Positions 1 to 64,000 of a DNA stretch of 64,000 nt are shown here, piece after piece (the stretch's first letter is position 1; the number at the start of each line of letters is the position of its first letter). Source of the stretch: Candidatus Komeilibacteria bacterium (GTDB lineage Bacteria > Patescibacteriota > Patescibacteriia > UBA1558 > UBA10009); NCBI GenBank assembly GCA_026396575.1, contig JAPLWM010000007.1, positions 11,546 to 75,545 on the forward strand, given 5' to 3'. The position numbers and the translations under genes are program-made. The notes under the pieces are model-generated. The model saw only the letters and a list, made by a program, of their open reading frames with translations, did not search any database and had not been told where the DNA came from.

Positions 1-1784
1 GCAACGCTTCATTTTTGGCTTCTTATCTGCTCTTTCATTTATTCATCGCCCTATTGTTTTTAGTGGAAAAAGCCGGTTTAAAATGGAAGTTTTATTACCT
101 GGCGGTTTTTATCGTTGATTTGGCGGTTTTACTGTTAACGGCTACCCGCGGCGCCCAATTGGCCCTATTCGCTTCGGTATTGGTTTTTATTATTTTTGTT
201 TTCGTTTTTAAAATTTGGCGGCAAAAAGCCATCAAGCTTCTTTTAGCCGGCTGTTTATTGCTGGCCGTTTTAATGGCCGTGGCTTTTATTTTTAAAAATA
301 CCGATTTGGTTAAAAATAATTATTGGCTGAGCCGCTTAACCTCTTATTCTTTCAGCGACAATACCGTGCAAACCAGATTGCACGCTTGGCGCTGGGGCTT
401 GGAGGGATTTAGGGATAATTTGCTGGTCGGCGTCGGTCCGGAAAATTTTCAGATTGTTTTTAATAAATATTTTCAGCCGGATTTTTATAATTATTCGGGC
501 AATGAAATTTGGTTTGACCGGGCGCATAATACCCTGGTGGACATGGCTTCAACCATGGGTATCTTCGGCCTGCTTAGTTACTTGGCTATTTTTGGCGCCA
601 TTGGGCTGGCGCTTTATAAATTATTCAAATCAGGCAATCTTTCGGCCTTGTCTTTCTTGATTATTTTCCTTTTATTTTTTTCTTATTTTATTCAAAATCT
701 CCTGGTTTTTGATTCTTTAAACAGCTTGATTGTTTTTTATTTAATTGTCGCTTATCTGGCTTATTTATTGGAAAGAACGGGCCAATTGCCGGGCAATAGC
801 CAGCTTAAACAGAGCCGTTGGCAGGTTAAGCCTTATTTTACCCTGCCTTTGGCCGGCGTTTTATTTTTAGTTTTGTTTTTTACCGTTAATTTGCCGGAAA
901 TCAGGGCTAATAAATACGTTTACAACGCTTATATCGATTCCCAATACGGCCATTACCAGAAATCGGTTCAGGAATACAATCAGGTTCATCAGGTAGCCGT
1001 AAATCGGCTGGATCCGGCTATTTTATTATCTTCTTCTTTAAGCGAGATGATCGGCCAAAATCCTAAAATTGCTGCCGCCGCCGTGGAAGTTGCGGATATA
1101 AAAAAAGCGATCGGCTGGCTGGACGAAGCGATTTCGCTTGATCCGAAAAACATGTTTCTTTATTATTTGCAGACTAAAAATTACATGGCCTTAACCGAGC
1201 TAACGCAGGACGTGAAATATTTGGAAAAAGGCCTGGAATTTGCCGATAAATCAATGGAACTGCGTCCGGGTGAAGTTAGAAATTACTGGGTTTTGGCCCA
1301 GCTTTATCTTTACGGCAGCCAGCCGGAAAAAGCCCTGACTTATCTGGAACAAGCTCAAAAAATGAATGACCGGCTGCCGGAAACATATTTTTATCTTTCC
1401 GTGGTTTATCAAAGCATGGGCAATCAGGAAAAATATTTTAACGAAACCGACCAAATGATTGATCATAATTTTGAATTCTTTTCCGCCGACCAGGTTAAAA
1501 AATTAATTCCTCATTATGACGAGCGGAAAGATTTAAGAAGATTGATTTATTTATATTCTAAATTAACCGGGCTGCAGCCGCAAGAGCCCAATTATTGGCT
1601 GGATTACGTTAATCTGCTGGCCCAGGATAAGCAATATGATCGAGCCTTGAAAGCCCTGCAAGAGGCCGCCGGTGCCATCCCGGCTTTTAGCAGCCGCGCT
1701 TACGGGCGGTATCAGGAAATTTTGCAGTTAAAAGAAACCGGAACAACTGCCGCTGGTAATTTAAGCACCACTACGCCTAATTAA
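1..1784 (+). CDS. O-antigen ligase (Wzy_C/WaaL-like) polytopic membrane domain fused to C-terminal TPR repeats. 5' end truncated by the window edge; the frame is open to position 3.
   Basis: The motif RAHNTLVDMASTMGIFGLL matches the Wzy_C periplasmic loop signature (H-N-x-x-L...E/D-x-G), with multiple TM helices before and after it. The C-terminal 300 aa are TPR-like helical repeats. There is no in-frame stop upstream of the TTG at 15, so the gene starts outside the window. Confidence 0.65.
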   Translation, partial: NASFLASYLLFHLFIALLFLVEKAGLKWKFYYLAVFIVDLAVLLLTATRGAQLALFASVLVFIIFVFVFKIWRQKAIKLLLAGCLLLAVLMAVAFIFKNTDLVKNNYWLSRLTSYSFSDNTVQTRLHAWRWGLEGFRDNLLVGVGPENFQIVFNKYFQPDFYNYSGNEIWFDRAHNTLVDMASTMGIFGLLSYLAIFGAIGLALYKLFKSGNLSALSFLIIFLLFFSYFIQNLLVFDSLNSLIVFYLIVAYLAYLLERTGQLPGNSQLKQSRWQVKPYFTLPLAGVLFLVLFFTVNLPEIRANKYVYNAYIDSQYGHYQKSVQEYNQVHQVAVNRLDPAILLSSSLSEMIGQNPKIAAAAVEVADIKKAIGWLDEAISLDPKNMFLYYLQTKNYMALTELTQDVKYLEKGLEFADKSMELRPGEVRNYWVLAQLYLYGSQPEKALTYLEQAQKMNDRLPETYFYLSVVYQSMGNQEKYFNETDQMIDHNFEFFSADQVKKLIPHYDERKDLRRLIYLYSKLTGLQPQEPNYWLDYVNLLAQDKQYDRALKALQEAAGAIPAFSSRAYGRYQEILQLKETGTTAAGNLSTTTPN

Positions 1785-1794
1785 TAAATTTTTT

Positions 1795-2481
1795 ATGATC
1801 CATTTTAAAAAAATCAAGAAAAAACATCGGTTCATTATTTTAGGCGCGATCGTTTTATTATTGTTAATTGGCGCTGTGATTTTATTTATTAAGCCAAAGG
1901 AAATTTTATCATTGCCGGTTTCCTTGGACGATCAAACTAAACAGACAATTAACCAGAGAATTGCCAAAGATTTGGAAATGCTCAAGCTTTTTCCCAAAGA
2001 TTATAATAACTTCATGGATTTAGGAAATTTGGAAGAACAAATTGGCAATGCCGGCCAGGCAATTGATTATTACCATCAGGCCTGGGAAACGATTCCGGCC
2101 AATAGCACCCCTTGGTTGAATATCGGCAATATTTATATTAAGTTGGGATTGCACGCTAAAGCCGAGCAAGCTTTTTTTGAGGCCAAAAAAGCTAATCCCG
2201 CTTATTATTTCGTTTATTTTAATATCGCCAAGTTGTATGAGGATTATTTGCCGGCCAAGGCGGATCAAATAAGAACTGTTTATTTGGAGGGCTTAAAAAA
2301 TACCAGTAACGATTACCAATTACTGCAGCCTTTTACCGATTATTTAATTGCCATTAAAAATTATTCCGAGGCCTTGGAGTACCTTAATGTGTTGTTTCAA
2401 AAAATTCCGGCGGAAAACAAGCAGGATGTTTTAAACAGAATCAAGGAAGTTGAGGGTTTAATGAAACAGCCGGCAACTTAG
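1795..2481 (+). CDS. TPR-repeat protein with an N-terminal signal-anchor.
   Basis: N-terminal hydrophobic helix (FIILGAIVLLLLIGAVILFI) followed by TPR-like 34-aa repeats (W/LG/Y/A/F/A/P spacing). Confidence 0.55.
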   Translation: MIHFKKIKKKHRFIILGAIVLLLLIGAVILFIKPKEILSLPVSLDDQTKQTINQRIAKDLEMLKLFPKDYNNFMDLGNLEEQIGNAGQAIDYYHQAWETIPANSTPWLNIGNIYIKLGLHAKAEQAFFEAKKANPAYYFVYFNIAKLYEDYLPAKADQIRTVYLEGLKNTSNDYQLLQPFTDYLIAIKNYSEALEYLNVLFQKIPAENKQDVLNRIKEVEGLMKQPAT

Positions 2482-2484
2482 ATT

Positions 2485-4536
2485 ATGATTAAATTTAAAC
2501 TGCGGCTAAAAATTGCTATTTTAAGTTTAGCTTTTTTTGTTTTGTCCGGCAATTTGGCAATGGCGCAGGGAGCGGAAGTTTATCCCAATGACCCTTATTT
2601 AAAACAGCAGAATTATTTGCAACAAATCAACGCTTTGGCCGCTTGGTCCGCCATTAAGGAGAGTCCGGAAATAACGGTGGCGGTAATTGACAGCGGCGTG
2701 GATATTAATCATCCGGATCTGGTTGATAATATCTGGCATAACCCGGATGAAATTCCCGGCGACGGCCTGGATAACGATCATAACGGCTACGTTGACGATA
2801 CGGTGGGCTGGGATTTTATTTTAAACAGCCCGGATCCCAAGCCGAAATTTATCGGCGGGTACTCTAAATTGGGCATTGACCACGGCACGATTGTGGCCGG
2901 AGTAATCGGGGCGACGGGCAATAATAATTTCGGACTGGCCGGCTTATCCTGGAAAATTAAAATTATGCCATTAAGAGTTATGGATGGTAAAGGCATTGGC
3001 CAGACAGACGCGGTTTATCGGGCGATAAAATACGCCATTGATAAAAAAGCGGATATTATCAATTTAAGCATGGTCGGATCGGAATTTGACCCCAAGCTGG
3101 ATCAAGTGATTGCCGAGGCCTACCGGCAAGGCATTATAATCGTGGCGGCGGCCGGCAACGAAACCAACACCGAGGATTTGCAGGACGATTTCAGCTTGAA
3201 TTTGGCTTTGCATCCCCAGTATCCGATTTGCCACGACGGGGGCGAAGGGCATAATTATGTTTTAGGCGTGGGCGCGGTTGACGGTTTAGACCAAAAATCC
3301 CGTTTTTCCAATTATGGCTCCAAATGTTTGGATTTGGTGGCGCCTGGCGAAAGCTTCTTCGGCACTTTGTTTTATGATCCGGCCAAGCCCGATTTTAATA
3401 AATATTTCGGCGGTTATTGGTCCGGCACTTCTTTGGCCGCGCCGCAGGTTTCGGCAGCCGCCGCCCTGGTTAAGGCCTTGCGTCAGTCTTTAACCAACGG
3501 CGAAATTTACGATTTGCTTATAAAAAACAGTGATAATATTGATGCCTCTAACCCAACTTTTCAGGGCCTCTTAGGCGGCGGCCGATTAAATTTGGCCAAA
3601 GTAATGGCCGCGGCGGCAGCAACGCCTAAACAGGGTTTATCATTAATTCTCTCTCCGGCCGGAAAATTCGTTCCCCAGGTATTAACGGTTAATGAATCCG
3701 GCCAAGAACAAGGAAATTTTTTGGCTTACGATAAGAATTTTTTGGGCGGGGTTGATTTGGCTTCAGCCGATCTTAATAACGACGGTCAGAAAGAAATTAT
3801 TACTGGCGCCGGAACCGGCGGCGGGCCGCAAGTGCGGATTTTTAAAAGCGACGGTCAGGTTATAGGGCAGTTTTTTGCTTATGATAAGAAATTTAACGGG
3901 GGCATAAATATAGCCGCCGGCGATCTTGATGGCGACGGAGTCGTGGAAATTATCACCGCGCCTTTGGGCAAACTGGCGTCCCAAATTAAAATTTTTGATT
4001 CCGCGGGAAAATTAAAAAGCCAATTTTTGGCTTACGATAAGAATTTTTTGGGCGGAGTTAATTTGGCTTTAAGCGATATTAATGCAGACGGGATCAAGGA
4101 AATTGTGACTGCGCCCGGGCCTGGTAGCGCGCCGCTGGTTAAAGTTTTCAACGGTTCGGGCAAGTTGCTGGAAAATTTTCTAGCTTATGACAATAATTTT
4201 AAGGGCGGCGTGAAAGTGGCATCGGCTGATCTTTACGGCGATCAAAGAACCGAAATTATTACCGTGCCCGCCGGCAATTTTAAGCCGCAAGTTAGATTAT
4301 TTTCACCGGCCGGGGATATAGATTTACAATGGTTGGCGGCCGCGGCGGATTATTCAGGCGGTTTAAATTTAACAGCCGCGGGTCTTGAAAATAATAGCCC
4401 AGCGCAAATTATTATCAGCCAAAACGCCGGCGGCACCAGTGAAATAAAATTTTTTACGATTTTAGGGCAATTAACCCAAAGCTTCCCGGTTTGGGCAGGC
4501 GTTTATGGCGGCAACATTGATTTAACCGTTAAATGA
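2485..4536 (+). CDS. Secreted subtilisin-like serine protease (peptidase S8) with C-terminal FG-GAP repeats.
   Basis: Signal peptide, then the catalytic triad motifs AVIDSGVD (Asp), HGTIVAGVIGA (His) and GTSLAAPQVSAAAAL (Ser). The C-terminal third carries five or six repeats of FLAYDKNFxGGVxxAxxDxNxDGxxEIxT, which read as FG-GAP / integrin-alpha-like calcium-binding blades. Confidence 0.85.
   Translation: MIKFKLRLKIAILSLAFFVLSGNLAMAQGAEVYPNDPYLKQQNYLQQINALAAWSAIKESPEITVAVIDSGVDINHPDLVDNIWHNPDEIPGDGLDNDHNGYVDDTVGWDFILNSPDPKPKFIGGYSKLGIDHGTIVAGVIGATGNNNFGLAGLSWKIKIMPLRVMDGKGIGQTDAVYRAIKYAIDKKADIINLSMVGSEFDPKLDQVIAEAYRQGIIIVAAAGNETNTEDLQDDFSLNLALHPQYPICHDGGEGHNYVLGVGAVDGLDQKSRFSNYGSKCLDLVAPGESFFGTLFYDPAKPDFNKYFGGYWSGTSLAAPQVSAAAALVKALRQSLTNGEIYDLLIKNSDNIDASNPTFQGLLGGGRLNLAKVMAAAAATPKQGLSLILSPAGKFVPQVLTVNESGQEQGNFLAYDKNFLGGVDLASADLNNDGQKEIITGAGTGGGPQVRIFKSDGQVIGQFFAYDKKFNGGINIAAGDLDGDGVVEIITAPLGKLASQIKIFDSAGKLKSQFLAYDKNFLGGVNLALSDINADGIKEIVTAPGPGSAPLVKVFNGSGKLLENFLAYDNNFKGGVKVASADLYGDQRTEIITVPAGNFKPQVRLFSPAGDIDLQWLAAAADYSGGLNLTAAGLENNSPAQIIISQNAGGTSEIKFFTILGQLTQSFPVWAGVYGGNIDLTVK
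3700..4310 (+). repeat. Coding tandem repeats of about 120 bp (FG-GAP blades) inside the S8 protease gene.
   Basis: The peptide unit FLAYDKNFLGGV..A..DLN.DG..EIIT recurs five to six times in frame. Confidence 0.7.
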
Positions 4537-5018
4537 TTGATAAAATTTTTAACAATTCGGCGCTGCCTAAAGGTTTAATCTTAAGGGTTTTAAACAGATA
4601 TTTTTTCCGCTTCCCAGTTTTAAAACAGTTTATTAAATTTTCCTTGGTGGGCGTGGTCAATACTTTGATCGATTTTTCGATTTTTTTTATTTTAACCAGA
4701 ACCAGCCCATGGTTTAAAGCCAATTATTTAGCGGCTAACGCCATCGGTTTTTCTTTAGCTGTTACCAATAGCTTTTGGTTGAATAAAAAATGGACTTTTC
4801 AAGATCGGAATAAAACCAAGCTAACGAGGCAATATTTGAAATTTTTCGGCTTAAATTTTATGATTTTAATCATTACCGAGATTTGCCTTTATTATTTAAT
4901 TCAACATTTGAACGTTTATGATTTATTGGCTAAAGTTTTAATTGTTTTAATCAGCGTAATTATCAATTTTTTTATCAGCCGAAGCTTTATTTTTCCCAGC
5001 ATGACCCCTTCGGGGTAA
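4533..5018 (+). CDS. gtrA: GtrA-family membrane protein (polysaccharide synthesis / flippase-like).
   Basis: 161 aa with 4 TM helices. It has the FSLVGVVNTLIDF motif and NKKWTFQD, both characteristic of the GtrA family. It overlaps the upstream stop as ATGA. Confidence 0.7.
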   Translation: MIDKIFNNSALPKGLILRVLNRYFFRFPVLKQFIKFSLVGVVNTLIDFSIFFILTRTSPWFKANYLAANAIGFSLAVTNSFWLNKKWTFQDRNKTKLTRQYLKFFGLNFMILIITEICLYYLIQHLNVYDLLAKVLIVLISVIINFFISRSFIFPSMTPSG

Positions 5019-5031
5019 TTCTTAAATTTTC

Positions 5032-5060
5032 TTGCCAAAATTGGCTTTTTTAGTTATAAT
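5032..5060 (+). promoter_or_regulatory. Candidate sigma70-type promoter: TTGCCA, 17 nt spacer, TATAAT.
   Basis: TTGCCA at 5032-5037 and TATAAT at 5055-5060 with a 17 nt spacer, 16 nt upstream of the ATG at 5077. Confidence 0.45.
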
Positions 5061-5076
5061 TTGCTAAGTTCTTCAT

Positions 5077-5802
5077 ATGAATTTAAGCGTAGTCATCCCG
5101 GCTTTTAACGAAGAAAGCTGCTTAGTTTCCACTTTATCTCAAATTTACGGTTACTTTAACAATCGGCCAAATGGACTAGCCCGGTTAGCCGAAGTTATCG
5201 TGGTTGACGACGGTTCAACCGACCAAACGGCTGCGATAGTAAAAAACGCCGGTTTTGCAAATTTAAAGCTTATTTCGCACCGGCAAAATTTGGGCAAAGG
5301 CGCGGCCGTTAAAACGGGGGTAAAGGCCTCAATCGGCGAGGCGGTTTTATTCTTGGATGCCGATTATTCAACGAAAATTGAAGAGTTGGATAATTTTTTG
5401 CCAAAGTTGAATGAGTGTTGGGACATTATTATCGGCTCCCGGGGAATGCCAGATTCGCGAATTTTAAAGAGCCAACCAATATTTAAAGAGCTGCTTGGCA
5501 GATTGGGCAATTTATTGATTCGGTTGTTGGCGGTTCCGGGCGTGGCCGACAGCCAATGCGGCTTTAAGCTGTTTAATCGAAGGTCTTTGGCAATTTTTAA
5601 TCAGCAGACGATCCAGCGGTGGCTGTTTGACGTAGAATTATTGTTTATCGCCAAAAAATATGATTTTAAGATGCTAGAATTGCCCGTGGCTTGGACCAAT
5701 GATCGGTTTTCCAAAGTAAAAAAAAGCGATTATTTAAAAACTTTAATTGAACTTGTTAAAATAAGATTAAATGATTTAAAAGGACTTTATGAAAAAAAAT
5801 AG
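5077..5802 (+). CDS. Family 2 glycosyltransferase, polyprenyl-phosphate sugar transferase type (DPM/GtrB-like).
   Basis: VVIPAFNEE, VVDDGSTD and the DAD motif. At 241 aa it is a soluble catalytic domain only. It sits immediately downstream of gtrA. Confidence 0.75.
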   Translation: MNLSVVIPAFNEESCLVSTLSQIYGYFNNRPNGLARLAEVIVVDDGSTDQTAAIVKNAGFANLKLISHRQNLGKGAAVKTGVKASIGEAVLFLDADYSTKIEELDNFLPKLNECWDIIIGSRGMPDSRILKSQPIFKELLGRLGNLLIRLLAVPGVADSQCGFKLFNRRSLAIFNQQTIQRWLFDVELLFIAKKYDFKMLELPVAWTNDRFSKVKKSDYLKTLIELVKIRLNDLKGLYEKK

Positions 5803-6811
5803 CCAGGGAAGAAAAAATATTTTAATTGTTGGCGGGGCGGGCTTTATCGGCTCGCATTTAGCCGAGGTTTTAATTAAGGATAATAACGTTATCTGTTTGG
5901 ATAATTTTGTTACCAGCAACATGGAAAATATCCGCTGGCTGCTCTCTAACCCTCATTTTGAATTCATTAAGCACGATTTAACCGTAACCCTTAATTTAGC
6001 CGAATTGCCGGAATTGAAAAAATTTCAGCTGCCGGTTTTCGGCCTGCAGGAAATTTACAATTTGGCCTGCCCGACTTCGGCCAAAAATTTCGATAAATTA
6101 ACGGTGGAAACCGCTTTGGCCAATTCGGTTCTGGTAAAGAACGTTCTGGATTTGGCTTTAAAATATAAAGCCAAGCTGCTGCACGCTTCTTCGGCCGTGG
6201 TTTACGGCCCCAGGCAAAGCAACAATTACGTTAAAGAGGATTACCAAGGGCTGGTTAATTTTACCGGTCCCCGAAGCTGTTATGATGAAGGCAAGCGCTT
6301 TGCCGAAAGCTTAATCAGCACTTACCGGCAGTTTTACAAGCAGGATTTTAAAATCGCTAGAATTTTCAGGACCTATGGCCCGCGGCTGGCCTTAAACGAC
6401 GGCCAGATGATTTCCGATTTTATTTTTAACGCTTTGGATAACAAGGATTTGGTAATTTACGGTGACAAGAATTTTTCCACCGCCTTGTGCTATATCGACG
6501 ATCTGGTGGACGGCTTGCTTAAATTGATGGCCAGCTCCATTACCGAACCGGTTAATTTCGGCAGCAACGTTGATACGCTCTTAACCGAGGTGGCGGCTAA
6601 AATCATCAAGTTAACCGGCTCCGGTTCCAAAATCGTTTACCAGCCGAGTTTGGATTTTATCACTTCCTTAACTTTGCCGGATATTACTTTGGCCAAGTCG
6701 CATTTGGGCTGGTATCCTTTGGTCAGCTTGGATAAGGGTTTGGAAAAAACTTTGGAATATACCCGGGCCAATAAACAATTATTAACCAGCATCATTAATC
6801 ATAATAATTAA
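5789..6811 (+). CDS. NAD-dependent epimerase/dehydratase, UDP-glucuronate decarboxylase (UXS)-like paralog.
   Basis: Rossmann motif [10 protein letters not shown], then [18 protein letters not shown] and [10 protein letters not shown], the UXS/ArnA-type signature blocks. The block around the catalytic Tyr is divergent (SSAVVYG). Confidence 0.6.
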
Positions 6812-6824
6812 TTTTAAAGATCAA

Positions 6825-7982
6825 ATGTCCAAATACATTTTTACTTCGGAATCGGTAACCGAAGGCCATCCGGATAAAGTTTGCGACCAAATTTCCGACG
6901 CTATTTTAGACGAATTAATCAAACAGGATCCCGATACTCATGCCGGCATCGAATGTTTGGCTACTACCGGTTTGGTCGTGGTAGCCGGCGAGGTTAGAAC
7001 CAAGGGTTATGCCGACATTGCCGGGCTGGTGCGCAAAACCATCAAGGAAATCGGCTATGACAATTCTTCCAACGGTTTTTCCGGCGATGATTGCGGCGTT
7101 ATCGTGGCTTTGGACGAGCAATCGCCTGATATTGCCCAAGGCGTGGATAAGGGCAAGGGCAAGTTTAAAGAGCAGGGCGCCGGCGACCAGGGCTTGATGT
7201 TCGGCTATGCCTGCCGGGAAACCAAAGAGTTAATGCCTTTGCCGCTGATGTTGGCCCATAAAATGGCCAAGCGTTTGGCCCAAGTGCGCAAAAACGGCAC
7301 TTTAAAATATCTTAGGCCGGATGGTAAAACCGAAGTAGCTGTGGAATATAATAATGGCAAGCCCACCAGAATTGATACGGTGGTAGTGGCGGCCCAGCAT
7401 AACGAAAATGTTTCCGAAGCTAAAGTGGCTAAAGATATCATTAAATACGTAGTTAAGCCGATTGGCGGCAAGTATTTGGACGCCAAAACCAGATATTTTA
7501 TCAATGCTACCGGCAAGTTCATTAAAGGCGGTCCGCCGGCCGATGCCGGCTTAACCGGCCGCAAGATCATCGTGGATACTTACGGCGGGCACGGTTCCCA
7601 TGGCGGCGGCTGTTTTTCCGGCAAAGACCCTTCCAAGGTTGACCGCAGCGCTTCGTATATGGCCCGTTACATTGCCAAAAATATCGTGGCTGCCGGACTG
7701 GCCGATAAGTGCGAAGTTCAGCTGGCTTACGTTATCGGCCGGGCCGAACCGGTAAGCGTTTTGGTGCAAACATTCGGCACCGGCAAACTGCCCAATGAGC
7801 GTTTGGAAAAAATCGTGCGCCAATATTTTCCTTTAAAACCCGCCGGCATTATCAAGCACTTAAAACTGCAGCGCCCGATTTACAAGCAAACCGCGGCATA
7901 CGGCCATTTTGGCAGAACGGAAACGGGCTTTACTTGGGAAAAAACGGATTTGGCGGCCAAATTAAGGAAATATTTAAAGTAA
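6825..7982 (+). CDS. metK: S-adenosylmethionine synthetase.
   Basis: The N-terminus [24 protein letters not shown] carries the hallmark GHPDK motif of MetK. 385 aa. Confidence 0.9.
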
Positions 7983-7987
7983 AAATT

Positions 7988-8896
7988 ATGAAGATTTTAG
8001 TGACCGGCGGCGCCGGCTTTATCGGCTCGCATCTGGTTGATAAGTTGATTGAAAAAAAACATCAAGTGGCGGTGGTGGATAATCTTTCCACCGGCAAAAG
8101 AAGCTTTGTCAATGCCAAAGCCAAGTTTTATAAAACCAGCGTTACCAATCCCAAATTAAAGGCAATTTTTAACCGGGAAAAACCGGAAATTGTTTTTCAT
8201 TTGGCCGCCCAAAAAAGCGTGCCTTTTTCCCTGACCCATCCTTTGGAAGACGCCACGATTAATATTTGGGGCTCTTTGAAAGTAATTGAAAACTGCCTAA
8301 GGTTGAAAGTGAAGAAATTCATTTTTATGTCCACCGGCGGCGCTATTTACGGCCAAACCCGTTTTTTACCCTGGTCCGAAAGCGCGCCGCAAACTCCGCT
8401 CTCGCCTTACGGCTTAAGCAAGCTTACCGTGGATAATTATTTATTGAATTATTACGGCCCTTTGCGGAAATTGAATTTTATCTGCCTGCGCCCGGCAAAT
8501 GTTTATGGGCCGCGCCAGGATCCCAGCGGCGAAGCCGGGGTCATTGCCATTTTTGTCAATAATTTATTGCATCATAAAAAATGTTATCTTAACGGCACCG
8601 GAGTCGCTACCAGGGATTATATTTATGTTTCCGATATCGTGGAAGCGGCCGTTAAAGTCATTGGCAAGGGCAGGGGAGTTTACAATTTGGGCACCGGCAA
8701 AGAAACTTCGGTAAAATTCTTGTATCATCTAATTGCCGGCTTGATTTCGCCGGTAAAACCGGAATTTCGGCCGGCCATTGCCGGCGAAGTTTTACGCAGC
8801 GCTTTAAAATCGATTAAAGCCAAAAAGGATTTAAGTTGGGAACCGGAAATAGATTTAATTAATGGCATTAAGAAAACCATTGAGTATTTTAAATAG
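7988..8896 (+). CDS. NAD-dependent nucleotide-sugar epimerase (UDP-glucose 4-epimerase family, GalE-like).
   Basis: [16 protein letters not shown] Rossmann fold, YGLSK (YxxxK) and VYGPRQDP. The true start is the ATG at 7988; the upstream extension of the ORF track overlaps metK. Confidence 0.65.
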   Translation: MKILVTGGAGFIGSHLVDKLIEKKHQVAVVDNLSTGKRSFVNAKAKFYKTSVTNPKLKAIFNREKPEIVFHLAAQKSVPFSLTHPLEDATINIWGSLKVIENCLRLKVKKFIFMSTGGAIYGQTRFLPWSESAPQTPLSPYGLSKLTVDNYLLNYYGPLRKLNFICLRPANVYGPRQDPSGEAGVIAIFVNNLLHHKKCYLNGTGVATRDYIYVSDIVEAAVKVIGKGRGVYNLGTGKETSVKFLYHLIAGLISPVKPEFRPAIAGEVLRSALKSIKAKKDLSWEPEIDLINGIKKTIEYFK

Positions 8897-8897
8897 T

Positions 8898-9854
8898 ATG
8901 CGGATATTGGTAACCGGCGGGGCGGGTTTTATCGGCTCGCATTTAATTGATTATTTAATGGCCCAGGGGCATCGGGTAATAGCCGTTGATAATTTTTTAA
9001 GCGGCAAAAAGGCCAATATCGCCCGGCATTTCCACAATCCCAATTTTAAATTTATCAAGCACGATATTTCTTTGCCCTTAAATGCCAAACTTGGCCCGCT
9101 GGATCAGATTTACAATTTGGCCTGTCCGGCTTCACCGCTGCAGTATCAAGTAAATCCTTTAAAAACCTGGCAAACCAATGTTTTCGGCACGGGCTTGATG
9201 CTGGAATTGGCCCGTAAAAATTCCGCTCGCCTGTTGCAGGCCTCCACTTCCGAAGTTTACGGCGACCCCAAGGAACATCCCCAAAAAGAATCCTATTTCG
9301 GCAATGTTAATCCGCTGGGCGATCGCTCTTGCTACGACGAAGGCAAGCGCGCGGCCGAAACGCTTTGCTATATTTATCGCGCCAAGTATAAAACAGACGT
9401 TAAAATCGCCCGGATTTTTAATACTTACGGGCCGAGAATGATTTTCAGCGATGGCCGGGCTTTGCCGAATTTTATCAAGCAGGCCTTAACCAATGAGCCA
9501 TTAACGATTTTTGGCAGCGGCCGGCAAACCCGCAGCTTGATGTACATTGACGATTTAATCTTAGGCTTGGTTAAATTAATGAATCGCCCTAATTTTTTCG
9601 GGCCGGTTAATTTGGGCAATCCCAATCAGGAAATCAATATTTTGGCTTTGGCAAAAAAGACCATCAAACTTTGCCATTCTAAAAGTCAGCTGAAATTTCA
9701 AGCTTTGCCCGAAGATGATCCGATCAAACGAAGGCCGGCGATTGCTTTGGCCAAAAAAACCCTGGGTTGGTCGCCCGGAGTCAGTTTGGAGCAAGGGCTT
9801 AAAGCGACGATCAAGGATTTTAAAGCCCGGCTTAATAATCCAGCGGCAAAATGA
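8898..9854 (+). CDS. uxs: UDP-glucuronate decarboxylase (UDP-xylose synthase).
   Basis: [44 protein letters not shown] and ARIFNTYGPRM give a near-textbook UXS motif set. Start is the ATG at 8898. Confidence 0.8.
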   Translation: MRILVTGGAGFIGSHLIDYLMAQGHRVIAVDNFLSGKKANIARHFHNPNFKFIKHDISLPLNAKLGPLDQIYNLACPASPLQYQVNPLKTWQTNVFGTGLMLELARKNSARLLQASTSEVYGDPKEHPQKESYFGNVNPLGDRSCYDEGKRAAETLCYIYRAKYKTDVKIARIFNTYGPRMIFSDGRALPNFIKQALTNEPLTIFGSGRQTRSLMYIDDLILGLVKLMNRPNFFGPVNLGNPNQEINILALAKKTIKLCHSKSQLKFQALPEDDPIKRRPAIALAKKTLGWSPGVSLEQGLKATIKDFKARLNNPAAK

Positions 9855-11011
9855 ATAAGCGGATTTTAATTTATGCCACAGCGTACCTGCCCTTGGTTGG
9901 CGGCGCCGAAGTGGCGGTTAAGGAAATTACCGATCGCCTAGCAGGCTATGATTTTGATTTGATTACCGCTTTAATGGATAAAAAATTAGCCAGAGCGGAA
10001 AAAATCGGCCGAGTGAATGTTTACCGCCTGGGCTGCGGCTGGCCGAAATTTGATAAATTATATTTAGCGCTGTTCGGGCATTATAAGGGCTGGCAATTGC
10101 ATCGGCAAAAAAAATATGACCTGGTTTGGGCAATTATGGCCAGTTTTGGCGGTTTTGCCGCTTTAAGCTTTAAATTAAAAACAAAAATTCCTTATTTATT
10201 GACTTTACAGGAAGGCGATCCGATCGAGGAAATTTTAAATAAAGTTAAATTGGTCAGAGGCAGATTCAATGAGATTTTTATCGCTTCCGACGCTTTGCAG
10301 CCCATCAGCAGCTATTTGGCCGCTTGGGGCGAAAAAATGGGGTTTGCCGGTAAAATTAGCGAAGTTATCCCCAATGGCGTTGATGTCGGTTTATTTACCA
10401 AAGAATATTTTAAAGAAGAAATCGGCGCTTTAAGACGCAGTTTCGGTTTTCCGGCCGATTCGGTTATTGCGGTAACATCTTCCAGATTGGTAATAAAAAA
10501 CGGCGTGGGCGACGTTATTAAGGCCTTAAAAAATTTACCGGCCGATTTTTGTTTTTATATCTGCGGCAGCGGGCCTTTGGAAAACAAGTTAAAACAATTA
10601 ACTGAAGATTTGCATTTGGAGCAAAGGGTAAAATTCGGCGGTTATAAAAGCCACGATGAATTGCCGAAAATCCTCAAGGCCGGCGATATTTTTATCAGGC
10701 CTTCCCTCAGTGAAGGTTTGGGCAATTCTTTTTTGGAAGCCATGGCCGCGGGTTTGCCAACCATCGGCACTTTAGTCGGGGGCATTCCCGATTTTTTAAT
10801 TGAAGGCCAAACCGGTTTGGTTTGCCAGCCCGGCGATAGCCAAAGCATCGGCGAAACAATTTTAAGGGCCAGCCGCCTGTCGGTTGAAGAAAAAAAACGG
10901 CTGCACCGCAATGCCCTTATCCTGGTTAAAGAAAAATATAACTGGGACTGCGTTGTCGCCCGTTTGGATTTATTATTCAATCGATTATTAAATAGCAAAA
11001 ACAATTTATGA
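9851..11011 (+). CDS. Family 4 (GT-B) glycosyltransferase.
   Basis: C-terminal EGLGNSFLEAMAAGLPTIGT (the E-x7-E GT4 motif). Confidence 0.75.
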   Translation: MNKRILIYATAYLPLVGGAEVAVKEITDRLAGYDFDLITALMDKKLARAEKIGRVNVYRLGCGWPKFDKLYLALFGHYKGWQLHRQKKYDLVWAIMASFGGFAALSFKLKTKIPYLLTLQEGDPIEEILNKVKLVRGRFNEIFIASDALQPISSYLAAWGEKMGFAGKISEVIPNGVDVGLFTKEYFKEEIGALRRSFGFPADSVIAVTSSRLVIKNGVGDVIKALKNLPADFCFYICGSGPLENKLKQLTEDLHLEQRVKFGGYKSHDELPKILKAGDIFIRPSLSEGLGNSFLEAMAAGLPTIGTLVGGIPDFLIEGQTGLVCQPGDSQSIGETILRASRLSVEEKKRLHRNALILVKEKYNWDCVVARLDLLFNRLLNSKNNL

Positions 11012-12291
11012 AAGTTACCATTATCGGCTTAGGTTACGTGGGCTTAGTAACCGCCGTCGGTTTGTCCGAGTTGGGGCACCAGGTCTTTGGCTGCGATACC
11101 GACCCGCAGAAGATCGCTTCTTTAAAAAAGGGCCAAGTGCCGTTTTACGAACCCGGCTTGGATAAGCTGCTCAAAAAAAATTTTAAGAGCGGCCGTTTGG
11201 TTTTTACCGCTAATTTGGCAGAGATTATAAATCAAGCCCCGATTATTTTTATTTGCGTGGGTACGCCGGCAGCCAAGAGCGGCCAAGCCGATTTAAGCTA
11301 TGTGGAGTCGGCCCTTAAAACCATCGCCCAAACGGCCAAGACCGGAAAAATCATCGTGATCAAAAGCACGGTGCCGGTGGGCACCAGTGAAAAATTTGAA
11401 AAACTCCTTAATCCTCATGGCCAAAAATTTCCTTTTATTTCCTGTTCGGAATTTTTACGGGAAGGCCTGGGGGTAAATGATTTTTTCCAACCTGACAGGA
11501 TTATCGTGGGCGCCACTCGGCGGGCTTTGGCTTTAAAAGTGCTTAATCTTTTTGCCAAAATCAAAACCATTAAGTTTATTACCAACCGGGAAACGGCGGA
11601 GTTGATTAAATACACGGCTAATTCCTTTTTGGCCATGAAAATTTCCTTTATCAACGAAATTGCCAATTTATGCGAAAAAGTGGGCGCCGATGTTATGGAC
11701 GTGGCTTGGGGCATCGGTTTGGATAAGCGGATCAATCCTTTATGGCTTAAAGCGGGCATCGGCTATGGCGGCAGCTGTTTTCCCAAGGATGTTTGGGCTT
11801 TGCGGCGGATTGCCGAAAACGCCGGCTATGATTTTAAAATTTTAAAATCGGTGATCGAGGTTAATCAAAGGCAATCCGAATTATTCATTAAAAAAATCCA
11901 AGGGCATTTCGGCCAGCTTAATGGTTTAACCATCGGGGTTTTGGGCCTGGCTTTTAAAAACGATACCGATGATATCAGGGATTCGGTGGCTTTAAGGGCG
12001 ATTGAACAATTAGTTAGTTTGGGCGTAAAAGTGAAAGCTTATGATCCGCTGGCCATGCCCAATGCCAAAAAGTTTTTTGCGCCTAAAATAACTCTCTGCC
12101 ATTCGGCCGGAGAGGTGTTTAAAAATTCTCGAGCCGTGGTTATTGCCACCGAATGGCCGCAGTTTAAAAATCTGCCTTGGCAAAAATTTGGCCGGAGCCT
12201 GAAAGAGCGCGTAATTTTTGACGGTAAGAATTTATTGGATCCGGCAACCATGGAAAAATTAAAGTTTAAGTATTATTCAATCGGCCGATGA
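11008..12291 (+). CDS. ugd: UDP-glucose 6-dehydrogenase.
   Basis: MKVTIIGLGYVGL NAD-binding N-terminus and the GGSCFPKD catalytic-Cys motif. 427 aa. Confidence 0.85.
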   Translation: MKVTIIGLGYVGLVTAVGLSELGHQVFGCDTDPQKIASLKKGQVPFYEPGLDKLLKKNFKSGRLVFTANLAEIINQAPIIFICVGTPAAKSGQADLSYVESALKTIAQTAKTGKIIVIKSTVPVGTSEKFEKLLNPHGQKFPFISCSEFLREGLGVNDFFQPDRIIVGATRRALALKVLNLFAKIKTIKFITNRETAELIKYTANSFLAMKISFINEIANLCEKVGADVMDVAWGIGLDKRINPLWLKAGIGYGGSCFPKDVWALRRIAENAGYDFKILKSVIEVNQRQSELFIKKIQGHFGQLNGLTIGVLGLAFKNDTDDIRDSVALRAIEQLVSLGVKVKAYDPLAMPNAKKFFAPKITLCHSAGEVFKNSRAVVIATEWPQFKNLPWQKFGRSLKERVIFDGKNLLDPATMEKLKFKYYSIGR

Positions 12292-12947
12292 AAACCTTTA
12301 TCGTTATTCCTTGTTATAACGAAGCCGAGCATTTGGCCAAAGTTATCGCGGCGGTTAAACCTTACGGCCAAGTGGTGCTGGTGGACGACGGTTCCACCGA
12401 CCAAAGTTTTAACATTGCCAAAAATTGCGGAGTAATTGTTTTGCGCCATCTGGTTAACCGCGGCATGGGCGCGGCTTTGGAAACGGGGGATAGCTACGCA
12501 TTTAAGCACGGCGCTGATGTGGTTGTTCATTTTGATGCCGACGGCCAGCATCTGGCCGAAGAAATTCCCCGGGTTATAGAACCTATTAGCCAAGGAAAAG
12601 TTGACGTAGTTTTAGGTTCAAGGTTTTTAGATCCGGGCAATAACGTGCCTTTTCTAAAAAAACTGTTAATTTTAAAGCCGGCGATTTTATTTCAAAATTT
12701 ATTGCTGGGCGTTAAATTAACCGATGCCCATAACGGTTTCAGGGCTTTGTCCTACGCGGCGCTCTCTAAAATAAAAATCACTCAGGACGAATTCGCCCAT
12801 GCCACCGAAATTATAGAGCTTATCAAGGCTCATAATTTAAGGTATCAGGAAGTTCCCGTGACCGTTAAGTATCACGAATTCGGCCAGGGATTTTCCACCG
12901 GCTTGAAAATTTTAAAGGATTTGTTTTTTGGAAAAATTAACAGATAA
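12288..12947 (+). CDS. Family 2 glycosyltransferase (polyprenyl-phosphate sugar synthase-like).
   Basis: IVIPCYNEAEHL, VLVDDGSTD and DADGQH motifs. Confidence 0.75.
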   Translation: MKTFIVIPCYNEAEHLAKVIAAVKPYGQVVLVDDGSTDQSFNIAKNCGVIVLRHLVNRGMGAALETGDSYAFKHGADVVVHFDADGQHLAEEIPRVIEPISQGKVDVVLGSRFLDPGNNVPFLKKLLILKPAILFQNLLLGVKLTDAHNGFRALSYAALSKIKITQDEFAHATEIIELIKAHNLRYQEVPVTVKYHEFGQGFSTGLKILKDLFFGKINR

Positions 12948-12952
12948 ATTAT

Positions 12953-13300
12953 ATGAACTATTTGCCTTTGCAGATTATCGTCAGTTTATTCGTTCTCTTG
13001 GTAATTTTTCGGTTAAGCAGAAAATTCAAGGACAGTATTTTAAAAACTTCTGAATTTATCGGCTGGCTGGTTATTTGGGCGGTGGTTTTAGTGGCGTTTT
13101 GGCTGCCCAATACCGCTTCTTACTTGGCTTTATTGGTGGGTATTGGCCGCGGCGTGGATTTGGCGGTTTACTCGGCTATTTTAATTATCTTTTATTTGAT
13201 TTTCCGCCTTTATTTAAAGCACGATAAGCAGCAGCAGCAAATTACCAAAATTATCAGGCATCTGGCTTTAAAAGAGGAGGATGAGAAAAAGCCGCAATAA
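12953..13300 (+). CDS. DUF2304-like small membrane protein (usual partner of GT2 enzymes).
   Basis: 115 aa with 3-4 TM helices and the motif GIGRGVDLAVYSAILIIFYLIFRLY, which I recognise from DUF2304 proteins that routinely follow DPM-like GT2 genes. Confidence 0.55.
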   Translation: MNYLPLQIIVSLFVLLVIFRLSRKFKDSILKTSEFIGWLVIWAVVLVAFWLPNTASYLALLVGIGRGVDLAVYSAILIIFYLIFRLYLKHDKQQQQITKIIRHLALKEEDEKKPQ

Positions 13301-14328
13301 TGAAAAAAGTCGCCATCTTAATCGTTAATTATAACGGCCAGCAGTATCTCCCGGACCTTTTGGAGAGTGTTTTTAAATATAGGCCCCAAAGCGTTTTTTT
13401 TGAAACGATCGTGGTGGATAACGCTTCAATTGATGATTCCGTTGCCTGGCTGGTTAAAAATTATCCGCAAGTTACCTTGCTTAAACAATCGGAAAATTTC
13501 GGTTTTGCCGGAGGCAACAATATCGGCATTAAATACGCTTTAAATAAGGGTTATGATTACGTGATGCTGTTAAATCAGGATACCGTTGTCAGCCAGGGCT
13601 ATTTGGATAAATTAATCGAAAAAATCGAAGCGGTGCCTGCTGCGGCGGCCGTTCAGCCCAAATTATTGCTTTACCCTTTAACCGATTTGGTCAACAGTTT
13701 GGGCAACGTGATTCATTATTTGGGTTTTGGCTATACGGCCGCTAAACCGATTTTAAATAACGAGGTTAATTACTGTTCCGGCGCGGCTTGCTTGATTTCC
13801 GCGGCGGCTTTTAAAAAAGTCGGCTTATTTAACGAAGAGCTGTTTATGTACCATGAGGATTTGGATTTGGGCTGGCGCTTCCGCTTAAGGGGCTATAAAA
13901 ATTTAGTGGAGCCAAAAAGCGCGGTTTACCATAAATACGAATTTTCCCGCAGCATTAAGAAATATTATTTTTTGGAAAGAAACCGCTTTATGGTAATATT
14001 GCAGAATTACAAAATAGGCACCTTGGTTTTAATTTTACCGGCTTTAATTTTAATGGAGCTGGGTTTATTTCTCTTTTCTTTTAGCAACGGCTGGTGGCTG
14101 GAAAAATTGAAAGTTTATCGGTATTTTTTCAGTTTAAAAAATTGGCAAAAAATATTTAAAACTAGAAAACAGATTCAAGGCCATAGAAGCCGGCCGGATC
14201 GCTTGATTGTTAAGGATTTTGCCGGCACCATCGAGCATCAGGAAATTAATTCGCCTTTGGTTGCTTGCTTAGTTAACCCGCTGTTTAACGCTTATTGGCG
14301 GATAATTAAGCCGTTAATTTTATGGTAA
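13300..14328 (+). CDS. Family 2 glycosyltransferase (GT-A, rhamnosyltransferase-like).
   Basis: AILIVNYNGQQYL, VVDNASIDDS and QDT motifs, with C-terminal TM helices. Confidence 0.7.
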   Translation: MKKVAILIVNYNGQQYLPDLLESVFKYRPQSVFFETIVVDNASIDDSVAWLVKNYPQVTLLKQSENFGFAGGNNIGIKYALNKGYDYVMLLNQDTVVSQGYLDKLIEKIEAVPAAAAVQPKLLLYPLTDLVNSLGNVIHYLGFGYTAAKPILNNEVNYCSGAACLISAAAFKKVGLFNEELFMYHEDLDLGWRFRLRGYKNLVEPKSAVYHKYEFSRSIKKYYFLERNRFMVILQNYKIGTLVLILPALILMELGLFLFSFSNGWWLEKLKVYRYFFSLKNWQKIFKTRKQIQGHRSRPDRLIVKDFAGTIEHQEINSPLVACLVNPLFNAYWRIIKPLILW

Positions 14329-15482
14329 TGGAGCAAAAGCTTAAAATCGCCCAAGTGGTTTCCACTTTTCCGCCTTATCGCGGCGGCATGGGCAACGTCG
14401 CTTTTAATTTGGCCGATAATTTAAGCCGCTTGGGCTATGAAGTGACGGTTTTTTCGCCGCAACGGCATTTCGGCCATTTAAATCTTGACAGTTATTTTAA
14501 AATCCATAGATTACAGCCGCAATTAAGGTACGGCAATGCCGCCGTAGTTTTGCAATTATTTTTTTATCTTTTAAAGTATGACATCGTTCATTATCATTAC
14601 CCTTTTTTAGGCGCTTCCTTAGCCACCACTCTGGCTAAGCTGATTAAAGGCAAGAAACAGAAATTAATCGTGCATTATCATATGGATTTAGTCGGCCAGG
14701 GTTGGAAAGCCGCCATTTTTAAAATATACAACTGGTCGCATTTGCGCGGCTTATTTTTAATCGCCGATAAAATTATCGTGACTTCCGATGATTATTTGAC
14801 TAAATCCTTAATTTATCCCCTGGCCCAAAAATATTGGGAGAAATTTTGCATTTTGCCCAACGGCGTTAACCTTGATTATTTTAAGCCAGCTGCCAAAGAT
14901 CCGGCTTTAACCCATAAATACCAGCTTAAAGACAAAAAGGTCATTTTATTCGTTGGCGCCCTGGACAGCGCCCATTATTTTAAGGGCGTCAATTATCTAA
15001 TCAAGGCGATGGAAAATTTAAGCCGAGAGGATATTAAACTGATTATCGTGGGCGAAGGCGAGTTAAGGTCGGTTTATGAAGATATGGTTAATTCTTACGA
15101 TTTAAACAATCGGGTAATTTTTACCGGCTACGTGCCCGACGAAGAATTGGTTAAGTTTTATAATCTGGCCGATATTTTCGTTCTGCCTTCCATTGATAAA
15201 ACCGAGGCCTTTGGCATGGTTTTACTGGAAGCCATGGCTTGCGCCAAGCCGGTGGTGGCTTCCAGCTTGCCGGGCGTGAGGGAAGTGGTGGAAGTAAAAA
15301 AGAACGGCCGTTTGTTCAAGCCTAAAGATGTGGCCGGTTTGGTGGAGCAATTGAACGTTTTGCTTAACCAGCCGGAGTTAGCCAAGGAATACGGGCTATA
15401 CGGCCGGGCCAAGGTGGAGGCCTGTTACAGCTGGTCGAAAATTACCGAGGAGCTGTTAAAAATCTACCAAGCCGATTTATGA
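14322..15482 (+). CDS. Family 4 glycosyltransferase.
   Basis: EAFGMVLLEAMACAKPVVAS (E-x7-E motif) and an N-terminal Glyco_trans_4-like domain. Confidence 0.75.
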   Translation: MVMEQKLKIAQVVSTFPPYRGGMGNVAFNLADNLSRLGYEVTVFSPQRHFGHLNLDSYFKIHRLQPQLRYGNAAVVLQLFFYLLKYDIVHYHYPFLGASLATTLAKLIKGKKQKLIVHYHMDLVGQGWKAAIFKIYNWSHLRGLFLIADKIIVTSDDYLTKSLIYPLAQKYWEKFCILPNGVNLDYFKPAAKDPALTHKYQLKDKKVILFVGALDSAHYFKGVNYLIKAMENLSREDIKLIIVGEGELRSVYEDMVNSYDLNNRVIFTGYVPDEELVKFYNLADIFVLPSIDKTEAFGMVLLEAMACAKPVVASSLPGVREVVEVKKNGRLFKPKDVAGLVEQLNVLLNQPELAKEYGLYGRAKVEACYSWSKITEELLKIYQADL

Positions 15483-16687
15483 GATTTTGCCTGATTAACA
15501 ACTTATATCCGCCCATTGATCGTGGCGGCGCCGAGCGGATTGTGGAATTGATCGCTGAAGAGCTTAAAAAGCGCGGCGAAGTTTTAGTGATTACTTCACA
15601 GCCGGATTGGCTATTGGATCGCCAGAAAATCGGCGATTTTGAAATTTGCCGGCTTAATCCTTTGAATATTTATCATCTTTTGGAAGCTAATAAGCAAACT
15701 GCCAGGCGCAAGCTTCTTTGGCATTTTAATGATTTATTCAAGCGGCCCGTTTTGCATCAGGTTGGAAAAATTTTAAGCGAGAAACCGGTTGATTTTGTTT
15801 TCACCCATAATTTAAAAGGCTTAAGTCTGGGCATTCCCAAGATTATCCGTAAATTGAAATTAACCCAGATCCACACCCTTCACGATTATCAGCTTTTGGA
15901 CCCGCACGGTTCTTTGCACCGCCAGGGCCAAAATTTGGCCTTAAAACACGGCTTTTATCCTTTATACAGGTATTTCACCAGGCAAGCCATAAAATCGCCC
16001 AGCTTGGTTGTTTCGCCCTCCAAATTCGTTTTGGACAAGCACTTGGAGTATGGATTTTTTAAGAAGTCCAAAACCGTTGTTTTGCCTAATCCCGTAGAAT
16101 TGTCTGGTGCTGAATTGCAATTACCCAAGGTTGTTAGCGATAAATTAAGAATTTTATATTTAGGCCAGATCGAACCCCATAAAGGCGTAAAATTTTTAGT
16201 TGATTCTTTTGTAAAATGGAATAATGCCAATGCCGAATTAACCATTGCCGGCGAGGGGAGCGAGTTGCAAAAAATCAATGAATCAATGAATCAAAAAATC
16301 AATGAATCGGCCAGATCAAGGATTAAAATTTTAGGGAAAGTGGCCAGGGAGAAGTTGCCGGAGTTATTCGCCGCCGCCGATTTATTGGTGGTGCCTTCAA
16401 TGTGGTGGGAAAATTCGCCCACGGTAATTTACGAGGCCTACGGTTATCAAGTGCCTGTTTTAGTTGCCAATACCGGCGGAGCTCCGGAATTGGTAAAAAA
16501 CGGAACAACCGGTTTTATTTTTACAGCCGATAATCAGGAAGATTTAATTGATAAATTAAATGCGGCTTTGAAACAAAAGGACAAATTGCCTGAACTTGGC
16601 AAACAGGGTTATGAATTCATTAAACATTTCGAGGTTAAAAATTATGTGGATAAATTATTGGAGTTATGCCAAACTTTGAAGAAATAA
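15479..16687 (+). CDS. Family 4 glycosyltransferase.
   Basis: ENSPTVIYEAYGYQVPVLVANTGGAPELV. It contains an in-frame micro-repeat KINESMNQKINES at 16268-16300. Confidence 0.7.
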   Translation: MRFCLINNLYPPIDRGGAERIVELIAEELKKRGEVLVITSQPDWLLDRQKIGDFEICRLNPLNIYHLLEANKQTARRKLLWHFNDLFKRPVLHQVGKILSEKPVDFVFTHNLKGLSLGIPKIIRKLKLTQIHTLHDYQLLDPHGSLHRQGQNLALKHGFYPLYRYFTRQAIKSPSLVVSPSKFVLDKHLEYGFFKKSKTVVLPNPVELSGAELQLPKVVSDKLRILYLGQIEPHKGVKFLVDSFVKWNNANAELTIAGEGSELQKINESMNQKINESARSRIKILGKVAREKLPELFAAADLLVVPSMWWENSPTVIYEAYGYQVPVLVANTGGAPELVKNGTTGFIFTADNQEDLIDKLNAALKQKDKLPELGKQGYEFIKHFEVKNYVDKLLELCQTLKK

Positions 16688-17562
16688 CAGATCGGCTTAA
16701 AGCCAGGGCCGATTTTAAAGACGGCATTTTTTTATTTTTACCGAAAATCTCCCAATTCCAGCAAAAGGAAATTGTTTTCCATAATCAAATTCATAACTCC
16801 GAAGAAGAAATTCATCAGCTTAATGCTTTAAGGAACCGTTATTACCACGATTATTTTAAAAAACCGTTATTTAAACTGCCGCCAAAGTCCGTAATTTTGG
16901 AAATCGGCGCCGGCTCGGGTTATGATTTATTGCCTTTACTTAAGCAAGGTTATTGTATCATTGCCTCGGATATCAGCTTAGAATCGATTAAGGCCATTAA
17001 ACAAAAAATGGACAGTGATTATCCACAGTTTAAAGAGCGGATCGTTTATTTGGCGGCCGACGGCCAAAATTTGCCCTTAGCCAGCGCTGTCGCGGATGCC
17101 TGTTTTACCGTGGCTTCGCTGCATCATTTTGAAAACCAGCGGGATGCTTTAAAGGAAATGTTACGGGTAACCTCAGCAAACGGCTTATTGATTATGGCTA
17201 TGGAACCGTCCCGCTGGATGATGTTTTTTACCAAGCTGTTTAAAAACAAGGTTGCTTTAAGAATCCGCGATGGCCATTCCGAAGCCGACGAAACCCACCC
17301 GGGCTACTTAAAAAATGACTTAATAAAGTTAATTCCGCCCGGAGCAAAATGGCAGCTTAAAAGAGTTTGGCTGACGCAGGGCTTTTTACATTACGGTTTA
17401 GAGGGAATTTACCGCTTATTCAAACTGAAAAAGAGAATTAAAATCCCTATTGCCTTGGAAGTGATTTTGTTGGGTTTGGATGAAGTTTTATTAAAAATAC
17501 CGGTTATAAATTGGCTGAATTGGCACTGGATTTTAATTATTCGCAAAAATATAGTAGAATAG
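16666..17562 (+). CDS. Class I SAM-dependent methyltransferase.
   Basis: LEIGAGSGYDLLPLL (motif I, GxGxG), an acidic residue after beta-2 (IASDIS) and motif II AADGQNLPL. Confidence 0.7.
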   Translation: MPNFEEITDRLKARADFKDGIFLFLPKISQFQQKEIVFHNQIHNSEEEIHQLNALRNRYYHDYFKKPLFKLPPKSVILEIGAGSGYDLLPLLKQGYCIIASDISLESIKAIKQKMDSDYPQFKERIVYLAADGQNLPLASAVADACFTVASLHHFENQRDALKEMLRVTSANGLLIMAMEPSRWMMFFTKLFKNKVALRIRDGHSEADETHPGYLKNDLIKLIPPGAKWQLKRVWLTQGFLHYGLEGIYRLFKLKKRIKIPIALEVILLGLDEVLLKIPVINWLNWHWILIIRKNIVE

Positions 17563-17568
17563 ACTATA

Positions 17569-17939
17569 TGTTAACCAAAAGGAAAAGCCCGATTCAGGGT
17601 TATGGCATTTTTACCGATAGCCCCATTAAAAAAGGCGAGGCCTTTTATAAAATCCCGAGCGATAAAATTTTATCCCAGAACCACCACCAAGCGGCCAGAA
17701 TCGGCGCTCAGCAATGGGTTTGGGATGAGCAAGTTTTAAATTTCGTCAATCATTCCTGCGAACCCAATGTTTTTATCAATGTGGCCAATTTAACTTTGGT
17801 GGCTTTAAAAAATATCAGGGCAGGCGAAGAAATCACCTGCAATTACGATTTTAGCGAAGGGGAACAGGGCTTTCATTTTATCTGCCAGTGCGGCAGCAAA
17901 TTTTGCGAACAGCAGGTCGGCGAAGTGGTGCGAAATTAA
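17569..17939 (+). CDS. Minimal SET-domain protein (putative protein lysine methyltransferase).
   Basis: GYGIF (GxG), NHSCEPN (the NHSCxPN SAM-binding/catalytic motif), EEITCNYDF (ELxxxY-type) and a post-SET CQCGSKFC (CxCx4C). 123 aa. The start at ATG 17569 lies 7 nt after the methyltransferase stop. Confidence 0.75.
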
Positions 17940-20035
17940 TATTTGAACAGATAATTTTTATTGTCGATAACAAACCAGCGTTGAGCTGATTTTTTTTGTT
18001 CAACAATAATTTTAGCGGCGTTATTCCAGTAGCCGTTCAAAACAAAATAAACGTCCGTCACTCCGGTTAAATATTTAACCGTGGCAATGGTATCGCCGGT
18101 TTTTTGTTTGCCGTAGGCCAAATCCTCGTATAATTGGTAGAGCTGGCCGCCGGTGGGCACCGGGTAAAAGAAAAAATTGTTATAGTAATATTTAAAACCC
18201 AGCTCGGAAATGGCCGCTGCCGAAACCGGCTGGGCGGCCAGCACCACGTACGGCTGGCCGTTTTGCGCCTTTTCAATAAAATTAACGGTTTTTAAATCCG
18301 CGGCCGAAGTGGAGTAGCCGTGGTCTTCCACGATTTTATCAACACGGGGGTAAGCCAGATAAAAAGAACAGGTTAAAGCTAAGGCCATTAAGCAGCCGGC
18401 CAGCAAAATAACGGCGGGCGATTGATGCAACAGTTTTTTAAAAAATAACAGCAGGGCCATAAAAATAAAGGGCAGCAGCAAGTATAAGCTGATTTCTAAA
18501 ACCCGCCTGGGATAGGTAGTCTGCTCGTAAGCCACCAGTGAAAAAAAGGAAATTAAACCCTTAAGCAGCAGGTAATTAACCAGCAGCATAACAAAGCTTA
18601 AGAGATAGATAAAATAATGCTTTAACCTGTGGTTTTTTATAATAAACCAGCAGCCGGCCGTTGCCAAGGCCAAGGCCAGTAAAACGGCATTGTTGCCATA
18701 GCTGTAAATTAAATCGGTTAAGCTTATAAACGGGCGATAGTAAAAATTAAGCGGCACGCCGATGACGGCATTGAAAATATTCTTCAGCCAATCGCTGTTT
18801 AGGGAAATTTTCAATTGGGACAGGGTTTGGGAGTTGATCAAGAAAGCCACGGGCAGGGCCAAACAGCCCAGGATAAAAATTTCCCACAAAATGGAGCGGT
18901 GTAATATTTTCGGCAATTTGAATTTTTGTTCATGATGCTGGTAAAAAAGGAGCAGGCTGAAAAAGAAAAACAAGGGCAGGCCGGCTAAAGGATGAATGGT
19001 TAAGGTTATAAAAACCAAAGCCGCAAGCGGCCACAGGGAAACGCGCGGATGGTTAAGATAGTAAAAAGACAGCAAGACGGTAATTAAAAAGAATAAGTTA
19101 GCCAAGGCCTGGGGCGTAGTTACTATAAAACCGGCAAAAGGAAAGATAAAAATCGCCAAGACTGAAAATAAAACCACTTTTTTGTCGATTTTAAAATTAT
19201 CCTTAAGCGAGTAATAAATCGTAGCCGGCAGATAAATCGCGGCCATAACCGGCACTAACAATTTATCCAAGTATTCGGTGGAAATTTTTAAGAGGCGATA
19301 AAGGAAAATAATAATCCCGTATTGGCCCAGGTAATAAAAGGGTTTGGGCAGCAGCGTGCCGGTTGATAAAATTAAGTTGACATTTTGCCGGTGGATAAAC
19401 GGATCATAGTCAAAGCCCACTTTAAAAATGATCCAGGCTACGGAAAAACCCAAGAAAGCGTGCAGGGAAATAAGGCTTAAAACGCCGGAGCTGGAGGAAA
19501 TTTTAATAATGGCGAATAAAATAAAGCTGGCTAAAAAGTACAGCAGGAAGATTTGAGGTTTTATTGCTTCCCAAGGCGAGCGCAAGGCCGTATCGGTAGC
19601 GCCTTGCCAAATCAGCCAGGCCATCAGCCCGAGGCAGATTAAATAAACCGCGGTTAAAAACGCCACGCTTAAGTTGATTTTCGGCAGTTCCTGGGAAAAA
19701 TCCAGAATCAGAGGATGTTTTCTTATGATAAATAAAGAAACAACGGTAATAACCAGCAGGGCAATGGCCTGGGCCATCAGGTTTATGCTGAACAGGTAAA
19801 AACAGGCGGTTAAGCTCAAGCTGCCCAGCACCAAAACAAACAGCAAACCGTAGATTAAGCGGCAACTTAGAGAGTTTTTAATAAACAGCCAGTTGCCGAT
19901 AACCAGGCCGTTTAAAATCAGCCAGAGCCCGCCAAAAACCAGAGGCAGATAAAAATTCTGCCAGTTAACTAAACTGCCGGCGGCTAAAACCAGGCCGAGT
20001 AAAAGATATCGGGGGAGCTTAATGGTAAATACCAT
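17936..20035 (-). CDS. Large polytopic membrane protein (15 or more TM helices) with a C-terminal extracytoplasmic domain. Possibly a GT-C-like glycosyltransferase or polymerase.
   Basis: 699 aa, almost entirely hydrophobic helices, then a roughly 140 aa soluble tail. No motif I can name with confidence. It is divergently paired with the GT-C gene at 20184. Confidence 0.4.
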   Translation of the reverse strand: MVFTIKLPRYLLLGLVLAAGSLVNWQNFYLPLVFGGLWLILNGLVIGNWLFIKNSLSCRLIYGLLFVLVLGSLSLTACFYLFSINLMAQAIALLVITVVSLFIIRKHPLILDFSQELPKINLSVAFLTAVYLICLGLMAWLIWQGATDTALRSPWEAIKPQIFLLYFLASFILFAIIKISSSSGVLSLISLHAFLGFSVAWIIFKVGFDYDPFIHRQNVNLILSTGTLLPKPFYYLGQYGIIIFLYRLLKISTEYLDKLLVPVMAAIYLPATIYYSLKDNFKIDKKVVLFSVLAIFIFPFAGFIVTTPQALANLFFLITVLLSFYYLNHPRVSLWPLAALVFITLTIHPLAGLPLFFFFSLLLFYQHHEQKFKLPKILHRSILWEIFILGCLALPVAFLINSQTLSQLKISLNSDWLKNIFNAVIGVPLNFYYRPFISLTDLIYSYGNNAVLLALALATAGCWFIIKNHRLKHYFIYLLSFVMLLVNYLLLKGLISFFSLVAYEQTTYPRRVLEISLYLLLPFIFMALLLFFKKLLHQSPAVILLAGCLMALALTCSFYLAYPRVDKIVEDHGYSTSAADLKTVNFIEKAQNGQPYVVLAAQPVSAAAISELGFKYYYNNFFFYPVPTGGQLYQLYEDLAYGKQKTGDTIATVKYLTGVTDVYFVLNGYWNNAAKIIVEQKKSAQRWFVIDNKNYLFKY

Positions 20036-20183
20036 AGCTATATTTTACCACAATTTACCCCAGTTTGTCTTTTAAGGCATTTTCTAGTAAAATTAAGGCA
20101 ATTAATCAGTTAAATTAAGCAGAATTATCTCCATTTTTAAAAGAAAAATCGCGATTGACTGGCAGTTCCTGGTTCTACTCGTT

Positions 20184-21791
20184 TTGGGGCTGGTTTTTAT
20201 TTGCCTATATTCCTATTTGGCTTTGGCTCAAAGCGCTGTTTGGGATAACGCCAAGCCGGTTTTAAATTCGCCGGACGAAACCAGCAATTTGTTTTTCGCC
20301 AAATTGTTCGCCGATCACAATACTTTAAAGTTTCAGGATCCGGCCAATCAAATTGCGAACGGCTTGGTTACGCCGCGCAGCATGAGGGTAATTAACGGTT
20401 TCACCGTTCCGGCCGGTTTTTTGGGCCTGCCCTTGATTTACGGCACTCTGGCCAAATTAACGGGGGAGTGTGCCATTCCGTTTTTTACTCCAATTATCGC
20501 CATCGTCGGCTTGTTGTTTTTTTACTGTTTAATCAAGGAAATTTTTGATAAAAATACGGCTTTTGTGGCCGCGCTCTTTGCCTTTATTCTGCCGCCGTTT
20601 TGGTATTATGCCACTAAGGGTTTAATGCCCAATGTGGCCTTTGTTTCGTTTTTTATCATGGCTTTGTATTTTTTCATTCGCGCCATAAACGGGAAAAAAT
20701 GGTGGCTTTTTGCTTTAGCCGGATTATTTGCCGGCTTGGCTTTAATGGTCAGGACTTCGGAAGTTGTTTGGCTGGCACCGCTGTTCTTGCTATTGGTTGC
20801 CTTTAATTTCCGCAAAGTTAAGTGGGGTTATCTGCTTTTAAGCTTTTTGGTTTTTTTGGCAACTTTGGCGCCGATTTTTTATTTTAACAAGCAAATTTAC
20901 GGCTCGGTTTTTTCGGTGGGCTATTCTTTGGCCATCGATTTATCCAATAAGGATATCTTGGGCCAGAGCTTAACTTTGGCTCAAAAAATCTTTTTACCCT
21001 TCGGTTTTAATCCTCAAGCGGCTTTAAAAAATTTAACCAATTACACGGTGCGGATTTTTCCGCTGTGGTCGTTCTTAATCGGCTTTGGCTGGTTAATCAC
21101 CACCCTCTATTGGCTGACGGCTAAAAAATTGGCCAATCGCAAAGTTTATTTGCTTTACAATCTGTTGTTTTTATTGATCGGCGCTTATTTGGTAATTTTT
21201 TACGGCAGCTGGCTGTTTAGCGATAATCCCGATCCCGAAGCAGTAACCATCGGCACTTCTTACATCAGGTATTGGCTGCCTTTATATTTGTTCAGTTTGC
21301 CGTTTTTGGCTTATTTGTTAATCAATGCTTTTAAGCGTTTTAAATTGGCCGGTCCGGTTTTCATTGTTTATCTGTGGCTTTTATGCGGTTTTACATCCTA
21401 TCAGCTGGTTATGCTTAATGATCAGGAAGGAATTTTAGCGGTGCAAAAAAACATTAACGAATATCAAATTATTGCCACTGAAGTTATCAACCGCACTCCG
21501 GCCAAGGCGGTAATTATTGCCGATCGGCTGGATAAAGTTTTTTTCCCGGACCGGAGCGTAATTTTCCGTTTAAACGTGGCGGCGGATTATGTTAGAATAA
21601 ACGAGCTGATCGCCGGCGGTTATCCCGTTTATTGGTTTAATTTTACCAGAACCGCCGATGACTTGGCTTATTTTAATAAGCAGAGTTTTGAGCCGTATCG
21701 GCTTAAGTTGGGCAACAGCTTGCTTTCTTTTGCCAAGCAAAGTTTGTATCCCGTGGAAATTATCCCAAAGGGATTCCTTCGGGAAAAATAA
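20184..21791 (+). CDS. GT-C superfamily glycosyltransferase (ArnT / PMT / GT39-GT83-like, polyprenyl-phosphate-sugar dependent).
   Basis: TM1 is followed by the first-loop acidic motif NSPDETSNLFFAKL (the DE motif of ArnT/PMT). 11 or more TM helices, then a C-terminal soluble domain. The start is uncertain (TTG at 20184; there is no in-frame ATG upstream). Confidence 0.6.
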   Translation: MGLVFICLYSYLALAQSAVWDNAKPVLNSPDETSNLFFAKLFADHNTLKFQDPANQIANGLVTPRSMRVINGFTVPAGFLGLPLIYGTLAKLTGECAIPFFTPIIAIVGLLFFYCLIKEIFDKNTAFVAALFAFILPPFWYYATKGLMPNVAFVSFFIMALYFFIRAINGKKWWLFALAGLFAGLALMVRTSEVVWLAPLFLLLVAFNFRKVKWGYLLLSFLVFLATLAPIFYFNKQIYGSVFSVGYSLAIDLSNKDILGQSLTLAQKIFLPFGFNPQAALKNLTNYTVRIFPLWSFLIGFGWLITTLYWLTAKKLANRKVYLLYNLLFLLIGAYLVIFYGSWLFSDNPDPEAVTIGTSYIRYWLPLYLFSLPFLAYLLINAFKRFKLAGPVFIVYLWLLCGFTSYQLVMLNDQEGILAVQKNINEYQIIATEVINRTPAKAVIIADRLDKVFFPDRSVIFRLNVAADYVRINELIAGGYPVYWFNFTRTADDLAYFNKQSFEPYRLKLGNSLLSFAKQSLYPVEIIPKGFLREK

Positions 21792-21793
21792 AA

Positions 21794-22600
21794 ATGAAAA
21801 GATTTTTCGATAATTTGTATAAAGCCAGCCGGATAATTATTATTTTGGCGCCTTTTGTTATTTTGGGCTGGTTAATTAAACAGGATCTGGCTTTAACGGG
21901 CCGGTTGGAATTTACTTACGATTTCAGCCACGATTCGCCGGTTATTACCGATTTATTTCCGGCCGGCAGATGTTCCCAAATTTTCCAGGTTAAGGATAAA
22001 CAGGAGTTTTTCCAGCAGATTTTTAATGAGCCGGTTTATTTTGAAGTGCGAATGCCGCAAAAGTTTGATACGGCCACGGTGGAAATAACTTACCAAAATA
22101 TCAAACAGCCGCTGATTCAGCTGGGCCTGGCTACTTTGGGCAGCCAGGATTGGAGCTACGATTTTAAGCCCTTGGAAAATCAAAGCTTGGATAGTTTGAA
22201 TTGGTTCAAAATTGCCGATAGCCAAGGCACCATTTGGCAGCGCCAGAAAAAATATTTGAATCGCGAGCAGTTTAATTCCGAAGCCGATAATTTTGAAAAT
22301 AAAATAGTTTATAATTTTAATTCAAAAGATTCTGAAATTCCTTCAACCATTGATTACTTAGTGAGCGATTACCGCAGTCCTCAAGAAGTTAACGGCTGGA
22401 AAACGGCCACGGTTAAGTTTAACCTGGCCAATGCCCGCCTTAACAACCGCAAAGTGCGATTTGCCATCAGTTCGCCGGGTTTAAACAACGGCAATTACAA
22501 TATTCCGCTTCTAAATATCAAAGTGGTTTTTGCCAAGCAGCCCTTAACTTTTAAAGAAATTATTTTAAAAGGTTTTAATTATTTTAAAGCCCGATTTTAA
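21794..22600 (+). CDS. Hypothetical protein with an N-terminal TM anchor.
   Basis: ORF of 268 aa tightly coupled to the GT-C gene. No recognised motif. Confidence 0.4.
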   Translation: MKRFFDNLYKASRIIIILAPFVILGWLIKQDLALTGRLEFTYDFSHDSPVITDLFPAGRCSQIFQVKDKQEFFQQIFNEPVYFEVRMPQKFDTATVEITYQNIKQPLIQLGLATLGSQDWSYDFKPLENQSLDSLNWFKIADSQGTIWQRQKKYLNREQFNSEADNFENKIVYNFNSKDSEIPSTIDYLVSDYRSPQEVNGWKTATVKFNLANARLNNRKVRFAISSPGLNNGNYNIPLLNIKVVFAKQPLTFKEIILKGFNYFKARF

Positions 22601-22605
22601 ATTTT

Positions 22606-23007
22606 ATGTTTCCCTTTGCTCCCCGCCGCAATTTTTTCCATTATTTGGCCGAATATCTGGTAAAGATAAGCTTAACGCTTTTTAAAGTTTCCACCATTGC
22701 TTTTATTGCTTATTTCGCCTTGGAAAGCTTTAAAACCGGCTTGATCAGCAATTATTTTGATTTAAATCTACTATTAATACTCTCTATATTAAGCGGTTTA
22801 GTAGTCATTTTGTTTTATCGTCCGGAAGCTCAAAAAAAGGAGTTAAAAAATCATTATTTGCTGCATTTTATCTTAATTTTCGTTTTTGCCTTGTTTTTAT
22901 TCTTAAGCTTGCATTTTTTGGGAAAAATTGGTTTAATTATGTCTGTTTTAGGGGCCGCGAGCCTTTATTTGATTATTAATCTTTTTAACCGCCATTATTA
23001 TGATTGA
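22606..23007 (+). CDS. Small integral membrane protein (4 TM helices).
   Basis: 133 aa, hydrophobic throughout. It overlaps the next gene's start. Confidence 0.4.
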   Translation: MFPFAPRRNFFHYLAEYLVKISLTLFKVSTIAFIAYFALESFKTGLISNYFDLNLLLILSILSGLVVILFYRPEAQKKELKNHYLLHFILIFVFALFLFLSLHFLGKIGLIMSVLGAASLYLIINLFNRHYYD

Positions 23008-23476
23008 AGGCGTGGAAGTTAAAAAATTGGCCGTTCACGGGGATGAACGCGGTTTGTTGATGGAGTTTTTGCGCGACGATGAGCCGCTGTTCCAAAAATT
23101 CGGCCAGGTTTATTTAACTTTGGTAAAAAGGGGAATAGCCAAGGCCTGGCATTTCCATGAATTGCAGGACGACCATTTTATCTGCGTGGAAGGCAAAGCC
23201 CTGGTGGCTTTATGCGATTTGCGAAAAGATTCCAAAACTTACAAGCAAACGCAGGATTTTGTTTTAGCCGCGCCGGATATTGAAGGCGAACATCTTTTAG
23301 TGAGAATTCCCAAAGGCGTTGCTCATGGTTTTACAGCTATTGATTGCGATCAGGCAAAAATCATTAATGTTCCAACGATGCATTACAATTACGATAAACC
23401 GGATGAAATCCGCTTTCCCTGGAACGATCCCAATATCAATTACCAGTGGCCAGAAGAAGTAAAGAGCGGGGGATAA
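23000..23476 (+). CDS. rmlC: dTDP-4-dehydrorhamnose 3,5-epimerase-like cupin.
   Basis: HGDERGLLMEF and IPKGVAHGF, which match the RmlC-type His/Asp and AHGF blocks. 158 aa. Confidence 0.6.
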   Translation: MIEGVEVKKLAVHGDERGLLMEFLRDDEPLFQKFGQVYLTLVKRGIAKAWHFHELQDDHFICVEGKALVALCDLRKDSKTYKQTQDFVLAAPDIEGEHLLVRIPKGVAHGFTAIDCDQAKIINVPTMHYNYDKPDEIRFPWNDPNINYQWPEEVKSGG

Positions 23477-23498
23477 TTTTTAAATAGAGAATTAATTT

Positions 23499-23903
23499 AT
23501 GGATTGCATATTTTGCAAAATAATCGAAGGCGAACTGCCTTGCTATAAAATTTACGAAGATAAGCGGATTATCGCCATTTTGGATATTAATCCGGTTAAC
23601 AAAGGGCATCTGCTCATTTTACCAAAAGAGCATTACCTTAATTTTTTGGAAGCGCCGAAAGACCTGTTAAAGGATCTGGTTTCTGTTTCCCAGGATTTGG
23701 TTAAAGCAACCATGGAAGCGGTTGGCGCCACCGGTTTTAATTTAATTATTAATAATGGCAAGGCCGGCGGACAGCTAGTTGATCATCTGCATTTGCATTT
23801 AATTCCGCGCTTTATCGACGATAAGCTGCATCCTTGGGCCGGCAAGGCCTTAAGTGATGAGGAAATGCGCCGGGTAATGGAAAACATTAAAAAAATCATA
23901 TGA
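23499..23903 (+). CDS. HIT-family nucleotide hydrolase/transferase.
   Basis: Histidine triad HLHLHLIPR (HxHxHxx) plus an N-terminal CxxC. Confidence 0.8.
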   Translation: MDCIFCKIIEGELPCYKIYEDKRIIAILDINPVNKGHLLILPKEHYLNFLEAPKDLLKDLVSVSQDLVKATMEAVGATGFNLIINNGKAGGQLVDHLHLHLIPRFIDDKLHPWAGKALSDEEMRRVMENIKKII

Positions 23904-24874
23904 GCATTATTGTTTCCGGTTCAACCGTTTTTGACAGGATTATGGATTTTCCGGGGCTGTTTAGCGATCATATTCTGCCGCAGGAAATCCATAAATTAAA
24001 TGTCAGCTTCGTGGTTAGGGAATTTAAAGAAACTTTCGGCGGGGCCGCAGCCAACATTGCCTATAATTTGGCTTTGCTAAAAGAAACGCCGCTGTTATAT
24101 TCGGCGGTGGGCAAGGATTTCGGCAAATACGGCGAACGCCTTAAAAAACTGAACATTAATTTAAGCGGGGTAAAAGTTTATCCGCAAACATTTACGGCCA
24201 GCGCCTATATTATTACCGATAAAAGCGATAATCAAATTACCGGCTTTTTCCCGGGCGCTATGAGTTTTTACGCGAGTACGCCCAAAGCCACGGCAAACGA
24301 TTTGGCCATTATTTCACCGGGCAACGCCAACGAAATGCTGGATCTGGCCGAAAATTATTTTAAAAAGAAAGTTCCTTTTATTTTCGATCCTGGCCAGCAG
24401 ATTATCCAGTTTACCAAAAACCAGTTAAGAACGGCTATTAACCAGGCCTCGATTTACATTGTTAACGATTATGAATTGTCTTTGACTAAAAAAATTACCG
24501 GCTGGCCGCAGGAAAAAATTTTAAAAGCGGCTAAAATATTAATTGTTACTTTAGGCAAGCAAGGTTCGGTAATAGAACTGTGCCAAGGCCGCTCTTTGGA
24601 AAGAGTAAAAATAAAGCCGGCTAAAGTTAAAGTTGTTAAAGATCCTACCGGTGCCGGCGACGCTTATCGAGCCGGTTTGATTAAGGGATTATTATTAAGT
24701 AAAATGAAATTGAACACTGAAAATTATTTCAAGCTGCCCTGGATAGAAATCGGGCAGATCGCCAGTTTAGCTTCAGTTTACGCCGTGGAAGAATACGGCA
24801 CCCAGGCCCATAGCTACACTTTGAAAGAATTCAAAGACAGGTATTTTAAAGAATTCAAATCCACAATTTTATAA
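23900..24874 (+). CDS. PfkB-family carbohydrate/nucleoside kinase (candidate adenosine kinase).
   Basis: C-terminal DPTGAGDAYRAGLIKG (the PfkB signature 2). Its position between the HIT protein and AhcY suggests a nucleoside substrate. Confidence 0.65.
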   Translation: MSIIVSGSTVFDRIMDFPGLFSDHILPQEIHKLNVSFVVREFKETFGGAAANIAYNLALLKETPLLYSAVGKDFGKYGERLKKLNINLSGVKVYPQTFTASAYIITDKSDNQITGFFPGAMSFYASTPKATANDLAIISPGNANEMLDLAENYFKKKVPFIFDPGQQIIQFTKNQLRTAINQASIYIVNDYELSLTKKITGWPQEKILKAAKILIVTLGKQGSVIELCQGRSLERVKIKPAKVKVVKDPTGAGDAYRAGLIKGLLLSKMKLNTENYFKLPWIEIGQIASLASVYAVEEYGTQAHSYTLKEFKDRYFKEFKSTIL

Positions 24875-24891
24875 TTAATAATTATTAAGTC

Positions 24892-26148
24892 ATGAAATAC
24901 GACATCAAGAATATCAAATTGGCTATGCTGGGCAAAAGAAAAATAGAATGGGCCGAAAAGCAAATGGACGTTTTGCGGGAAATCGGCTTGAGGTTTTCCA
25001 AAACCAAACCCTTAAAAGGAGTAAAGCTGGCGGCTTGTTTGCACGTTACCGCCGAAACCGCCAATTTAATGAGAACTTTAAAAGCGGGCGGCGCCAGCGT
25101 AGTGCTTTGCGCTTCCAATCCGCTATCAACCCAGGATGAAGTGGCGGCCAGCTTGGTTAAAGATTTCGGCATTCCGGTGTTTGCTAAAAACAACATTGAC
25201 CGGGCCGGCTATTACCGCCATCTTAACAGCGCCTTGGATACCAAGCCCAACATTACCATGGATGATGGCGCCGATTTGGTTTCTTTGATCCATACCAAAA
25301 GAAAAAATTTGGTTAAAAACATTTATGGCGGTTCGGAAGAAACCACTACTGGCGTTATCCGCTTGCGGGCTTTGGCCGCCGAAAAAAAATTGCTTTACCC
25401 GATTGTGGCGGTTAACGATGCAGCCACTAAGCATTTCTTTGATAACCGTTACGGCACCGGCCAATCCACTTTGGACGGCATTATCCGGGCAACCAACATT
25501 TTATTGGCAGGTAAAACAGTGGTGGTGGCCGGCTATGGCTGGTGCGGCCGCGGTTTTGCCCTAAAAGCCCGCGGTATGGGCGCCAAGGCGATTGTTACCG
25601 AAGTTGACCCGGTAAAGGCCTTGGAAGCGGTTATGGACGGCCTGGAGGTTAAAACTATGCTCCAGGCGGCTCCTCTCGGCGATATCTTTTGCACTTTAAC
25701 CGGCGATATCCATATAATCCGCAAAGAGCACTTTTTAAAGATGAAAAACGGTGCCATTGTTTGCAACTCCGGCCACTTTGACGTAGAGCTGGATTTGGTG
25801 GGCTTAAAGAAAATCTCCAAAAAAGTGGAAACGGTCAGGCCGTTTGTTCAGAATTATCATTTAAAAAACGGCAAATCGATCAATGTTTTGGCCGAGGGCC
25901 GTTTGATTAATCTGGCTTCGGCCGAAGGCCATCCGGCTTCGGTAATGGATATGAGTTTTGCCAACCAATCCTTGGCCGCCGAATTCGTGGTAAAAAATTA
26001 CAAGCATTTGGAAAAACGGGTTTACGATGTTACCGATAAAACCGACCAATACATTGCCCGGACAAAATTGCGGGCGATCGGCGTGAGCGTTGATAAATTA
26101 ACAGCCGAACAGGTTAAGTACCTTTCCAGCTGGGAAATGGGTACGTAG
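24892..26148 (+). CDS. ahcY: S-adenosyl-L-homocysteine hydrolase (short archaeal-type form).
   Basis: N-terminal DIKNIKLA...IEWAEKQM and the NAD-binding [14 protein letters not shown]. 418 aa. Confidence 0.8.
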
Positions 26149-26159
26149 GATTTTAAAAA

Positions 26160-26267
26160 GCGAGTACGGGCAAGAAAAATTTATTCGCCCCCCGGACCTC
26201 GTTGGTGGTGCAAGGCGCATAATTATGCGCCTCTACAAGCTTCACAAATTTTTCTTGCCCTCGCGAC
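26160..26267. repeat. Intergenic nested inverted repeat: a 15-bp perfect outer stem enclosing an 18-bp perfect palindrome.
   Basis: gggcaagaaaaattt (26168-26182) is the exact reverse complement of aaatttttcttgccc (26246-26260). Inside lies ggcgcataattatgcgcc (26214-26231), a perfect palindrome. Confidence 0.6.
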
Positions 26268-26282
26268 TTAATATATAACAAT

Positions 26283-27284
26283 ATGAATTTACTAGTTACC
26301 GGCGGAGCGGGTTTTGCCGGATCCAACTTTATCAGGCATATCCTAAAGAAGTATCCAAATTACACGATAGTAAATTTGGATAAGTTAACCTATGCCGGCA
26401 ATTTGGATAATTTGCGGGATATTGAAGGCAACTCCAATTATAAATTCATTAAAGGCGATATTGCCGATAAGCGCATTGTTTTTAAGGTTTGCCGGAATTT
26501 CAGGATTGAAGCCGTAATAAATTATGCCGCCGAAACCCACGTGGACCGTTCCATTTTGGATCCCGACGCCTTTGTTAAAACGGATGTTTTGGGCACTTTT
26601 AATATTTTGGAAGCGGTTAAGGAATTTAAGCTTAAAAAATTCGTCCAGATTTCCACCGACGAAGTTTACGGCAGCATAACTAAGGGCAAGTTTACCGAAG
26701 AATCGCCGTTTTTGCCCAATTCGCCTTACAGCGCTTCCAAAGCCAGCGCCGATTTATTGTGCCGTGCTTATCTTAAAACCTATAATTTGCCCATTATCGT
26801 TACCCATTCCTGCAATTTTTACGGGCCTTACCAGTATCCGGAAAAATTAATGCCTTTATTCATCACTAATTTATTGGAAGGCAAAAAAGTGCCGCTTTAT
26901 GGCGACGGTAAAAACGTTCGGGAATGGATTTACGTATTGGACCATTGCTGGGCCATTGATTTCTTATTGCACAAAGGCGCACTTGGCGAAGTTTACAATA
27001 TCGGCACCGGTACCGAAAAAAAGAATCTGGAAATTACCGAAATTATTTTAAAAAGTTTGAATAAAGACAAAAAAATGGTGGAGCATATCGTTGATCGGCC
27101 GGGCCATGATTTAAGGTATGCCGTGGATTGGACCAAGCTTAAAAAAATGGGCTGGAACCCGGAATACGATTTTGACCGGGCCATTAGGGAAACGGTCAGG
27201 TGGTACCAGCAAAACGAATGGTGGTGGAAAAAGCTTAAAAGCGGCGCTTATTTGGAATATTATAAAAAACAGTACCGTTTATGA
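26283..27284 (+). CDS. rmlB: dTDP-glucose 4,6-dehydratase.
   Basis: MNLLVTGGAGFAGSNF, NLDKLTYAGN, and Y...K with DEVYG. Confidence 0.8.
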   Translation: MNLLVTGGAGFAGSNFIRHILKKYPNYTIVNLDKLTYAGNLDNLRDIEGNSNYKFIKGDIADKRIVFKVCRNFRIEAVINYAAETHVDRSILDPDAFVKTDVLGTFNILEAVKEFKLKKFVQISTDEVYGSITKGKFTEESPFLPNSPYSASKASADLLCRAYLKTYNLPIIVTHSCNFYGPYQYPEKLMPLFITNLLEGKKVPLYGDGKNVREWIYVLDHCWAIDFLLHKGALGEVYNIGTGTEKKNLEITEIILKSLNKDKKMVEHIVDRPGHDLRYAVDWTKLKKMGWNPEYDFDRAIRETVRWYQQNEWWWKKLKSGAYLEYYKKQYRL

Positions 27285-27934
27285 GAAAAGTTTTACCCTG
27301 CATTACCACTACTAAAAATACTTGGCGCCAACAGCTAAAAGATATTAATCGGTTAAAAATCAAGGAAGTCGCCGTTTTTTTGACAATGCTGGATTATGCC
27401 GGCCGAAAGGAGTTTTATAAAAAATTAAAAAAATCAACGATTGTTTCCATTCCGCATTTGCACATTAGAAACGATTTTACTCCGGCTGAAATAGATTTTT
27501 TCTATCAAAACTATAAAACCAGGCAATTCAACACTCACGGCAACTATTTGGATAATTTTAGAGCCAATCCTTATTTTAAAAAATATTTTTCGTTGGAAAC
27601 GACAACTTGGTTTACTTTGGAATATTTAAAACAGCTGAACAATCATTATTGTTTGGATTTAGCTCATTATTTTTCTTATCGAGTTCATTTAATCAAGTGG
27701 AACATTGTTAAAATAATCGATCAGAAAATAAAACAGGGGATCTTGCCTTTGGCCAATCATTTAAGCGGTTTTAGCAAAGCCACTCAAGACACTCATTTTG
27801 CCAGCAACATTAATTATTTTGATTATTTAAAAAGAACGCCGAAAAAATATTTGGCCAAGATTATGGCTTTGGAATTGGAAAATTCCATACCGGAACAGCT
27901 GGAATTTATTAAATACATTAAAACATTGTTATGA
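27281..27934 (+). CDS. Hypothetical protein embedded in the rml cluster.
   Basis: 217 aa ORF start/stop-coupled on both sides (ATGA overlaps). No recognised motif. Confidence 0.4.
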   Translation: MRKVLPCITTTKNTWRQQLKDINRLKIKEVAVFLTMLDYAGRKEFYKKLKKSTIVSIPHLHIRNDFTPAEIDFFYQNYKTRQFNTHGNYLDNFRANPYFKKYFSLETTTWFTLEYLKQLNNHYCLDLAHYFSYRVHLIKWNIVKIIDQKIKQGILPLANHLSGFSKATQDTHFASNINYFDYLKRTPKKYLAKIMALELENSIPEQLEFIKYIKTLL

Positions 27935-28749
27935 AACTGCTTATTTTAGGCGCTGCCGGCATGCTAGGCCAGGCTCTGGTAAAAGAATTTGCCGCCGAAG
28001 ATATTATCGTGGGCGATTTGCCGGACTTTGATTTAACCAAACCCAAAGATTTGCAAAAGCAGATTTTTGCCATGGCGCCGGAAGTTATCATTAATGCCGC
28101 CGCTTTTACCGACGTGGACGGCTGTGAAACGGCTAAAAAAGTTTGTTTTTTAGTTAATGGCCAAGCAGTGGGGGATTTAGCTAAAATCGCTAAAAACATT
28201 GGCGCAACCTTGGTTCATTTCAGCACCGATTACGTTTTTAACGGCCAAGAGCCAAACGGCTATAAAGAAACCGATCAGCCCCAACCCCTTAATGTGTACG
28301 GCCAAAGCAAAGCCGAGGGCGAAAATTTGCTTCAACAGAATGCCGATAAGTTTTATTTAATCAGAACGGCTTGGCTGTTCGGGCACGGCGGCAAGAATTT
28401 TATTGACACGATTATTAATTTAAGCAACGAAAAAAAAGAGCTGCCCGTAGTTAACGACCAATTCGGTAATCCTACCTATACTAAAGATTTAGCTGCCGCC
28501 ATTAAAAATATTATTCTTGACAAAAAGCCGTTTGGCATTTACCATCAAACTAATCAGGGCAGCTGCAGCTGGTACGAATTGGCCCTTAAAATCAAGGAAA
28601 TCAATGGTTTGGAGATTAATTTTATTTCAACTTCTTCGGCAACGTTGCCGCATTCGGCGGTTCGGCCTAAATATTCCATTTTAATCAATAATAAGCTGCC
28701 GGCTCTTAGGCCTTGGGAAGAAGCTTTAGCCGATTATTTATCCAAATAA
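27931..28749 (+). CDS. rmlD: dTDP-4-dehydrorhamnose reductase.
   Basis: MKLLILGAAGMLGQAL Rossmann fold, and FSTDYVFNG with a YGQSK (YxxxK) motif. 272 aa. Confidence 0.7.
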   Translation: MKLLILGAAGMLGQALVKEFAAEDIIVGDLPDFDLTKPKDLQKQIFAMAPEVIINAAAFTDVDGCETAKKVCFLVNGQAVGDLAKIAKNIGATLVHFSTDYVFNGQEPNGYKETDQPQPLNVYGQSKAEGENLLQQNADKFYLIRTAWLFGHGGKNFIDTIINLSNEKKELPVVNDQFGNPTYTKDLAAAIKNIILDKKPFGIYHQTNQGSCSWYELALKIKEINGLEINFISTSSATLPHSAVRPKYSILINNKLPALRPWEEALADYLSK

Positions 28750-28753
28750 TTAA

Positions 28754-29107
28754 ATGTCTAAAGAAACTTTACCGCAATTACCCACTAACGAGAATTTAGT
28801 TTCCTTAAATAATATTTTCGAATTAAGACGGCTTTTTGCGGCAGCTAAAATTGAAGCTAAATTCAATCAAATGCCGGAAGATGCCGTTTGGGAAGAAATT
28901 ATTGAAGAAATGAGCGAACCGGATTTGTTAAAAGAAAGAAAACTGGGGCTGTTTACCCAAGCTATCGAAATTTTAGAGCGAAAAATTGAATGGTTCAGTT
29001 ATCCGCAAAACCGCGGAGCAATGACTCCCGATGAATTGGAAAAACTTAAAGCGACTTTGGAAAAACTTAAAGCGACTTTGGAAAAAATCAAATCCAATAA
29101 TTTATGA
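28754..29107 (+). CDS. Hypothetical small coiled-coil protein.
   Basis: 117 aa. The C-terminus contains the in-frame duplicated heptad-like EKLKATLEKLKATLEK, encoded by a 21-bp tandem duplication. Confidence 0.35.
   Translation: MSKETLPQLPTNENLVSLNNIFELRRLFAAAKIEAKFNQMPEDAVWEEIIEEMSEPDLLKERKLGLFTQAIEILERKIEWFSYPQNRGAMTPDELEKLKATLEKLKATLEKIKSNNL
29040..29081 (+). repeat. Perfect 21-bp tandem duplication (2 copies) inside a coding sequence.
   Basis: aaaaacttaaagcgactttgg appears twice in tandem, in frame. Confidence 0.8.
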
Positions 29108-29829
29108 GAGGCATTATTCTTTCCGGCGGCTTGGGCACCAGATTGCGCCCCTGCACCACCGTAACCAGCAAGCAATTATTGCCGGTTTATAATCGGCCGA
29201 TGATTTACTATCCTTTGAATACCTTGATTTCCGCCGGCATCAAGGAAATTTTAATCATCGTGGCGCCGGAACATTCCGGCGATTACTTGAATTTATTGGG
29301 CAGCGGCCGGCAATTCGGCGTTAAATTGACCTACGAAATCCAGGATGAGCCCAGGGGTTTGCCCGAGGCCTTTATCATCGGCGAAAATTTTATTGACGAA
29401 GAGAATGTCGCTTTAATTTTAGGCGATAATATTTTTAGCGACGATTTTTCCAAGGAAATCAAGAATTTTAAGCAGGGCGCCAGGATTTTCGTTAAAAAAG
29501 TGCCCGATCCCGAACGTTCCGGCGTGGTCAAGTTCGATGAAAATTTTAAAGCGGAAAAAATCGTGGAAAAACCCAAAGAATGGCTAAGCGATTATGCCAT
29601 CTGCGGTTTGTATTTATATGATAAGCGGGTGGTGGAAATAACAAAAAAATTAAAACCCTCCGCTCGGGGAGAGCTGGAAATTGTGGATTTGCACAATTGG
29701 TATTTAGCTAAAAACGAACTGGAAGTTTCCTTGGTAAAAGGGGAATGGATTGATGCCGGAACTTTCGACAGTTTGCTTAAAGCCCAGAATTTAGCCAAGG
29801 AAAAATTACAGGATCAATTGATAATTTAA
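29104..29829 (+). CDS. rmlA: Glucose-1-phosphate thymidylyltransferase (short form).
   Basis: MRGIILSGGLGTRLRPCTTVTSKQLLPVYNRPMIYYPL, a canonical sugar-nucleotidyltransferase N-terminus (GGxGTRL...K). 241 aa. Confidence 0.75.
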   Translation: MRGIILSGGLGTRLRPCTTVTSKQLLPVYNRPMIYYPLNTLISAGIKEILIIVAPEHSGDYLNLLGSGRQFGVKLTYEIQDEPRGLPEAFIIGENFIDEENVALILGDNIFSDDFSKEIKNFKQGARIFVKKVPDPERSGVVKFDENFKAEKIVEKPKEWLSDYAICGLYLYDKRVVEITKKLKPSARGELEIVDLHNWYLAKNELEVSLVKGEWIDAGTFDSLLKAQNLAKEKLQDQLII

Positions 29830-29830
29830 T

Positions 29831-31171
29831 CTACTGCATTTCCATTTTATACAGGCCTGGCTGATTGTTGAAGTTGGCGATTAAATACAAATAATCGCCT
29901 TTTTTGTTGGTGGCTAAGAAGTTTTCGCTGCCCGGAGCCAGGGTGGTAATTTCATAAACATTGCGCTGATCGCGGCTATCCAGCTCGTATAACTTTAATT
30001 TATCGCCGATCACCGCGTAAACATAAGCCGCATTGGGATGCCAGAGGGCGTTGCTGATTTTTTCACCTGAGCGCTCCAATAAGATGCTTTGGTTGTCGGC
30101 CGGATAAAAAACCACCAATTCGGCGCTGTTCCAATAAATCAGCTGGGCATCGTGCCATTTAAAGCCGGCCACGTTTTTCAGCTCGGTTTTAACGGGTTGA
30201 TCGGTGTTGGCCGGCTCCAGCAGGTAAAGTTGGCCGAATTCCTCGTTAAAAAGAATAAAGTGATCCTTATCGGCCGAAGCTAACCGGTAATCAGCCGAAG
30301 CCGGCAAACTGAAAATAATCTGGCTGGCTTGATTATTATAGATTTTTAAATACTCCCGATCTTTAACCTTAACAATGGCCAGCATTTTATTTTTATAAGG
30401 AAAATAGGCGGAAACTTTTTCCGGAACGATTTGTTTGGATGTTTCTTCCAAGAGGTTAACTTGCAGCAGCTGGCCGCTTTTAAGCCCGTAAATTAAATTA
30501 TCATTGACTTCGTCCCACTTAATGTCGGTTAATTCCGTTTTGCTTACTTTATCAAGCGAAGAAAAAACTCCCGGCAGCTCGGCGTTAAAAACCAGGTAAT
30601 CCTTGCTTTGTTTAATCAGGATTTTTTTATTGTTGCTGGACCAGGCCATTAATTTTAAATTGTTTTGCGCCGGCGTTTGATAAAGCTGAATAAAATTATC
30701 GTTGTTGATGCTGTAAATCCACAGAATCGTGCCGTTGCTTGTTTGTTCCAGTAAGGCCAGCTCTTCGTTGTTCGTTGATTCCAAAAAATCGCTGAAATTT
30801 CCTTTGATTAAGGCGGTGGTTTTGGGTTCCCGGTAAATTAAAGAAACATCTTCAATAAAAGTGGTTAAATCGGGTTGAATCAATAAATTTTTTTGCCAGG
30901 GACGGTAGCCCTCTTTAGTTATTTTAAGCTGATAGCTGCCCGGCAGCAGGCGGATAATTTGAGCGGGCGTGGTCTTTTTGTATTTTTGATTATTCAAATA
31001 AATTTCAGCGGAACGAGGGAATGATTTAATAAAAAAAACTCCGGTTTTTTCCAGGATGCGTTTAGCCGGATTAAATTTATAACCCAAAGCGTAAATAATC
31101 AACAGCGGGGAAGCTACTAAAAAAAACACCAAAAAAACCAAGAAAAGAATGCGCCGGAACTTAAGTTGCAT
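29831..31171 (-). CDS. PEGA-domain protein with an N-terminal TM anchor and a C-terminal beta-propeller-like (TolB-like) region.
   Basis: The PEGA-like segment reads SAEIYLNNQKYKKTTPAQIIRLLPGSYQLKITKEGYRPW. The C-terminal region has recurring hydrophobic-strand / Asp-Gly turns typical of propeller blades. Confidence 0.55.
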   Translation of the reverse strand: MQLKFRRILFLVFLVFFLVASPLLIIYALGYKFNPAKRILEKTGVFFIKSFPRSAEIYLNNQKYKKTTPAQIIRLLPGSYQLKITKEGYRPWQKNLLIQPDLTTFIEDVSLIYREPKTTALIKGNFSDFLESTNNEELALLEQTSNGTILWIYSINNDNFIQLYQTPAQNNLKLMAWSSNNKKILIKQSKDYLVFNAELPGVFSSLDKVSKTELTDIKWDEVNDNLIYGLKSGQLLQVNLLEETSKQIVPEKVSAYFPYKNKMLAIVKVKDREYLKIYNNQASQIIFSLPASADYRLASADKDHFILFNEEFGQLYLLEPANTDQPVKTELKNVAGFKWHDAQLIYWNSAELVVFYPADNQSILLERSGEKISNALWHPNAAYVYAVIGDKLKLYELDSRDQRNVYEITTLAPGSENFLATNKKGDYLYLIANFNNQPGLYKMEMQ

Positions 31172-31237
31172 AGGAGTTGTCTTTTTGCTTAAAAAGTATT
31201 AAAATAGTTAGTGTTATTGGCTACTAAACAATATACT

Positions 31238-32548
31238 ATGTCTCATTATATAATTCAAGGCGGCTCCAAGTTAAAAGGCGCGGTCACTGTTAATTCAACT
31301 AAAAACTCCACCGTGGCGCTGCTTTGCGCCTCTTTATTGAATTCCGGCACCACCGAATTGCTTAATTTTCCCAGTTTGGAGGAAACCAAAAGGATTATGG
31401 AGGTGCTCTCCAGCATCGGCGTTAAGTTTTCATGGAAAGACAAGCGCCATTTGATAATTAAACCTCCGGCCAAAGTTAATCTGGCCGCGATTAATTATCA
31501 ATCAGCCGTTAAAACCCGCTCGGTTTTAATGCTCTTCGGGCCGTTAATCCATCAGTTTAATTCTTTCAAGCTGCCTAAATCCGGCGGCTGCAAGCTGGGG
31601 CTAAGAACCATTACCCCGTATATTTACGCTTTTGAAAATTTCGGCATAACCATTAAATCGCTGGCCAAATATTACCAGGTTAAAAGGATTGCTCGGGCCA
31701 AAGTCAATCGGGAAATTATCATGTATGAATCCGGCGATACGGCTACGGAATGCGTTTTAATGGCCGCCGCCTTAACGCCCAAGGAAATTACCGTCAAATA
31801 CGCCTCGGCCAACTATCAGGTTCAGGAATTATGCTTTTATCTGCAGCTGTTGGGCGTTAAAATTAAAGGCATCGGCACTACCACCCTAACCGTTAAGGGC
31901 GTTAAATCCATCAACCGGCACGTTAAATACCATTTAGCCGAAGATCCCATTGAAGCAATGTTATATTTGTCTTTGGCCGCCACTACCAATTCCGGCATTA
32001 CCATTAAGGGTTGTCCCATAGATTTTTTGGAGTTAGAGCTCTTAAAGTTGGAAAAAATGGGCTTTAAATACACTATTTTAAGAAAATACTTGTCTAAAAA
32101 CGGCCAAACAAAACTGGTAGATATAAAAACCCGGCCCTCCAAGCTTACGGCTTTAAGGGAAAAGCTTTACGGCCGGCCGTATCCGGGAATTAATATTGAT
32201 AATTTGCCGTTTTTTGTGCCCATTGCCACCCAAGCCCTGGGCCGGACTTTAATCCATGACTGGGTTTATGAAAATCGGGCCATTTATTTTAATGAATTAA
32301 GCCGCTTGGGCGCCAGCCTTACCTTGGCCGACCCGCATCGCGTTTATATCGACGGCCCCACTAAATTGGTCGGCAACGAGATTGTTTGTCCGCCGTCGCT
32401 TAGGCCGTCGGTAATTATCGTGATTGCCATGCTGGCGGCGACCGGCCGTTCGGTTTTGCGCAATACTTACAATATCGATCGGGGCTATGAAAATTTACAC
32501 GAAAGCTTAAAAAAATTAGGCGCTAAAATTGAGCGCTTGGAAGATTAA
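31238..32548 (+). CDS. murA: UDP-N-acetylglucosamine 1-carboxyvinyltransferase.
   Basis: IQGGSKLKGAVTVNSTKNSTVALLCASLL matches the MurA N-terminal block. About 436 aa. Start is the ATG at 31238. Confidence 0.8.
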   Translation: MSHYIIQGGSKLKGAVTVNSTKNSTVALLCASLLNSGTTELLNFPSLEETKRIMEVLSSIGVKFSWKDKRHLIIKPPAKVNLAAINYQSAVKTRSVLMLFGPLIHQFNSFKLPKSGGCKLGLRTITPYIYAFENFGITIKSLAKYYQVKRIARAKVNREIIMYESGDTATECVLMAAALTPKEITVKYASANYQVQELCFYLQLLGVKIKGIGTTTLTVKGVKSINRHVKYHLAEDPIEAMLYLSLAATTNSGITIKGCPIDFLELELLKLEKMGFKYTILRKYLSKNGQTKLVDIKTRPSKLTALREKLYGRPYPGINIDNLPFFVPIATQALGRTLIHDWVYENRAIYFNELSRLGASLTLADPHRVYIDGPTKLVGNEIVCPPSLRPSVIIVIAMLAATGRSVLRNTYNIDRGYENLHESLKKLGAKIERLED

Positions 32549-32574
32549 AAATTTATCATTAAGCATTTTTTAAA

Positions 32575-33852
32575 ATGGAAGAATTAATCAATCAGCCGGC
32601 TCTACCGAATTTGCCGGCTAAAACAAAAAACAAATATTTAATCGGCGTGTTGGTGCTGGTTTTAATGATCATCAGTTTTGGCATCGGCACCATCGTCGGC
32701 ATAAACAAGCATTTGGCTTCAAGTAGCAGCGGCCCGGACGCAACCAAGGTTGGCAAAGTTTTAAATACCGACAGTCTGCCGGATTATTTGGCCAAGGACG
32801 TTAATTTTAAAAATTTTTGGCAGGTTTGGGATATTATCAAAGGCAAATTTATCGATCGGGATAAAATTACCGATGCCCAGCTGTTCTATGGAGCTTTAAA
32901 AGGTTCGGTCGCGGCTTTAAAAGACCCTTATTCGGTGTTTTTCAATCCCGAGGGTTCCAAAGAGTTTAACGATGAATTGGCCGGTAAATTTGAAGGCATT
33001 GGCGCGGAAATCGGCATTAGAAACGAGCATTTAACCATTATCGCCCCTTTGCCCGATTCGCCGGCCGCCAAAGCGGGTTTATTGCCCCTGGATCAGATTT
33101 TAACCATTAACGGGGCAGACACCGCCAATATCGCTTTAGACGAAGCGGTCAAGCAAATTAGAGGCCCCAAAGGCACTACCGTAACCTTAACCATCGGCCG
33201 CGAAGGCGTAAAAGAGCCGAAAACTTTTACCATTACTCGCGATACCATAAAAATTGAAAGCGTGGTTTACGAAAATAAAAACGGCATCGCCGTAATTAAG
33301 CTGACTAATTTTAATGCCGATACCGACGGCGCTTTTGCCGCCACGGTTAATCAAATTGTTAAAACTTCGCCCAATGGCATAATTTTGGATTTAAGGAACG
33401 ATCCGGGCGGCTTTTTGGATACGGCCGTAGTGATCGGCGGTTATTGGATTAATAAAGGCCAAACGGTGGTCAAGGAAGAATTCAACGATCCGGCGCTTAA
33501 TCAGGAATACCGCTCCGCCGGCTCCGCTCAATTGAAAAATTACAAAACCGTGGTTTTGGTTAACGGCGGCAGCGCTTCGGCTTCGGAAATCGTGGCCGGC
33601 GCTTTGCAGGATTATAAGCTGGCGCAATTGGTCGGCAGCAAAACTTTCGGCAAAGGCTCGGTTCAGGAATTGGAAAAATTAAGCGACGGCTCTTCGGTTA
33701 AAATTACCGTGGCCCGCTGGCTGACGCCGCTGGGGCGGACGATTGAAAAAAACGGCATTACGCCGGATGTTTTGGTTGATTTAAAAGAAGAGGATATCAA
33801 TAATAAAAAAGATCCGCAAATGGCCAAGGCCCTGGAGTTGTTGCAACAATAA
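32575..33852 (+). CDS. ctpA: Carboxy-terminal processing protease (peptidase S41) with a PDZ domain.
   Basis: TM anchor, PDZ segment (GDQILTINGADT), and the catalytic Ser block LVNGGSASASEIVAGALQD plus a downstream Lys. Confidence 0.8.
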   Translation: MEELINQPALPNLPAKTKNKYLIGVLVLVLMIISFGIGTIVGINKHLASSSSGPDATKVGKVLNTDSLPDYLAKDVNFKNFWQVWDIIKGKFIDRDKITDAQLFYGALKGSVAALKDPYSVFFNPEGSKEFNDELAGKFEGIGAEIGIRNEHLTIIAPLPDSPAAKAGLLPLDQILTINGADTANIALDEAVKQIRGPKGTTVTLTIGREGVKEPKTFTITRDTIKIESVVYENKNGIAVIKLTNFNADTDGAFAATVNQIVKTSPNGIILDLRNDPGGFLDTAVVIGGYWINKGQTVVKEEFNDPALNQEYRSAGSAQLKNYKTVVLVNGGSASASEIVAGALQDYKLAQLVGSKTFGKGSVQELEKLSDGSSVKITVARWLTPLGRTIEKNGITPDVLVDLKEEDINNKKDPQMAKALELLQQ

Positions 33853-33854
33853 AT

Positions 33855-34313
33855 ATGCAGGTGATTCTCTTAAAAGATCTTCCGCCAGTCGGCAGAAAAG
33901 GCGAAATAAAAAACGTGGCCGACGGTTATGCCCTTAATTTTTTGTTGCCTAAAAAATTGGCCGTCAGCGCCACGGCGGAAGCCATCGACAAATTGCAATT
34001 CAATAAAACCCATCAGGAACAAAAACAGCTGCTGTTTTTGGATAAAACAAGTTCGGCTTTACAAAAACTTAATAATAAAAGATTGGTTTTTAAAGCCAAA
34101 GCCTCGGACAAGGGCACTTTATTTAAAGCCATTGCCGCCGCCGACATAATAAAAGCCGTCGCCAAAGAATATCATTTTGTTTTAGAAGAAGCTTGGCTGG
34201 TTTTAGCCAAGCCTTTAAAGGAATTGGGCCAGCACCCGGTCACGGTTAAGTTCCAAAACGAATCCGTTGTATTAATTATTGATATTTTAAAACAAGATGA
34301 GCAAAAAAAATAA
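33855..34313 (+). CDS. rplI: 50S ribosomal protein L9.
   Basis: MQVILLKDLPPVGRKGEIKNVADGYALNFLLPKKLA is the classic L9 N-domain. Confidence 0.85.
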   Translation: MQVILLKDLPPVGRKGEIKNVADGYALNFLLPKKLAVSATAEAIDKLQFNKTHQEQKQLLFLDKTSSALQKLNNKRLVFKAKASDKGTLFKAIAAADIIKAVAKEYHFVLEEAWLVLAKPLKELGQHPVTVKFQNESVVLIIDILKQDEQKK

Positions 34314-35922
34314 AACCAAGTTTATTTTCGTGACCGGCGGCGTTTGCTCCGGCCTGGGCAAAGGCACTTCTTCGGCGGCCATCGGCGCTCTGTTAAAGGC
34401 CTCGGGTTATTCGGTGTTTACCTTAAAGCTCGATCCTTATTTAAATGTTGATCCCGGCACTATGAGCCCGTACCAGCACGGCGAGGTTTTCGTTACCGAC
34501 GACGGCACCGAAGCGGATTTGGATCTGGGGCATTATGAACGGTTTATCGACGTTAATTTATCCAAACTCTCCAATCTCACTACCGGCCGAGTTTATCAGA
34601 GTGTTTTAAACCGGGAAAGAGTGGGTGATTTCTTGGGCAAAACCATCCAGATCGTGCCGCATATTACCGATGCCATCAAGGATTATATTTTAAAAGTCGC
34701 GAATATCACTAAAGCCGATTTTTTAATGATTGAAATCGGCGGCACGGTGGGCGACATTGAAGGCGAACCCTATTTGGAAGCGGCCAGGCAGCTGCATAAT
34801 GAAATGGGCAACGCAGGCGTAATGTTCATCCATGTAACCTTGGTGCCGTTTATTGCCGCTTCCGGCGAACTTAAAACCAAACCCACTCAGACGTCCGTGA
34901 GGGAATTGCAGCATCGGGGCATTAATCCCGACATCATTATCGCCCGCAACGACTATCAGCTTTCGGCCGGGGAAATAGGAAAAATCAGCTTGTTCTGCAA
35001 TGTTAAAAAGGAAGCGGTCATCGACGGCCAAACTGTTAAGAGCATTTATGAGATTCCTTTAATGTATGAGTATAACAATCACATTACCAGGCAAATCGCC
35101 GAACATTTTAAATTGAATTACCGCCAGCCGAAATTAAAAGATTGGGATGCCTTGCTGAAAAAAATCAAAGACAGCAAAAAAACCCTGAAGATCGGCTTGG
35201 TGGGCAAGTATACCGAAAATAACGACGCTTATTTGAGCGTGACCGAGGCCTTAAAATCCGCTTGTTATCATCAAAACGCCAAGCTTAATCTGGAATGGAT
35301 CGACGCGGCCAAACTGGAAAAGCACGATCAAAAAGAAGCGGCTAAAATGAAACAGATGGACGGTTTGCTGATTCCCGGCGGCTTCGGCAAAAGGGGAGCG
35401 GAGGGCAAAATTATGGCGGCCAAATATGCCCGGGAAAACAAGGTGCCGTATTTCGGCTTATGCCTGGGCGCCCAGATTATGACCATTGAGTTTGCCCGCA
35501 ATGTTATGGGCATAGCCGGTGCCGACAGCGAAGAATTCAATCCAAAAGCCAAAGATTTGGTAGTTCACTTTTTACCCGGCCAATCCGAGCATCGGGCCAA
35601 AGGCGGGACTTTGCGTTTGGGCAGCTATCCCTGTATTTTAAAAAAGGGCACTTTGGCTTACCAGGCTTATAAAATCAACCGGATTGACGAAAGGCACCGG
35701 CACCGCTATGAATTCAATAATAAATACCGGGCGATGTTTGAAAAAGCCGGTTTGGTTATTTCCGGCGATTCGCCCAAACACGATTTAATGGAAATTGTGG
35801 AAATTAAGGGCCATCCATTTATGCTGGGCACGCAATTCCATCCGGAATTCAAATCCCGCCCGCTGCGGCCGCATCCTTTATTCAGGGAATTCATTAAAAC
35901 TTGTTTGAATAAAAAGAAATAA
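34297..35922 (+). CDS. pyrG: CTP synthase.
   Basis: KFIFVTGGVCSGLGKG (P-loop-like synthase N-terminus) and a C-terminal glutamine amidotransferase GLCLG...H..E triad. Confidence 0.9.
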   Translation: MSKKNKTKFIFVTGGVCSGLGKGTSSAAIGALLKASGYSVFTLKLDPYLNVDPGTMSPYQHGEVFVTDDGTEADLDLGHYERFIDVNLSKLSNLTTGRVYQSVLNRERVGDFLGKTIQIVPHITDAIKDYILKVANITKADFLMIEIGGTVGDIEGEPYLEAARQLHNEMGNAGVMFIHVTLVPFIAASGELKTKPTQTSVRELQHRGINPDIIIARNDYQLSAGEIGKISLFCNVKKEAVIDGQTVKSIYEIPLMYEYNNHITRQIAEHFKLNYRQPKLKDWDALLKKIKDSKKTLKIGLVGKYTENNDAYLSVTEALKSACYHQNAKLNLEWIDAAKLEKHDQKEAAKMKQMDGLLIPGGFGKRGAEGKIMAAKYARENKVPYFGLCLGAQIMTIEFARNVMGIAGADSEEFNPKAKDLVVHFLPGQSEHRAKGGTLRLGSYPCILKKGTLAYQAYKINRIDERHRHRYEFNNKYRAMFEKAGLVISGDSPKHDLMEIVEIKGHPFMLGTQFHPEFKSRPLRPHPLFREFIKTCLNKKK

Positions 35923-35951
35923 AAAAATCGCTAATTTATTTTAGCGGTTCA

Positions 35952-36025
35952 TGGCTCGGGGATAGGGAATCGAACCCCAATTGACGGGACCAAAACCCGC
36001 TGTCCTACCATTAGACGATCCCCGA
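35952..36025 (-). tRNA. tRNA-Gln (anticodon UUG), CCA encoded.
   Basis: The reverse complement folds as a 74-nt cloverleaf: acceptor TCGGGGA/TCCCCGA with the U1-A72 pair typical of bacterial tRNA-Gln, D-arm GTCT-AATGGTA-GGAC, anticodon arm GCGGG-TTTTGGT-CCCGT (34-36 = TTG), T-arm TGGGG-TTCGATT-CCCTA, discriminator G, then CCA. Confidence 0.7.
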
Positions 36026-36102
36026 ATAATTATTCGGTATTATACCTTGTTTTTAATAAAAGTCAATAAAGAAAATAAAGTCCCATAATAAAGATTATCA
36101 GT

Positions 36103-36783
36103 TTATTTGGAAACAATCAGCGCCATTTTTCTGTTTAGGTCCATTTGTTTGGTGGCGTTAACCCAATCGGCGGAGGCTTTTTTTAAAATAGCGAAAGCAT
36201 ATTCGTTGCCGTTGCCGCTGTCGGTGCCCGGGTCGTTAACGATAAAAGTGTCGCCCCTATAACCCTTAATTACGATCATATGGTAAGTGGGGCCGTTGTT
36301 AAGGTATTGCGGGCTGCCCAAAAGCTTGGCGTTGATCGGCAGTAAAATCGGGTGTTTATTATTTAACTCCATTTTTAAATCCGTTTCGGTAAAGTTTTGA
36401 ATCTGCGTGATTTTTAAGCCCAGAGCGCCCATGGCCATTTTACCGGTGGCTTCGGCTCCGGTGTTGGCGTTATAGCCCAAATTGGTCTGTTCCCACTTTT
36501 TTAAATTATTGATGGTTTCCTGGGCGATGCCGGTCGGCACTTTATCTTCAACAATACCGCTTAAAAAAGCATTGGCCATAACCAGGCTGGTTTCTTCGCA
36601 ATCCTCGTTCCGGCTCCAGTTATCGGTGGGGGCCTGGGTGGTAAAAGGCACCCGCAACATAACCGCGGCCGGCAGATTTTTTAAAATTACGATTTTAAAG
36701 GCAAAAATTCCCAGGCCGATCAACAATACCAGCGCCAGCCCGGTGTAGAGCAGATTTAATTTTGGCAATAACTTTTTTAGCAT
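36103..36783 (-). CDS. C39-like (Peptidase_C39_2 / YvpB-like) cysteine peptidase domain protein with an N-terminal TM anchor.
   Basis: The Cys block NEDCEETSLVMANAF and the C-terminal His block YHMIVIKGYRGDTFIVNDPG. It is a paralog of the adjacent gene. Confidence 0.5.
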   Translation of the reverse strand: MLKKLLPKLNLLYTGLALVLLIGLGIFAFKIVILKNLPAAVMLRVPFTTQAPTDNWSRNEDCEETSLVMANAFLSGIVEDKVPTGIAQETINNLKKWEQTNLGYNANTGAEATGKMAMGALGLKITQIQNFTETDLKMELNNKHPILLPINAKLLGSPQYLNNGPTYHMIVIKGYRGDTFIVNDPGTDSGNGNEYAFAILKKASADWVNATKQMDLNRKMALIVSK

Positions 36784-36804
36784 TTGGCAATTTCAGCGGT
36801 TTTT

Positions 36805-37578
36805 TTATTTGGAGACCACGATCATGACTTTTTTTGATTGATCGATGGTATTGGCAGTATGGTCCCAGTCCGCGCCGGCATTATGCAGGGTGGAAAAAGT
36901 GTAATAGTAGTTCTCGCCGCGCTTGGTGCCGGAATCGTCGGTAATCAAGCCGGTGGCGGTGTAGCCGCGGATTACCAGCATATGGTAAATCGGCCCGGGC
37001 TGTTTGTAGTTGGGGTTGCCGATCACCTGGCCGTTAACCGGCAGAATTACCACATGGTGCAAATTGATCTGGTCCTTAATATCCTGCTCGGCGTAACCGT
37101 TAATGGCCGTGGCCTTTAAACCGTAAAAGCCCATAATCATTTGGGCGGTTTCTTGGGCGGTGGTATCCAGGTGGTAGCCAAAGTTTTGGTCTTGCCAGGC
37201 GGTTAAACCGCTGATTTCCGTTTCCACTCTGGCAGCGGGAATAACTTCTTCTTTATCCCCAATAAGATAGGCATTGGCCATAATGGCGCTGGCTTCCTCG
37301 CAGGCCTCGTTATGCAACAGGTCCCAGTTGCCGGTAGGCGCCTGGGCCGTAAAGGGGATGGGCAGGTTTAACGAGCCCGGCTCTTTGGTTGTTGCCGGCA
37401 CGGTTCCGGGTTTGGCCGCTACCTTGCCGCTTTTGGTGGCAGGAATCGAGCCGTTAACTTGGTTGTTATAGTTTAAAGCGGGCGATTGTTTATCGTTAAT
37501 ATAAACCAAAACCGTGCCCGTAAAAACCGCCAGCGCAATCAGGAAAAAAATTATAAATTTTAATTTAGGCATAAGCAT
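36805..37578 (-). CDS. C39-like (Peptidase_C39_2 / YvpB-like) cysteine peptidase domain protein with an N-terminal TM anchor. Tandem paralog.
   Basis: NEACEEASAIMANAY and YHMLVIRGYTATGLITDDSG. Its domain order matches 36103..36783. Confidence 0.5.
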   Translation of the reverse strand: MLMPKLKFIIFFLIALAVFTGTVLVYINDKQSPALNYNNQVNGSIPATKSGKVAAKPGTVPATTKEPGSLNLPIPFTAQAPTGNWDLLHNEACEEASAIMANAYLIGDKEEVIPAARVETEISGLTAWQDQNFGYHLDTTAQETAQMIMGFYGLKATAINGYAEQDIKDQINLHHVVILPVNGQVIGNPNYKQPGPIYHMLVIRGYTATGLITDDSGTKRGENYYYTFSTLHNAGADWDHTANTIDQSKKVMIVVSK

Positions 37579-37622
37579 TTTATTAAATGGCCGCTGATTT
37601 ATTAAGTATATGACTTATTGCC

Positions 37623-37871
37623 GATTCTGTATATGGCTTGATTACTGATGTTCAAGGTGCGATAATCCGTTGATGATATTATTAAAATGCTTTAGAAAGA
37701 TGCATTGAGCAGCCTTATCAAACTTTTGGTGGAAAACAACTTTACCCCGGGCTTATTAAAAAATCCGCCATTCTTTTTTATTTGATGATTAAAAATCATC
37801 CTTTTCAGAATGGTAATAAACGGATTGCTATGACGACATTATTTTATTTTTTGTATAAAAATAAAAATTAG
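37623..37871 (+). pseudogene. doc: Degraded doc (death-on-curing, Fic/Doc-family) toxin gene remnant.
   Basis: The open frame 37686-37868 translates to NALERCIEQPYQTFGGKQLYPGLLKKSAILFYLMIKNHPFQNGNKRIAMTTLFYFLYKNKN*. It carries the Doc signature HxFx(D/N)GNKR and the preceding FGG..LYP block. There is no start codon, and a stop lies just after the motif. Upstream Doc-like pieces (DVQGAIIR, DDIIKML) lie in other frames, interrupted by stops. Confidence 0.65.
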
Positions 37872-37971
37872 ATTTATAATTAGTGCATATTAAAAATAAA
37901 GAATTAGTCAAAACCGTGAAAAGCCAATTGCCATTTCCCCGTTTTTCCTGTAAAATAATACCATTGGCTCT

Positions 37972-39570
37972 ATGCTAACCGCCCCTACAACCAGATTAAT
38001 CAATCAGCTTAAGGTCTCGGATCCCAAGGTTTTTTACAGCGGCGAGGAGCTTTCCCGCATCCAGGTGGACAGCTTTGTTTCCCGGATCGCTTTTATTTAC
38101 GAAAAGGTTCGCAATGCCATTGATTATAAAGAGGATCATTTAATCCGCAAAGCCGCCATTTTGCGCATTTTGCAGCGCCGGCTGTTGATTAAGCTTTCGG
38201 TTGAAGATTTGGCTCTGTCTTTGGTTAAGGAATTAATCAGGGGCGGCTATTTGGAAAACAATTTGATTCCCTCGAGCCGTGTGGAAGAAGTTGATGCCAT
38301 TATTGAAAAATATTTGGCTTTATTTAATTTAAGCAATATTGCCCATAATTCCAAAAAAGGCCGGCAATTGTTCAAGTGGCTGTTAAACTTGGCCGCTTGC
38401 GAAATGGAGGAATGCCTAATGCCCCCGGTAGCCAACCGCGCCTTGGTGGAGTTTATGTATAAGGTAATGCGGCCGGGCATTAACTTAACGGATAAAGCCT
38501 TAACCGATAAAGAAAAGGATCTGCATATTTATCTGGCCGTGTTCCGGGCCTTGGTTAAATCCGACGAGCCGATGATGGATTTTAAGCTCTTCCGCTATTA
38601 TTATCCTAATTGGAAAACGGCCCAGCCCGCCGAAATTATGGCCGTGGCTAAAAAAATCAACAACCTGCGGGGCTTAATCGATAAGCAGAAAAAATATTAT
38701 ATTGCCGATAAATTGTATCGCTTGTTTAAAAAATTCACTTTCGTTTTCTTTGTTTTACGGGATATTATTCTGGAAGATCCGGACCAAGCCGAGCGGGTTT
38801 TTGCCAATAAGGAAGAGTTGGAATACCAGGTTAGGCAAACCTGCGCCAAATCCTACAAGCGGTCCCGGGCCAAATTGCGCCGCAGCATTGTGCGGGTGAT
38901 TATTTATATTTTCATTACCAAAATGGCCTTGGCTTTCGTACTGGAATTTCCTTACGAATATTACGTGGTTAAGCACCTTAATTATCTGCCTTTGGCCATT
39001 AACGCCCTCTTTCCGCCGTTTTTAATGTTCTTGCTGGCCGTGTTTATCCGCGTGCCTTCCAAAAAAAATACCAACCGGGTGGTGGCCGTAGCCGATGAAG
39101 CGGTTTATAAGGAAGCCATTACCGAAGTACAAAGCGGCCTGGGGGCGGTGGTTAAGCGTTCCACCGTGGCTTTAACCGTTTTTTACATTTTTTATTGCAT
39201 CCTGTTCTTTATTTCTTTCGGCGCCTTGATTTACGTTTTAAACCAGCTGCATTTTAATATTTTCAGCATGCTGATCTTTTTACTGTTTTTATCCTTGGTC
39301 AGCTTTTTCGGCATCAAATTAAGGATGAAGGTGCGGGAAATGACGGTTATCGAAGGCCGGGAAAATTTCTTCGTGTTTCTGCTTAATCTTTTTTCTTTGC
39401 CGTTTTTAAAGGCCGGCCATTGGATGTCGGAAAAGTTTGCCAAAATAAACATTTTCGTTTTTCTTTTGGATTTTATCATCGAAGCGCCCTTTAAGATTTT
39501 TCTGGAAGTTATTGAGGATTGGATCGGCTTCTTAAAGGAAAAACGGGAAGAAATGTACAGTAAAGAATAA
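37972..39570 (+). CDS. Hypothetical membrane protein (N-terminal soluble domain of about 330 aa, then 5-6 TM helices).
   Basis: 532 aa ORF. No recognised catalytic motif. Confidence 0.4.
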   Translation: MLTAPTTRLINQLKVSDPKVFYSGEELSRIQVDSFVSRIAFIYEKVRNAIDYKEDHLIRKAAILRILQRRLLIKLSVEDLALSLVKELIRGGYLENNLIPSSRVEEVDAIIEKYLALFNLSNIAHNSKKGRQLFKWLLNLAACEMEECLMPPVANRALVEFMYKVMRPGINLTDKALTDKEKDLHIYLAVFRALVKSDEPMMDFKLFRYYYPNWKTAQPAEIMAVAKKINNLRGLIDKQKKYYIADKLYRLFKKFTFVFFVLRDIILEDPDQAERVFANKEELEYQVRQTCAKSYKRSRAKLRRSIVRVIIYIFITKMALAFVLEFPYEYYVVKHLNYLPLAINALFPPFLMFLLAVFIRVPSKKNTNRVVAVADEAVYKEAITEVQSGLGAVVKRSTVALTVFYIFYCILFFISFGALIYVLNQLHFNIFSMLIFLLFLSLVSFFGIKLRMKVREMTVIEGRENFFVFLLNLFSLPFLKAGHWMSEKFAKINIFVFLLDFIIEAPFKIFLEVIEDWIGFLKEKREEMYSKE

Positions 39571-39574
39571 TTTT

Positions 39575-40564
39575 ATGAAATTCAACGTTATTACCATCGG
39601 CGGGATTACCGAAGATATCATGTTCCATACCCAGGAACTGCAAATTTTAAATAACCCCAAAAAAACGGGGGCCCGAAAGCTTTTTGCCTTTGAAGTGGGG
39701 GATAAAATTATCAGCGATTGCCAGGTGCTTTATACCGGCGGCGGCGGGGGAGCCAATACCGCCGTTTCTTTGGCCCGCTTGGGCTTAAAAACCGCGCTTT
39801 GGGGCGCGGTGGGCGACGATTCTTCGGCCCAAAAATTGGCCAAGCATTTTGCCAAAAACAAAATCAATTTAAGCGGCTGGCAGGTTAACCGCCACGATTG
39901 GACCGGCCTGTCTTTTATCATTATTGCCGGCGATAAAAACGACCGGGTGATTTTTACCCATCGCGGCGCCAATGATCGGTTTAAGCTAAGCTTTAATGAT
40001 TGCCTAAAATTCCAAGCCGACTGGTTTTATCTAACTTCCTTATCGGGCATTTATTGGCAGGCTAATTTGGCCGTGGTTTTTGCTGCGGCCGAAAAAAATA
40101 AAGTTAAGCTGGCTTGGAATCCGGGCAGCACCCAGCTGGATAAAGGTTATGCGTTTTTAAAAAAATATTTGAGCCGAACCGAAGTTTTAACTTTAAATAA
40201 GGAAGAAGCGGCCGCTTTGGTAAGAAGCGCCGGCAAAAGAGCCAAAGATATCAAGCAAATGCTGGAAGTTTTGGCATCTTTCGGGCCAAAAATCGTCGGC
40301 ATTTCCAATGGCAATAAAGGCGCCCATGCTTACGCCACGGACCGATTCTATTTTGAGCCGGCCTGGCCGGTTAAGGCGATTAACACTACCGGCGCCGGCG
40401 ATGCCTTTGGTTCTTCTTTAGTGGGCGGCCTGATGATTTATCGCGGCAATTTGGCTCGGGCTTTAAAGCTGGCTTTATTGAGAAGCGGCTGCGTGGTGGC
40501 CAAAATCGGGGCGCAAACCGGCTTGCTGACCTTGGCCGAAGTTAAGCAAAAACGGCGCATTTGA
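39575..40564 (+). CDS. PfkB-family sugar/nucleoside kinase (second copy in the window).
   Basis: GGGGGANTAVSLARLG (signature 1 region) and TTGAGDAFGSSLVGGL (signature 2). Confidence 0.7.
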   Translation: MKFNVITIGGITEDIMFHTQELQILNNPKKTGARKLFAFEVGDKIISDCQVLYTGGGGGANTAVSLARLGLKTALWGAVGDDSSAQKLAKHFAKNKINLSGWQVNRHDWTGLSFIIIAGDKNDRVIFTHRGANDRFKLSFNDCLKFQADWFYLTSLSGIYWQANLAVVFAAAEKNKVKLAWNPGSTQLDKGYAFLKKYLSRTEVLTLNKEEAAALVRSAGKRAKDIKQMLEVLASFGPKIVGISNGNKGAHAYATDRFYFEPAWPVKAINTTGAGDAFGSSLVGGLMIYRGNLARALKLALLRSGCVVAKIGAQTGLLTLAEVKQKRRI

Positions 40565-40595
40565 TTTTAGCTTTAAATTTTTATATACTTCAACC

Positions 40596-41834
40596 ATGAA
40601 GTTCGCAAAAAAATATTTTTGCCTCTTGGCGGCGCTAATTTTGGCCGGCGGTTTTTTGTTTAGCCCCGCTCGCGCTGCCAAATACGATTACGATTTGTCT
40701 TTAATCAGCGGCGATTTGGAGTTTTCCAAAGATGTTTTAATTTCCGGCGACACGGTTAGGATTTACGCCCGCATCCGCAATGTCGGCAACAAGGATATGA
40801 CTGGCTCGGTTTCGTTTTTTAGGGGGGCGCAAGCCATCGGCGATTCCCGCACTATTTCGGTTAGGCCCGGCGGCTATGGCGATGTTTTTGTGGATTTTAC
40901 CATTCCCCAAGATTCTTTTAATATTCAGGCAAAAATTCAGGCAACCGAGCCCGCGGACCAGAATCCCGCCAACGATAACGATCAAACCAAATTAATCGTG
41001 CCGGATCAGGATACCGACCACGACGGCATTGTGGACCGTTTGGATCCGGATATTGATAACGACGGCTTAACCAATGACCAGGAAAAAATTTTGGGCACCG
41101 ACCCTTATAAGGCCGATACCGACGGCGACGGAAGCAACGATAAAGTTGACGCTTTCCCGTTGGATCCCAAGGAATGGCTGGATACCGACGCTGACGGCAT
41201 TGGCAATAACGCCGATTTGGATGACGATAACGACGGTTTGTCTGATGTGCAGGAAAAAGCCCTGGGTACCGATCCTTTAAGAAAAGATACCGACGGCGAC
41301 GGCGTGATTGATTCGCTGGACGCTTTTCCTTTGGACCCGGCCCGCTCCAAAGTGGCGCCGGCGCGCGATATTTTTCAGCCCGTGCCAACTTCAAAACCTG
41401 AAACTCCCGTTAATGCCGCTGCCACGGCAAAAAATACCTCGGCGGCTTCAAGTACCGATCAGATCAATGCCGATGCGCAAGCCTTGGCGGCTTTAACCAA
41501 TTCCAATGAGGCGGCTAAAAAAATCGCCGATCAGCCCTTGGAAAAAATCGGCGCCGTGGTGGAAAAAGTTTCCGGCGCCTCGGGAGCGTTTTTCCGGCTG
41601 GATAATTTATTCCTTTGGCTGGCGCTGGGCATTGTTTTGGTGATCGGCGCCATCGTGCTGGTTATTTTAAAAATAAAGAAAGACCGCCAGTTACCGGTGG
41701 ATGCCATCGCCAAGGAAGCGCCGCGCCAGGCCTATGTCCATCAGCCCGCCGCTTTCAAGGAAGCCGGCCAATTATTAAGAAGATCGGCGCCCAATGTGAT
41801 AGATTTAAAGGATTTAATGAATAAAAAGAGATAA
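40596..41834 (+). CDS. Secreted, membrane-anchored surface protein with a CARDB-like N-domain and thrombospondin type-3-like calcium-binding repeats.
   Basis: Signal peptide ending SPARA. Repeated DxDxDGxxDxxD units (DTDHDGIVDRLDPDIDNDGLTNDQEK..DTDGDGSNDKVDAFPLDP, four times or more), an Ala/Ser-rich linker, and a C-terminal TM helix followed by a basic tail. Confidence 0.6.
   Translation: MKFAKKYFCLLAALILAGGFLFSPARAAKYDYDLSLISGDLEFSKDVLISGDTVRIYARIRNVGNKDMTGSVSFFRGAQAIGDSRTISVRPGGYGDVFVDFTIPQDSFNIQAKIQATEPADQNPANDNDQTKLIVPDQDTDHDGIVDRLDPDIDNDGLTNDQEKILGTDPYKADTDGDGSNDKVDAFPLDPKEWLDTDADGIGNNADLDDDNDGLSDVQEKALGTDPLRKDTDGDGVIDSLDAFPLDPARSKVAPARDIFQPVPTSKPETPVNAAATAKNTSAASSTDQINADAQALAALTNSNEAAKKIADQPLEKIGAVVEKVSGASGAFFRLDNLFLWLALGIVLVIGAIVLVILKIKKDRQLPVDAIAKEAPRQAYVHQPAAFKEAGQLLRRSAPNVIDLKDLMNKKR
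40990..41345 (+). repeat. Coding TSP3-like aspartate-rich tandem repeats.
   Basis: Recurrent GAY-rich codon runs encoding DxDxDG loops. They also generate spurious antisense ORFs. Confidence 0.6.
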
Positions 41835-41950
41835 AAAAGCCTTGCCGACCCCCTCTTAATCTCCCCCCTTTATAAGGGGGAGAAATACGAGGTAATAATT
41901 TCCCCTCCTTTATAAGGAGGGGCGCAGGGGTGGTCGGCAAGGCTTTTTTA
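41835..41950. terminator. Nested three-hairpin element, putative bidirectional intrinsic terminator (copy 1 of a repeat family).
   Basis: A6, then gccttgccgacc (41841-41852), which pairs perfectly with ggtcggcaaggc (41929-41940), then T6. The outer stem encloses two hairpins: ctccccc-ctttataa-gggggag and cccctcc-tttataa-ggagggg. Confidence 0.6.
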
Positions 41951-41970
41951 TTGTCAAAAACAACAATCGC

Positions 41971-43698
41971 GTGTATGATAATTTCATGAATAAATACAAA
42001 TGGCGTTTAAAAACGGCCCCGCCGGCCCAATTTTTTCAGCAGTTTCCCGAAATCAGCCCGGCCGTTTTAACCTTGCTTTACGACCGCGGTTTAACCGAAC
42101 AAGCGCAGATTGAAGAGTTTTTATCGCCGGATTATTCCCATGATATCTGCGACCCTTATTTATTCAGCCAAATGAAAACTGCGGTAGAGCGGATTTACCA
42201 AGCCAAGGTTAAAAATGAACCAGTGGTGATTTTCGGCGATTACGATGCCGACGGCGTTTGCGGTTCCGCTATTTTGGCCCGGGTTTTTAAGGAGCTCGGC
42301 CTTAATTTTACAACCTATCTGCCGGACCGCGAAAAAGAAGGTTATGGCTTGAATATTAAAGCGGTTGAAGAAATCGCGCGAGGCGGAGCCAAATTGATTA
42401 TTACCGTTGATTGCGGCATCAGTAATGCCGCCGAAGCGGCCCGAGTAAAAGAATTGGGTTTGGATCTGATTATTACCGATCATCATCATGTTCCCATAAA
42501 TTCCCCCGAAGCCTTGGCCATTATTCATCCTGCTTGGGATAAAAATTATCCTTTTAAGTTTTTGGCCGGCGGCGGCGTGGCTTTTAAACTGGCCAGCGGA
42601 TTGGTTAAGGATAGGCATTTTACTGCCGGGGAAAACCGCGAGGGCTTGGAAAAATGGCTCTTGGATTTGGCCGCCATCAGCACCGTGGCCGATATGGTGC
42701 CCTTAATCGGGGAAAACAGAACTTTAGTCAAATTCGGATTAGTAGTTTTGGCTAAAACCAAAAACTTAGGGCTTAAAAAATTAATGGAAGTGGCCGGCAT
42801 TAATCCCGAAAAATTGGATACCTTTTCTTTGGGCTATCAGGTGGCGCCGCGGATCAATGCCGCCGGCCGCATGGACCACGCCAATACCGCTTACGAGCTG
42901 CTGACCACCGATAACGTGGAAGAAGCCATTACTTTGGCCCATCAATTGAATAAGCGCAATACCGAGCGCCAGCAATTAACCGAAAAATTGGTTACCGAAG
43001 CCAAGGCCCAGTTAAAAAGTTTAGCGCCTTTGCCGCTTTTGCTAATTGTCGGCGGCGAGAATTGGAATCCGGGCATTATCGGCTTGGTCGCTTCCAAATT
43101 AACCCAGGATTTTGCCCGGCCGGCGCTGGTTTACAGTTTCGACGGGATCCGTTACGTGGCTTCGGGCCGTTCCATTAAGGAATTCAATTTAATCGAGGCC
43201 TTGGATAAATTGTCCGATTATTTCATCAAATACGGCGGCCATGCCGGCGCGGCCGGCTTCAGCATTAGCCCTGAAAAATTCGAGGAATTCAAGCAAAAAA
43301 TCATTGCTTTAGCCACAGAGCAACTTACCGGCCGGGAATTGATTCCCACTTTAACCATTGACCAGGAATTAACTTTGGCCCAGGTGGATTGGCCGACAGT
43401 GAACGCTTTGGAACAGTTCAGCCCTTACGGCGAAGGCAATTTAAAGCCCCGCTTTTTAATTAAGGATTTAACGGTGGTGCTGGCCGAAACAGTGGGGGAA
43501 ACCGGCAGCCACCTGCGTTTAATGGTTAAACAGGGGCTTTTAACCAGGAAAATAATTTGTTTCGGCTTTGGCGAACTTTGCCCGCTGCTTGCGCCGGGCC
43601 AAAAAATTGACGCGGTTTGCGAGCTGGGCGTTAACCAGTGGAACGGCAATCAGGAATTGCAGCTTTCCTTAATCGATTTAAAAGGCCATGAAGAATAA
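41971..43698 (+). CDS. recJ: Single-stranded-DNA-specific exonuclease RecJ.
   Basis: DHH-family motifs VVIFGDYDADGVCGSAIL, ITVDCG and ITDHHH, plus a DHHA1 block GGHAGAAGF. Confidence 0.85.
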   Translation: MYDNFMNKYKWRLKTAPPAQFFQQFPEISPAVLTLLYDRGLTEQAQIEEFLSPDYSHDICDPYLFSQMKTAVERIYQAKVKNEPVVIFGDYDADGVCGSAILARVFKELGLNFTTYLPDREKEGYGLNIKAVEEIARGGAKLIITVDCGISNAAEAARVKELGLDLIITDHHHVPINSPEALAIIHPAWDKNYPFKFLAGGGVAFKLASGLVKDRHFTAGENREGLEKWLLDLAAISTVADMVPLIGENRTLVKFGLVVLAKTKNLGLKKLMEVAGINPEKLDTFSLGYQVAPRINAAGRMDHANTAYELLTTDNVEEAITLAHQLNKRNTERQQLTEKLVTEAKAQLKSLAPLPLLLIVGGENWNPGIIGLVASKLTQDFARPALVYSFDGIRYVASGRSIKEFNLIEALDKLSDYFIKYGGHAGAAGFSISPEKFEEFKQKIIALATEQLTGRELIPTLTIDQELTLAQVDWPTVNALEQFSPYGEGNLKPRFLIKDLTVVLAETVGETGSHLRLMVKQGLLTRKIICFGFGELCPLLAPGQKIDAVCELGVNQWNGNQELQLSLIDLKGHEE

Positions 43699-44098
43699 AA
43701 GTTTGCAAATTTATACCGACGGCGGCGCCAGGGGCAATCCCGGACCGGCTGCTTGCGGCGTTGTTATCAAGGATGGCAGCGGCCAGCCGATTGCCAAGGC
43801 CAGCCGCTATTTGGGCGAAACCACCAATAATCAAGCGGAGTATCAGGGCGTGATTCTGGCTTTGGAAAAAATCGCCGCTTATGTTCCGGAAGAAATCGAT
43901 TTTTATCTGGATAGCCAATTGGTGGTGAGCCAACTCTCTGGCAGCTTTAAAGTTAAGGACTTGGGTTTGCAAAGCTTATTTGTCAGGGTTTGGAATTTAA
44001 GCCACAAGTTCAAAAAAATCCGCTATCACCATATTCCCAGGGAAATGAATAAGGAAGCGGACCGCTTGGTTAACCTGGAATTGGATAAAAAAAGGTAA
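43688..44098 (+). CDS. rnhA: Ribonuclease HI.
   Basis: IYTDGGARGNPGPAACGVV, TNNQAEYQGV and DSQLVV, followed by a C-terminal NKEADRL. Confidence 0.85.
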   Translation: MKNKSLQIYTDGGARGNPGPAACGVVIKDGSGQPIAKASRYLGETTNNQAEYQGVILALEKIAAYVPEEIDFYLDSQLVVSQLSGSFKVKDLGLQSLFVRVWNLSHKFKKIRYHHIPREMNKEADRLVNLELDKKR

Positions 44099-44108
44099 AA
44101 TTATTTTA

Positions 44109-44138
44109 TTGACAATTAAGCTTTAAAATTGTTATAAT
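44109..44138 (+). promoter_or_regulatory. Candidate sigma70 promoter: TTGACA, 18 nt spacer, TATAAT.
   Basis: Consensus -35 TTGACA at 44109-44114 and consensus -10 TATAAT at 44133-44138, 10 nt upstream of the holB ATG. Confidence 0.5.
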
Positions 44139-44148
44139 TTACAAGGTT

Positions 44149-45063
44149 ATGCAAGAAAATTGGGGCATCATCGGGCATGAAGAAATCGTTAATTTTTTGG
44201 AACAGTCGCTCTACAAAAATCGGCTGGCCGGCACTTATTTATTCCACGGTTTGCCGCATTTGGGCAAAACCGCGGTCGCGGAAAAATTTGCCGAGAAATT
44301 ATTGGGTTCCGCCTGGCCGACTACCGAATTGTACAAGCTGGAAATTTTGGAAGATAAAAAGGATATCGGCATCGAACAGGTCAGGGAATGGCGCCGCTCC
44401 TTGGGTTTTAAAGCCTTTACCGATCAGTATAAAGTGGGCATTATTTACGGCGCGGAAAAACTTAATCGCGAATCGGGCAACGCCCTGCTAAAAACCATCG
44501 AAGAACCTTCGCCCAAAACGGTTTTAATTCTGATCGTTTCCGATTCCCAAACTTTATTGCCGACCATTATTTCCCGCTGCCAAACCATTAAGTTTTTGCC
44601 CGTTGCCCAAAACACATTGCATCGGGGCTTGCTGGCCAAAGCGGAGTTGGATAAGAAAAAATTGAATTTAATCGAATCTTTAGCACAAGGACGGCCCGGT
44701 TTGGCCATTCAACTGGCGAAGAATGAAGATTTTTTTAATGAGTATGTCCAGGGCGAGGATTTGGCCGTTAAAGTTTTAGGCAGTCCGCTGGCAACGCGTT
44801 GGCAGCTGTTGGACGGATTGCTGGAACCGCTGGAAGAAGCGCGCGCCAAGGTCCAAGCGGCTTTAAATTTTTTAGCCCATTTGGAAAACGTTTTAAGAAG
44901 CAATTTATTGGCGCATTACTCGTCCGCGCCTGCGTCCGTCCGGCCGGCCTTAAATCCCGGCGGTTTAATCAAGCTTTTTTCCTTAATCAATCTGTCGCGC
45001 CGCTCCTTGGCCGGCAACGTTCAACCGCGTTTAGTTTTAGAAAATTTAATCATCAATATATGA
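44149..45063 (+). CDS. holB: DNA polymerase III clamp-loader subunit delta prime.
   Basis: AAA+ fold with a degenerate Walker A (GLPHLGKT), the sensor/SRC-like block SGNALLKTIEEP and TIISRCQ. At 304 aa the size fits delta prime. Confidence 0.7.
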   Translation: MQENWGIIGHEEIVNFLEQSLYKNRLAGTYLFHGLPHLGKTAVAEKFAEKLLGSAWPTTELYKLEILEDKKDIGIEQVREWRRSLGFKAFTDQYKVGIIYGAEKLNRESGNALLKTIEEPSPKTVLILIVSDSQTLLPTIISRCQTIKFLPVAQNTLHRGLLAKAELDKKKLNLIESLAQGRPGLAIQLAKNEDFFNEYVQGEDLAVKVLGSPLATRWQLLDGLLEPLEEARAKVQAALNFLAHLENVLRSNLLAHYSSAPASVRPALNPGGLIKLFSLINLSRRSLAGNVQPRLVLENLIINI

Positions 45064-46127
45064 AGAACAAATTTTTAATTCCCGCGCTGTTCAGCTTAAT
45101 GGTTTTGGCTTTGTCCGGCTGCATTATCAACCTTAAAACCAGCAATGCTTCAGACGGCGGAATTTTTAAATCGGCCGATTTGGGCGACCATTGGGCCCAG
45201 ATAACTTCCGTTTACCACGTCGGTGATGTAGCTTATTCCTTCGCTTCTTACGACGCTACCGCCTTGGTTATGGATCCTACCGACAATAAAGCCATCTATT
45301 TCGGCACCGCCGACCAGGGCCTGTTTTATACCTATAACGGCGGCACTGGCTGGCAGCAAACTTTAACCGGCTCGGGCCCGATTAATGCCCTGGCTGTTAG
45401 CCCCAAAGAGCGCTGCATTATTTACGCGGCCCTGGGCAATCGGCTTTACAAAACCGTGGATTGCAGCCGCCATTGGAGCTATCAGCTGATTGAAACCAGG
45501 GAAGACCCCAATAATCAAATTAACGCGGTGGCGGTTGACAGTTTTAATACCAATATTGTTTATGCCGGCACTTCCGGCCGGGGCCTGTTTAGGAGCGACG
45601 ACAGCGGCTTTTCCTGGCACGCGGTTAAATTTTTCGACGATCGGATCCTGGATATTTTAATCAATCAAGCCGATTCGCGGATTATTTACGCGGCTACCGC
45701 TTTAAAAGGAATTTTTAAAACCACGGACGCCGGCGTTACCTGGCAGCCGCTGTTTTCCGACCAGCTGATCAAGGATAAAGAAAATCTTTTGGCTTACCGC
45801 GCTTTGATTTTGGATCCTACGGTGCCTGACGGCTTGCTTTATGCTTCCCAATACGGCTTTTTAATGAGAAGCAAGGACGGCGGCGCCAGCTGGCAGGATA
45901 TTAAATTATTAACGCCGCCCAGCGCCACTTTGATTTATTCCCTGGCCATTAACCCCAAAGACGGCAATAATTTGTTTTACGGCACGGCCAAGGCCTTGTA
46001 TCGCAGCGTGGATAACGGCGCTAATTGGATTACCCGGGTTTTGCCTACGGCCCGCGCCGCCAAATTTATCCTCCTGGATCCGCAGGCTGACAATACCTTG
46101 TATTTAGGGGTAAAAATAGTTCAATAA
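45060..46127 (+). CDS. Lipoprotein with BNR/Asp-box-like beta-propeller repeats (Ycf48/sialidase-fold-like).
   Basis: Lipobox LALSGC after the signal peptide. Repeated S/T-x-D-x-G-x-T/S-W motifs (DAGVTWQ, DGGASWQ, DNGANW, DSGFSWH, TGWQQ). Its ATG overlaps the holB stop; the long N-terminal extension in the ORF track is spurious. Confidence 0.6.
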   Translation: MKNKFLIPALFSLMVLALSGCIINLKTSNASDGGIFKSADLGDHWAQITSVYHVGDVAYSFASYDATALVMDPTDNKAIYFGTADQGLFYTYNGGTGWQQTLTGSGPINALAVSPKERCIIYAALGNRLYKTVDCSRHWSYQLIETREDPNNQINAVAVDSFNTNIVYAGTSGRGLFRSDDSGFSWHAVKFFDDRILDILINQADSRIIYAATALKGIFKTTDAGVTWQPLFSDQLIKDKENLLAYRALILDPTVPDGLLYASQYGFLMRSKDGGASWQDIKLLTPPSATLIYSLAINPKDGNNLFYGTAKALYRSVDNGANWITRVLPTARAAKFILLDPQADNTLYLGVKIVQ

Positions 46128-46148
46128 TTAAAATTAAGGAATTATTTT

Positions 46149-46703
46149 ATGAGTGATTTTATCGGAAATTTTAAAGCCAATTTTAACAAGCTGGTGGAGT
46201 ATTTCCAAAAAGAGCTTAACGCCTTGCGCATCGGCCGGGCCACGCCTGCCTTGGTGGAAAACGTTTCGGTTTTGGCTTATGGCGCGCCAACGCCCTTAAT
46301 CCATTTGGCCAGCATTGCCGCTTCCGACGCCAAAACCATTACCATCCAGCCTTGGGACAAGAATTTAATCAAGGATATCGAAAAGGCTTTGCAGCAGACC
46401 GATCTGGGCTCCAGCCCGATTGTTAAAGAGGGTTTGGTTATTATCAATATCCCGCCTTTAACCGAAGAGCTTAGGAAAGAGATCGTTAAAAAAGTCCGTC
46501 AAAAAGCGGAAGAAGCCAAGGTGGCCATCCGGGGCGCGCGGGAAAAAGTAAAAGAGCAGATTATCGCCATGGAAGCGAGCAAACAAATGTCCGAAGACGA
46601 CAAATTCAAGCGTTTGGAAGAGCTGGATGTGCTGGTTAAGGATTACAACGAACAGGTCAGGGAAATCGCCGATAAAAAAGAAGACGAAATAATGAAAGTT
46701 TAA
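46149..46703 (+). CDS. frr: Ribosome recycling factor.
   Basis: 184 aa; RIGRATPALVENVSVLAYGAPTPLIHLASI is the typical RRF block. Confidence 0.9.
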   Translation: MSDFIGNFKANFNKLVEYFQKELNALRIGRATPALVENVSVLAYGAPTPLIHLASIAASDAKTITIQPWDKNLIKDIEKALQQTDLGSSPIVKEGLVIINIPPLTEELRKEIVKKVRQKAEEAKVAIRGAREKVKEQIIAMEASKQMSEDDKFKRLEELDVLVKDYNEQVREIADKKEDEIMKV

Positions 46704-46719
46704 CTGGTAATTTTAAATT

Positions 46720-47832
46720 ATGTCAGTGACCATAATTGTTTTTATTTTAATTTTAAGCCTTTTGATTTTTGTCCACGAGTCGGGCCATTTTTTAACGGCC
46801 AGGCAGGCCGGCATTAAAGTGGAAGAATTCGGCTTCGGCTTTCCGCCGCGGATTTGGGGCAAAAAGAAAGGCGGCACCATTTATTCCTTAAATTGGATTC
46901 CTTTGGGCGGTTTTGTAAAAATCAAAGGTGAAAACGGCGAAGACCGGCAAGACCCGGACAGTTTCGGCCACCAAGGTTTTTGGGTTAAAAGCTTGGTTTT
47001 AGCCGCCGGCGTCTTAATGAACGTGGTCTTGGCTTTTATTTTGCTTTCTTTCGGTTTTATGTTCGGTTTGCCCCAGGCCTTGGATAATTCGGATCTTAAT
47101 CAGCCCTATGTTAAAGACGTTAAAGTGCAAATTATCGCGGTGGTTAAAGATTCACCGGCCGAGCAAGCGGGCATTAAAGCCAACGACCAAATTGTCAGCC
47201 TTGGCAGGCAGGAAGTTAAAAACCAGGATCAAGTGTTAACTTACATTAAAGAGCATCAGTCTGAAGCGATTGCTTTGAGCGTTACGGAGGAAGGCCGATT
47301 AAAAGAGTTTTCGGTTAAGCCGGCTGAAGTTTCCGGTTACCCGGGCGGCAAGGCTCTGGGCCTGAATATCGTTCAAGTGGGTTTGGTCAAATACGGTTTT
47401 TGGGCCAGCTGGTATCACGGAGCCATCGTCACCGGGCTTTTGCTGGTTAAAATTATTTTGGCTTTTTACGGCCTGCTTAAAAATTTAATTATGGGCGCGG
47501 GCGTTGCTGCCGATTTATCCGGACCGGTGGGCGTTGCCGTTTTAACCGGCCAAGTTGTCGGCTTGGGCTTTGCTTACGTGATTCAGTTCGCGGCCATGCT
47601 TTCGCTTAATTTGGCCGTGATTAATTTTTTCCCGTTTCCGGCTTTGGACGGTGGCCGTTTTCTTTTCCTGGTGATTGAAAAAATAAGGCGCAAGCCCAAT
47701 AACCAGAAAATTGAAAATTTAATCCATAATTTGGGGTTCAGCCTGCTAATGCTCTTGGTGGTTTTTATCACTTACCGCGATCTGCTCCATTACGGCGGCG
47801 GCATCATTACCGCCGTTAAGGGCTGGTTTTAA
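46720..47832 (+). CDS. rseP: Site-2 (RIP) zinc metalloprotease RseP-like.
   Basis: HESGHF (HExxH) in TM1, a central PDZ domain, and the C-terminal LxLNxxP-like LSLNLAVINFFPFPALDGG. Confidence 0.8.
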   Translation: MSVTIIVFILILSLLIFVHESGHFLTARQAGIKVEEFGFGFPPRIWGKKKGGTIYSLNWIPLGGFVKIKGENGEDRQDPDSFGHQGFWVKSLVLAAGVLMNVVLAFILLSFGFMFGLPQALDNSDLNQPYVKDVKVQIIAVVKDSPAEQAGIKANDQIVSLGRQEVKNQDQVLTYIKEHQSEAIALSVTEEGRLKEFSVKPAEVSGYPGGKALGLNIVQVGLVKYGFWASWYHGAIVTGLLLVKIILAFYGLLKNLIMGAGVAADLSGPVGVAVLTGQVVGLGFAYVIQFAAMLSLNLAVINFFPFPALDGGRFLFLVIEKIRRKPNNQKIENLIHNLGFSLLMLLVVFITYRDLLHYGGGIITAVKGWF

Positions 47833-47848
47833 AATAATTTTTTCTGCC

Positions 47849-48157
47849 ATGATTTTTCAAATTTCCAAAACCAGTATCGTTACCAATTTGCGGGATATTT
47901 TGCGCAAATGCGGTTACTTCGGCTTGGCCGATCGCTTTAGCGGGCAAATCAGTTATGTTAAGCGGCTTTCCCAAAGCCAGTATTATCCCAGATTCCATTT
48001 GTATTTTACCGAAACTGAAGATAATTTTAATTTCAAATTGCACTTGGACCAGAAAAAACCCAGTTACCAGGGCAGCACGGCCCATAGCGGAGAATATAAT
48101 GATCCGATAGTGGCCGAAGAAACGGATCGGATTAAAAATATAATCAACAATCTATGA
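47849..48157 (+). CDS. Hypothetical small protein.
   Basis: 102 aa ORF stop/start-coupled to proS (ATGA). Confidence 0.35.
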   Translation: MIFQISKTSIVTNLRDILRKCGYFGLADRFSGQISYVKRLSQSQYYPRFHLYFTETEDNFNFKLHLDQKKPSYQGSTAHSGEYNDPIVAEETDRIKNIINNL

Positions 48158-49428
48158 AACAATCAAAATTATTCGGTAAAACATTAAGGGAAGCGCCTAA
48201 AGATGAAGTTAGTGCCAATGCCATCTTGCTTTCCAGGGCCGGGTTTATCCATAAGTTAATGGCCGGAGTTTACAGTTATTTGCCGCTCGGGTTTCGGGTG
48301 CTTGATAAAATTAAAAATATCGTGCGGGAAGAAATGAACGCCCTGGGCGGGCAGGAAATTTTAATGCCGGCTTTAACCCCCAAAGAATTATGGCAGGAAA
48401 CCGGCCGCTGGGAAAAATTAAAGGAAATCATGTTCCAGTTCGCCGGCGCCGGCGATCAGGCCGTGGGCTTGGCCGCCACTCACGAAGAAGTGTTGGTCAA
48501 TATCGTCAGGCGTTATTTAAGCTCTTACCGCGATTTGCCCCTTTACCTTTACCAGATTCAGGATAAATTCAGAAACGAACCGCGGGCCAAATCAGGCTTG
48601 CTCCGTGGCAGGGAATTCAGCATGAAGGATTTATACAGCTTCCACGAGAACCAAGCGGATTTGGATAATTTTTACCAGCAGGCGATCGGCGCTTACCAAA
48701 AGGTTTTTGAGCGCTGCGGCTTGATTTCAATCGTTACTGAAGCATCGGGCGGCGCTTTTACCACCGAGTATTCCCACGAATTCCAGGTAGCCACGCCTTA
48801 CGGCGAGGACGAAATTATGGTTTGCTCCGGCTGCGGTTTTGCCCAAAACAGGGAAATCTGCGCCTTTAACGATGGTGCCAAATGCCCGTCTTGCGCTAAG
48901 GCCAAATTGGCTCAAACCAAGTCCATCGAGGTGGGCAATATTTTCAAGCTGGGCACCATTTATTCCAAGCCCATGCAATTGACTTTTACCGGCGCTGATG
49001 GTAAAGAAAAGGAAGTAATCATGGGTTGTTACGGCTTAGGACCTTCCAGAGTTATGGGTTCGGTAGCGGAAGTGCATCACGATAAAGATGGCCTTATTTG
49101 GCCCAAGGAAATAACGCCTTTCCACGCTCATTTGTTGCTTTTGGATAACAAGCAGGCTGGTGCAGCTGATAAACTGTATCGGGAGCTAACATTTGCCTCC
49201 GCCAAAGGCGGATCGGCCTCTGGCCGAGGCTGGGAAATTCTTTTTGACGAACGCGTGGAATCAAGCGGCGCTAAGCTGAAAGATGCCGATTTAATAGGCA
49301 TTAGTTTGCAGCTGATTATCGGCGCCAAATCGGCTGGAGCGGTGGAATACCGCTTCCGCGATAAAAGCGAGAATGGCAAAGTTAATTTCAGCGAAGTCGA
49401 TCAATTATTAAAAAAGTTTTACCGATAA
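48154..49428 (+). CDS. proS: Proline--tRNA ligase (short form lacking the INS editing domain).
   Basis: The N-terminus matches ProRS (LSRAGFIHKLMAGVYSYLPLGFRVLDKIKNIVREEM). Class II motif 2 reads FRNEPRAKSGLLRGREFSMKDLYSF, and there is a C-terminal anticodon-binding domain. 424 aa. Confidence 0.85.
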   Translation: MKQSKLFGKTLREAPKDEVSANAILLSRAGFIHKLMAGVYSYLPLGFRVLDKIKNIVREEMNALGGQEILMPALTPKELWQETGRWEKLKEIMFQFAGAGDQAVGLAATHEEVLVNIVRRYLSSYRDLPLYLYQIQDKFRNEPRAKSGLLRGREFSMKDLYSFHENQADLDNFYQQAIGAYQKVFERCGLISIVTEASGGAFTTEYSHEFQVATPYGEDEIMVCSGCGFAQNREICAFNDGAKCPSCAKAKLAQTKSIEVGNIFKLGTIYSKPMQLTFTGADGKEKEVIMGCYGLGPSRVMGSVAEVHHDKDGLIWPKEITPFHAHLLLLDNKQAGAADKLYRELTFASAKGGSASGRGWEILFDERVESSGAKLKDADLIGISLQLIIGAKSAGAVEYRFRDKSENGKVNFSEVDQLLKKFYR

Positions 49429-49431
49429 TTT

Positions 49432-50472
49432 ATGTTCAGCAGGCTATTTAATAGATTTTCCCAGGATATCGGCATTGATTTGGGCACTTCCAATACCTTG
49501 GTTTACGTTAAGGATAAAGGCATCGTCATTAACGAGCCGTCGGTGGTGGCGATCAATACCCGCAATAACCAGGTAATTTCCATCGGCGAAGAAGCCAAAC
49601 AGATGGTGGGCAAAACGCCCGGCCATATTTTAATTTGCAAGCCTTTGGCCGGCGGAGTGATTTCCGATTTTGAAGTGACCGAAAAAATGCTCAGCCATTT
49701 TATCCGCAAGGTTCATCAGGAAAATTTCAGCTTTTCGCCTCGGCCGCGGGTAGTTATCGGCATTCCCTTGAATGTTACCGAAGTGGAGCGGAAAGCCGTG
49801 GAAGACGCCACTAAGTCGGCCGGCGCCCGGAAAGTTTTTTTAGTGGAACAGCCCTTGGCCGCGGCGATCGGCGCGCGCATTCCCATTCAGGAGCCCTCCG
49901 GCTTTATGATCGTGGATTTGGGCGGCGGCACCACCGAAGTGGCCGTAATTTCCTTGGGCGGCGTGGTTACTTTCAATTCCTTAACCGTTGCCGGCAACGA
50001 ACTGGACGAAAACATCATCCAGTATGCCCGGGAAAATTTCAATCTGCTCTTGGGCCCCAAAACCGCCGAAGAAATCAAGATTAAAATCGCCACGGTTTTG
50101 CCGGGCGGCGACAAAGAAGAAGCCTTAATGCGCGGCCGCGATTTAATTACCGGTTTGCCCAAAGAAGTGCTGGTGAGCAGTTCGCAAATCAGGGAAGCGA
50201 TTATCAGGTCGGTCAGGCAGATCGTGGAAGCCATCCGCGACACTTTGGAAAAAACTCCGCCCGAACTGGTGGCCGATATTTACCAGCGCGGTTTGCTGTT
50301 ATCCGGCGGCGGCGCCGCTTTAAAAGGCCTGGACGCTTTAATTTCGCAGGAAACCCGGATTCCCGTCCATTTAATCGACGATCCCTTAACGGCCGTGGCC
50401 CGCGGCACCGGCATTATTCTGGAAGATTTGGAAAATTTAAAAGAAGTGCTGTTGCCGTCTTCGGAAACTTAA
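49432..50472 (+). CDS. mreB: Rod shape-determining actin homolog MreB.
   Basis: [30 protein letters not shown], and the phosphate-2 block LSGGGAALKGLD. Confidence 0.9.
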   Translation: MFSRLFNRFSQDIGIDLGTSNTLVYVKDKGIVINEPSVVAINTRNNQVISIGEEAKQMVGKTPGHILICKPLAGGVISDFEVTEKMLSHFIRKVHQENFSFSPRPRVVIGIPLNVTEVERKAVEDATKSAGARKVFLVEQPLAAAIGARIPIQEPSGFMIVDLGGGTTEVAVISLGGVVTFNSLTVAGNELDENIIQYARENFNLLLGPKTAEEIKIKIATVLPGGDKEEALMRGRDLITGLPKEVLVSSSQIREAIIRSVRQIVEAIRDTLEKTPPELVADIYQRGLLLSGGGAALKGLDALISQETRIPVHLIDDPLTAVARGTGIILEDLENLKEVLLPSSET

Positions 50473-50479
50473 AAAAAGT

Positions 50480-51247
50480 ATGACCAAAAACAAAAGAAAT
50501 CGCTTGGTAACGGTGGTCGTAGTAGCAATACTACTGATTTTTTTTCATTATGCCGGCATTACCGGCTGGCTGGGGCAGCGTTTAACGCCGCTGGGCGGCA
50601 CCACCTACCGGTGGGGAAAAGCTTTAGCCGGTTTTTTCAATTATCAGGAGCTGGTTAAAGAAAATGGCTTGTTAAAAGAAGAGGCGGCTAAGTTAAGCAT
50701 CGATTATTTAAAGTTGGCGGCAATAAGCGCCGAAAACGATTATTTAAAAAAAGAATTGGCTTTTGTTTCCACTAGCCGTTATCAATATCAATTGGCTAAC
50801 GTGGTCGGCCGGCTGCCTTTAAACGAGCAGATTTTAATCATTGATCAGGGGAGTAGCGCCGGCTTAGCCGTGGGCCAGCCGGTTACGGTTAACCAGGGAG
50901 TAATCGTCGGCCGGCTGATTAAAGTGGAAGAAACGCGTTCTTCCCTTCAGCTCTTAACCGATACCAACAGCCAGCTGGCGGTAACGGCAGGTGATTTTAA
51001 GGGCACCAACGGCTTGTTAAAAGGCCAGGCCGGTAACAGTTTGCTCTTGGATTTAATTCCCCAGGATCAGGAATTAAAAATCGATGATTTGGTTATTACT
51101 TCCGGCTTGGAAGAAAAAATTCCGCGCGGGCTGCTGGTAGGCAGAATCAGCCAAATTAACCAGCTGGTCGGCCAGATTTTCAAGCAAGCCCGGGTCAACC
51201 CTTTATTCAATTATCAAAATTTGCAAATAGTCGATGTTATTAAGTGA
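50480..51247 (+). CDS. mreC: Rod shape-determining protein MreC.
   Basis: N-terminal TM helix, a coiled-coil, then a beta-rich domain with GQPVTVNQGVIVGRL and LVITSGLEEKIPRGLLVGRI. Confidence 0.7.
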   Translation: MTKNKRNRLVTVVVVAILLIFFHYAGITGWLGQRLTPLGGTTYRWGKALAGFFNYQELVKENGLLKEEAAKLSIDYLKLAAISAENDYLKKELAFVSTSRYQYQLANVVGRLPLNEQILIIDQGSSAGLAVGQPVTVNQGVIVGRLIKVEETRSSLQLLTDTNSQLAVTAGDFKGTNGLLKGQAGNSLLLDLIPQDQELKIDDLVITSGLEEKIPRGLLVGRISQINQLVGQIFKQARVNPLFNYQNLQIVDVIK

Positions 51248-51755
51248 TTTCAAGAAAAACCTGATTTTAGGCGTAGCCATTGTTTTGGGCAGCTTGGTTT
51301 TATTTTTGGTCCAGCAATTTTTTTTGGGCCTGACGGGCTTGGTTAATTTGCCGCTGGTAGCGGTAATTTTTTTCAGCTTAAAAAAATCGCCTTTGGCTTG
51401 GCCGTTGGCCGCTTTTAACGGCTGGCTGCTGGACGCGGTTTTAGGCACGGCTTTTTTTCATTTAGTCGTTTTTTTAAGCCTGGTTTTGTTAATCAGTTAT
51501 TTTACCCAAACCGTGGCGCTGGAAAATTATTTCGCCCGCTGGCTATTGATTAGCGGCAGTTTAGCGGTCGGTTTGCTGGTCGGTTATCTGATAATTTTTT
51601 TAACTTCGGCCGTGGGTTTGAATTTTTACCGATTTCTGTTTTCTTTGTCGGCGGCCGGCCTGATCGGCTATTTGGCCGTTAATTCCCTGATTATTTTTTT
51701 CTCCATGTTAATCGCGAATCAATTAACCCATCAGACCTATGCGCGGTTCTCGTGA
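51234..51755 (+). CDS. mreD: MreD-like membrane protein.
   Basis: 173 aa with 5 TM helices. It sits between mreC and mrdA and is stop/start-coupled to both. Confidence 0.5.
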   Translation: MLLSDFKKNLILGVAIVLGSLVLFLVQQFFLGLTGLVNLPLVAVIFFSLKKSPLAWPLAAFNGWLLDAVLGTAFFHLVVFLSLVLLISYFTQTVALENYFARWLLISGSLAVGLLVGYLIIFLTSAVGLNFYRFLFSLSAAGLIGYLAVNSLIIFFSMLIANQLTHQTYARFS

Positions 51756-53664
51756 CCCTTTTATTATTCCCGGAGCGGCGCCGGATAAGCGGCAAGGCAC
51801 GATTACCGATCAGTCTTTTGCCAGCGAAGTCAGCGAGGCCTTTTTAGTCGGGGAAAATACCCTATGGCTGGGCCGCCTCTTTTCACCGGTAAAACTTAGG
51901 GCCTTATTGGCGATTGTGGTATTATTTTTTTTAATTCTGGGCGGCCGCCTGTTTTATCTGCAGGTTTTAGCCGGCTCCCACTTCAGGGGCTTGGCGGAAA
52001 ATAACCGCTTAAAGGTGGAAATTTTACCGGCGGCCCGCGGCATTATTTTTGATCGCTTCAGCGTACCTTTAGTGGCCAATATTCCCACTTTTTCCCTGTT
52101 TTTCCAGCCCATGGTTTATCAGTCCCATTTAACCGCGGCGCAAAAAGAGGCCTTGCAGGCGTTTTTGTTGAGCGACCTTAATTTAAGCACTTCTTCGGTG
52201 GCCGCCTTGGTTAAAACCGAGAGCTATTTGCCCGTTCCACTTAAAGAAAATTTAAGTTATGAAGAAGCGCTTAAAACCATGTTGAAAATCAAGGAATTCA
52301 GCCCCTTAAAAATCATCATCGATCCCAAGCGGCAATACCGGGCCAACACCGCTTTGGGCAATTTACTGGGCTATGCCAGCCGAATTACCCCAGCGGAAAA
52401 AGATAAATACCTGGCTTTAAATTATCAGTTAACGGATCGGGTGGGCCGGGTCGGTTTGGAAGAATATTACCAGGACAAGCTGCACGGCCAAGACGGCCAG
52501 AAACAGATCGAGGTTGACGCTTTCGGCAGGGAAAATAAGATTGTGGCCGAGCAGCCGCCGGAGAACGGCCAGAATTTGATTTTAAGCATTGATGCCGGTT
52601 TGCAGGAAAAAATTTACCAAACCTTAAAAAGCCAAGTGCCGGGCAGAGCCGGCGCGGTAGTGGCCATGGACCCCCGAAACGGGCACGTGCGGGCTTTGGT
52701 TTCCTGGCCGACTTTTGACGGCAATCTTTTCAGCCAGGGCATTTCTATGGATAATTATCAGTCCTTGTTAGCCGACCCTCTAAAGCCGTTATACAACCGG
52801 GCGATTGCCGGCGAGTATCCTTCCGGCTCCACCATTAAATTGATCATGTCCTTGGCCGGCTTGGAAGAAAGCGTTATTAATCAAAACACGCAAGTTAACA
52901 GCGTGGGCGGCGTTTGGTATGATAAGTGGTTTTTTCCCGATTGGAAAGCCGGCGGCCATGGCTTAACCAACGTGATTAAGGCCTTGTCCGAATCTGTCAA
53001 CACTTTTTTTTATTATCTGGCTTTGGATAATCTGGACGGCCATCATGGTTTGGGTTTGGACAGAATGGTCAGTTATTTTACGCGTTTCGGCTTGGGCAAG
53101 GTTTTAGGCATCGATCTGGGTGGCGAACGGTCCGGCTTTGTGCCTACCAAGCAGTGGAAAGAACAAACTAAAGGCGAGGCATGGTATCCCGGCGATACTT
53201 TGCATTTGGCTATCGGCCAGGGCGATTTATTGGTGACGCCGCTGCAGGTAGCGTTTTATACCGGCGTGATCGCCAATGGCGGAACATTGTATCAGCCGCA
53301 ATTGGTGGAAAAAATCATTAATCCTAAAACCAGCACCGAAACGGCGATTGAACCTTGTGTTTTAGCTAAAGGCTTGGGCAGCCGCGATAATTTAGCTATC
53401 GTGGCCAGCGGTTTGCGCGCCGCCGTTACAAGCGGCAGCGCCAGAGGCTTAAACTTAGTGGGCGCGGCCGTAGCCGCCAAAACCGGCACGGCACAGGCCA
53501 ATAGTAATCAGCAGCCCCATGCTTGGGCCACCGCCTTTTTGCCCTATGATAATCCGGAGTTGGTTTTAACGGTTTTAGTGGAAAACGGCGGCGAAGGTTC
53601 GGGGGTGGCCATTCCCGTGGCCAGGGATGTTTTAACTTGGTATGTGCAAAACCGGCTTAAATAA
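51739..53664 (+). CDS. mrdA: Penicillin-binding protein 2 (elongasome transpeptidase).
   Basis: N-terminal TM helix and a dimerisation domain. Transpeptidase motifs SGSTIKL (SxxK), SESVN (SxN) and KTGTAQ (KTG). Confidence 0.85.
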   Translation: MRGSRDPFIIPGAAPDKRQGTITDQSFASEVSEAFLVGENTLWLGRLFSPVKLRALLAIVVLFFLILGGRLFYLQVLAGSHFRGLAENNRLKVEILPAARGIIFDRFSVPLVANIPTFSLFFQPMVYQSHLTAAQKEALQAFLLSDLNLSTSSVAALVKTESYLPVPLKENLSYEEALKTMLKIKEFSPLKIIIDPKRQYRANTALGNLLGYASRITPAEKDKYLALNYQLTDRVGRVGLEEYYQDKLHGQDGQKQIEVDAFGRENKIVAEQPPENGQNLILSIDAGLQEKIYQTLKSQVPGRAGAVVAMDPRNGHVRALVSWPTFDGNLFSQGISMDNYQSLLADPLKPLYNRAIAGEYPSGSTIKLIMSLAGLEESVINQNTQVNSVGGVWYDKWFFPDWKAGGHGLTNVIKALSESVNTFFYYLALDNLDGHHGLGLDRMVSYFTRFGLGKVLGIDLGGERSGFVPTKQWKEQTKGEAWYPGDTLHLAIGQGDLLVTPLQVAFYTGVIANGGTLYQPQLVEKIINPKTSTETAIEPCVLAKGLGSRDNLAIVASGLRAAVTSGSARGLNLVGAAVAAKTGTAQANSNQQPHAWATAFLPYDNPELVLTVLVENGGEGSGVAIPVARDVLTWYVQNRLK

Positions 53665-53736
53665 TGGGCTAGCTCGCCGAAGCCGTAGGCGTAGGCGAGT
53701 TGACATAACCTTAATAATTCTTTACGATAAAACCCT

Positions 53737-54195
53737 ATGAGTGATTATATTATTTTAACTCTTGAAGGCAAGAAAAAACTGGAAGAGGAGCTGAAAGAGC
53801 TTAAAACAGTTAAACGCAAGGAAATTACCGAAAAAATCGAACTGGCTAAAGAACACGGCGATTTAAGCGAAAACGCCGAATACCACGAGGCCAGGGAAGA
53901 GCAGGCCTTTGCCGAAGGCCGGATTTTGGAAATTGAACATATCCTTAAAAACGGCGTGCTGGCCGAAAGCAATAAAAACGGCAAGGTGCAGGTCGGTTCC
54001 AAAGTCAGCTTGGAAGTCGGCGGCAAAATTTTGAAATTTACCATTGTGGGTTCGCACGAAGGCGATCCCAGTTTAGGATTTTTATCCTGCGATTCGCCCA
54101 TCGGCCAAGCTATTTTGGGCAAAGCGGCAGGAGAAACCGTAACGGTGGAAACGCCCAGGGGCGATTTATTTTATAAAATCAAAACAATCAGCTAA
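53737..54195 (+). CDS. greA: Transcription elongation factor GreA.
   Basis: [16 protein letters not shown], and the acidic-tip coiled-coil [27 protein letters not shown]. Confidence 0.9.
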
Positions 54196-54205
54196 GGGAT
54201 TTTTT

Positions 54206-55219
54206 ATGTTTACTAAAAAGATCGGCATTGATTTGGGCACCACTTATACCTTGGTTCATGTCCCCAAGCGGGGAATTATCATCAATGAGCCCTCGGTGGT
54301 GGCGATTTCGGTAATCGATAAAAAGGTTTTGGCCGTGGGCGAAGAAGCCAAGGATATGCTAGGCCGCACGCCAGATACCATTATTGCCCAGCGCCCTTTG
54401 CGCGACGGCGTGATTGCCGATTACAAAACCACCGAAAGCATGCTCCGGTATTTTATCAATAAAGCCATCGGCGGCGTTAAATTGTTTCGGCCAGAGGTCA
54501 TGATTGCCGTGCCCGCCGGCATTACTTCCACCGAAAAAAGGGCGGTCATCGACGCCACGGTGGCGGCCGGCGCCAAAGCCGCTTATATCATTAAAGAGCC
54601 GATTGCCGCGGCCATCGGCGCCAATATTCCCATTGGTTCGGCTTCCGGCCACATGATCGTGGATATGGGCGGCGGCACTTCGGAAATCGCCGTTATTTCT
54701 TTGGGCGGCATTGTGGCCAATACTTCCATCAGGATCGGCGGCACCAAGTTCGACGCGGCCATCGGAGAATTTATCAGGAAAAAATACGGGCTGGCCATCG
54801 GCGAAAGCACGGCCGAAGACGTAAAAATCAAGATTGGTTCGGCTATGTATTTGGAAGACGAGGAGCGTTTAAAAATGAATATCCGGGGCCGGGACATGAT
54901 TTCCGGTTTGCCTAGAACCATTGAAGTTAACTCCGATGACGTAACAGAAGCTTTGCAAAACGAGCTCCAGGGCATTATCGCGGCCGTTAAATCGGTTTTA
55001 TTCAAAACGCCGCCGGAGCTTTCGGCCGACGTGATGGATAAAGGCATGGTTTTAACCGGCGGCAGCGCGCTTTTGCGGAATATGGCCACCTTGCTTTCCC
55101 AAGCCACCGGCGTGCCGGCTTATGTGGCCGACGATGCTTTATTGTGCGTGGCCAAAGGCACGGGCGTGGCTTTGGATAATTTGGAATCTTACAAGCGGAG
55201 CATTTTATTTACCAAATAA
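54206..55219 (+). CDS. Second MreB/Mbl-family actin homolog.
   Basis: [30 protein letters not shown] and [11 protein letters not shown]. It is collinear with the first mreB. Confidence 0.85.
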
Positions 55220-55223
55220 GAAA

Positions 55224-56330
55224 ATGATTATCGGCATTGACGCTTCCCGGGCCAATCGGGAAGAAAGAACCGGCGTAGAGTGGTATTCTTATAATTTAAT
55301 CAAAGAACTGTATCAAACGGCAACCGCTGATCAGTTTTTTTTGTATCTCGATAAACCCTTAACAGGCGATTTAAAGCCGTTGCCGATTAATTTCAAGGAA
55401 AAAGTTTTAAACTGGCCGGTTAACAGATTTTGGACTTTAGGGCGTTTAACTTTGGAAATGATCGCTGCCAAACCGGATGTTTTATTCGTGCCGGCCCATA
55501 CTTTTCCTTTAATCGGAGCCAAGCGGAATATTATCACCTGGCACGATGTTGGCTACGAACGTTATCCGGAAACTTATACCAAGTGGGAATTGGCTTCATT
55601 AAAACAGGGCGCCAGGCGCGCCTTAAAAATGGCCGATAAAATTATCACGATTTCCCATTACACCAAGGCGGAAATGGTAAAAATCTACGGAGTCGATCCC
55701 GATAAAATAACAGTGATTTATCCGGGCTGTAATTTTAGCCGCTGGCAGCAGCGCCCGGAAAACGAAGTTAAGAATTTTTTAACCGAGCATAATTTAACCT
55801 TGCCTTATTTTATTTATTTGGGCCGTTTAACTTTAAGAAAAAATATCATCGGCTTAATTAAGATTTATAATCGTTTTAGGGAAAAATGCAAAACGCCCCA
55901 TAATTTATTGTTAGTGGGCGCCAGCAGCGGCCCGCAGGAAGAAATTGACAAGGAAATTTATAATTCGCCTTACCGTGAAGAAATAAAAAAAATCGGCTGG
56001 CTTAGCTCCGAGCAGTTGGCATTGTTGCTTTGCGGGGCCCAAGGTTTGGTATCCGCTTCTTTTTACGAGGGCTTCGGTTTGCCGGTTATTGAGGCGATGG
56101 CTTCGGGCGTGCCGGTTATCGTTAGTAATAGCGGCTCCTTGCCGGAAATAGTGGGTGAGGCCGGTTTATTGATCAGTGCTCATGAAGTTGATGAGTTTGC
56201 CTGCCAAATGCTGGCGGTTTTGGAAAACAGGGAGTTGCGTGCCAGTTTAATTGCCAAGGGTTTAGTAAGAGCCAAAGAATTCAGCTGGCAGCGCTGTGTT
56301 AAAGAAACTTCGGCGGTTTTAAAAGGTTAA
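55224..56330 (+). CDS. Family 4 glycosyltransferase.
   Basis: FYEGFGLPVIEAMASGVPVIVSN. The true ATG is at 55224; the extension in the ORF track overlaps the mreB paralog. Confidence 0.75.
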   Translation: MIIGIDASRANREERTGVEWYSYNLIKELYQTATADQFFLYLDKPLTGDLKPLPINFKEKVLNWPVNRFWTLGRLTLEMIAAKPDVLFVPAHTFPLIGAKRNIITWHDVGYERYPETYTKWELASLKQGARRALKMADKIITISHYTKAEMVKIYGVDPDKITVIYPGCNFSRWQQRPENEVKNFLTEHNLTLPYFIYLGRLTLRKNIIGLIKIYNRFREKCKTPHNLLLVGASSGPQEEIDKEIYNSPYREEIKKIGWLSSEQLALLLCGAQGLVSASFYEGFGLPVIEAMASGVPVIVSNSGSLPEIVGEAGLLISAHEVDEFACQMLAVLENRELRASLIAKGLVRAKEFSWQRCVKETSAVLKG

Positions 56331-56357
56331 ATTTAAAGAATATTTTATAATAATTTT

Positions 56358-57128
56358 ATGAAATTAATAACTTTAAATATTTGGGGCGGGTCAGTTTATA
56401 AACCTTTATTAAGATTTATTAAAGATAAGTCAAAAAGTATTGATATTTTTTGTTTTCAAGAAGTTTTTAGTACCACTTCCAAAAAGAAAAAAAGTGGACA
56501 AATTAGAGCCGATATTTTTCAAGCATTGCAAAAATCTTTACCTAACCACATTGGATATTTTGCGCCATCTATTAAGGGATGTGATATGGATGGCTCGGTG
56601 AATTTTAATTTATCTTTTGGTTTAGCTATTTTTATTAAAAAAAATATTAAGGTTAATAAAATTGGTGAAATCTTCGTGCATAAGCACAGAAACGCTCCGG
56701 TTAACTTTTTAGGTAATATGGCTAGGAATTTATTGTATGTTGTAGTTGAAAATATGGGTCAAGAATATTTAATCGCCAATATGCATGGACTTTGGAACCA
56801 TGGCCCTAAAACCGATACATCTGATAGGATTAAGCAATCGCAAAAAGCTAGAAAATTATTGGATAAATTTTTCGGGAAAAAATTAATTTGCGGAGATTTT
56901 AATTTACTACCCAATACAAGAAGCGTCGCTATTTTGGATAAAGGTATGGTGAATTTAGTTAAAAAGTATAAAGTTAAATCCACTCGTAATCGTTTGTATC
57001 GGCATTTTAAAGACCATCCTTTATTTGCCGATTATATTATTGTTTCTCCTGAAATTAAAGTTAAAGATTTTAAAGTTTTAAAAAATTTAGTTTCCGATCA
57101 CTCGGCTTTATTTACTGAATTTAATTAA
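56358..57128 (+). CDS. Endonuclease/exonuclease/phosphatase (EEP) family protein, encoded in a markedly AT-rich segment.
   Basis: LNIWGG, DIFCFQEV (catalytic Glu), GDFNLLPNT and SDHSALFTEF (the terminal SDH). Base composition and codon choice (TTA/AAA/ATA-rich) differ visibly from neighbouring genes. Confidence 0.75.
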   Translation: MKLITLNIWGGSVYKPLLRFIKDKSKSIDIFCFQEVFSTTSKKKKSGQIRADIFQALQKSLPNHIGYFAPSIKGCDMDGSVNFNLSFGLAIFIKKNIKVNKIGEIFVHKHRNAPVNFLGNMARNLLYVVVENMGQEYLIANMHGLWNHGPKTDTSDRIKQSQKARKLLDKFFGKKLICGDFNLLPNTRSVAILDKGMVNLVKKYKVKSTRNRLYRHFKDHPLFADYIIVSPEIKVKDFKVLKNLVSDHSALFTEFN

Positions 57129-57130
57129 TA

Positions 57131-57166
57131 AAAAAACAGCCAATTTATCATTGGTTGTTTTTTTAC
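57131..57166 (+). terminator. Intrinsic terminator downstream of the EEP gene.
   Basis: acagccaa-tttatca-ttggttgt (8-bp stem with one G-U pair) followed by T7. Confidence 0.55.
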
Positions 57167-57261
57167 CCATTCAAATCAATAAGCCGAATTTTGTCTCCCT
57201 GCACCACTCACTTCGTTCGGGTGCAGGACAAGCTAAATTTTTAGATAGGTATTAAATACTA

Positions 57262-57304
57262 AAATGAGCCTGCCCTGAACTCGAGCAAAGCGAGTAGTTC
57301 AGGG
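57262..57304 (-). terminator. Hairpin terminator downstream (on the minus strand) of RNase P RNA.
   Basis: ccctgaact / agttcaggg is a 9-bp stem at 57273-57281 and 57296-57304. On the minus strand a U-rich tract (CAUUUUAGUAUUU) follows. Confidence 0.45.
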
Positions 57305-57658
57305 GGATGATCATCTATCTAGATCCGCAAATTGCTCTGCGGATTCATGCCTTCAACCCGCCCTGTACCGTATGGTTCAGGGCCTACTTGAAGTTGCACC
57401 GGATAGAGTTTACCTCTTTTCCCTTGTCGCCAAGGGAACGGATCCGCTTATTGGCGTATCTTTTCACCTGCAATTCACGACCGGTATACCCATGCCATGA
57501 ATAAGAATACTTTCTGTTGCACTTGTCCTGTTGCCTAAATTACTTTAGGCAACGGTTGGCGTTACCAATTATCCTCCGTAAAGGTACGGAAACCTTGGTG
57601 TTCGGACTTTCCTCTCCGCCGAAGCCCTATAAGGGCGAAGGTGGAGCGATCATCTAGA
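57305..57658 (-). ncRNA. rnpB: RNase P RNA, bacterial type A.
   Basis: The minus-strand transcript contains, in the correct order, GGCGGAGAGGAAAGTCCGAACACCAAGG (P4 5' strand), GGTAACGCC, AGTGCAACAGAAAG, GGTGAAAAG...AAGCGG and GGTAAACTC, and a 3' end CAGAGCAATTTGCGGATCTAGATAGATGATCATCC whose GATCATC pairs with the 5' GATGATC to form P1. Length is about 355 nt. Confidence 0.8.
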
Positions 57659-57724
57659 TTTGAATGAGCAAAAATAGGATAACATAAAAGAAGCATAAAG
57701 TCAAGTTTTGTTTTTCTAACAAAT

Positions 57725-57754
57725 TTGCATATATTGGCCTTATTTTGGTATGAT
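57725..57754 (+). promoter_or_regulatory. Candidate promoter: TTGCAT, 18 nt spacer, TATGAT.
   Basis: TTGCAT at 57725-57730 and TATGAT at 57749-57754, 6 nt upstream of the ATG at 57761. Confidence 0.45.
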
Positions 57755-57760
57755 ATTAAC

Positions 57761-59149
57761 ATGAAAAAGCTCGAGTTAACTTTTGCCGCTTTATTGGTGC
57801 CTTTGGATTATCTGGCCTTGCTGGCTGCCGGCACCGCGGCTTATTTTTTGCGTTTCCAATCCTTTTTAACCGATCTTAGGCCGGTGGTTTTTACCATGCC
57901 GTATGCCGATTTTTTCAAGGTGATTGCCGCGGTCGCGGCCGTTTGGCTCTTGGTTTTCGCCTTAAACGGCTTGTATTCCATCAAGCGCCAGGGCTTTTGG
58001 AATTATTTTTCCAAAATTTTCGTGGCTTCCAGCGCCGCCACCTTGGTCATCGTGGTCGCTTTTTTCTTCAACTTCCAATTGTTTTCTTCCAGATTGATTA
58101 TTTTAACCGGCTGGGCTTTGGCCATAATTTTTGTAACTTTGGAAAGATTGATCATCCACTACATTAAAAAGATTTTTTATAAGAAGGGCTTAGGCGTTAG
58201 GCGGGTGGTAATTATCGGCAGCGGCAAAAGCGCGGCCGATATTATGGCCGAATTTAAAGCCAAACCGTCTTTCGGTTTTTTAGTGGTTAAAGTTTTGCCG
58301 AATTTTACGGAAATATCGGAAGAGGAATTAACCGAAGAACTTTCCAGTCGGGGGATTGACGACGTGATTTTAGCCGATCCGGAAATCACCGTGGCCGACA
58401 AGAACCGTTTGGTTAATTTTTGCCTGGCCAACCATTTAAATTATAAATATGCCGCTTCGTTGCTGGAAACCAAATTGATCAATTTTTCCTTAAGCACCAT
58501 TGCCGGCCTGCCTTTTATTGAAGTTAAGCAAACCCGTTTGGACGGCTGGGGCAGGATTATCAAGCGGGTTTTTGATTTGTTTTTGTCTTTATTGTTTATC
58601 ATTGTTTTATCGCCGATTTTAATTATCGTCGGTTTGATTGTGGTTTTAACTTCTGCCGGTCCGATGGTGGTAAAATTAGTCCGCATAGGCAACCAAGGCC
58701 AGATTTTCAATTTATATAAATTCCGTTCCATGGTAAAAAACGCCCATTTGTTAAAACCGTCTTTAAGCCAGTATAACCAGCGCGCCGACGGTCCCTTGTT
58801 TAAAATGGCCAATGATCCGCGTTTAACGCATTTTGGCAAATTTATCAGGCGCTGGAGCTTGGACGAATTACCCCAGTTGTTTAATGTTTTATCGGGCAGG
58901 ATGAGCTTGGTAGGCCCTAGGCCCCATGAGCCGGAAGAAGTAGCCCGTTTTCAAACGCGAGAAAAAAAATTATTGGCCATTAAGCCGGGCATTACCGGCA
59001 TGGCCCAAGTTTCCGGCCGCAGCGATTTATTGTGGCAAGACGAAGTAAAGTTGGATACTTATTACGTGGAAAATTGGAGTTTGGATTTGGATATCCAAAT
59101 CCTGCTTAAAACGCCCAAAGCGGTCATTGGCCGCCGACAAACCGTATGA
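57761..59149 (+). CDS. Polyprenyl-phosphate hexose-1-phosphate transferase (bacterial sugar transferase, WbaP/WcaJ/EpsB-like initiating enzyme).
   Basis: Four or more N-terminal TM helices, a central CoA-binding-like domain, and the C-terminal Bac_transf block KRVFDLFLSLL...LVRIGNQG..F..YKFRSM...LDELPQLFNVLSGRMSLVGPRP. Start taken at ATG 57761. Confidence 0.8.
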   Translation: MKKLELTFAALLVPLDYLALLAAGTAAYFLRFQSFLTDLRPVVFTMPYADFFKVIAAVAAVWLLVFALNGLYSIKRQGFWNYFSKIFVASSAATLVIVVAFFFNFQLFSSRLIILTGWALAIIFVTLERLIIHYIKKIFYKKGLGVRRVVIIGSGKSAADIMAEFKAKPSFGFLVVKVLPNFTEISEEELTEELSSRGIDDVILADPEITVADKNRLVNFCLANHLNYKYAASLLETKLINFSLSTIAGLPFIEVKQTRLDGWGRIIKRVFDLFLSLLFIIVLSPILIIVGLIVVLTSAGPMVVKLVRIGNQGQIFNLYKFRSMVKNAHLLKPSLSQYNQRADGPLFKMANDPRLTHFGKFIRRWSLDELPQLFNVLSGRMSLVGPRPHEPEEVARFQTREKKLLAIKPGITGMAQVSGRSDLLWQDEVKLDTYYVENWSLDLDIQILLKTPKAVIGRRQTV

Positions 59150-60261
59150 AAATAGCTTTAACTCACGACCATCTTTTCCAAGTCGGCGGGGCCGAAAAAG
59201 TGCTGTTGGAATTGCATCGGATTTTTCCGGACAGCCCGGTTTACACCCTGATCCATAATCCGGAAAACGCCGAGCTGTTTAAGGGCTTGGACATTAGAAC
59301 TTCCATGCTGGAAAAATTGCCCGGCGGTAAAAAGCATTTTAAATGGTACTTGAGCTTAATGCCCATTGCCTGGGAGCAGTTTGATTTTTCCGACTATGAT
59401 ATCGTTATTTCTTCCTCGTCCGCTTTTTCCAAGGGCATTTTAACCCCGCCCAATACTTTGCATTTATGCTATTGCCATTCGCCGGTCAGGTATTTATGGT
59501 CCGATGCCCATCGCTACGTGGAAGAGTTGAATCAGCCCAAAATCATTAAAAAAATTCTGCCGCTGATTTTAAATCGCCTAAGAACTTGGGATTATTCGGC
59601 CGCCCAGCGGGTGGATAAGTTTATCGCCAATTCGGAATTCGTGGCCAAGCGGATAAAAAAATATTACCAGCGCTCTTCTGCTGTAATTTATCCGCCGGTT
59701 GATACCAAACAGTTTAAAATTAGTCCGAAGCTGGATAATTATTACGTTTTGCTTACTCGTTTGCGTCCGTATAAGCGGGTGGATATCGCCATTAAGGCCT
59801 TTAATCAATTACACTTGCCTTTAAAAATTATCGGCGGCGGGGAAGAAATTGCTCGTTTGAAAAAAATCGCTAAAAGCAATATTGAGTTCTTGGGTGAAGT
59901 AAACGATATTAGGCGTAACGAAATTTTAGCCCGGGCTCTGGCTTTTATTAATCCCCAGGAAGAAGATTTCGGCATTGCGCCAATTGAGGCCATGGCCAGC
60001 GGCCGGCCGGTAATCGCTTATAAATCCGGCGGGGCTTTGGAAACGGTCATCGATGGCTTTAACGGCAGATTTTTTGAAGAGCAAAGCTGGGAGGCCTTGG
60101 CCGATGCCGTGATTAAGTTCCAGGCCGAGAAGGATAATTATGATCCGTATAAAATAAAGGACTATGCCGAAAAATTTTCCACCGAGCGCTTTGACCGGGA
60201 AATTAAGGATTTTGTGGCCAAAAGCTGGCAGGAGTTTTCCGGTAAAATTTTACATTTTTAA
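59146..60261 (+). CDS. Family 4 glycosyltransferase.
   Basis: EDFGIAPIEAMASGRPVIAYKSGGALE. Confidence 0.7.
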   Translation: MKIALTHDHLFQVGGAEKVLLELHRIFPDSPVYTLIHNPENAELFKGLDIRTSMLEKLPGGKKHFKWYLSLMPIAWEQFDFSDYDIVISSSSAFSKGILTPPNTLHLCYCHSPVRYLWSDAHRYVEELNQPKIIKKILPLILNRLRTWDYSAAQRVDKFIANSEFVAKRIKKYYQRSSAVIYPPVDTKQFKISPKLDNYYVLLTRLRPYKRVDIAIKAFNQLHLPLKIIGGGEEIARLKKIAKSNIEFLGEVNDIRRNEILARALAFINPQEEDFGIAPIEAMASGRPVIAYKSGGALETVIDGFNGRFFEEQSWEALADAVIKFQAEKDNYDPYKIKDYAEKFSTERFDREIKDFVAKSWQEFSGKILHF

Positions 60262-60392
60262 GTGAATCGGCTATACTAACTTAGCTTAATCATTAACAAA
60301 ATTACGCATATGTTAAAGATAACATTAGGGCCAGGTTGCGGCGGTTGCTAACCGTCCGCTAACCAGCATTTATTATTAAAATCAACTCTTTT

Positions 60393-60512
60393 ATGCACTG
60401 CGCCAAATGCCAAATGCCTCTGGAAGACAATAATGCCTGCTCCTGCAACGAAATTTTATGCCAATATTGCTGCGAATGCGACGAGGGTTGCAGCTGCGGT
60501 TGCAAGGGCTAA
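60393..60512 (+). CDS. Unannotated 39-codon cysteine-rich peptide (metallothionein-like).
   Basis: ATG at 60393 to TAA at 60510-60512 encodes MHCAKCQMPLEDNNACSCNEILCQYCCECDEGCSCGCKG. It has 11 Cys in 39 aa, arranged as CxxC, CSC, CC, CEC, CSC and CGC. It falls below the 60-aa cutoff of the ORF track. Confidence 0.45.
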   Translation: MHCAKCQMPLEDNNACSCNEILCQYCCECDEGCSCGCKG

Positions 60513-60529
60513 TAATAAATGATGTTGAA

Positions 60530-60648
60530 GAAAAGGTCTTGCAAACTTTTACCCCCACCCAACCTCCCCCTAATCTAGGGGGAGGAGAATATTTCCCCCT
60601 CCTAGATTAGGAGGGGTTAGGGGAGGTAAGTTGGCAAGGCTTTTTCAT
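60530..60648. terminator. Nested three-hairpin element, copy 2 of the family seen at 41835-41950.
   Basis: A4, then ggtcttgcaaactt, which pairs imperfectly with aagttggcaaggc, then T5. The outer stem encloses cctccccc-taatcta-gggggagg and cccctcc-tagatta-ggagggg. Confidence 0.55.
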
Positions 60649-60687
60649 TTTTGCCAATTGCGGCGATTTTCTTTATAATAGGCGTAT

Positions 60688-61821
60688 ATGAAAATCGGCG
60701 TTGATCTTAGGGCGGTATCCGGCAAGCAATTAACCGGGGTGGGTACTTACACCCTGGCCGTGTTGGAAGAGCTGTTAAGGCAGGATAAGCAAAACCATTA
60801 TAAGCTGTTTTGTAATTCTTTAGCGGATTTGCCTCAAGCTGTTTTGGATCGGTTTAAAAATAGCAACGCGGAAATTTATTCCTTTCATTATCCCAGTAAG
60901 CTGTTTAACGGCGCTTTAACTTTTTTTAGACGGCCTTGCCTGGATAAGCTAATCAAGGGTGCGGATCTGTTCTGGTTTCCCAATTTAAGTTTTTGGTCGG
61001 TTAGCCAGAGCTGCCGAACAATTGTTACGGTTCATGATTTGTCCTTTAAAAAAATCCCTTGGGCTTACAGCGCCAAGATGCGCCTCTGGCATCAGCTAGT
61101 TAAGCCGCGGCAAAAATTGGCGAGCGCTGCCAAAATTATCGCGGTTTCTAATAATACCAAAAGGGATTTAATGGATTTGTACAATTTGCCGAAAGAAAAA
61201 ATAGAAGCGGTTTATCCCGGTTTGCCTGAGGCCGAACAATCTTCGGCGAATTTTCAGGCGATTAAAAATAAATACAATTTGCCGGAAAAATTCATTTTGT
61301 ATCTTGGCACATTGGAACCGCGCAAAAATATCGAGGGCATAATTGCCGCTTACGAATTATTGAATCGGCCTGACGTTGATTTAGTTATTGCAGGCGGTAA
61401 GGGTTGGCTGTACCGGCAAATTTATCGGTTGGCGGCAAAATCGCCTTTAAAAAAACAAATTCATTTTATAAATTACATTCAGCCTGAAGATAGATTTAGC
61501 TTGTATCGCTTGGCTGCCGCCTTGGTTTGGCCGTCATTTTACGAGGGCTTCGGCTTGCCGCCCTTGGAAGCCATGGCCAGCGGAGTGCCAGTAATTACTT
61601 CCGCCAACAGTTCTTTGCCGGAAGTGGTGGGTCAAGCCGCTTTATTGGTCGATCCTTACAATATTGCCGAAATCAAAGAAGCAATGAATCAAGCAATTAA
61701 TAACCCCTTATTAAGGGCGGCTTTAATAAAAAAAGGACAAGAACAGGTTAAAAAATACAGCTGGCAGCAAACCGCTAAACAAATGTTAAAAATATTTGAA
61801 CAATATGAAAATCGGCATTGA
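60688..61821 (+). CDS. Family 4 glycosyltransferase.
   Basis: FYEGFGLPPLEAMASGVPVITSAN. Confidence 0.75.
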   Translation: MKIGVDLRAVSGKQLTGVGTYTLAVLEELLRQDKQNHYKLFCNSLADLPQAVLDRFKNSNAEIYSFHYPSKLFNGALTFFRRPCLDKLIKGADLFWFPNLSFWSVSQSCRTIVTVHDLSFKKIPWAYSAKMRLWHQLVKPRQKLASAAKIIAVSNNTKRDLMDLYNLPKEKIEAVYPGLPEAEQSSANFQAIKNKYNLPEKFILYLGTLEPRKNIEGIIAAYELLNRPDVDLVIAGGKGWLYRQIYRLAAKSPLKKQIHFINYIQPEDRFSLYRLAAALVWPSFYEGFGLPPLEAMASGVPVITSANSSLPEVVGQAALLVDPYNIAEIKEAMNQAINNPLLRAALIKKGQEQVKKYSWQQTAKQMLKIFEQYENRH

Positions 61822-62899
61822 CGCGCGCCTTTACGGCACCAAATACCAGGGCTTGGGGCGCTATGTTAAAAAACTGGTGGACGGCTTGGCCGAGAGCGAT
61901 CAAGAAAACAGCTACACGGTTTTTTTAACGCCGGATAATTTTGACGATTTTAAAACCGCCAATCTCAAGTTTAAAAAAGTCCTCTTGCCGGCCCGCTGGT
62001 ACAGCTTTAAAGAACAATGGTTGGCGCCTAAAATAATCAATAAAGAACGCTTGGATTTAATGCATTTTCCGCATTTTAACGCGCCTTATTTTTATGCGGG
62101 CCGCTTTATTATTACTTTGCACGATCTTATTATCAATCATTTTCCCGATTCCCGGGCTACTACCTTGCCCAAGTGGCTGTATCAGTTTAAGCTTTGGGCT
62201 TACCGAATATCGCTTAAAAGAACCGTTAATAAAGCGGAAAAAATCATCGTGCCTTCACAGTTTGTTAAAGATGATGTGGTTAAGCATTATCCGGCAGCGG
62301 CGGCCAAAGTTAAGGTTATTTATGAGGGTTATTTTTTGGATGAAGACCAACAAGCGGTAAATATCGATCGTTTTAAAATAACCAAGCCGTTTTTGCTTTA
62401 TGTGGGCAGCGCCTATCCGCATAAAAATTTAAGGAAACTGATCGCTGTTTTTAAACAGTTGAACCGCCAAAAAAATTACCAATTGGTTTTGGTCGGCCGG
62501 CATGATTATTTTTATCGGCGTTTGCAACAAGAAGCAGGAGATGATCCCGATATTATTTTTACCGGTTATCTGGCTGATAGCGAACTGGCTGCTTTATATG
62601 GGCAGGCCCGCCTTTATGTTTTTCCTTCCAGCTATGAGGGCTTTGGCTTGCCGCCTCTGGAGGCCCAGGCTCATGGTTTGCCCGTAGCTTCGGCTAATTC
62701 CAGCTGTTTGCCGGAAGTATTAGGCCAGGCGGCAATTTATTTTGATCCTAAAAATGAAACCGAAATGCTGGCAGCGATTAAAAAAGTTTTAAATGATGAA
62801 AAATTGCGCTCCCAACTTAGCTTGTTGGGCCAAAAAAATATCGCCAGGTTTAGTTGGGAAACCATGGTTAAGCAAACTCAAGCCCTCTATCTATCGTAA
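61805..62899 (+). CDS. Family 4 glycosyltransferase (paralog of the upstream gene).
   Basis: SYEGFGLPPLEAQAHGLPVASAN, and the N-terminus MKIGIDARLYG parallels MKIGVDLRAVSG of the previous gene. Start is the ATG at 61805. Confidence 0.75.
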   Translation: MKIGIDARLYGTKYQGLGRYVKKLVDGLAESDQENSYTVFLTPDNFDDFKTANLKFKKVLLPARWYSFKEQWLAPKIINKERLDLMHFPHFNAPYFYAGRFIITLHDLIINHFPDSRATTLPKWLYQFKLWAYRISLKRTVNKAEKIIVPSQFVKDDVVKHYPAAAAKVKVIYEGYFLDEDQQAVNIDRFKITKPFLLYVGSAYPHKNLRKLIAVFKQLNRQKNYQLVLVGRHDYFYRRLQQEAGDDPDIIFTGYLADSELAALYGQARLYVFPSSYEGFGLPPLEAQAHGLPVASANSSCLPEVLGQAAIYFDPKNETEMLAAIKKVLNDEKLRSQLSLLGQKNIARFSWETMVKQTQALYLS

Positions 62900-62972
62900 C
62901 CGTTTAAATTGTGTTATAATTTAAGCAATAATCTTCGGGTAACTTTCGTTGTTGATAAGTTAATTTTTTGGA

Positions 62973-64000
62973 ATGGCAGAAAGAAAACAAAAAAGGATTG
63001 CTGTAAACAAAAAACCGGCCGCCAGGCAGCTGAAAAGCCAAAAAAATAAGGATTTAAATAAAAATCACGGCCAATTTGACGTTGACCATTTTTTAATTGA
63101 TGAACAAATTTATTATTCAAGCGAAATACAAAAAGCCCTAGCAGATCAAGAGCAGGCGGCCCGGCCGGTTTTATCGGATTTGGACAAATTAATCTTGGGT
63201 CAAGTTACGCATTGGCCCAAGGTTAATAAAAAAAGCAACGGTTTGAATGTTTTAATTAACGGAGCCGGCAAAATTTCCGCTTTCAGTAAAAAAGGCCAGT
63301 CGGTTAATTCGTCTTATACCGTGGATTTGCGGGCTAAACAAACCTTTACCATTCCGGCGGAAATTAAAAAAAATAATTCGGATCTGCCTGCGCCCAGTTT
63401 AATTAGGCCGGCGCTTTTTAAAGACGGCTGGCATAAAATAAAACAATTGTTTATAACCTATCATAGCCCGCGTTTCTCGCCGATTAAAAAAACAGCTGAG
63501 CCCAAAGTTGCTTATCTGGCCCATTTAAAAACCGCTTTAAATTTCGCCTTGATCGCTTTGCTGTTTATTATCCCCATTCGGGGCATTATTATTTACCAGC
63601 AAATCAAAGAAACGAAAATCAAGGTTTTAGGCGTGACCGAAGAGGCGGTGAGCAATTTAAAGCAAGGCGTGTCGGAGGCCGGTTCCACCAACTGGCTCGC
63701 AGCCGTGGCCAGCTTTTCGGCCAGCAGCGATTATTTTAGCCAAGCGCAAAGCGACCTGTCCGCTTATAACCAATCCTTAGTGGGTTTTTTTGAAAGCTTG
63801 CCCTTAACTTCCAAGCAAATTAAGGATGGCAAGGCCTTGCTGGAATCGGGCCAGCTAATGTCGCAGGCAGCTGCCAAATTGGCTTTAATTATCAATTCGA
63901 TCAACCAAAAAACCAGCTTGGGCGAAACCGTTTCCGGTTCCTTGGCCGAAATTCAGTCCAATGTTCACGAGGTTATTGCCGATTTAACCAGCGCGCTTAA
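62973..64000 (+). CDS. Hypothetical single-pass membrane protein, 3' truncated by the window end. Absent from the supplied ORF track.
   Basis: Continuous open frame from ATG 62973 to the window edge (342 codons, no stop). Basic N-terminus MAERKQKRIAVNKKPAARQLKSQKNK, TM helix ALNFALIALLFIIPIRGIIIY, then a Ser/Ala-rich extracellular region. A TGnTATAAT-like -10 lies upstream (62911-62920). Confidence 0.5.
   Translation, partial: MAERKQKRIAVNKKPAARQLKSQKNKDLNKNHGQFDVDHFLIDEQIYYSSEIQKALADQEQAARPVLSDLDKLILGQVTHWPKVNKKSNGLNVLINGAGKISAFSKKGQSVNSSYTVDLRAKQTFTIPAEIKKNNSDLPAPSLIRPALFKDGWHKIKQLFITYHSPRFSPIKKTAEPKVAYLAHLKTALNFALIALLFIIPIRGIIIYQQIKETKIKVLGVTEEAVSNLKQGVSEAGSTNWLAAVASFSASSDYFSQAQSDLSAYNQSLVGFFESLPLTSKQIKDGKALLESGQLMSQAAAKLALIINSINQKTSLGETVSGSLAEIQSNVHEVIADLTSAL

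Follow-up and report, generated by a model that had tools for sequence, protein, structure and literature searches.

The first part of the window, by which the whole analysed stretch of 64,000 nucleotides is meant, namely positions 1 to about 29.8 kb, probably represents a cell-surface glycopolymer cluster that is equipped with the parts for a lipid-monophosphate-dependent decoration of the polymer outside the cell. The gene set is ordinary-looking but, by its sequence, appears complete, as it would cover both the loading of sugars onto a membrane lipid and, on the outside of the cell, their transfer to a polymer of the surface, whereby the sole new item is a second outside-acting transferase coming from an undescribed protein family. 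This reading is supported by the assigned families and folds, by conserved motifs and by synteny, and within it we infer the sugars, the pairing of donors and transferases, the role of GtrA and the acceptor. The gene order of the window recurs in three other Komeilibacteria-like contigs (52-60% protein identity) and large parts of the arrangement recur in 80 metagenome loci, hence it is not a chance pattern. All features named in the original prediction were found in place, and each of the families it had proposed (GtrA, GT2, GT-C, Wzy_C, DUF2304) passed its HMM test. The signatures of GtrA and GT-C are thus present, and the topology of the membrane proteins, which was predicted by hydropathy and the positive-inside rule only, does not place the DE loop of the GT-C in the cytoplasm. 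The DNA itself derives from the MAG of a tiny Candidatus Komeilibacteria bacterium (Patescibacteria/CPR) that is uncultured.

The suggested mechanism assumes that two soluble GT-A enzymes at the cytoplasmic membrane face, referred to as GT2a (5077-5802) and GT2b (12288-12947), would each use a nucleotide sugar to load polyprenyl phosphate with a single sugar residue, whereby GT2b would be complexed with the DUF2304 protein (encoded from 12953), which, like GacJ in the case of GacI, would make it bind the lipid with higher affinity. GtrA (encoded from 4533) would flip the polyprenyl-phosphate sugar or, as in the archaeal type-III DPMS, dock a soluble synthase on the membrane. At the outer face, two divergently encoded GT-Cs (20124/20184 and, on the minus strand, 17936-20035) would use the lipid-linked sugars as donors, and the acceptor would be a rhamnose-containing polymer, built on polyprenyl diphosphate by GT2c (the rhamnosyltransferase-like GT2 inside 13300-16687) and GT4 enzymes and passed on by the WaaL-TPR ligase. 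This proposal is supported by the experimental precedent of GacI/GacJ/GacL and PpgS/Rv3632/Rv3779 (10.1101/180810; PMC9671496): in S. pyogenes, GacI/GacJ/GacK/GacL account for the side chain of GlcNAc on the group A rhamnopolysaccharide, and in M. tuberculosis and C. glutamicum, PpgS/Rv3632/Rv3779 account for GalN on arabinogalactan.

GT2b (plus strand, 219 aa), the PpgS/GacI-like candidate for a catalytic subunit, matches PF00535 (4.4e-23) and, over its full length, the NCBIfam model for PpgS (1.6e-48), whereby its 165 bits stay below the equivalog cutoff of 370, as do its 40 bits below the 529 of the ArnC model NF007986. Its top PDB matches are the P. furiosus type-III DPMS (PfDPMS, 4.4e-16) and ArnC, and in the alignment with PfDPMS its FDADGQ motif is matched to DADLQ; a single marginal hydrophobic segment (1.65) lies inside the catalytic domain. 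After a gap of 5 nt the DUF2304 gene follows (12953-13300, plus strand), which encodes 115 aa with three TM helices (PF10066, 1.9e-23, 83.2 bits vs 25.5) and which was preceded directly by a GT2 gene in 33/33 loci. A second DPM-like GT2 at 12288 and a DUF2304-like small membrane protein behind it had been predicted and both are borne out by these matches, but the latter is not an unknown partner, as it belongs to the GacJ/Rv3632 family of activators. Proteins of this family were shown experimentally to bind and activate their GT2 synthase (bioRxiv 10.1101/180810; PMC9671496), and the defining traits of GacJ are a length of about 113 aa, three TM helices and a gene right after that of the GT2 (10.1101/180810). 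Judged by sequence, GT2b and the DUF2304 protein would form a two-subunit polyprenyl-phosphate-sugar synthase of the characterised GacI/GacJ (PpgS/Rv3632) kind, with the DUF2304 protein being, by analogy, the activator subunit of GT2b.

The gtrA product (4533-5018, plus strand; 161 aa, about four TM helices) matches the PF04138 profile GtrA_DPMS_TM from position 1 to 117 of 117 (1.5e-28, 99.8 bits, cutoff 26.1). By hydropathy, three helices are clear and a further segment (about residues 64-86) is weaker, and regions rich in K/R locate to the N-terminus and the central loop; the termini of GtrA-family proteins are cytoplasmic. The family comprises small proteins with 2-4 TM helices and also provides the membrane domain of archaeal type-III DPMS, and a flippase role of GtrA proteins in general, several characterised members included, is unproven (PMC12992685). 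By its sequence the protein is a candidate flippase or membrane partner for a polyprenyl-phosphate sugar. In the PDB, its sequence matched solely the GtrA-like TM domain of PfDPMS (5mlz, residues 253-370, E 4e-4), and the PfDPMS structure of 2026 suggests that this domain can flip Dol-P-Man (PMC12992685), both of which speak for the decoration proposal. The same sole match also favours a possible, albeit unlikely, reading by which GtrA is not a flippase but serves as the separately encoded membrane domain of a type-III-DPMS-like synthase in two parts, docking and activating GT2a or GT2b on the membrane as DUF2304 does with GacI, with flipping being carried out by something else, for instance a conserved 133-aa protein with four TM helices. 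The current Pfam family name (GtrA/DPMS TM domain) and GT2-GtrA fusion proteins (371-386 aa), which occur in Saccharibacteria, in Beckwithbacteria and at one further locus, point in this direction, as does GT2a, for which the hydropathy scan gave no hydrophobic segment and which possesses amphipathic helices only (134-151, 218-235); likewise, the flippase role of the M. tuberculosis GtrA protein Rv3789 was challenged (according to PMC12992685). However, the fused GT2 domains are distant from GT2a and GT2b (48-87 bits), gtrA and GT2a are apparently separate transcription units and the 133-aa protein was found to be unrelated to GtrA, DUF2304 or any known transporter. Moreover, the domain may itself flip its product, as argued in PMC12992685, so that anchoring and flipping do not exclude each other.

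The genomic neighbourhood of gtrA bears on its role as well. Upstream, a WaaL/Wzy_C-type ligase fused to TPR repeats is encoded (15-1784, plus strand; PF04932 Wzy_C 1.1e-21 and several TPR families), as had been predicted; its frame is open to the window start (position 3) and full-length homologues comprise 704-769 aa, hence the ORF is 5'-truncated by the window edge. It is followed on the same strand by a membrane-anchored TPR protein in conserved position (1795-2481; TPR families, one N-terminal TM helix) and a secreted S8 subtilase with FG-GAP repeats (2485-4536; PF00082 6.4e-46, N-terminal signal-like segment). The TGA stop codon of the latter (4534-4536) overlaps the ATG of gtrA (4533-4535) as ATGA, in agreement with the translational coupling to the protease gene that had been proposed. 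In 12/14 loci the gene immediately preceding gtrA is an S8 gene (gaps of -127 to +14 nt), and across Patescibacteria this pairing holds with or without the ALG5-like GT2a, whereby more distant members show the order S8-gtrA-epimerase-GT2b and no GT2a. GT2a starts 58 nt downstream of gtrA, and the spacer contains a promoter-like site (TTGCCA-17-TATAAT, 5032-5060, plus strand; 11/12, the best match in 2300-6900), an equivalent of which is found in the same spacer of the loci L087, L088 and L089 (pattern TTGnnA-17/18-TATAAT). The predicted gtrA-GT2a module is therefore real as an adjacency but weak as a module, being limited to four Komeilibacteria-like loci, split by a conserved promoter-like site and opposed by S8 as the conserved neighbour. 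The overlap, the S8 pairing, the order in distant relatives and the site behind gtrA could also mean that gtrA works with the WaaL-TPR/TPR/S8 unit and not with GT2a or GT2b, for example in recruiting or scaffolding outer-face enzymes, and that the vicinity of GT2a is a lineage-specific accident of insertion. We consider this doubtful, as gene order alone does not show function, gtrA is missing in 8/17 S8-bearing loci, and two loci (L091 and L138) possess gtrA without an adjacent S8 gene; nor do we know of any GtrA protein that works with a protease. The eight loci devoid of gtrA retain both GT-Cs, and four loci carry gtrA without GT2b/DUF2304, hence GtrA is not strictly required and does not belong to one synthase exclusively. 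For the decoration proposal, too, these absences and the promoter-like site between gtrA and GT2a are adverse findings.

Two large membrane proteins of the cluster were both found to possess the GT-C fold. The first is a GT39/PMT_2-like transferase (20124-21791, plus strand; PF13231 PMT_2, 8.2e-14), whose listed ORF begins with TTG at 20184, a position within TM1. In homologues the start lies about 20 aa further upstream, and the region upstream of this TTG encodes a matching in-frame stretch (KRKIAIDW...) devoid of ATG, GTG and TTG; the true start is likely the ATT at 20124. Just after TM1, residues 28-33 of the 20184 ORF read NSPDET and contain the invariant first-loop motif NSPDE, with P30, D31 and N35 being invariant and E32 conserved to at least 90% (35 sequences). 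The KRK preceding TM1 and the positive-inside rule predict the DE loop to be outside the cytoplasm, so that the GT-C proposed for 20184-21791 stands with its motif. No sequence-level PDB match was obtained for this protein, and its family is confined to Patescibacteria within the search. True PMTs contain a MIR domain in loop 5; the Pfam scan of the GT39-like enzyme gave PF13231 only, with neither MIR nor PF02366, and it was rejected as a true PMT.

The second is a protein of 699 aa (17936-20035, minus strand) which resembles solved GT-C enzymes in structure and in which a conserved acidic residue, the invariant candidate catalytic D211, starts a loop with two short helices; the distribution of K/R is predicted to put this loop outside, as it does for that of D31/E32. 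Neither Pfam nor NCBIfam has a model for it, and it belongs to a Patescibacteria-restricted, undescribed family of GT-C-fold transferases. Its divergent orientation had been predicted correctly; it is, however, not a mere neighbour but a second transferase of this fold. Consequently, the locus comprises two synthases and two GT-Cs, and of the anticipated three-component system the synthase, GtrA and GT-C are all present, but not as a single three-part set. The divergent pair was retained in 60/63 loci, and the 699-aa gene is flanked on its opposite side by the GT2b-DUF2304-GT2c block; this arrangement, both folds, the invariant D31/E32 and D211 and the predicted outside position of their loops support the decoration proposal. 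As yeast STT3 is the top Foldseek match and STT3, AglB and PglB are among the best structural matches, and as the backbone GT2c-GT4-GT4 block always neighbours the gene, the 699-aa protein might instead be an oligosaccharyltransferase- or ligase-like enzyme that moves a preassembled polyprenyl-diphosphate glycan to a protein or wall acceptor. This appears rather improbable, given that the likeness is restricted to the fold level (9-13% identity), that AftA, ALG12, PMT and ArnT, which use lipid-monophosphate donors, match equally well, that the WWDYG and DK/MI motifs are absent from its sequence and that the cluster already has a dedicated WaaL-type ligase. Oligosaccharyltransferases (STT3/AglB/PglB) carry the WWDYG motif after the last TM helix, and an assignment by motif was rejected for both GT-Cs, since WWD is absent from the 535-aa and 699-aa sequences despite the similarity in fold. 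Behind the GT39-like gene, two conserved proteins are encoded (21794-23007, plus strand), a membrane-anchored extracytoplasmic one of 268 aa and the 133-aa protein mentioned above, for which no informative Pfam, NCBIfam or PDB match was obtained and whose genes adjoin that of the GT-C in 55/85 and 46/85 loci, respectively.

GT2a (plus strand, 241 aa) is a soluble ALG5/DPMS-like GT2 (PF00535, 3.8e-24), in line with the soluble DPM/GtrB-like enzyme that had been proposed behind gtrA. Its best solved relatives are ArnC (1.4e-11), PfDPMS (6.4e-11) and GtrB (6.5e-9), and among 30 homologues D94 and D96 of its DxD motif are invariant and A95 is conserved to at least 90%. The GtrB/ArnC subtype possesses C-terminal transmembrane helices, which by hydropathy are absent from both GT2a and GT2b. 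GT2a scores below the equivalog cutoffs of the NCBIfam models for PpgS (NF058614, 71 vs 370 bits) and ArnC (NF007986, 55 vs 529). As GT2b stays below them too, neither enzyme is assigned a sugar specificity, which counts against the decoration proposal. From these relationships it is a probable polyprenyl-phosphate hexose synthase; that it is an ordinary cytoplasmic GT2 extending the polyprenyl-diphosphate-linked backbone, to which its solubility, its generic PF00535 and sub-threshold NCBIfam matches and its place as the first gene of an operon that encodes nucleotide-sugar enzymes as well as a GT4 would also fit, is quite improbable, as all of the seven PDB proteins closest to it are polyprenyl-phosphate glycosyltransferases, its homologues carry the source name dolichyl-phosphate beta-glucosyltransferase and those in other, unrelated phyla adjoin GT-C genes (PMT_2, YfhO or GT87) in 7/9 tested cases. 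This last finding argues for the decoration proposal, as does the closeness of GT2a and GT2b to ArnC, DPMS and GtrB together with the full-length PpgS-likeness of GT2b.

The putative role of GT2c and two GT4 enzymes (13300-16687, plus strand; Pfam, and TIGR01556 rhamnosyltransferase with 73 bits), which as a block are conserved next to GT2b-DUF2304 across loci, is the cytoplasmic assembly of the polymer backbone. For dTDP-rhamnose, Pfam identified RmlC-like (23000-23476), RmlB (26283-27284), RmlD (27931-28749) and RmlA (29104-29829) proteins on the plus strand, with genes for HIT, PfkB kinase and AdoHcy hydrolase proteins being interspersed between 23000 and 29829. The rml genes and the rhamnosyltransferase match of GT2c support the decoration proposal, whereby the former indicate a rhamnose-containing polymer as the most probable acceptor; a protein could equally take this role. 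Against the proposal counts that neither a Wzx nor an ABC exporter for the backbone was found within the window. As MreB, MreC and PBP2 are encoded in the window, a peptidoglycan wall is expected. A protein or envelope acceptor in an envelope of unknown architecture had been anticipated; the kind of reading was right, but the rml genes indicate a rhamnose polymer and MreB/MreC/PBP2 a peptidoglycan wall.

By analogy, the cluster is similar to the biosynthesis of rhamnopolysaccharides in Gram-positives, in which side chains are added outside the cell. It shares with the Gac and PpgS systems a short soluble GT2 followed by a DUF2304 protein of roughly 115 aa with three TM helices, a GT-C within the cluster, dTDP-rhamnose genes, rhamnosyltransferase-like GT2/GT4 enzymes and, in relatives of the window, a polyprenyl-phosphate priming transferase. 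It differs from both in its two GT-Cs, one of undescribed family, and in its Patescibacterium host, from PpgS in the sub-cutoff score of GT2b (165 vs 370 bits) and from the Gac system in that a GtrA protein is present instead of a Wzx-type GacK, which was not found within the window. Unlike GT39/GT83-type PMT and ArnT, the window GT-C lacks a MIR domain as well as a sequence-level PDB match and is Patescibacteria-restricted in the search. The gtrABC-type serotype-conversion cassette is a contiguous gtrA-gtrB-gtr(type) operon. With this O-antigen glucosylation cassette of Shigella phage and Salmonella the window has in common a GtrA-family protein, a DPMS-like GT2 and a polytopic GT-C and, by analogy, a lipid-monophosphate sugar that would be made inside and used outside. 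Its genes, however, are not contiguous, as 15 kb separate the GT-C from gtrA, the promoter-like site splits gtrA, coupled to the protease gene, from the GT2, and the latter lacks the two C-terminal TM helices of GtrB. As compared to PfDPMS (5mlz), whose catalytic domain aligns with GT2a (6.4e-11) and GT2b (4.4e-16) and whose four-helix TM domain aligns with GtrA (4e-4), catalytic and membrane parts are separate genes in the window. Of the polar-pocket residues of PfDPMS (PMC12992685), by reading of the alignment, GtrA retains only the Asn that corresponds to N277, with N248 aligning with D47, R341 with N145 and F338 with V142.

The first 30 kb of the window were identified, by family assignments along the window, as one glycan cluster, which opens with a WaaL-like ligase (15-1784, its 5' end cut by the window start) for which Pfam returned Wzy_C and TPR domains, in agreement with the fusion enzyme originally predicted. 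The ligase gene is followed by those for a TPR protein, a secreted S8 protease (a subtilase with FG-GAP repeats, 2485-4536), GtrA (4533-5018), the soluble ALG5/DPMS-like glycosyltransferase GT2a (5077-5802), an epimerase, MetK, two epimerase/dehydratases, a GT4 enzyme and a UDP-glucose dehydrogenase, and then by those for the PpgS/GacI-like GT2b (12288-12947), a DUF2304 protein (12953-13300), the rhamnosyltransferase-like GT2c, two GT4 enzymes, a methyltransferase and a SET-domain protein. Next come a 699-aa protein encoded on the opposite strand (17936-20035), a GT39-like GT-C enzyme (20184-21791), unannotated proteins of 268 and 133 aa, and finally RmlC-like, HIT, PfkB, AdoHcy hydrolase, RmlB, an unannotated protein, RmlD, another unannotated protein and RmlA. 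The arrangement of gtrA, both GT2 genes, the DUF2304 gene, the GT-C gene and the divergent 699-aa reading frame is that described before, and every family HMM check proposed at that time (PF04138, PF00535, PF10066, PF13231 and Wzy_C) turned out positive. Three further Komeilibacteria-like contigs, at 52-60% identity, have the same gene order, with a Bac_transf priming enzyme encoded divergently and upstream of the ligase. Genes for a SAM synthetase, a SAM-dependent methyltransferase, the SET-domain protein and the AdoHcy hydrolase are embedded in the cluster (6825-7982, 16666-17939 and 24892-26148), which may mean that sugars or the acceptor are methylated.

What kind of partner the DUF2304 protein is for GT2b can be taken from the literature. 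The DUF2304 protein (115 aa, three helices, PF10066 at 1.9e-23) is encoded 5 nt after GT2b. In S. pyogenes the gene directly behind gacI likewise encodes a DUF2304 protein, GacJ, with 113 aa and three helices (bioRxiv 10.1101/180810; PMC9671496). GacJ co-purifies with GacI and alters its kinetics, the Km for undecaprenyl phosphate being 18.7 uM without GacJ and 1.1 uM with it and Vmax rising about 340-fold; Rv3632 plays the same role for PpgS, and the lipid-linked sugar is consumed outside the cell by the GT-C enzymes GacL and Rv3779 (bioRxiv 10.1101/180810; PMC9671496). Among 85 Patescibacteria loci, a GT2b-type gene was found directly upstream of DUF2304 in 33 of 33 cases, separated from it by -19 to 160 nt, and on the basis of this regularity and the GacJ/Rv3632 precedent GT2b plus DUF2304 is a predicted member of this characterized two-subunit synthase type. 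Sequence searches of the PDB placed GT2b closest to P. furiosus DPMS (PfDPMS, 4.4e-16) and then to ArnC, and GT2a (241 aa, PF00535 at 3.8e-24, no hydrophobic segment in its hydropathy profile) closest to ArnC (1.4e-11), PfDPMS (6.4e-11) and GtrB (6.5e-9). PpgS is the best NCBIfam model for both enzymes (165 bits over full length for GT2b, 71 bits for GT2a), and as both scores lie under the equivalog cutoff of 370 bits their sugars cannot be named.

GT2a homologues number in the thousands, are about 235-240 aa long without a membrane domain, often carry the source label dolichyl-phosphate beta-glucosyltransferase, and their alignment revealed a DAD motif and a DxQCGFKL motif to be invariant or almost so. 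With the GT2a sequence alone as query, no confirmed relatives were found in GTDB genomes; an alignment as query yielded 573 relatives across many phyla (one genome per species), of which 80 loci were kept for neighbourhood analysis. In several of these a large polytopic gene adjoins the GT2a homologue, and seven of the nine such neighbours tested belong to GT-C families (five PMT_2, one YfhO, one GT87). This adjacency fits a role of GT2a in supplying GT-C transferases with their lipid-linked donor and counts against the alternative of GT2a being an ordinary backbone transferase. In four Streptomyces loci (L023, L037, L058 and L066, at about 9700-12400) the GT2a-type domain lies within reading frames of about 800-900 aa; that of L023 has 898 aa, with a Pfam match to its GT2 part only and a long unannotated C-terminal part.

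The one component that is new is the 699-aa protein. It matched no Pfam or NCBIfam family, in the case of Pfam even at E up to 1, and every homologue comes from Patescibacteria under the label hypothetical protein; when 1.84 billion cluster representatives were searched with a profile, 1,563 members were found (1,022 at E up to 1e-30), which are full length at 620-770 aa, the first two helices being missing from many. AF2 modelled the protein with confidence (pLDDT 90.8, pTM 0.91); a Foldseek search with this model gave only weak scores, the six matches at a probability of at least 0.96 being STT3, AftA, AglB and ArnT. Residue D211, in the motif FDPFIH, is invariant and opens the loop behind helix seven, in which two short helices lie, and the distribution of lysine and arginine predicts the N-terminus to be inside and this loop outside. 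Based on the model, the fold matches and the predicted outside position of the invariant D211 loop, the protein is taken to represent an undescribed GT-C transferase family; its N-terminus is extended by about six (six or seven) helices, and its C-terminal domain resembles the soluble domains of AglB and STT3. The original prediction is thus borne out as to its polytopic nature, and is to be corrected in that the protein would itself be a second enzyme of GT-C fold.

Its divergent neighbour, the GT39-like GT-C, matches PF13231 (PMT_2), and its homologues, named GT39 by NCBI, are likewise all from Patescibacteria. A search against PDB sequences found no match for it, so that a comparison at the level of the fold was required. 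In 35 aligned sequences the NSPDE(T/A)AN motif sits directly after the first helix, P30, D31 and N35 being invariant and E32 almost invariant, and further conserved motifs are PRS (64-66), RTSE (190-193), YGSW (340-343), SYxRYWLP (359-366) and DKxFFP (450-455). The homologues are longer by about 20 residues at the N-terminus, where basic residues precede the first transmembrane helix, and the in-frame sequence KRKIAIDWQFLVLLVL at 20106-20184, which includes KRKIAIDW, matches their N-termini. As no ATG, GTG or TTG is present in the window at the homologue start position, translation probably starts from the ATT at 20124; at 524 aa the NCBI model seems too short, and so does the mechanical reading frame at 535 aa. 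The KRK ahead of the first helix is placed inside, whereby the DE loop is predicted to be extracytoplasmic, as had been proposed. A true PMT is ruled out for this enzyme by the absence of a MIR domain, and the reading of either GT-C as an oligosaccharyltransferase was rejected for want of a WWDYG motif.

Scanning metagenomes with the 699-aa family as query identified 512 relatives, of which 80 loci were fetched; synteny was called in 85 loci with HMMs built iteratively from the window proteins, GT2a and GT2b being told apart by single-sequence scoring, since the iterated HMMs of each match the genes of the other. The 699-aa gene and the GT39-like GT-C gene are divergent neighbours in 60 of the 63 loci with enough flank, and the GT-C is followed by the 268-aa protein in 55/85 loci and by the 133-aa protein in 46/85. 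Both are encoded in the 21794-23007 region: the first, with no Pfam match at E up to 1, is membrane-anchored and extracytoplasmic and has about 195 or 500 aa elsewhere in Patescibacteria; the second has four transmembrane helices, a PDB profile search with it gave nothing meaningful, its Pfam matches were scattered single-member noise, and a relationship to GtrA, DUF2304 or SMR proteins was dismissed at hhalign probabilities below 5%. The predicted dual-GT-C module, meaning the GT39-like enzyme and the undescribed family in divergent orientation followed by two unannotated membrane proteins, is common to Patescibacteria. The other flank of the 699-aa gene carries GT4-GT4-GT2c, joined in 33 loci by DUF2304-GT2b, and in none of the 80 fetched loci was a GT2a-type gene found at a distance of up to 10 kb from the 699-aa gene. 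The surroundings of the protease gene come in three forms: S8-gtrA-epimerase-GT2b-DUF2304, S8-gtrA-epimerase-GT2c lacking GT2b and DUF2304, and S8-epimerase-GT2b-DUF2304 without gtrA. Four loci (L139, L147, L157 and L166) keep S8-gtrA and both GT-C genes, with neither GT2b/DUF2304 nor GT2a within 10 kb.

GtrA (161 aa) covers the whole PF04138 profile (GtrA/DPMS transmembrane domain) at 99.8 bits, and its translational coupling to the protease gene was confirmed, the S8 stop TGA lying inside the ATGA that starts gtrA. Only 14 of the 85 Patescibacteria loci contain gtrA, and in 12 of these it is directly downstream of the S8 gene, independent of any GT2. A widely conserved gtrA-GT2a pair, by contrast, was rejected: outside Komeilibacteria it occurs in only 3/80 GT2a loci, as GT2-GtrA fusions. 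The adjacency described for the proposed gtrA-GT2 module in the window stands; the synteny argues for S8-gtrA as the older and wider adjacency and for gtrA-GT2a as a feature of the Komeilibacteria-like lineage. We know of no functional tie between any GtrA protein and a protease. The 58-nt spacer between gtrA and GT2a is in line with separate units, since the best sigma-70-like match in 2300-6900, TTGCCA-17-TATAAT at 5032-5060, ends 17 nt before the GT2a start, and each of the three related contigs has TTGnnA-17/18-TATAAT in the corresponding spacer; being a consensus match and not proof, this suggests that the ligase-TPR-protease unit ends with gtrA and that a new unit begins with GT2a. The sole solved protein matched by GtrA in a PDB sequence search is the four-helix membrane domain of PfDPMS, and GT2-GtrA fusions of 371-386 aa were found in Saccharibacteria and Beckwithbacteria loci. 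A crystallographic study from 2026 described this domain as GtrA-like, with flipped Dol-P-Man bound inside, and states that the proposed flippase role of Rv3789 has been challenged (PMC12992685). Taken together, the domain match, the bound flipped lipid and the fusions indicate that GtrA may act as a flippase, may hold a soluble synthase at the membrane, or may do both.

The locus is best grouped with the three-component lipid-monophosphate glycosylation systems already known, and the original prediction was partly supported, being right as to the kind of system and in need of correction in four details. Its nearest counterparts are GacI/J/L and PpgS/Rv3632/Rv3779, second the phage gtrABC cassette and third split or fused DPMS; an equivalog-level match to any named enzyme was not reached. 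From the gtrABC cassette it is set apart since the locus is not contiguous, its GT2 enzyme lacks the transmembrane helices of GtrB and its operon structure differs. Families, folds, motifs and gene neighbourhoods are directly supported here, and for the following scheme we infer the substrates, the pairings, the order of steps and the acceptor. Inside the cell, GT2a and GT2b/DUF2304 would each load one sugar onto polyprenyl phosphate, and a rhamnose-containing chain would meanwhile be assembled on polyprenyl diphosphate by the priming transferase, GT2c and the GT4 enzymes. The lipid-linked sugars would then cross the membrane with GtrA as candidate carrier, the 133-aa protein being a speculative alternative. 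Outside, the two GT-C enzymes would move single sugars onto the polymer, or onto protein, and the WaaL-TPR enzyme would ligate the chain to its final acceptor.

Patescibacteria (CPR) make up a large share of bacterial diversity and live attached to other microbes; to our knowledge hardly anything has been described of their surface chemistry. The present data point to a Gram-positive-style pathway, i.e., a rhamnose polymer decorated outside from lipid-linked sugars, which is conserved across Patescibacteria, and they provide concrete candidate genes for surface glycans that may mediate host attachment or phage recognition. Since all but the 699-aa family follows known paradigms, the result mainly improves annotation; for that family of about 1,500 sequence clusters, annotated only as hypothetical, a fold and a probable activity are suggested. 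A literature search on these genes in CPR bacteria (GT-C, GtrA, rhamnose cell wall) returned nothing relevant within the library searched. The far-reaching reading of the dual-GT-C module, with the 699-aa family as a new type of lipid-linked glycan transferase (for example a protein- or wall-glycosylating enzyme specific to these ultrasmall episymbionts) and the GtrA/S8 coupling as an unrecognized link between surface proteolysis and glycosylation, is held to be rather improbable.

Rod-shape machinery is present in this CPR genome, two MreB paralogues, MreC and a PBP2-type transpeptidase being encoded at 49432-55219, and consequently a peptidoglycan wall is expected. A second, separate glycan cluster (55122-62899) comprises a GT4 enzyme, a Bac_transf priming transferase with a CoA-binding-like domain, another GT4 enzyme and further reading frames. 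Two Peptidase_C39_2-like proteins are encoded in tandem beside tRNA-Gln (36103-37578, minus strand), and the class A RNase P RNA (57164-57666, minus strand) has 503 nt as compared to the 367 positions of the model, which points to sizeable insertions.

Follow-up and report, generated by a model that had tools for sequence, protein, structure and literature searches.

The stretch of DNA analysed here – referred to as the window and comprising 64,000 nt of Candidatus Komeilibacteria bacterium (Patescibacteria; assembly GCA_026396575.1, contig JAPLWM010000007.1, positions 11,546–75,545 of the forward strand) – carries the features collected in Table 1. Every gene that the initial annotation had named at or near 5789–12291 was recovered on the + strand through Pfam, NCBIfam and PDB comparisons, as was a metK gene that it had not described. 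In what follows, hUXS1 denotes human UXS1, and PAR, GT2a and GT4a are the genes so labelled in the table.

Table 1. Features of the window discussed in the text
Feature	Position	Strand	Basis
Wzy_C (O-antigen-ligase-like) membrane protein with TPR repeats	15–1784	+	Pfam Wzy_C 77.6 bits, TPR families
S8 subtilase with FG-GAP repeats	2485–4536	+	Pfam Peptidase_S8 157 bits, FG-GAP_3 41 bits
GtrA-family small membrane protein, putative polyprenyl-phosphate-sugar flippase	4533–5018	+	Pfam GtrA_DPMS_TM 99.8 bits
Sigma-70-like promoter match	5032–5060	+	TTGCCA-17-TATAAT, 11/12 positions; consensus match only
GT2a, small polyprenyl-phosphate-type GT2	5077–5802	+	Pfam Glycos_transf_2 85.9 bits
PAR, UXS-derived extended SDR	5789–6811	+	NAD site and Ser135/Tyr165/Lys169 intact; decarboxylase and UDP-GlcA-binding signature gone
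metK, S-adenosylmethionine synthetase	6825–7982	+	TIGR01034 558.9 bits (cut-off 309)
GalE-like NDP-sugar 4-epimerase, TM0509/Rv3634c type	7988–8896	+	PDB 4ZRM 279 bits, 7YS8 238 bits
UXS, canonical UDP-glucuronate decarboxylase (UDP-xylose synthase)	8862–9854	+	356 bits against hUXS1
GT4a, GT4 glycosyltransferase	9851–11011	+	Pfam Glycos_transf_1 117 bits
Ugd, UDP-glucose 6-dehydrogenase	11008–12291	+	Three UDPG_MGDP_dh Pfam domains; TIGR03026 447 bits (cut-off 190)
GacI/PpgS-like GT2, polyprenyl-phosphate (N-acetyl)hexosamine synthase type	12288–12947	+	NF058614 PpgS 165 bits (cut-off 370); AglJ 87 bits
DUF2304 small membrane protein, GacJ/Rv3632-like activator of the preceding GT2	12953–13300	+	Pfam DUF2304 83 bits
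Core glycosyltransferases: GT2 13300–14328, GT4 14322–15482, GT4 15479–16687	13300–16687	+	Pfam
PMT_2-family GT-C, presumed extracytoplasmic polyprenyl-phosphate-sugar transferase	20184–21791	+	Pfam PMT_2 52.6 bits

Two units in one gene array

Between 5789 and 12291 the genes are co-directional and tightly packed, no gap exceeding 13 nt and several stop codons overlapping the next start by 4 nt, a spacing that suggests an operon-like arrangement. The promoter match, the best of the region, falls in the 58-nt gap ahead of GT2a, which itself overlaps the start of PAR by 14 nt, and terminator-like signals within the array are no more numerous than expected from shuffled sequence. The multiple glycosyltransferases ascribed to this interval are indeed co-located with it, but GT4a alone lies inside, the GT2 genes flanking it on either side.

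Comparison with related loci divides the interval into two units with different histories: a UDP-xylose cassette – metK, the GalE-like gene, UXS, GT4a and Ugd – and a surface-glycosylation core, found across Patescibacteria, within which the cassette is inserted. The core runs in the order Wzy_C-TPR, S8/FG-GAP, GtrA, small GT2, PAR, GacI/PpgS-like GT2 plus DUF2304, GT2, GT4, GT4 and PMT_2, so that PAR belongs to it rather than to the cassette. Homologues of the Wzy_C-TPR gene lie 5' of the S8 gene in L004, L086, L088 and L095; GtrA keeps an equivalent position in L004, L086–L089 and L169–L171; the GT2–GT4–GT4 order is retained in L002, L004, L086 and L169; and PMT_2 also closes the cluster in L002, L003 and L169. 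The GacI/PpgS-like GT2, likewise a core gene, stands immediately 3' of PAR in loci that have no cassette. The best NCBIfam matches of GT2a – PpgS (71 bits), PgfS (66 bits) and ArnC (55 bits) – all remain under their cut-offs, and E. coli ArnC aligns with it at 64 bits in tblastn.

By analogy with the GacI/GacJ/GacL and PpgS/Rv3632/Rv3779 systems, a GT2 of the core would be expected to attach a sugar to polyprenyl phosphate; the product would then be flipped by a small membrane protein, and a GT-C enzyme would transfer the sugar outside the cell. Both the role of GacJ and the logic of the GT2–DUF2304–GT-C combination have been described (bioRxiv 10.1101/180810).

The probable UDP-xylose cassette

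Since Ugd and a canonical UXS share one co-directional array, the supply of UDP-xylose proposed by the initial annotation is very likely, and the two enzymes, as judged from their sequences, make a credible and ordinary path to this donor. Ugd, which also scores 482 bits with TuaD and 345 bits with PDB 4A7P and contains the GGSCFPKD motif, would oxidise UDP-glucose to UDP-glucuronate; UXS would convert this to UDP-xylose through C4 oxidation, decarboxylation and re-reduction. UXS is 100% identical to P0121, may start instead at Met13 (position 8898, as in the NCBI annotation) and carries the motifs STSEVYG, YDEGK and DDPxKRR. By alignment, its T129, S130, E131, Y158, K162, N187, R290, Y95, A90 and R155 correspond to hUXS1 T118, S119, E120, Y147, K151, N176, R277, Y84, A79 and R144, and to ArnA T432, S433, E434, Y463, K467, N492, R619, Y398, A393 and R460, the hUXS1 and ArnA numbering agreeing with PMC12820599 Table 3.

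As had been noted, Ugd and UXS have a GalE-like epimerase and glycosyltransferases as neighbours. The epimerase matches Thermotoga maritima TM0509 (279 bits) and Mycobacterium tuberculosis Rv3634c (238 bits) – the gene for the latter lying near Rv3631/Rv3632 (PMC5389812) – and reaches 171 bits with TIGR01179, under the cut-off of 262. It would invert C4 of a UDP-sugar, most likely in UDP-Glc/Gal and UDP-GlcNAc/GalNAc and conceivably in UDP-Xyl/Ara; column mapping places a Ser at the gatekeeper position held by Tyr299 in E. coli GalE. The best NCBIfam match of GT4a is TuaC, at 104 bits and far under the cut-off. As for the donors of the individual glycosyltransferases and the final acceptor, we infer these; GT4a, for one, would use up a donor from the Ugd/UXS/GalE-like set.

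Cassette content differs among close relatives: L086 has no UXS, L087 no GT4 and L088 no metK, while metK is present in L086, L087 and L096, and a counterpart of GT4a is present in L086 and partial in L088. That xylose-containing glycans are unusual in bacteria seems an overstatement, as canonical UXS occurs in many bacterial phyla among the matches listed in a genome scan, and several Patescibacteria lineages already have a UXS annotation.

The PAR family: descent, residues and neighbours

PAR, too, is of UXS descent. It scores 226 bits against hUXS1 (2B69), the next solved structure reaching 90 bits, and 2B69 is also the top match of its predicted model (pLDDT 89.7; TM 0.86/0.94, 39% identity); PAR has an added helical insertion at around residues 66–84. 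Phylogenetically, both PAR and the canonical UXS fall in the UXS clade and not with 4,6-dehydratases or GalE, in keeping with the earlier assignment; the PAR family is monophyletic in 200/200 bootstraps and branches within UXS or next to it, at a clear distance from ArnA, RfbB and GalE. The modified SSAVVYG block reported for PAR is present, but it corresponds to the catalytic Ser/Thr block (hUXS1 T118-S119-E120); the catalytic Tyr lies elsewhere, in YDEGK (Y165/K169), which is intact.

A census of 62 PAR-family members against 141 canonical bacterial UXS (hUXS1 numbering) considered seven signature residues common to hUXS1, ArnA and UAXS (PMC12820599 Table 3): Glu120, Arg277, Asn176, Tyr84, Ala79, Ser119 and Arg144. 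In canonical UXS, T118, S119, E120, N176 and R277 are 100% invariant, and the arginines of the DGR and QTR motifs are found in 140/141 and 141/141 sequences. Each of the first five signature residues has given way to another in at least 85% of the PAR family: E120 is never Glu (Val in 55/62), R277 never Arg (Gly, Pro, Cys, Ala, Thr or Leu), N176 is Arg in 53/62, Y84 Phe in 56/62 and A79 Thr in 61/62. Ser119 is kept in 28 of the 62 and is Ala in PAR itself, which leaves Arg144 as the sole signature residue retained by the family. The DGR arginine, typically Gln or Glu, survives in seven members, and the QTR arginine in none (Thr in 52/62), whereas Y147 and K151 are kept throughout, save for one Phe at Y147. 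Of the 105 columns invariant in UXS, the PAR family keeps 73 and has changed 32, becoming more hydrophobic on balance. S119, E120 and R277 are distinctive UXS features missing from the counterpart epimerases (PMC3438964), and a conserved Arg (ArnA R619) marks GlcA decarboxylases, including those that release 4-keto products (PMC10338323).

Synteny was followed over 26 related loci, of which 19 had enough flank to score the S8 gene. The most constant neighbour is the S8 peptidase gene, 5' of PAR in 18/19 loci and overlapping it by 4 nt in L098 and L094; a small polyprenyl-phosphate-type GT2 directly adjoins PAR in 19/24. Canonical UXS and UDP-Glc-type Ugd occur in only 2/26 loci each, and a UDP-HexNAc-type dehydrogenase in four (L089, L151, L170 and L171). 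These constant partners – not Ugd and UXS – speak against tying PAR to UDP-xylose supply. Since five loci have no glycosyltransferase neighbour, only the S8 peptidase and then housekeeping genes, the link between PAR and GT2 is frequent and not universal.

Chemistry and role of PAR

Because the NAD site and the Ser/Tyr/Lys set are intact in PAR and the residues that bind and decarboxylate UDP-GlcA are gone, it is predicted to perform C4 redox chemistry without decarboxylation. From its sequence we infer, as its most likely function, that of a non-decarboxylating C4 oxidoreductase or epimerase, which would oxidise and re-reduce C4 of a neutral sugar in the manner of an epimerase or keto-reductase. 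It would serve the adjacent polyprenyl-phosphate GT2, acting either on the nucleotide sugar that this GT2 takes as donor (our first choice) or on the lipid-linked sugar that it makes. The initial annotation had instead viewed PAR as a second decarboxylase of altered specificity, possibly ArnA-like. With five of seven signature residues replaced, E120 and R277 in every member, and two further UXS-invariant arginines gone, this appears improbable to us. In that account PAR would release, for example, UDP-4-keto-pentose to feed the ArnC-like GT2a, GtrA and the ArnT-like PMT_2, and it draws on the UXS descent of PAR, on the overlap with GT2a, on the Ugd within the array and on a DegT aminotransferase and SMR-like gene about 9 kb 3' in L171. 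The hUXS1 mutants lend it some substance: R277Q stalls at UDP-4-keto-pentose, E120A releases some of it, and both still decarboxylate slowly (PMC3438964), so that residue loss in itself is no proof that decarboxylation is absent from PAR, and a 4-keto-pentose synthase devoid of both residues might in principle exist in nature. However, kcat falls about 100-fold in E120A and about 1300-fold in R277Q (PMC3438964), and the natural 4-keto-pentose formers ArnA and EvdS6 retain all three residues, Glu, Asn and the conserved Arg (PMC10338323, PMC12820599). The PAR family also lacks the arginines aligning with ArnA R510 and R535, and its carboxylate-side positions have become Ala/Val, similar to GalE (S-A-T), rather than polar. 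In most loci no Ugd lies within 10 kb of PAR, the dehydrogenases of the four loci named above being of UDP-HexNAc type; no homologue of ArnB/DegT, ArnD, ArnT or ArnE occurs in the 64-kb window; and PAR-bearing contigs of 860, 886 and 941 kb are not among the 120 best Ugd homologues, which is suggestive only. A role downstream of UDP-GlcA is conceivable in the Komeilibacteria-like subclade, where seven related contigs, matched by their length, carry both PAR and Ugd.

Somewhat less improbable, though still unlikely, is that PAR has left nucleotide sugars altogether and oxidises or epimerises the polyprenyl-phosphate-linked sugar made by the adjacent GT2, or another hydrophobic substrate, by analogy with DprE1/DprE2, which act on decaprenyl-phospho-ribose. 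All three UXS-invariant arginines aligning with the UDP-GlcA-binding ArnA R510, R535 (equivalent to GalE R231) and R619 are replaced, and the loss of the first two argues against conventional UDP-sugar binding and weakens our first choice of a nucleotide-sugar substrate. Many predicted cleft positions have turned hydrophobic (Q222F, D285M/I, Q289L, R291L/I, E120V, P283L), the 32 replaced columns gaining a mean of 1.5 Kyte–Doolittle units, and near-invariant new basic residues (K93, R136 and R187, at UXS positions) could bind a single phosphate; the frequent GT2 neighbour, and GtrA in many loci, would also fit. Yet lipid-linked sugars are not, to our knowledge, substrates of any UXS-like extended SDR, neither a transmembrane nor a clearly amphipathic segment was identified in PAR, five loci have no GT2 nearby, and the hydrophobic positions, placed by alignment, need not form one continuous groove. 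That PAR is a catalytically dead relic of UXS, kept as a structural or regulatory partner of, for instance, the S8 peptidase or a GT2, might be read from the loss of most substrate-binding residues and from the tight pairing with a peptidase gene that has no obvious enzymatic rationale. We regard it as highly improbable: the 62 members, only about 55–75% identical, share with few or no exceptions a 12-residue motif, the Asp that follows strand 2, Arg162 and the Ser135/Tyr165/Lys169 set, and the replaced positions are fixed to Val, Arg, Thr or Phe in 52–61 of the 62, a conservation that indicates selection for a new site and not decay.

On balance we favour, with reasonable though not strong confidence, a UDP-xylose cassette set in a glycosylation core of which PAR is a non-decarboxylating C4 enzyme. 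Its UDP-xylose part is ordinary; the PAR family is of moderate interest, as a conserved clade of its own that descends from UXS and has apparently been neofunctionalised.

The paralogue family and its active site

The initial annotation of this region – a UDP-xylose supply with two paralogues of UXS (UDP-xylose synthase, or UDP-glucuronate decarboxylase) – is essentially right as an observation, subject to three corrections. Judged by its defining residues, the second 'UXS', an extended SDR encoded at 5789–6811 (hereafter the paralogue), is no UXS. Its descent from UXS is nonetheless clear. It matches human UXS1 (hUXS1) with 226 bits, while the next solved protein reaches at most 90 bits (GalE-type epimerases 85–90 bits, ArnA 46–50 bits), and its predicted structure (pLDDT 89.7) superposes best on hUXS1 structure 2B69 (TM 0.86/0.94, 39% identity). 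Nor is it an isolated divergent copy: it belongs to a conserved family of at least 120 listed database clusters with 56–100% identity to it, and every named cluster among those listed comes from Patescibacteria. In a neighbour-joining (NJ) tree – phylogenetic placement having been proposed in the initial annotation as a check – the family is monophyletic in 200/200 bootstraps and lies inside or beside UXS, joining it in 125/200 bootstraps and UXS plus ArnA in 152/200, away from ArnA itself, the dehydratase RfbB and GalE. Three family loci (L006, L008 and L009) belong to MAGs titled 'uncultured Gammaproteobacteria' although their synteny is that typical of Patescibacteria; an error in binning or labelling is the probable cause, a transfer outside Patescibacteria the alternative.

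Ser119, Glu120 and Arg277 (hUXS1 numbering) are distinctive features of UXS, invariant there and missing from the counterpart epimerases; E120A lowers kcat ~100-fold and R277Q ~1300-fold, the latter stalling at UDP-4-keto-pentose (Eixelsberger et al., PMC3438964). The EvdS6 study (PMC10338323) recognises GlcA decarboxylases, keto-sugar-releasing ones among them, by the conserved Arg (ArnA R619), and Tyr84, Arg144, Asn176 and Ala79 extend the aligned decarboxylase signature (PMC12820599, Table 3). We compared these positions in 141 canonical bacterial UXS and 62 members of the paralogue family. The published residue numbers are recovered when E. coli ArnA serves as the anchor of the alignment.

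Residue census of canonical UXS and the paralogue family (hUXS1 numbering; ArnA or GalE equivalents in brackets)
Position	Canonical UXS (141)	Paralogue family (62)	Window protein
T118	T in all 141	S in 59	
S119	S in all 141	A in 28, S in 28	A136
E120 (ArnA E434)	E in 141	V in 55, A in 5, S in 1, T in 1, never E	V137
N176 (ArnA N492)	N in all	R in 53	R194
R277 (ArnA R619)	R in 141	G/P/C/A/T/L, never R	T295
Y84 (ArnA Y398)	Y in 140	F in 56	F101
A79 (ArnA A393)	A in 140	T in 61	T96
DGR arginine (ArnA R510)	R in 140	Q or E, R kept in 7	
QTR arginine (ArnA R535, GalE R231)	R in all	T in 52, never R	
Y147, K151, R144	kept	kept, one Phe at Y147	

The paralogue and UXS share the fold, the NAD site, the Ser/Tyr/Lys triad, the YDEGKR motif, Arg144 and their branching in the tree; S135, Y165 and K169 of the paralogue, together with the GGAGFIGSH glycine motif of the NAD site, are invariant in the family alignment and in the census, the tabulated exceptions aside. 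Unlike UXS, the family lacks, with few exceptions, Glu120, Arg277, Asn176, Tyr84, Ala79 and the DGR and QTR arginines, and half of its members have lost Ser119; in the window protein, Arg144 (R162) is the sole retained residue among E120, R277, N176, Y84, A79, S119 and R144. With the Glu120- and Arg277-type residues gone, the paralogue therefore fails, on its sequence, as a UDP-glucuronate decarboxylase of either product type, and is unlikely to be the second UXS/ArnA-like decarboxylase of the initial annotation. The modified SSAVVYG block, there placed around the catalytic Tyr, is actually the catalytic Ser/Thr strand, and the Tyr motif YDEGK is intact. The remodelling extends further: of 105 UXS-invariant columns, 73 survive in the family and 32 are replaced by substitutions that are conserved within it and on average more hydrophobic, the polar UXS loop DDPxxRxP has become a hydrophobic LLFMTPLGLP, and 10–14 residues, helical in the predicted model, are inserted after strand 3.

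The decarboxylase domain of E. coli ArnA, which converts UDP-GlcA to UDP-4-keto-arabinose, has the same extended SDR fold, but its S433, E434, N492, R510, R535 and R619 lack counterparts in the paralogue, which also has no formyltransferase domain. Like the 4-epimerases (E. coli GalE, B. cereus UDP-GlcA 4-epimerase 6ZLA, Rv3634c and TM0509), the paralogue is without the UXS Glu and Arg, and its S-A-V strand resembles S124-A125-T126 of GalE. Unlike GalE-type epimerases, it lacks the Arg equivalent to GalE R231 and carries an Arg at their Asn179 or Thr178 position, and phylogenetically it is no GalE.

Predicted UDP-xylose supply within the array

According to the ORF listing and family searches, the paralogue gene is part of an uninterrupted array of genes that all point along the + strand, neighbours being at most 13 nt apart or overlapping by 1–35 nt. 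The top promoter-like match falls in the 58-nt gap 5' of the GT2 gene at 5077, and terminator-like hits within the array show no excess over chance.

Genes of the array and of its surroundings in the window
Gene or product	Position	Strand	Remarks
Wzy_C-TPR protein	15–1784	+	upstream of array
TPR protein			upstream of array, alongside the Wzy_C-TPR and S8 genes
S8 peptidase with FG-GAP repeats	2485–4536	+	upstream of array
GtrA	4533–5018	+	Pfam 99.8 bits
Small GT2	5077–5802	+	polyprenyl-phosphate type
Extended SDR (paralogue)	5789–6811	+	UXS-derived
metK	6825–7982	+	TIGR01034, 559 bits
GalE-like SDR	7988–8896	+	TM0509 279 bits, Rv3634c 238 bits
UXS (second SDR)	8862–9854	+	hUXS1 356 bits
GT4	9851–11011	+	Pfam 117 bits
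Nucleotide-sugar dehydrogenase (Ugd)	11008–12291	+	three UDPG_MGDP_dh domains
PpgS/GacI-like GT2	12288–12947	+	NF058614, 165 bits
DUF2304 protein	12953–13300	+	Pfam 83 bits
GT2, GT4, GT4	13300–16687	+	Pfam
Methyltransferase (class I)	16666–17562	+	Pfam
SET-domain ORF	17511–17939	+	Pfam
~700-residue protein	17936–20035	-	no Pfam match
PMT_2 GT-C enzyme	20184–21791	+	Pfam 52.6 bits
S-adenosylhomocysteine hydrolase	24892–26148		
RmlB-like	26283–27284		dTDP-rhamnose set (26283–29829)
ORF in RmlC position	27281–27934		no Pfam hit
RmlD	27931–28749		dTDP-rhamnose set
RmlA	29104–29829		dTDP-rhamnose set
PEGA-domain protein, S41 CtpB-like peptidase, CTP synthase	29831–35922		~20 kb downstream

The claim that Ugd (UDP-glucose 6-dehydrogenase) and a textbook UXS share one array holds good. 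The dehydrogenase has its three UDPG_MGDP_dh domains at 200, 126 and 113 bits (Pfam) and the catalytic Cys in a GGSCFPKD motif, scores 447 bits against TIGR03026 (cut-off 190), and matches solved bacterial UDP-glucose dehydrogenases with up to 345 bits (PDB 4A7P). It scores higher with the TuaD model (482 bits, below the equivalog cut-off of 700) than with those for UDP-ManNAc dehydrogenase (222) and TviB, a UDP-GlcNAc dehydrogenase (73), so that domain architecture, motif and a better score than as a HexNAc dehydrogenase all fit a UDP-glucose 6-dehydrogenase. The second SDR (hUXS1 as PDB 2B69/4GLL) groups with the 141 canonical UXS and carries the full signature: T129, S130, E131, Y158, K162 and R290 correspond to hUXS1 T118, S119, E120, Y147, K151 and R277, and to ArnA T432, S433, E434, Y463, K467 and R619 in the same columns, and Y95, R155, N187 and A90 correspond to hUXS1 Y84, R144, N176 and A79. 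On these sequence features a UDP-Glc to UDP-GlcA to UDP-Xyl route is well supported in the window. A TuaC/TuaD teichuronic-acid module was considered for the GT4/Ugd pair and dropped, its scores being too low (104 against 550 and 482 against 700).

Such a supply is ordinary, routine biochemistry, and xylose-containing glycans, called unusual in bacteria by the initial annotation, are not really so. A genome-collection scan queried with the family alignment returned mostly canonical UXS, with four family loci among the matches listed; the canonical genes, which we reused for comparison, are labelled among those matches as Proteobacteria, Bacteroidota, Cyanobacteria, Planctomycetota, Verrucomicrobiota, Acidobacteriota, Actinomycetota, Firmicutes, Spirochaetota and others, and 144 of 145 contain STSE[VI]YG. 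Existing UXS annotations are found in Kerfeld-, Lipton- and Kuenenbacteria, and a search for literature linking Patescibacteria or the candidate phyla radiation with UDP-xylose or UDP-glucuronate decarboxylase found none. Four canonical homologues (P0150, P0166, P0189 and P0235) are 515–527 residues long, at least one with a GT4 N-terminal-type domain, which indicates UXS–glycosyltransferase fusions. What the route mainly signals is that glucuronate- or xylose-derived surface sugars are possible in some Komeilibacteria.

The GalE-like protein has two genuine epimerases, of T. maritima (TM0509) and M. tuberculosis (Rv3634c), as its nearest solved relatives, and keeps Y141 and K145 of the Tyr-x-x-x-Lys motif and the phosphate-binding R209 (GalE R231); with TIGR01179 it scores 171 bits, under the 262 cut-off. 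The position of the E. coli GalE gatekeeper Tyr299 is Ser. Across GalE classes, Ser in place of this bulky Tyr is compatible with N-acetylated substrates. As relatives carry the GalE-like gene both with and without UXS, it is not tied specifically to UDP-xylose; UDP-Xyl/UDP-Ara would be one conceivable substrate pair. metK stands within a glycan array, and nearby are genes for a class-I methyltransferase, a SET-domain protein and an S-adenosylhomocysteine hydrolase, a possible sign of sugar methylation or of a SAM cycle at this site. A dTDP-rhamnose gene set lies further downstream.

Conserved core and variable cassette

Comparison of 26 loci carrying a paralogue-family member shows that the SDR belongs to a conserved core, a surface-glycosylation cluster of Patescibacteria, and that 6825–12291 is a variable sugar-nucleotide cassette between the SDR and the likewise conserved GacI-like GT2. 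Three of the closest relatives differ in cassette content: one has metK-GalE-GT4-Ugd without UXS (L086), one metK-GalE-UXS-Ugd without GT4 (L087) and one GalE-UXS-GT4 without metK (L088). Only the latter two of the 26 loci carry a canonical UXS, and two (L086 and L087) a UDP-Glc-type Ugd. Four others have a UDP-HexNAc-type dehydrogenase beside the SDR (L170 11982–13325, L171 2342–3637, L089 8142–9404 and L151 146–1471), with ~30% identity to the window Ugd and top scores as UDP-ManNAc/UDP-GlcNAc dehydrogenase, so the cassette would supply different uronic acids in different lineages. Cassette-free loci (L002, L004 and L169) read S8, GtrA, SDR, GT2, DUF2304, GT2, GT4, GT4, a 700-residue protein on the opposite strand and PMT_2.

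A small polyprenyl-phosphate-type GT2 lies directly beside the SDR in 19 of 24 evaluable loci, being of the GT2a type when upstream and of the PpgS/GacI type with DUF2304 when downstream. An S8 peptidase gene precedes the SDR in 18 of the 19 loci with enough flank, either adjacent or with only GtrA and/or the small GT2 between. No other gene accompanies the SDR as constantly as this S8 subtilase, which in most cases has FG-GAP repeats; in L098 (S8 at 8517–11026) and L094 (S8 at 241–2753), where the surroundings are housekeeping genes, it shares 4 nt with the SDR gene. The ~700-residue protein beside the PMT_2 gene recurs in L002 (15946–18078) and L169 (15346–17433), with 251–313 bits. The PEGA/S41/CTP synthase set also occurs in L001 (11102–17041), there directly beside an isolated GT2–SDR pair, with a MurA-like gene in the window only, which suggests that the two are rearrangements of a single ancestral neighbourhood.

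In S. pyogenes, the GT2 GacI and the DUF2304 protein GacJ make GlcNAc-phosphate-undecaprenol, whose sugar the GT-C enzyme GacL transfers outside the membrane, and PpgS/Rv3632 of M. tuberculosis acts in the same mode (bioRxiv 10.1101/180810). As in GacI/GacJ/GacK/GacL and PpgS/Rv3632/Rv3779, a small GT2 in the window is directly followed, after a 5-nt gap, by DUF2304 (12288–13300), the cluster also includes GtrA as a small, flippase-like membrane protein and PMT_2 as a GT-C enzyme, and M. tuberculosis likewise has a GalE-type epimerase (Rv3634c) near such genes; the order GT2, DUF2304, GT-C is repeated in L002, L004, L086, L169 and L171. The differences are that the window GT2 stays below the PpgS equivalog cut-off (NF058614, 165 against 370 bits), that the flippase candidate is GtrA-type rather than Wzx-like, and that the S8 peptidase, the Wzy_C-TPR protein and the UXS-derived SDR are absent from the Gac and PpgS systems. 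By homology below equivalog thresholds, the core probably works like GacI/GacJ/GacL: GT2 and DUF2304 would load polyprenyl phosphate, GtrA would be the likely flippase and PMT_2 would transfer the sugar outside.

Possible reactions and significance of the family

Since everything needed for NAD-dependent C4 oxidation and reduction is kept and the decarboxylase residues are gone, the paralogue most likely performs a non-decarboxylating C4 redox or epimerase reaction. That it is instead an ArnA-like decarboxylase, as initially suggested, has some support: its UXS ancestry, the ArnC-like GT2 that adjoins it, and the release of UDP-4-keto-pentose that is possible from mutant UXS. In a Komeilibacteria-like subclade, Ugd and the paralogue also share seven contigs among the best 120 matches listed per search, which is suggestive only. 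The neighbourhood is superficially Arn-like, too, with its small GT2, small flippase-like membrane protein and GT-C enzyme. However, the residues kept by all natural decarboxylases are missing, many family loci lack a dehydrogenase, and paralogue contigs of 860, 886 and 941 kb show no Ugd among the best 120 matches listed (again suggestive only). Moreover, tblastn with E. coli ArnB, ArnC, ArnD, ArnT and ArnE and two DegT proteins gave only weak GT2 and SDR matches in the whole 64-kb window, with no aminotransferase or other Arn gene and no homologue of ArnB, ArnD, ArnT or ArnE; an aminoarabinose pathway was rejected on these matches. Conservation of the new residues as well as the catalytic ones makes a dead enzyme unlikely.

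For the putative C4 redox or epimerase reaction, more than one kind of substrate is conceivable, given the loss of the GalE-R231-type Arg and the shift towards hydrophobic residues. Our first choice is a nucleotide sugar held in a new binding mode, with a polyprenyl-phosphate sugar as a serious alternative. Redox of a polyprenyl-phosphate-bound sugar has a precedent in DprE1/DprE2, which act on decaprenyl-phospho-ribose and in which the SDR DprE2 is the reductase; DprE2 is, however, a classical rather than an extended SDR, its chemistry takes place at C2 instead of C4, and it requires a flavoenzyme partner. To our knowledge, it has no sequence relationship with the paralogue. A more far-reaching version – that the whole family has abandoned nucleotide sugars for C4 oxidation or epimerisation of a polyprenyl-phosphate-linked sugar or some other hydrophobic phospho-substrate, as part of an envelope module that extends across Patescibacteria and is genetically coupled to the S8 surface peptidase – strikes us as improbable; if true, it would mean sugar editing at the lipid level by an extended SDR.

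UXS having already been annotated in Patescibacteria, the new element is the recognition of the paralogues as a large, conserved and uncharacterised subfamily of this group with a remodelled active site, and probably a mis-annotated one. Its members carry database labels such as 'UDP-glucuronate decarboxylase', 'GDP-mannose 4,6-dehydratase' and 'NAD-dependent epimerase/dehydratase'; as the residues for decarboxylation are absent, these labels are probably wrong, as are any metabolic reconstructions of UDP-xylose synthesis that rely on them. In organisms about whose surface chemistry very little is known, the family serves as a marker of a core envelope gene cluster, and it is a natural experiment in the re-tooling of the UXS scaffold.

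Follow-up and report, generated by a model that had tools for sequence, protein, structure and literature searches.

KMT2A/MLL1, a histone H3K4 methyltransferase of the Trithorax/SET1 family, was the nearest sequence relative of the protein described here among solved structures. The PBCV-1 protein vSET, an H3K27 methyltransferase of 119 aa, shows that a SET protein of about this size can be a complete histone lysine methyltransferase. Stand-alone SET proteins with endogenous protein targets are also found in prokaryotes, where Gö1-SET of Methanosarcina mazei methylates MC1-alpha and cpnSET of Chlamydia pneumoniae methylates Hc1, and nearly all characterised SET enzymes act on protein lysines (PMC3980110). 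On the other hand, BurB of Burkholderia thailandensis (PDB 9l4t/9l4v) is a SET-domain methionine S-methyltransferase. This tetrameric protein of 172 aa turns free methionine into S-methylmethionine (SMM) and holds the methionine via main-chain contacts (PMC12542666). It lies in a polyketide/DMSP cluster together with BurI, BurD and BurE (PMC12542666).

Here, we considered a small SET gene located in a window of 64,000 nucleotides (the whole stretch of DNA that was analysed) from Candidatus Komeilibacteria, which are members of the Patescibacteria/CPR group. The rest of the window was a typical CPR chromosome with glycan and housekeeping genes. Two full-length MreB paralogues (49432-50472 and 54206-55219, + strand) flanked mreC, a PBP2-like transpeptidase gene and greA. 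A DNA polymerase III delta'-like ORF (44149-45063, +) and a BNR/sortilin-repeat ORF (44799-46127, +) overlapped by about 265 nt, and the TTG start of the latter was probably called too far upstream. Several ORFs of the glycan locus had no Pfam or NCBIfam match, namely the convergent membrane protein gene listed in Table 1 and the ORFs at 21794-22600, 22606-23007, 27281-27934 and 28754-29107 (all on the + strand).

Results

A minimal SET protein with intact motifs

The earlier note had placed the start of the gene at 17569, one nucleotide too late: the ATG was at 17568, and the frame read from 17569 contained four stops. Read from the correct position, the 123-aa ORF was real and intact and carried all four SET motifs that had been quoted for it (Table 1). 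An upstream in-frame TTG (17511) was disfavoured as the start because the N-termini of the homologues aligned with M1. An exactly identical protein, encoded on a contig of 148 kb, was already present in NCBI under the name protein-lysine N-methyltransferase. The GC content of the gene (0.439) was the same as that of the window, and this composition check gave no signal of recent horizontal transfer.

The Pfam SET model (PF00856) matched residues 11-93 with 55.2 bits (E 1.1e-14; gathering cutoff 22.4), and a chance match was therefore excluded. Comparison of the predicted structure with solved structures confirmed the SET beta-fold, and the closest structural match was BurB, with two methods agreeing. 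At the sequence level, the best matches among solved structures were the SET and post-SET regions of MLL1/KMT2A (3.9e-9) and BurB (2.2e-8) when the single protein was searched with phmmer. A profile built from the clade of this protein and searched against the PDB gave KMT2A (3.3e-17), KMT2B (1.5e-16), KMT2D (2.2e-14) and BurB (8.3e-13). Its alignment with KMT2A covered nearly the full length and included the equivalents of S7, I-G and D53.

Pfam together with the sequence and structure comparisons also bore out the view that the protein consists of a catalytic core and a post-SET Cys cluster without a targeting domain. The N-terminus (MLTKRKSPIQGYG) passed directly into the first SET strand, and neither a signal peptide nor an extension was present. 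Moreover, the SET-I insertion, which contributes the peptide groove, was absent: the MLL1 side carried an extra 3 to 9 residues in the alignment, and only about 25 residues lay between strand 3 and NHSC in our protein.

In an alignment of 34 clade members, the residues N61, C64, E88, Y93, C106, C108 and C113 were invariant, as was F15, and G11, G13 and H62 were at least 90% conserved. Judging from these motifs, the protein would be catalytically active, and its predicted chemistry was clearly that of a SET active site, in which a methyl group is transferred from SAM. The four cysteines C64, C106, C108 and C113, an invariant pattern in a part of the model with lower confidence (pLDDT 64-73 over residues 100-120), would be expected to bind zinc. 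Y93 corresponded to Tyr124 of BurB through offset arithmetic, on which all BurB residue correspondences given here rest. C91 stood at what we take to be the position of Y3942 in MLL1. In terms of the Phe/Tyr-switch rule, MLL1 has a Tyr at the switch position. Because C91 replaces this Tyr, a roomy site allowing multiple methylations would be predicted if the acceptor were a lysine.

Table 1. Positions of the SET gene, its motifs and the genes discussed with it (window coordinates)
Feature	Position	Strand	Remarks
metK	6825..7982	+	9.6 kb upstream of the SET gene
Class-I SAM-dependent methyltransferase, 298 aa	16666..17562	+	Methyltransf_11, E 1.3e-16; directly upstream of the SET gene, co-directional
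Spacer ACTAT, 5 nt	17563..17567	+	From methyltransferase stop TAG to SET ATG; direct sequence reading
SET-domain methyltransferase gene	17568..17939	+	123 codons + TAA
GxG SAM-binding motif, G11-Y-G13-I-F15	17598..17612	+	Aligns to MLL1 HGRGLF
NHSCEPN motif, N61-N67	17748..17768	+	Identical to MLL1 NHSCEPN; includes C64, predicted as the first Zn ligand
EEITCNY motif, E87-Y93	17826..17846	+	Aligns to MLL1 GEELTYDY; Y93 is the conserved active-site Tyr
Post-SET CxCxxxxC, C106-Q-C108-G-S-K-F-C113	17883..17906	+	Aligns to MLL1 CNCGAKKC; predicted Zn site
Convergent multi-pass membrane protein, 699 aa	17936..20035	-	Stop overlaps the SET stop (TTAA); no family match
ahcY	24892..26148	+	7 kb downstream of the SET gene, past the strand switch

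A clade of small SET proteins in CPR bacteria and DPANN archaea

SET proteins had been described in the earlier note as sporadic in bacteria, and this view proved outdated. With phmmer, an exhaustive comparison against 1.84 billion cluster representatives returned 3216 clusters (50% identity) matching at E<=1e-3, and a motif scan of GTDB species genomes confirmed at least 539 relatives from many phyla. Far from being rare, small SET proteins occur commonly in prokaryotes. Some large proteins carried the domain repeatedly: P0104 (1449 aa), P0107 (1479 aa), P0109 (1415 aa) and P0149 (855 aa) contained 6-9 SET domains in tandem, with about 31-34% identity between each domain and that of the window. 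A Streptomyces SET protein (L012) was considered as an orthologue of BurB, that is, of the methionine S-methyltransferase (MSMT), and was not BurB-like.

The window gene is real and under selection. Its product adopts the SET fold, retains all motifs intact and is a member of a clade of SET proteins of about 120 aa (mini-SETs) common to CPR bacteria and DPANN archaea. In a neighbour-joining tree (123 columns, 100 bootstraps), this clade split from the other prokaryotic SET proteins with 84% bootstrap support. The Komeilibacteria proteins formed a branch of their own (100% bootstrap) beside a large and poorly resolved one. The residues typical of the clade (S7, Y27, P30, A43, D53 and T/S96-E97) were all present in the window protein, with S96 instead of T. 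The loop after Y93 differed, reading SEGEQGFHF in our protein and TE-xxGxKV in the clade, and so did the C-terminal tail.

Racemases and methyltransferases linked to the sister branch

Among the best representatives found were multidomain proteins with a SET domain 43-50% identical to that of the window. Four of them were fusions of an Asp/Glu racemase (PF01177) with a following SET domain, one had the reversed order, SET–racemase, and one joined a class-I methyltransferase to SET. Follow-up searches added four further clusters of racemase–SET fusions. The methyltransferase–SET fusions formed 14 clusters, which came from Patescibacteria and one Woesearchaeota genome. The racemase domains retained the motifs CNTA and GCTE, which we take to be the two catalytic-Cys motifs of aspartate racemases.

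The same partners also occurred as separate genes. Namely, in the best GTDB match, from Berkelbacteria (L006, 5992-7018), and in a Woesearchaeota locus (L091, 2028-3120), the SET gene was followed by a racemase gene after 1 nt. In another Woesearchaeota locus (L095, 6001-7700), a gene for a methyltransferase–SET fusion overlapped the racemase gene by 4 nt, placing all three functions in one operon. A racemase–SET fusion was also found in a bacterial, CPR-like context (L092). Neither the racemase nor the methyltransferase was present at L001-L005 and L007-L009, and the ORFs of the 64-kb window included no Asp/Glu-type racemase. In the neighbour-joining tree, all members linked to a racemase or a methyltransferase were inside the large branch and outside that of Komeilibacteria. 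The searchable literature contained no description that we could find of a SET–racemase association or of CPR SET proteins.

Additional arrangements were seen in the same searches. A protein of 306 aa (P0343) had a SET domain fused to His_Phos_1 (histidine phosphatase/phosphoglycerate-mutase-like), another partner of small-molecule type in the clade. In Woesearchaeota, a Methyltransf_24 class-I methyltransferase gene lay about 1.5 kb upstream of a stand-alone SET gene on the opposite strand (L001 3863-4531; L004 4553-5221, - strand); these two genomes share synteny, and the arrangement counts as a single observation. A 149-aa ORF upstream of the racemase gene at L090 was inspected as a possible divergent SET and was not one.

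The upstream methyltransferase and the surrounding locus

It had been suggested in the earlier note that the SET gene was translationally coupled to the class-I methyltransferase gene directly upstream. The adjacency itself held, as it recurred in two related loci, L087 (76% SET identity, 14-nt spacer) and L088 (64%, 51-nt spacer). Coupling was not supported by the sequence: the genes did not overlap, no Shine-Dalgarno-like sequence was seen by eye before the SET ATG, and the spacing was not conserved. It was likely that the two genes are co-transcribed, the SET gene being the final one of a long co-directional array. A scan of 13000-20400 for promoters and terminators gave no signal above shuffled controls.

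According to NCBIfam, the upstream methyltransferase had sub-threshold matches only, to small-molecule methyltransferases. Its similarity to the methyltransferase family fused to SET was merely generic (27% identity, E 0.012, 21 bits), and orthology with the fused domain was ruled out on these values. Thus, the methyltransferase that adjoins SET in the window, and is kept within its lineage, is linked in a manner analogous to the fusions rather than orthologous to them.

On the other side of the SET gene, the convergent arrangement with the 699-aa membrane protein was kept in L086 and L087 at 85-90% identity. L086 was the closest relative (83% identity), and the 37 nt upstream of its SET ATG were unrelated to the 3' end of the methyltransferase gene. 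This difference may reflect another neighbour or a contig-end artefact. The same segment (L086 1-37) held a perfect 9-bp GC-rich hairpin, CCCCGCGGC TT GCCGCGGGG.

We also compared 85 homologous loci, which came from Woesearchaeota, one JGI contig and 80 GTDB species genomes of many phyla. All-against-all clustering of the neighbour ORFs yielded no universal partner gene. The only families that recurred (ABC ATPases, histidine kinases and a PIF1-like helicase) were each limited to some of the loci. In Saccharibacteria (L010, L014, L025 and L033), a histidine kinase gene was directly 3' of the SET gene. A PIF1/RecD-like helicase gene was found within 2-3 kb of SET in the Saccharibacteria loci L014 and L033 and in Chitinophagaceae/Sphingobacteriales of the Bacteroidota (L022, L029, L040, L059 and L075). 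Both arrangements may reflect synteny within lineages or a weak link.

Discussion

Which acceptor does the protein methylate?

In the mechanism that we propose, the protein would be active as a minimal SAM-dependent methyltransferase of the SET fold (class V). Its GxG and NH motifs would hold SAM, Y93 would shape the methyl-transfer site, and C64, C106, C108 and C113 would form a post-SET zinc knuckle closing the acceptor channel. The acceptor would be a small metabolite bearing an amine or a thioether rather than a lysine of a chromatin or ribosomal protein, and a free amino acid, the type of substrate used by BurB, would be the most likely one. The class-I methyltransferase directly upstream, probably co-transcribed, might add a second methylation within the same small pathway. 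We considered the chance that the acceptor is a free amino acid or a small amine to be not far short of even.

We infer this class of acceptor, which the earlier note had not considered, from two lines of evidence. Namely, an enzyme of free methionine was the best structural match by two methods, and the sister clade was coupled to racemases through fusions in both orders and through operons, in two domains of life. To our knowledge, such racemases act on free small molecules only. Several observations pointed the other way. The window had no racemase, and the Komeilibacteria branch, with its full bootstrap support, was outside the branch of linked members and had a different post-Y93 loop and C-terminal tail. 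The window methyltransferase resembled the fused family only in a generic manner, and genes like those of BurI, BurD and BurE were absent nearby. Additionally, the clade profile was nearer to KMT2/MLL (E 3e-17) than to BurB (8e-13), and the precedent of the characterised SET enzymes, including Gö1-SET and cpnSET, favoured protein lysines. Since BurB binds methionine through the main chain, a small-molecule pocket cannot be confirmed from any sequence signature.

The name given by NCBI corresponds to a different function, in which the protein would be a protein-lysine N-methyltransferase using the canonical SET mechanism on an endogenous nucleoid-associated, ribosomal or surface protein. The Lys side chain would enter the channel opposite SAM, and the adjacency of the class-I methyltransferase and the glycan genes would be either incidental or a sign of joint modification of a surface protein. 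This was a serious possibility, to which we gave somewhat less than an even chance. It agreed with KMT2A/MLL1 being the top match both of the single protein and of the clade profile, with a post-SET Cys cluster typical of histone lysine methyltransferases, with the complete activity of the equally small vSET, and with the mostly protein-directed prokaryotic enzymes such as Gö1-SET and cpnSET. However, no candidate substrate (HU, histone-like protein or MC1) was linked to SET in the window or in the 85 homologous loci. Moreover, the helical SET-I insertion that helps peptide binding in MLL1 was missing, as judged from alignment gaps, the best structural match was a small-molecule enzyme, and the repeated fusion and operon links of the sister clade to racemases of free amino acids were hard to explain on this basis. 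Because relatives were repeatedly fused or adjacent to racemases and class-I methyltransferases, a free amino acid and a protein lysine were equally likely targets.

The earlier note had proposed a dedicated methylation module inside the glycan locus, in which the class-I methyltransferase and SET would work together with metK and ahcY as SAM-recycling genes. All four genes were indeed in the window, metK, the methyltransferase and SET shared a strand, and close relatives kept the order methyltransferase–SET. However, metK and ahcY were many genes away, with at least nine glycan genes between metK and SET and a convergent gene before ahcY, and CPR genomes pack unrelated genes in long same-strand arrays. 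When all window ORFs were compared with the locus ORFs by phmmer, none of the 85 loci had metK, ahcY or an orthologous methyltransferase within ±6 kb of the SET homologue, and glycan genes occurred in this range at only one. Therefore, neither a SAM-cycle module nor synteny with the glycan genes was supported, and since linkage was not conserved, the proposed module was for the most part refuted; we regarded it as very improbable. The region around ahcY was tightly packed on its own (23499-26148, +), with a HIT-family hydrolase (23499-23903), a PfkB-family kinase (23900-24874) and the S-adenosylhomocysteine (SAH) hydrolase. Should the PfkB-family kinase act on adenosine, the three genes would make up a small unit for SAH/adenosine salvage, apart from the SET gene.

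Finally, CPR and DPANN organisms are episymbionts, and a secreted effector methylating host histones or nucleoid proteins, like Chlamydia NUE or Legionella RomA/LegAS4, could be imagined, but this was the least credible function of all, as the N-terminus enters the first SET strand without a signal peptide or extension, no secretion genes were adjacent, the racemase and methyltransferase linkages point to cytoplasmic metabolism, and CPR organisms mostly live on bacterial hosts, which have no histones.

Implications of a small-molecule acceptor

Taken alone, the SET gene was routine, being another prokaryotic SET already annotated by the NCBI pipeline. A small-molecule acceptor would have wider consequences. 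It is possible, though we consider it doubtful, that the CPR/DPANN mini-SETs, ours among them, do not modify chromatin or proteins and instead carry out the methylation in a small-molecule module not described so far, in which SET acts together with a class-I methyltransferase and a racemase of the Asp/Glu type. The product would be a methylated and possibly D-configured amino-acid derivative, for example a betaine, a sulfonium compound or an N-methyl-D-amino acid. If so, chemistry like that of BurB would be an old and widespread function of the SET fold.

The default label of protein-lysine N-methyltransferase may be wrong across the whole CPR/DPANN clade, because the closest solved structure acts on free methionine and members are linked to racemases and class-I methyltransferases. 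Confirmation of the association would broaden the known SET chemistry in prokaryotes and point to a new metabolite in organisms whose metabolism is highly reduced. It would also be relevant to the proposal of a prokaryotic origin of SET enzymes that preceded their recruitment to chromatin.

Comparison with known systems

Gö1-SET and cpnSET, which are stand-alone SET proteins of prokaryotes and act on endogenous proteins, offer a precedent for methylation of a protein lysine. In our case, no homologue of MC1 or Hc1 was linked to the SET gene, and the racemase and methyltransferase partners of the clade have not been reported for either of these two enzymes.

BurB and the window protein shared a compact SET architecture. 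Their identity was 21-24%, below orthology-level similarity, and the sequence match was weaker than that to KMT2. None of the annotated window ORFs resembled BurI, BurD or BurE (SMM decarboxylase, aminotransferase and dehydrogenase).

Unlike MLL1, the window protein had neither the SET-I insertion nor flanking domains, carried a Cys in place of the Phe/Tyr-switch Tyr, and came from a histone-less bacterium in which WRAD-type partners were absent. Its common features with KMT2A/MLL1 were NHSCEPN, GEE(I/L)TxxY and the post-SET CxCxxxxC. With vSET, to which it had a weak sequence match over residues 5-94, it shared a similar minimal size and an organisation without accessory domains.
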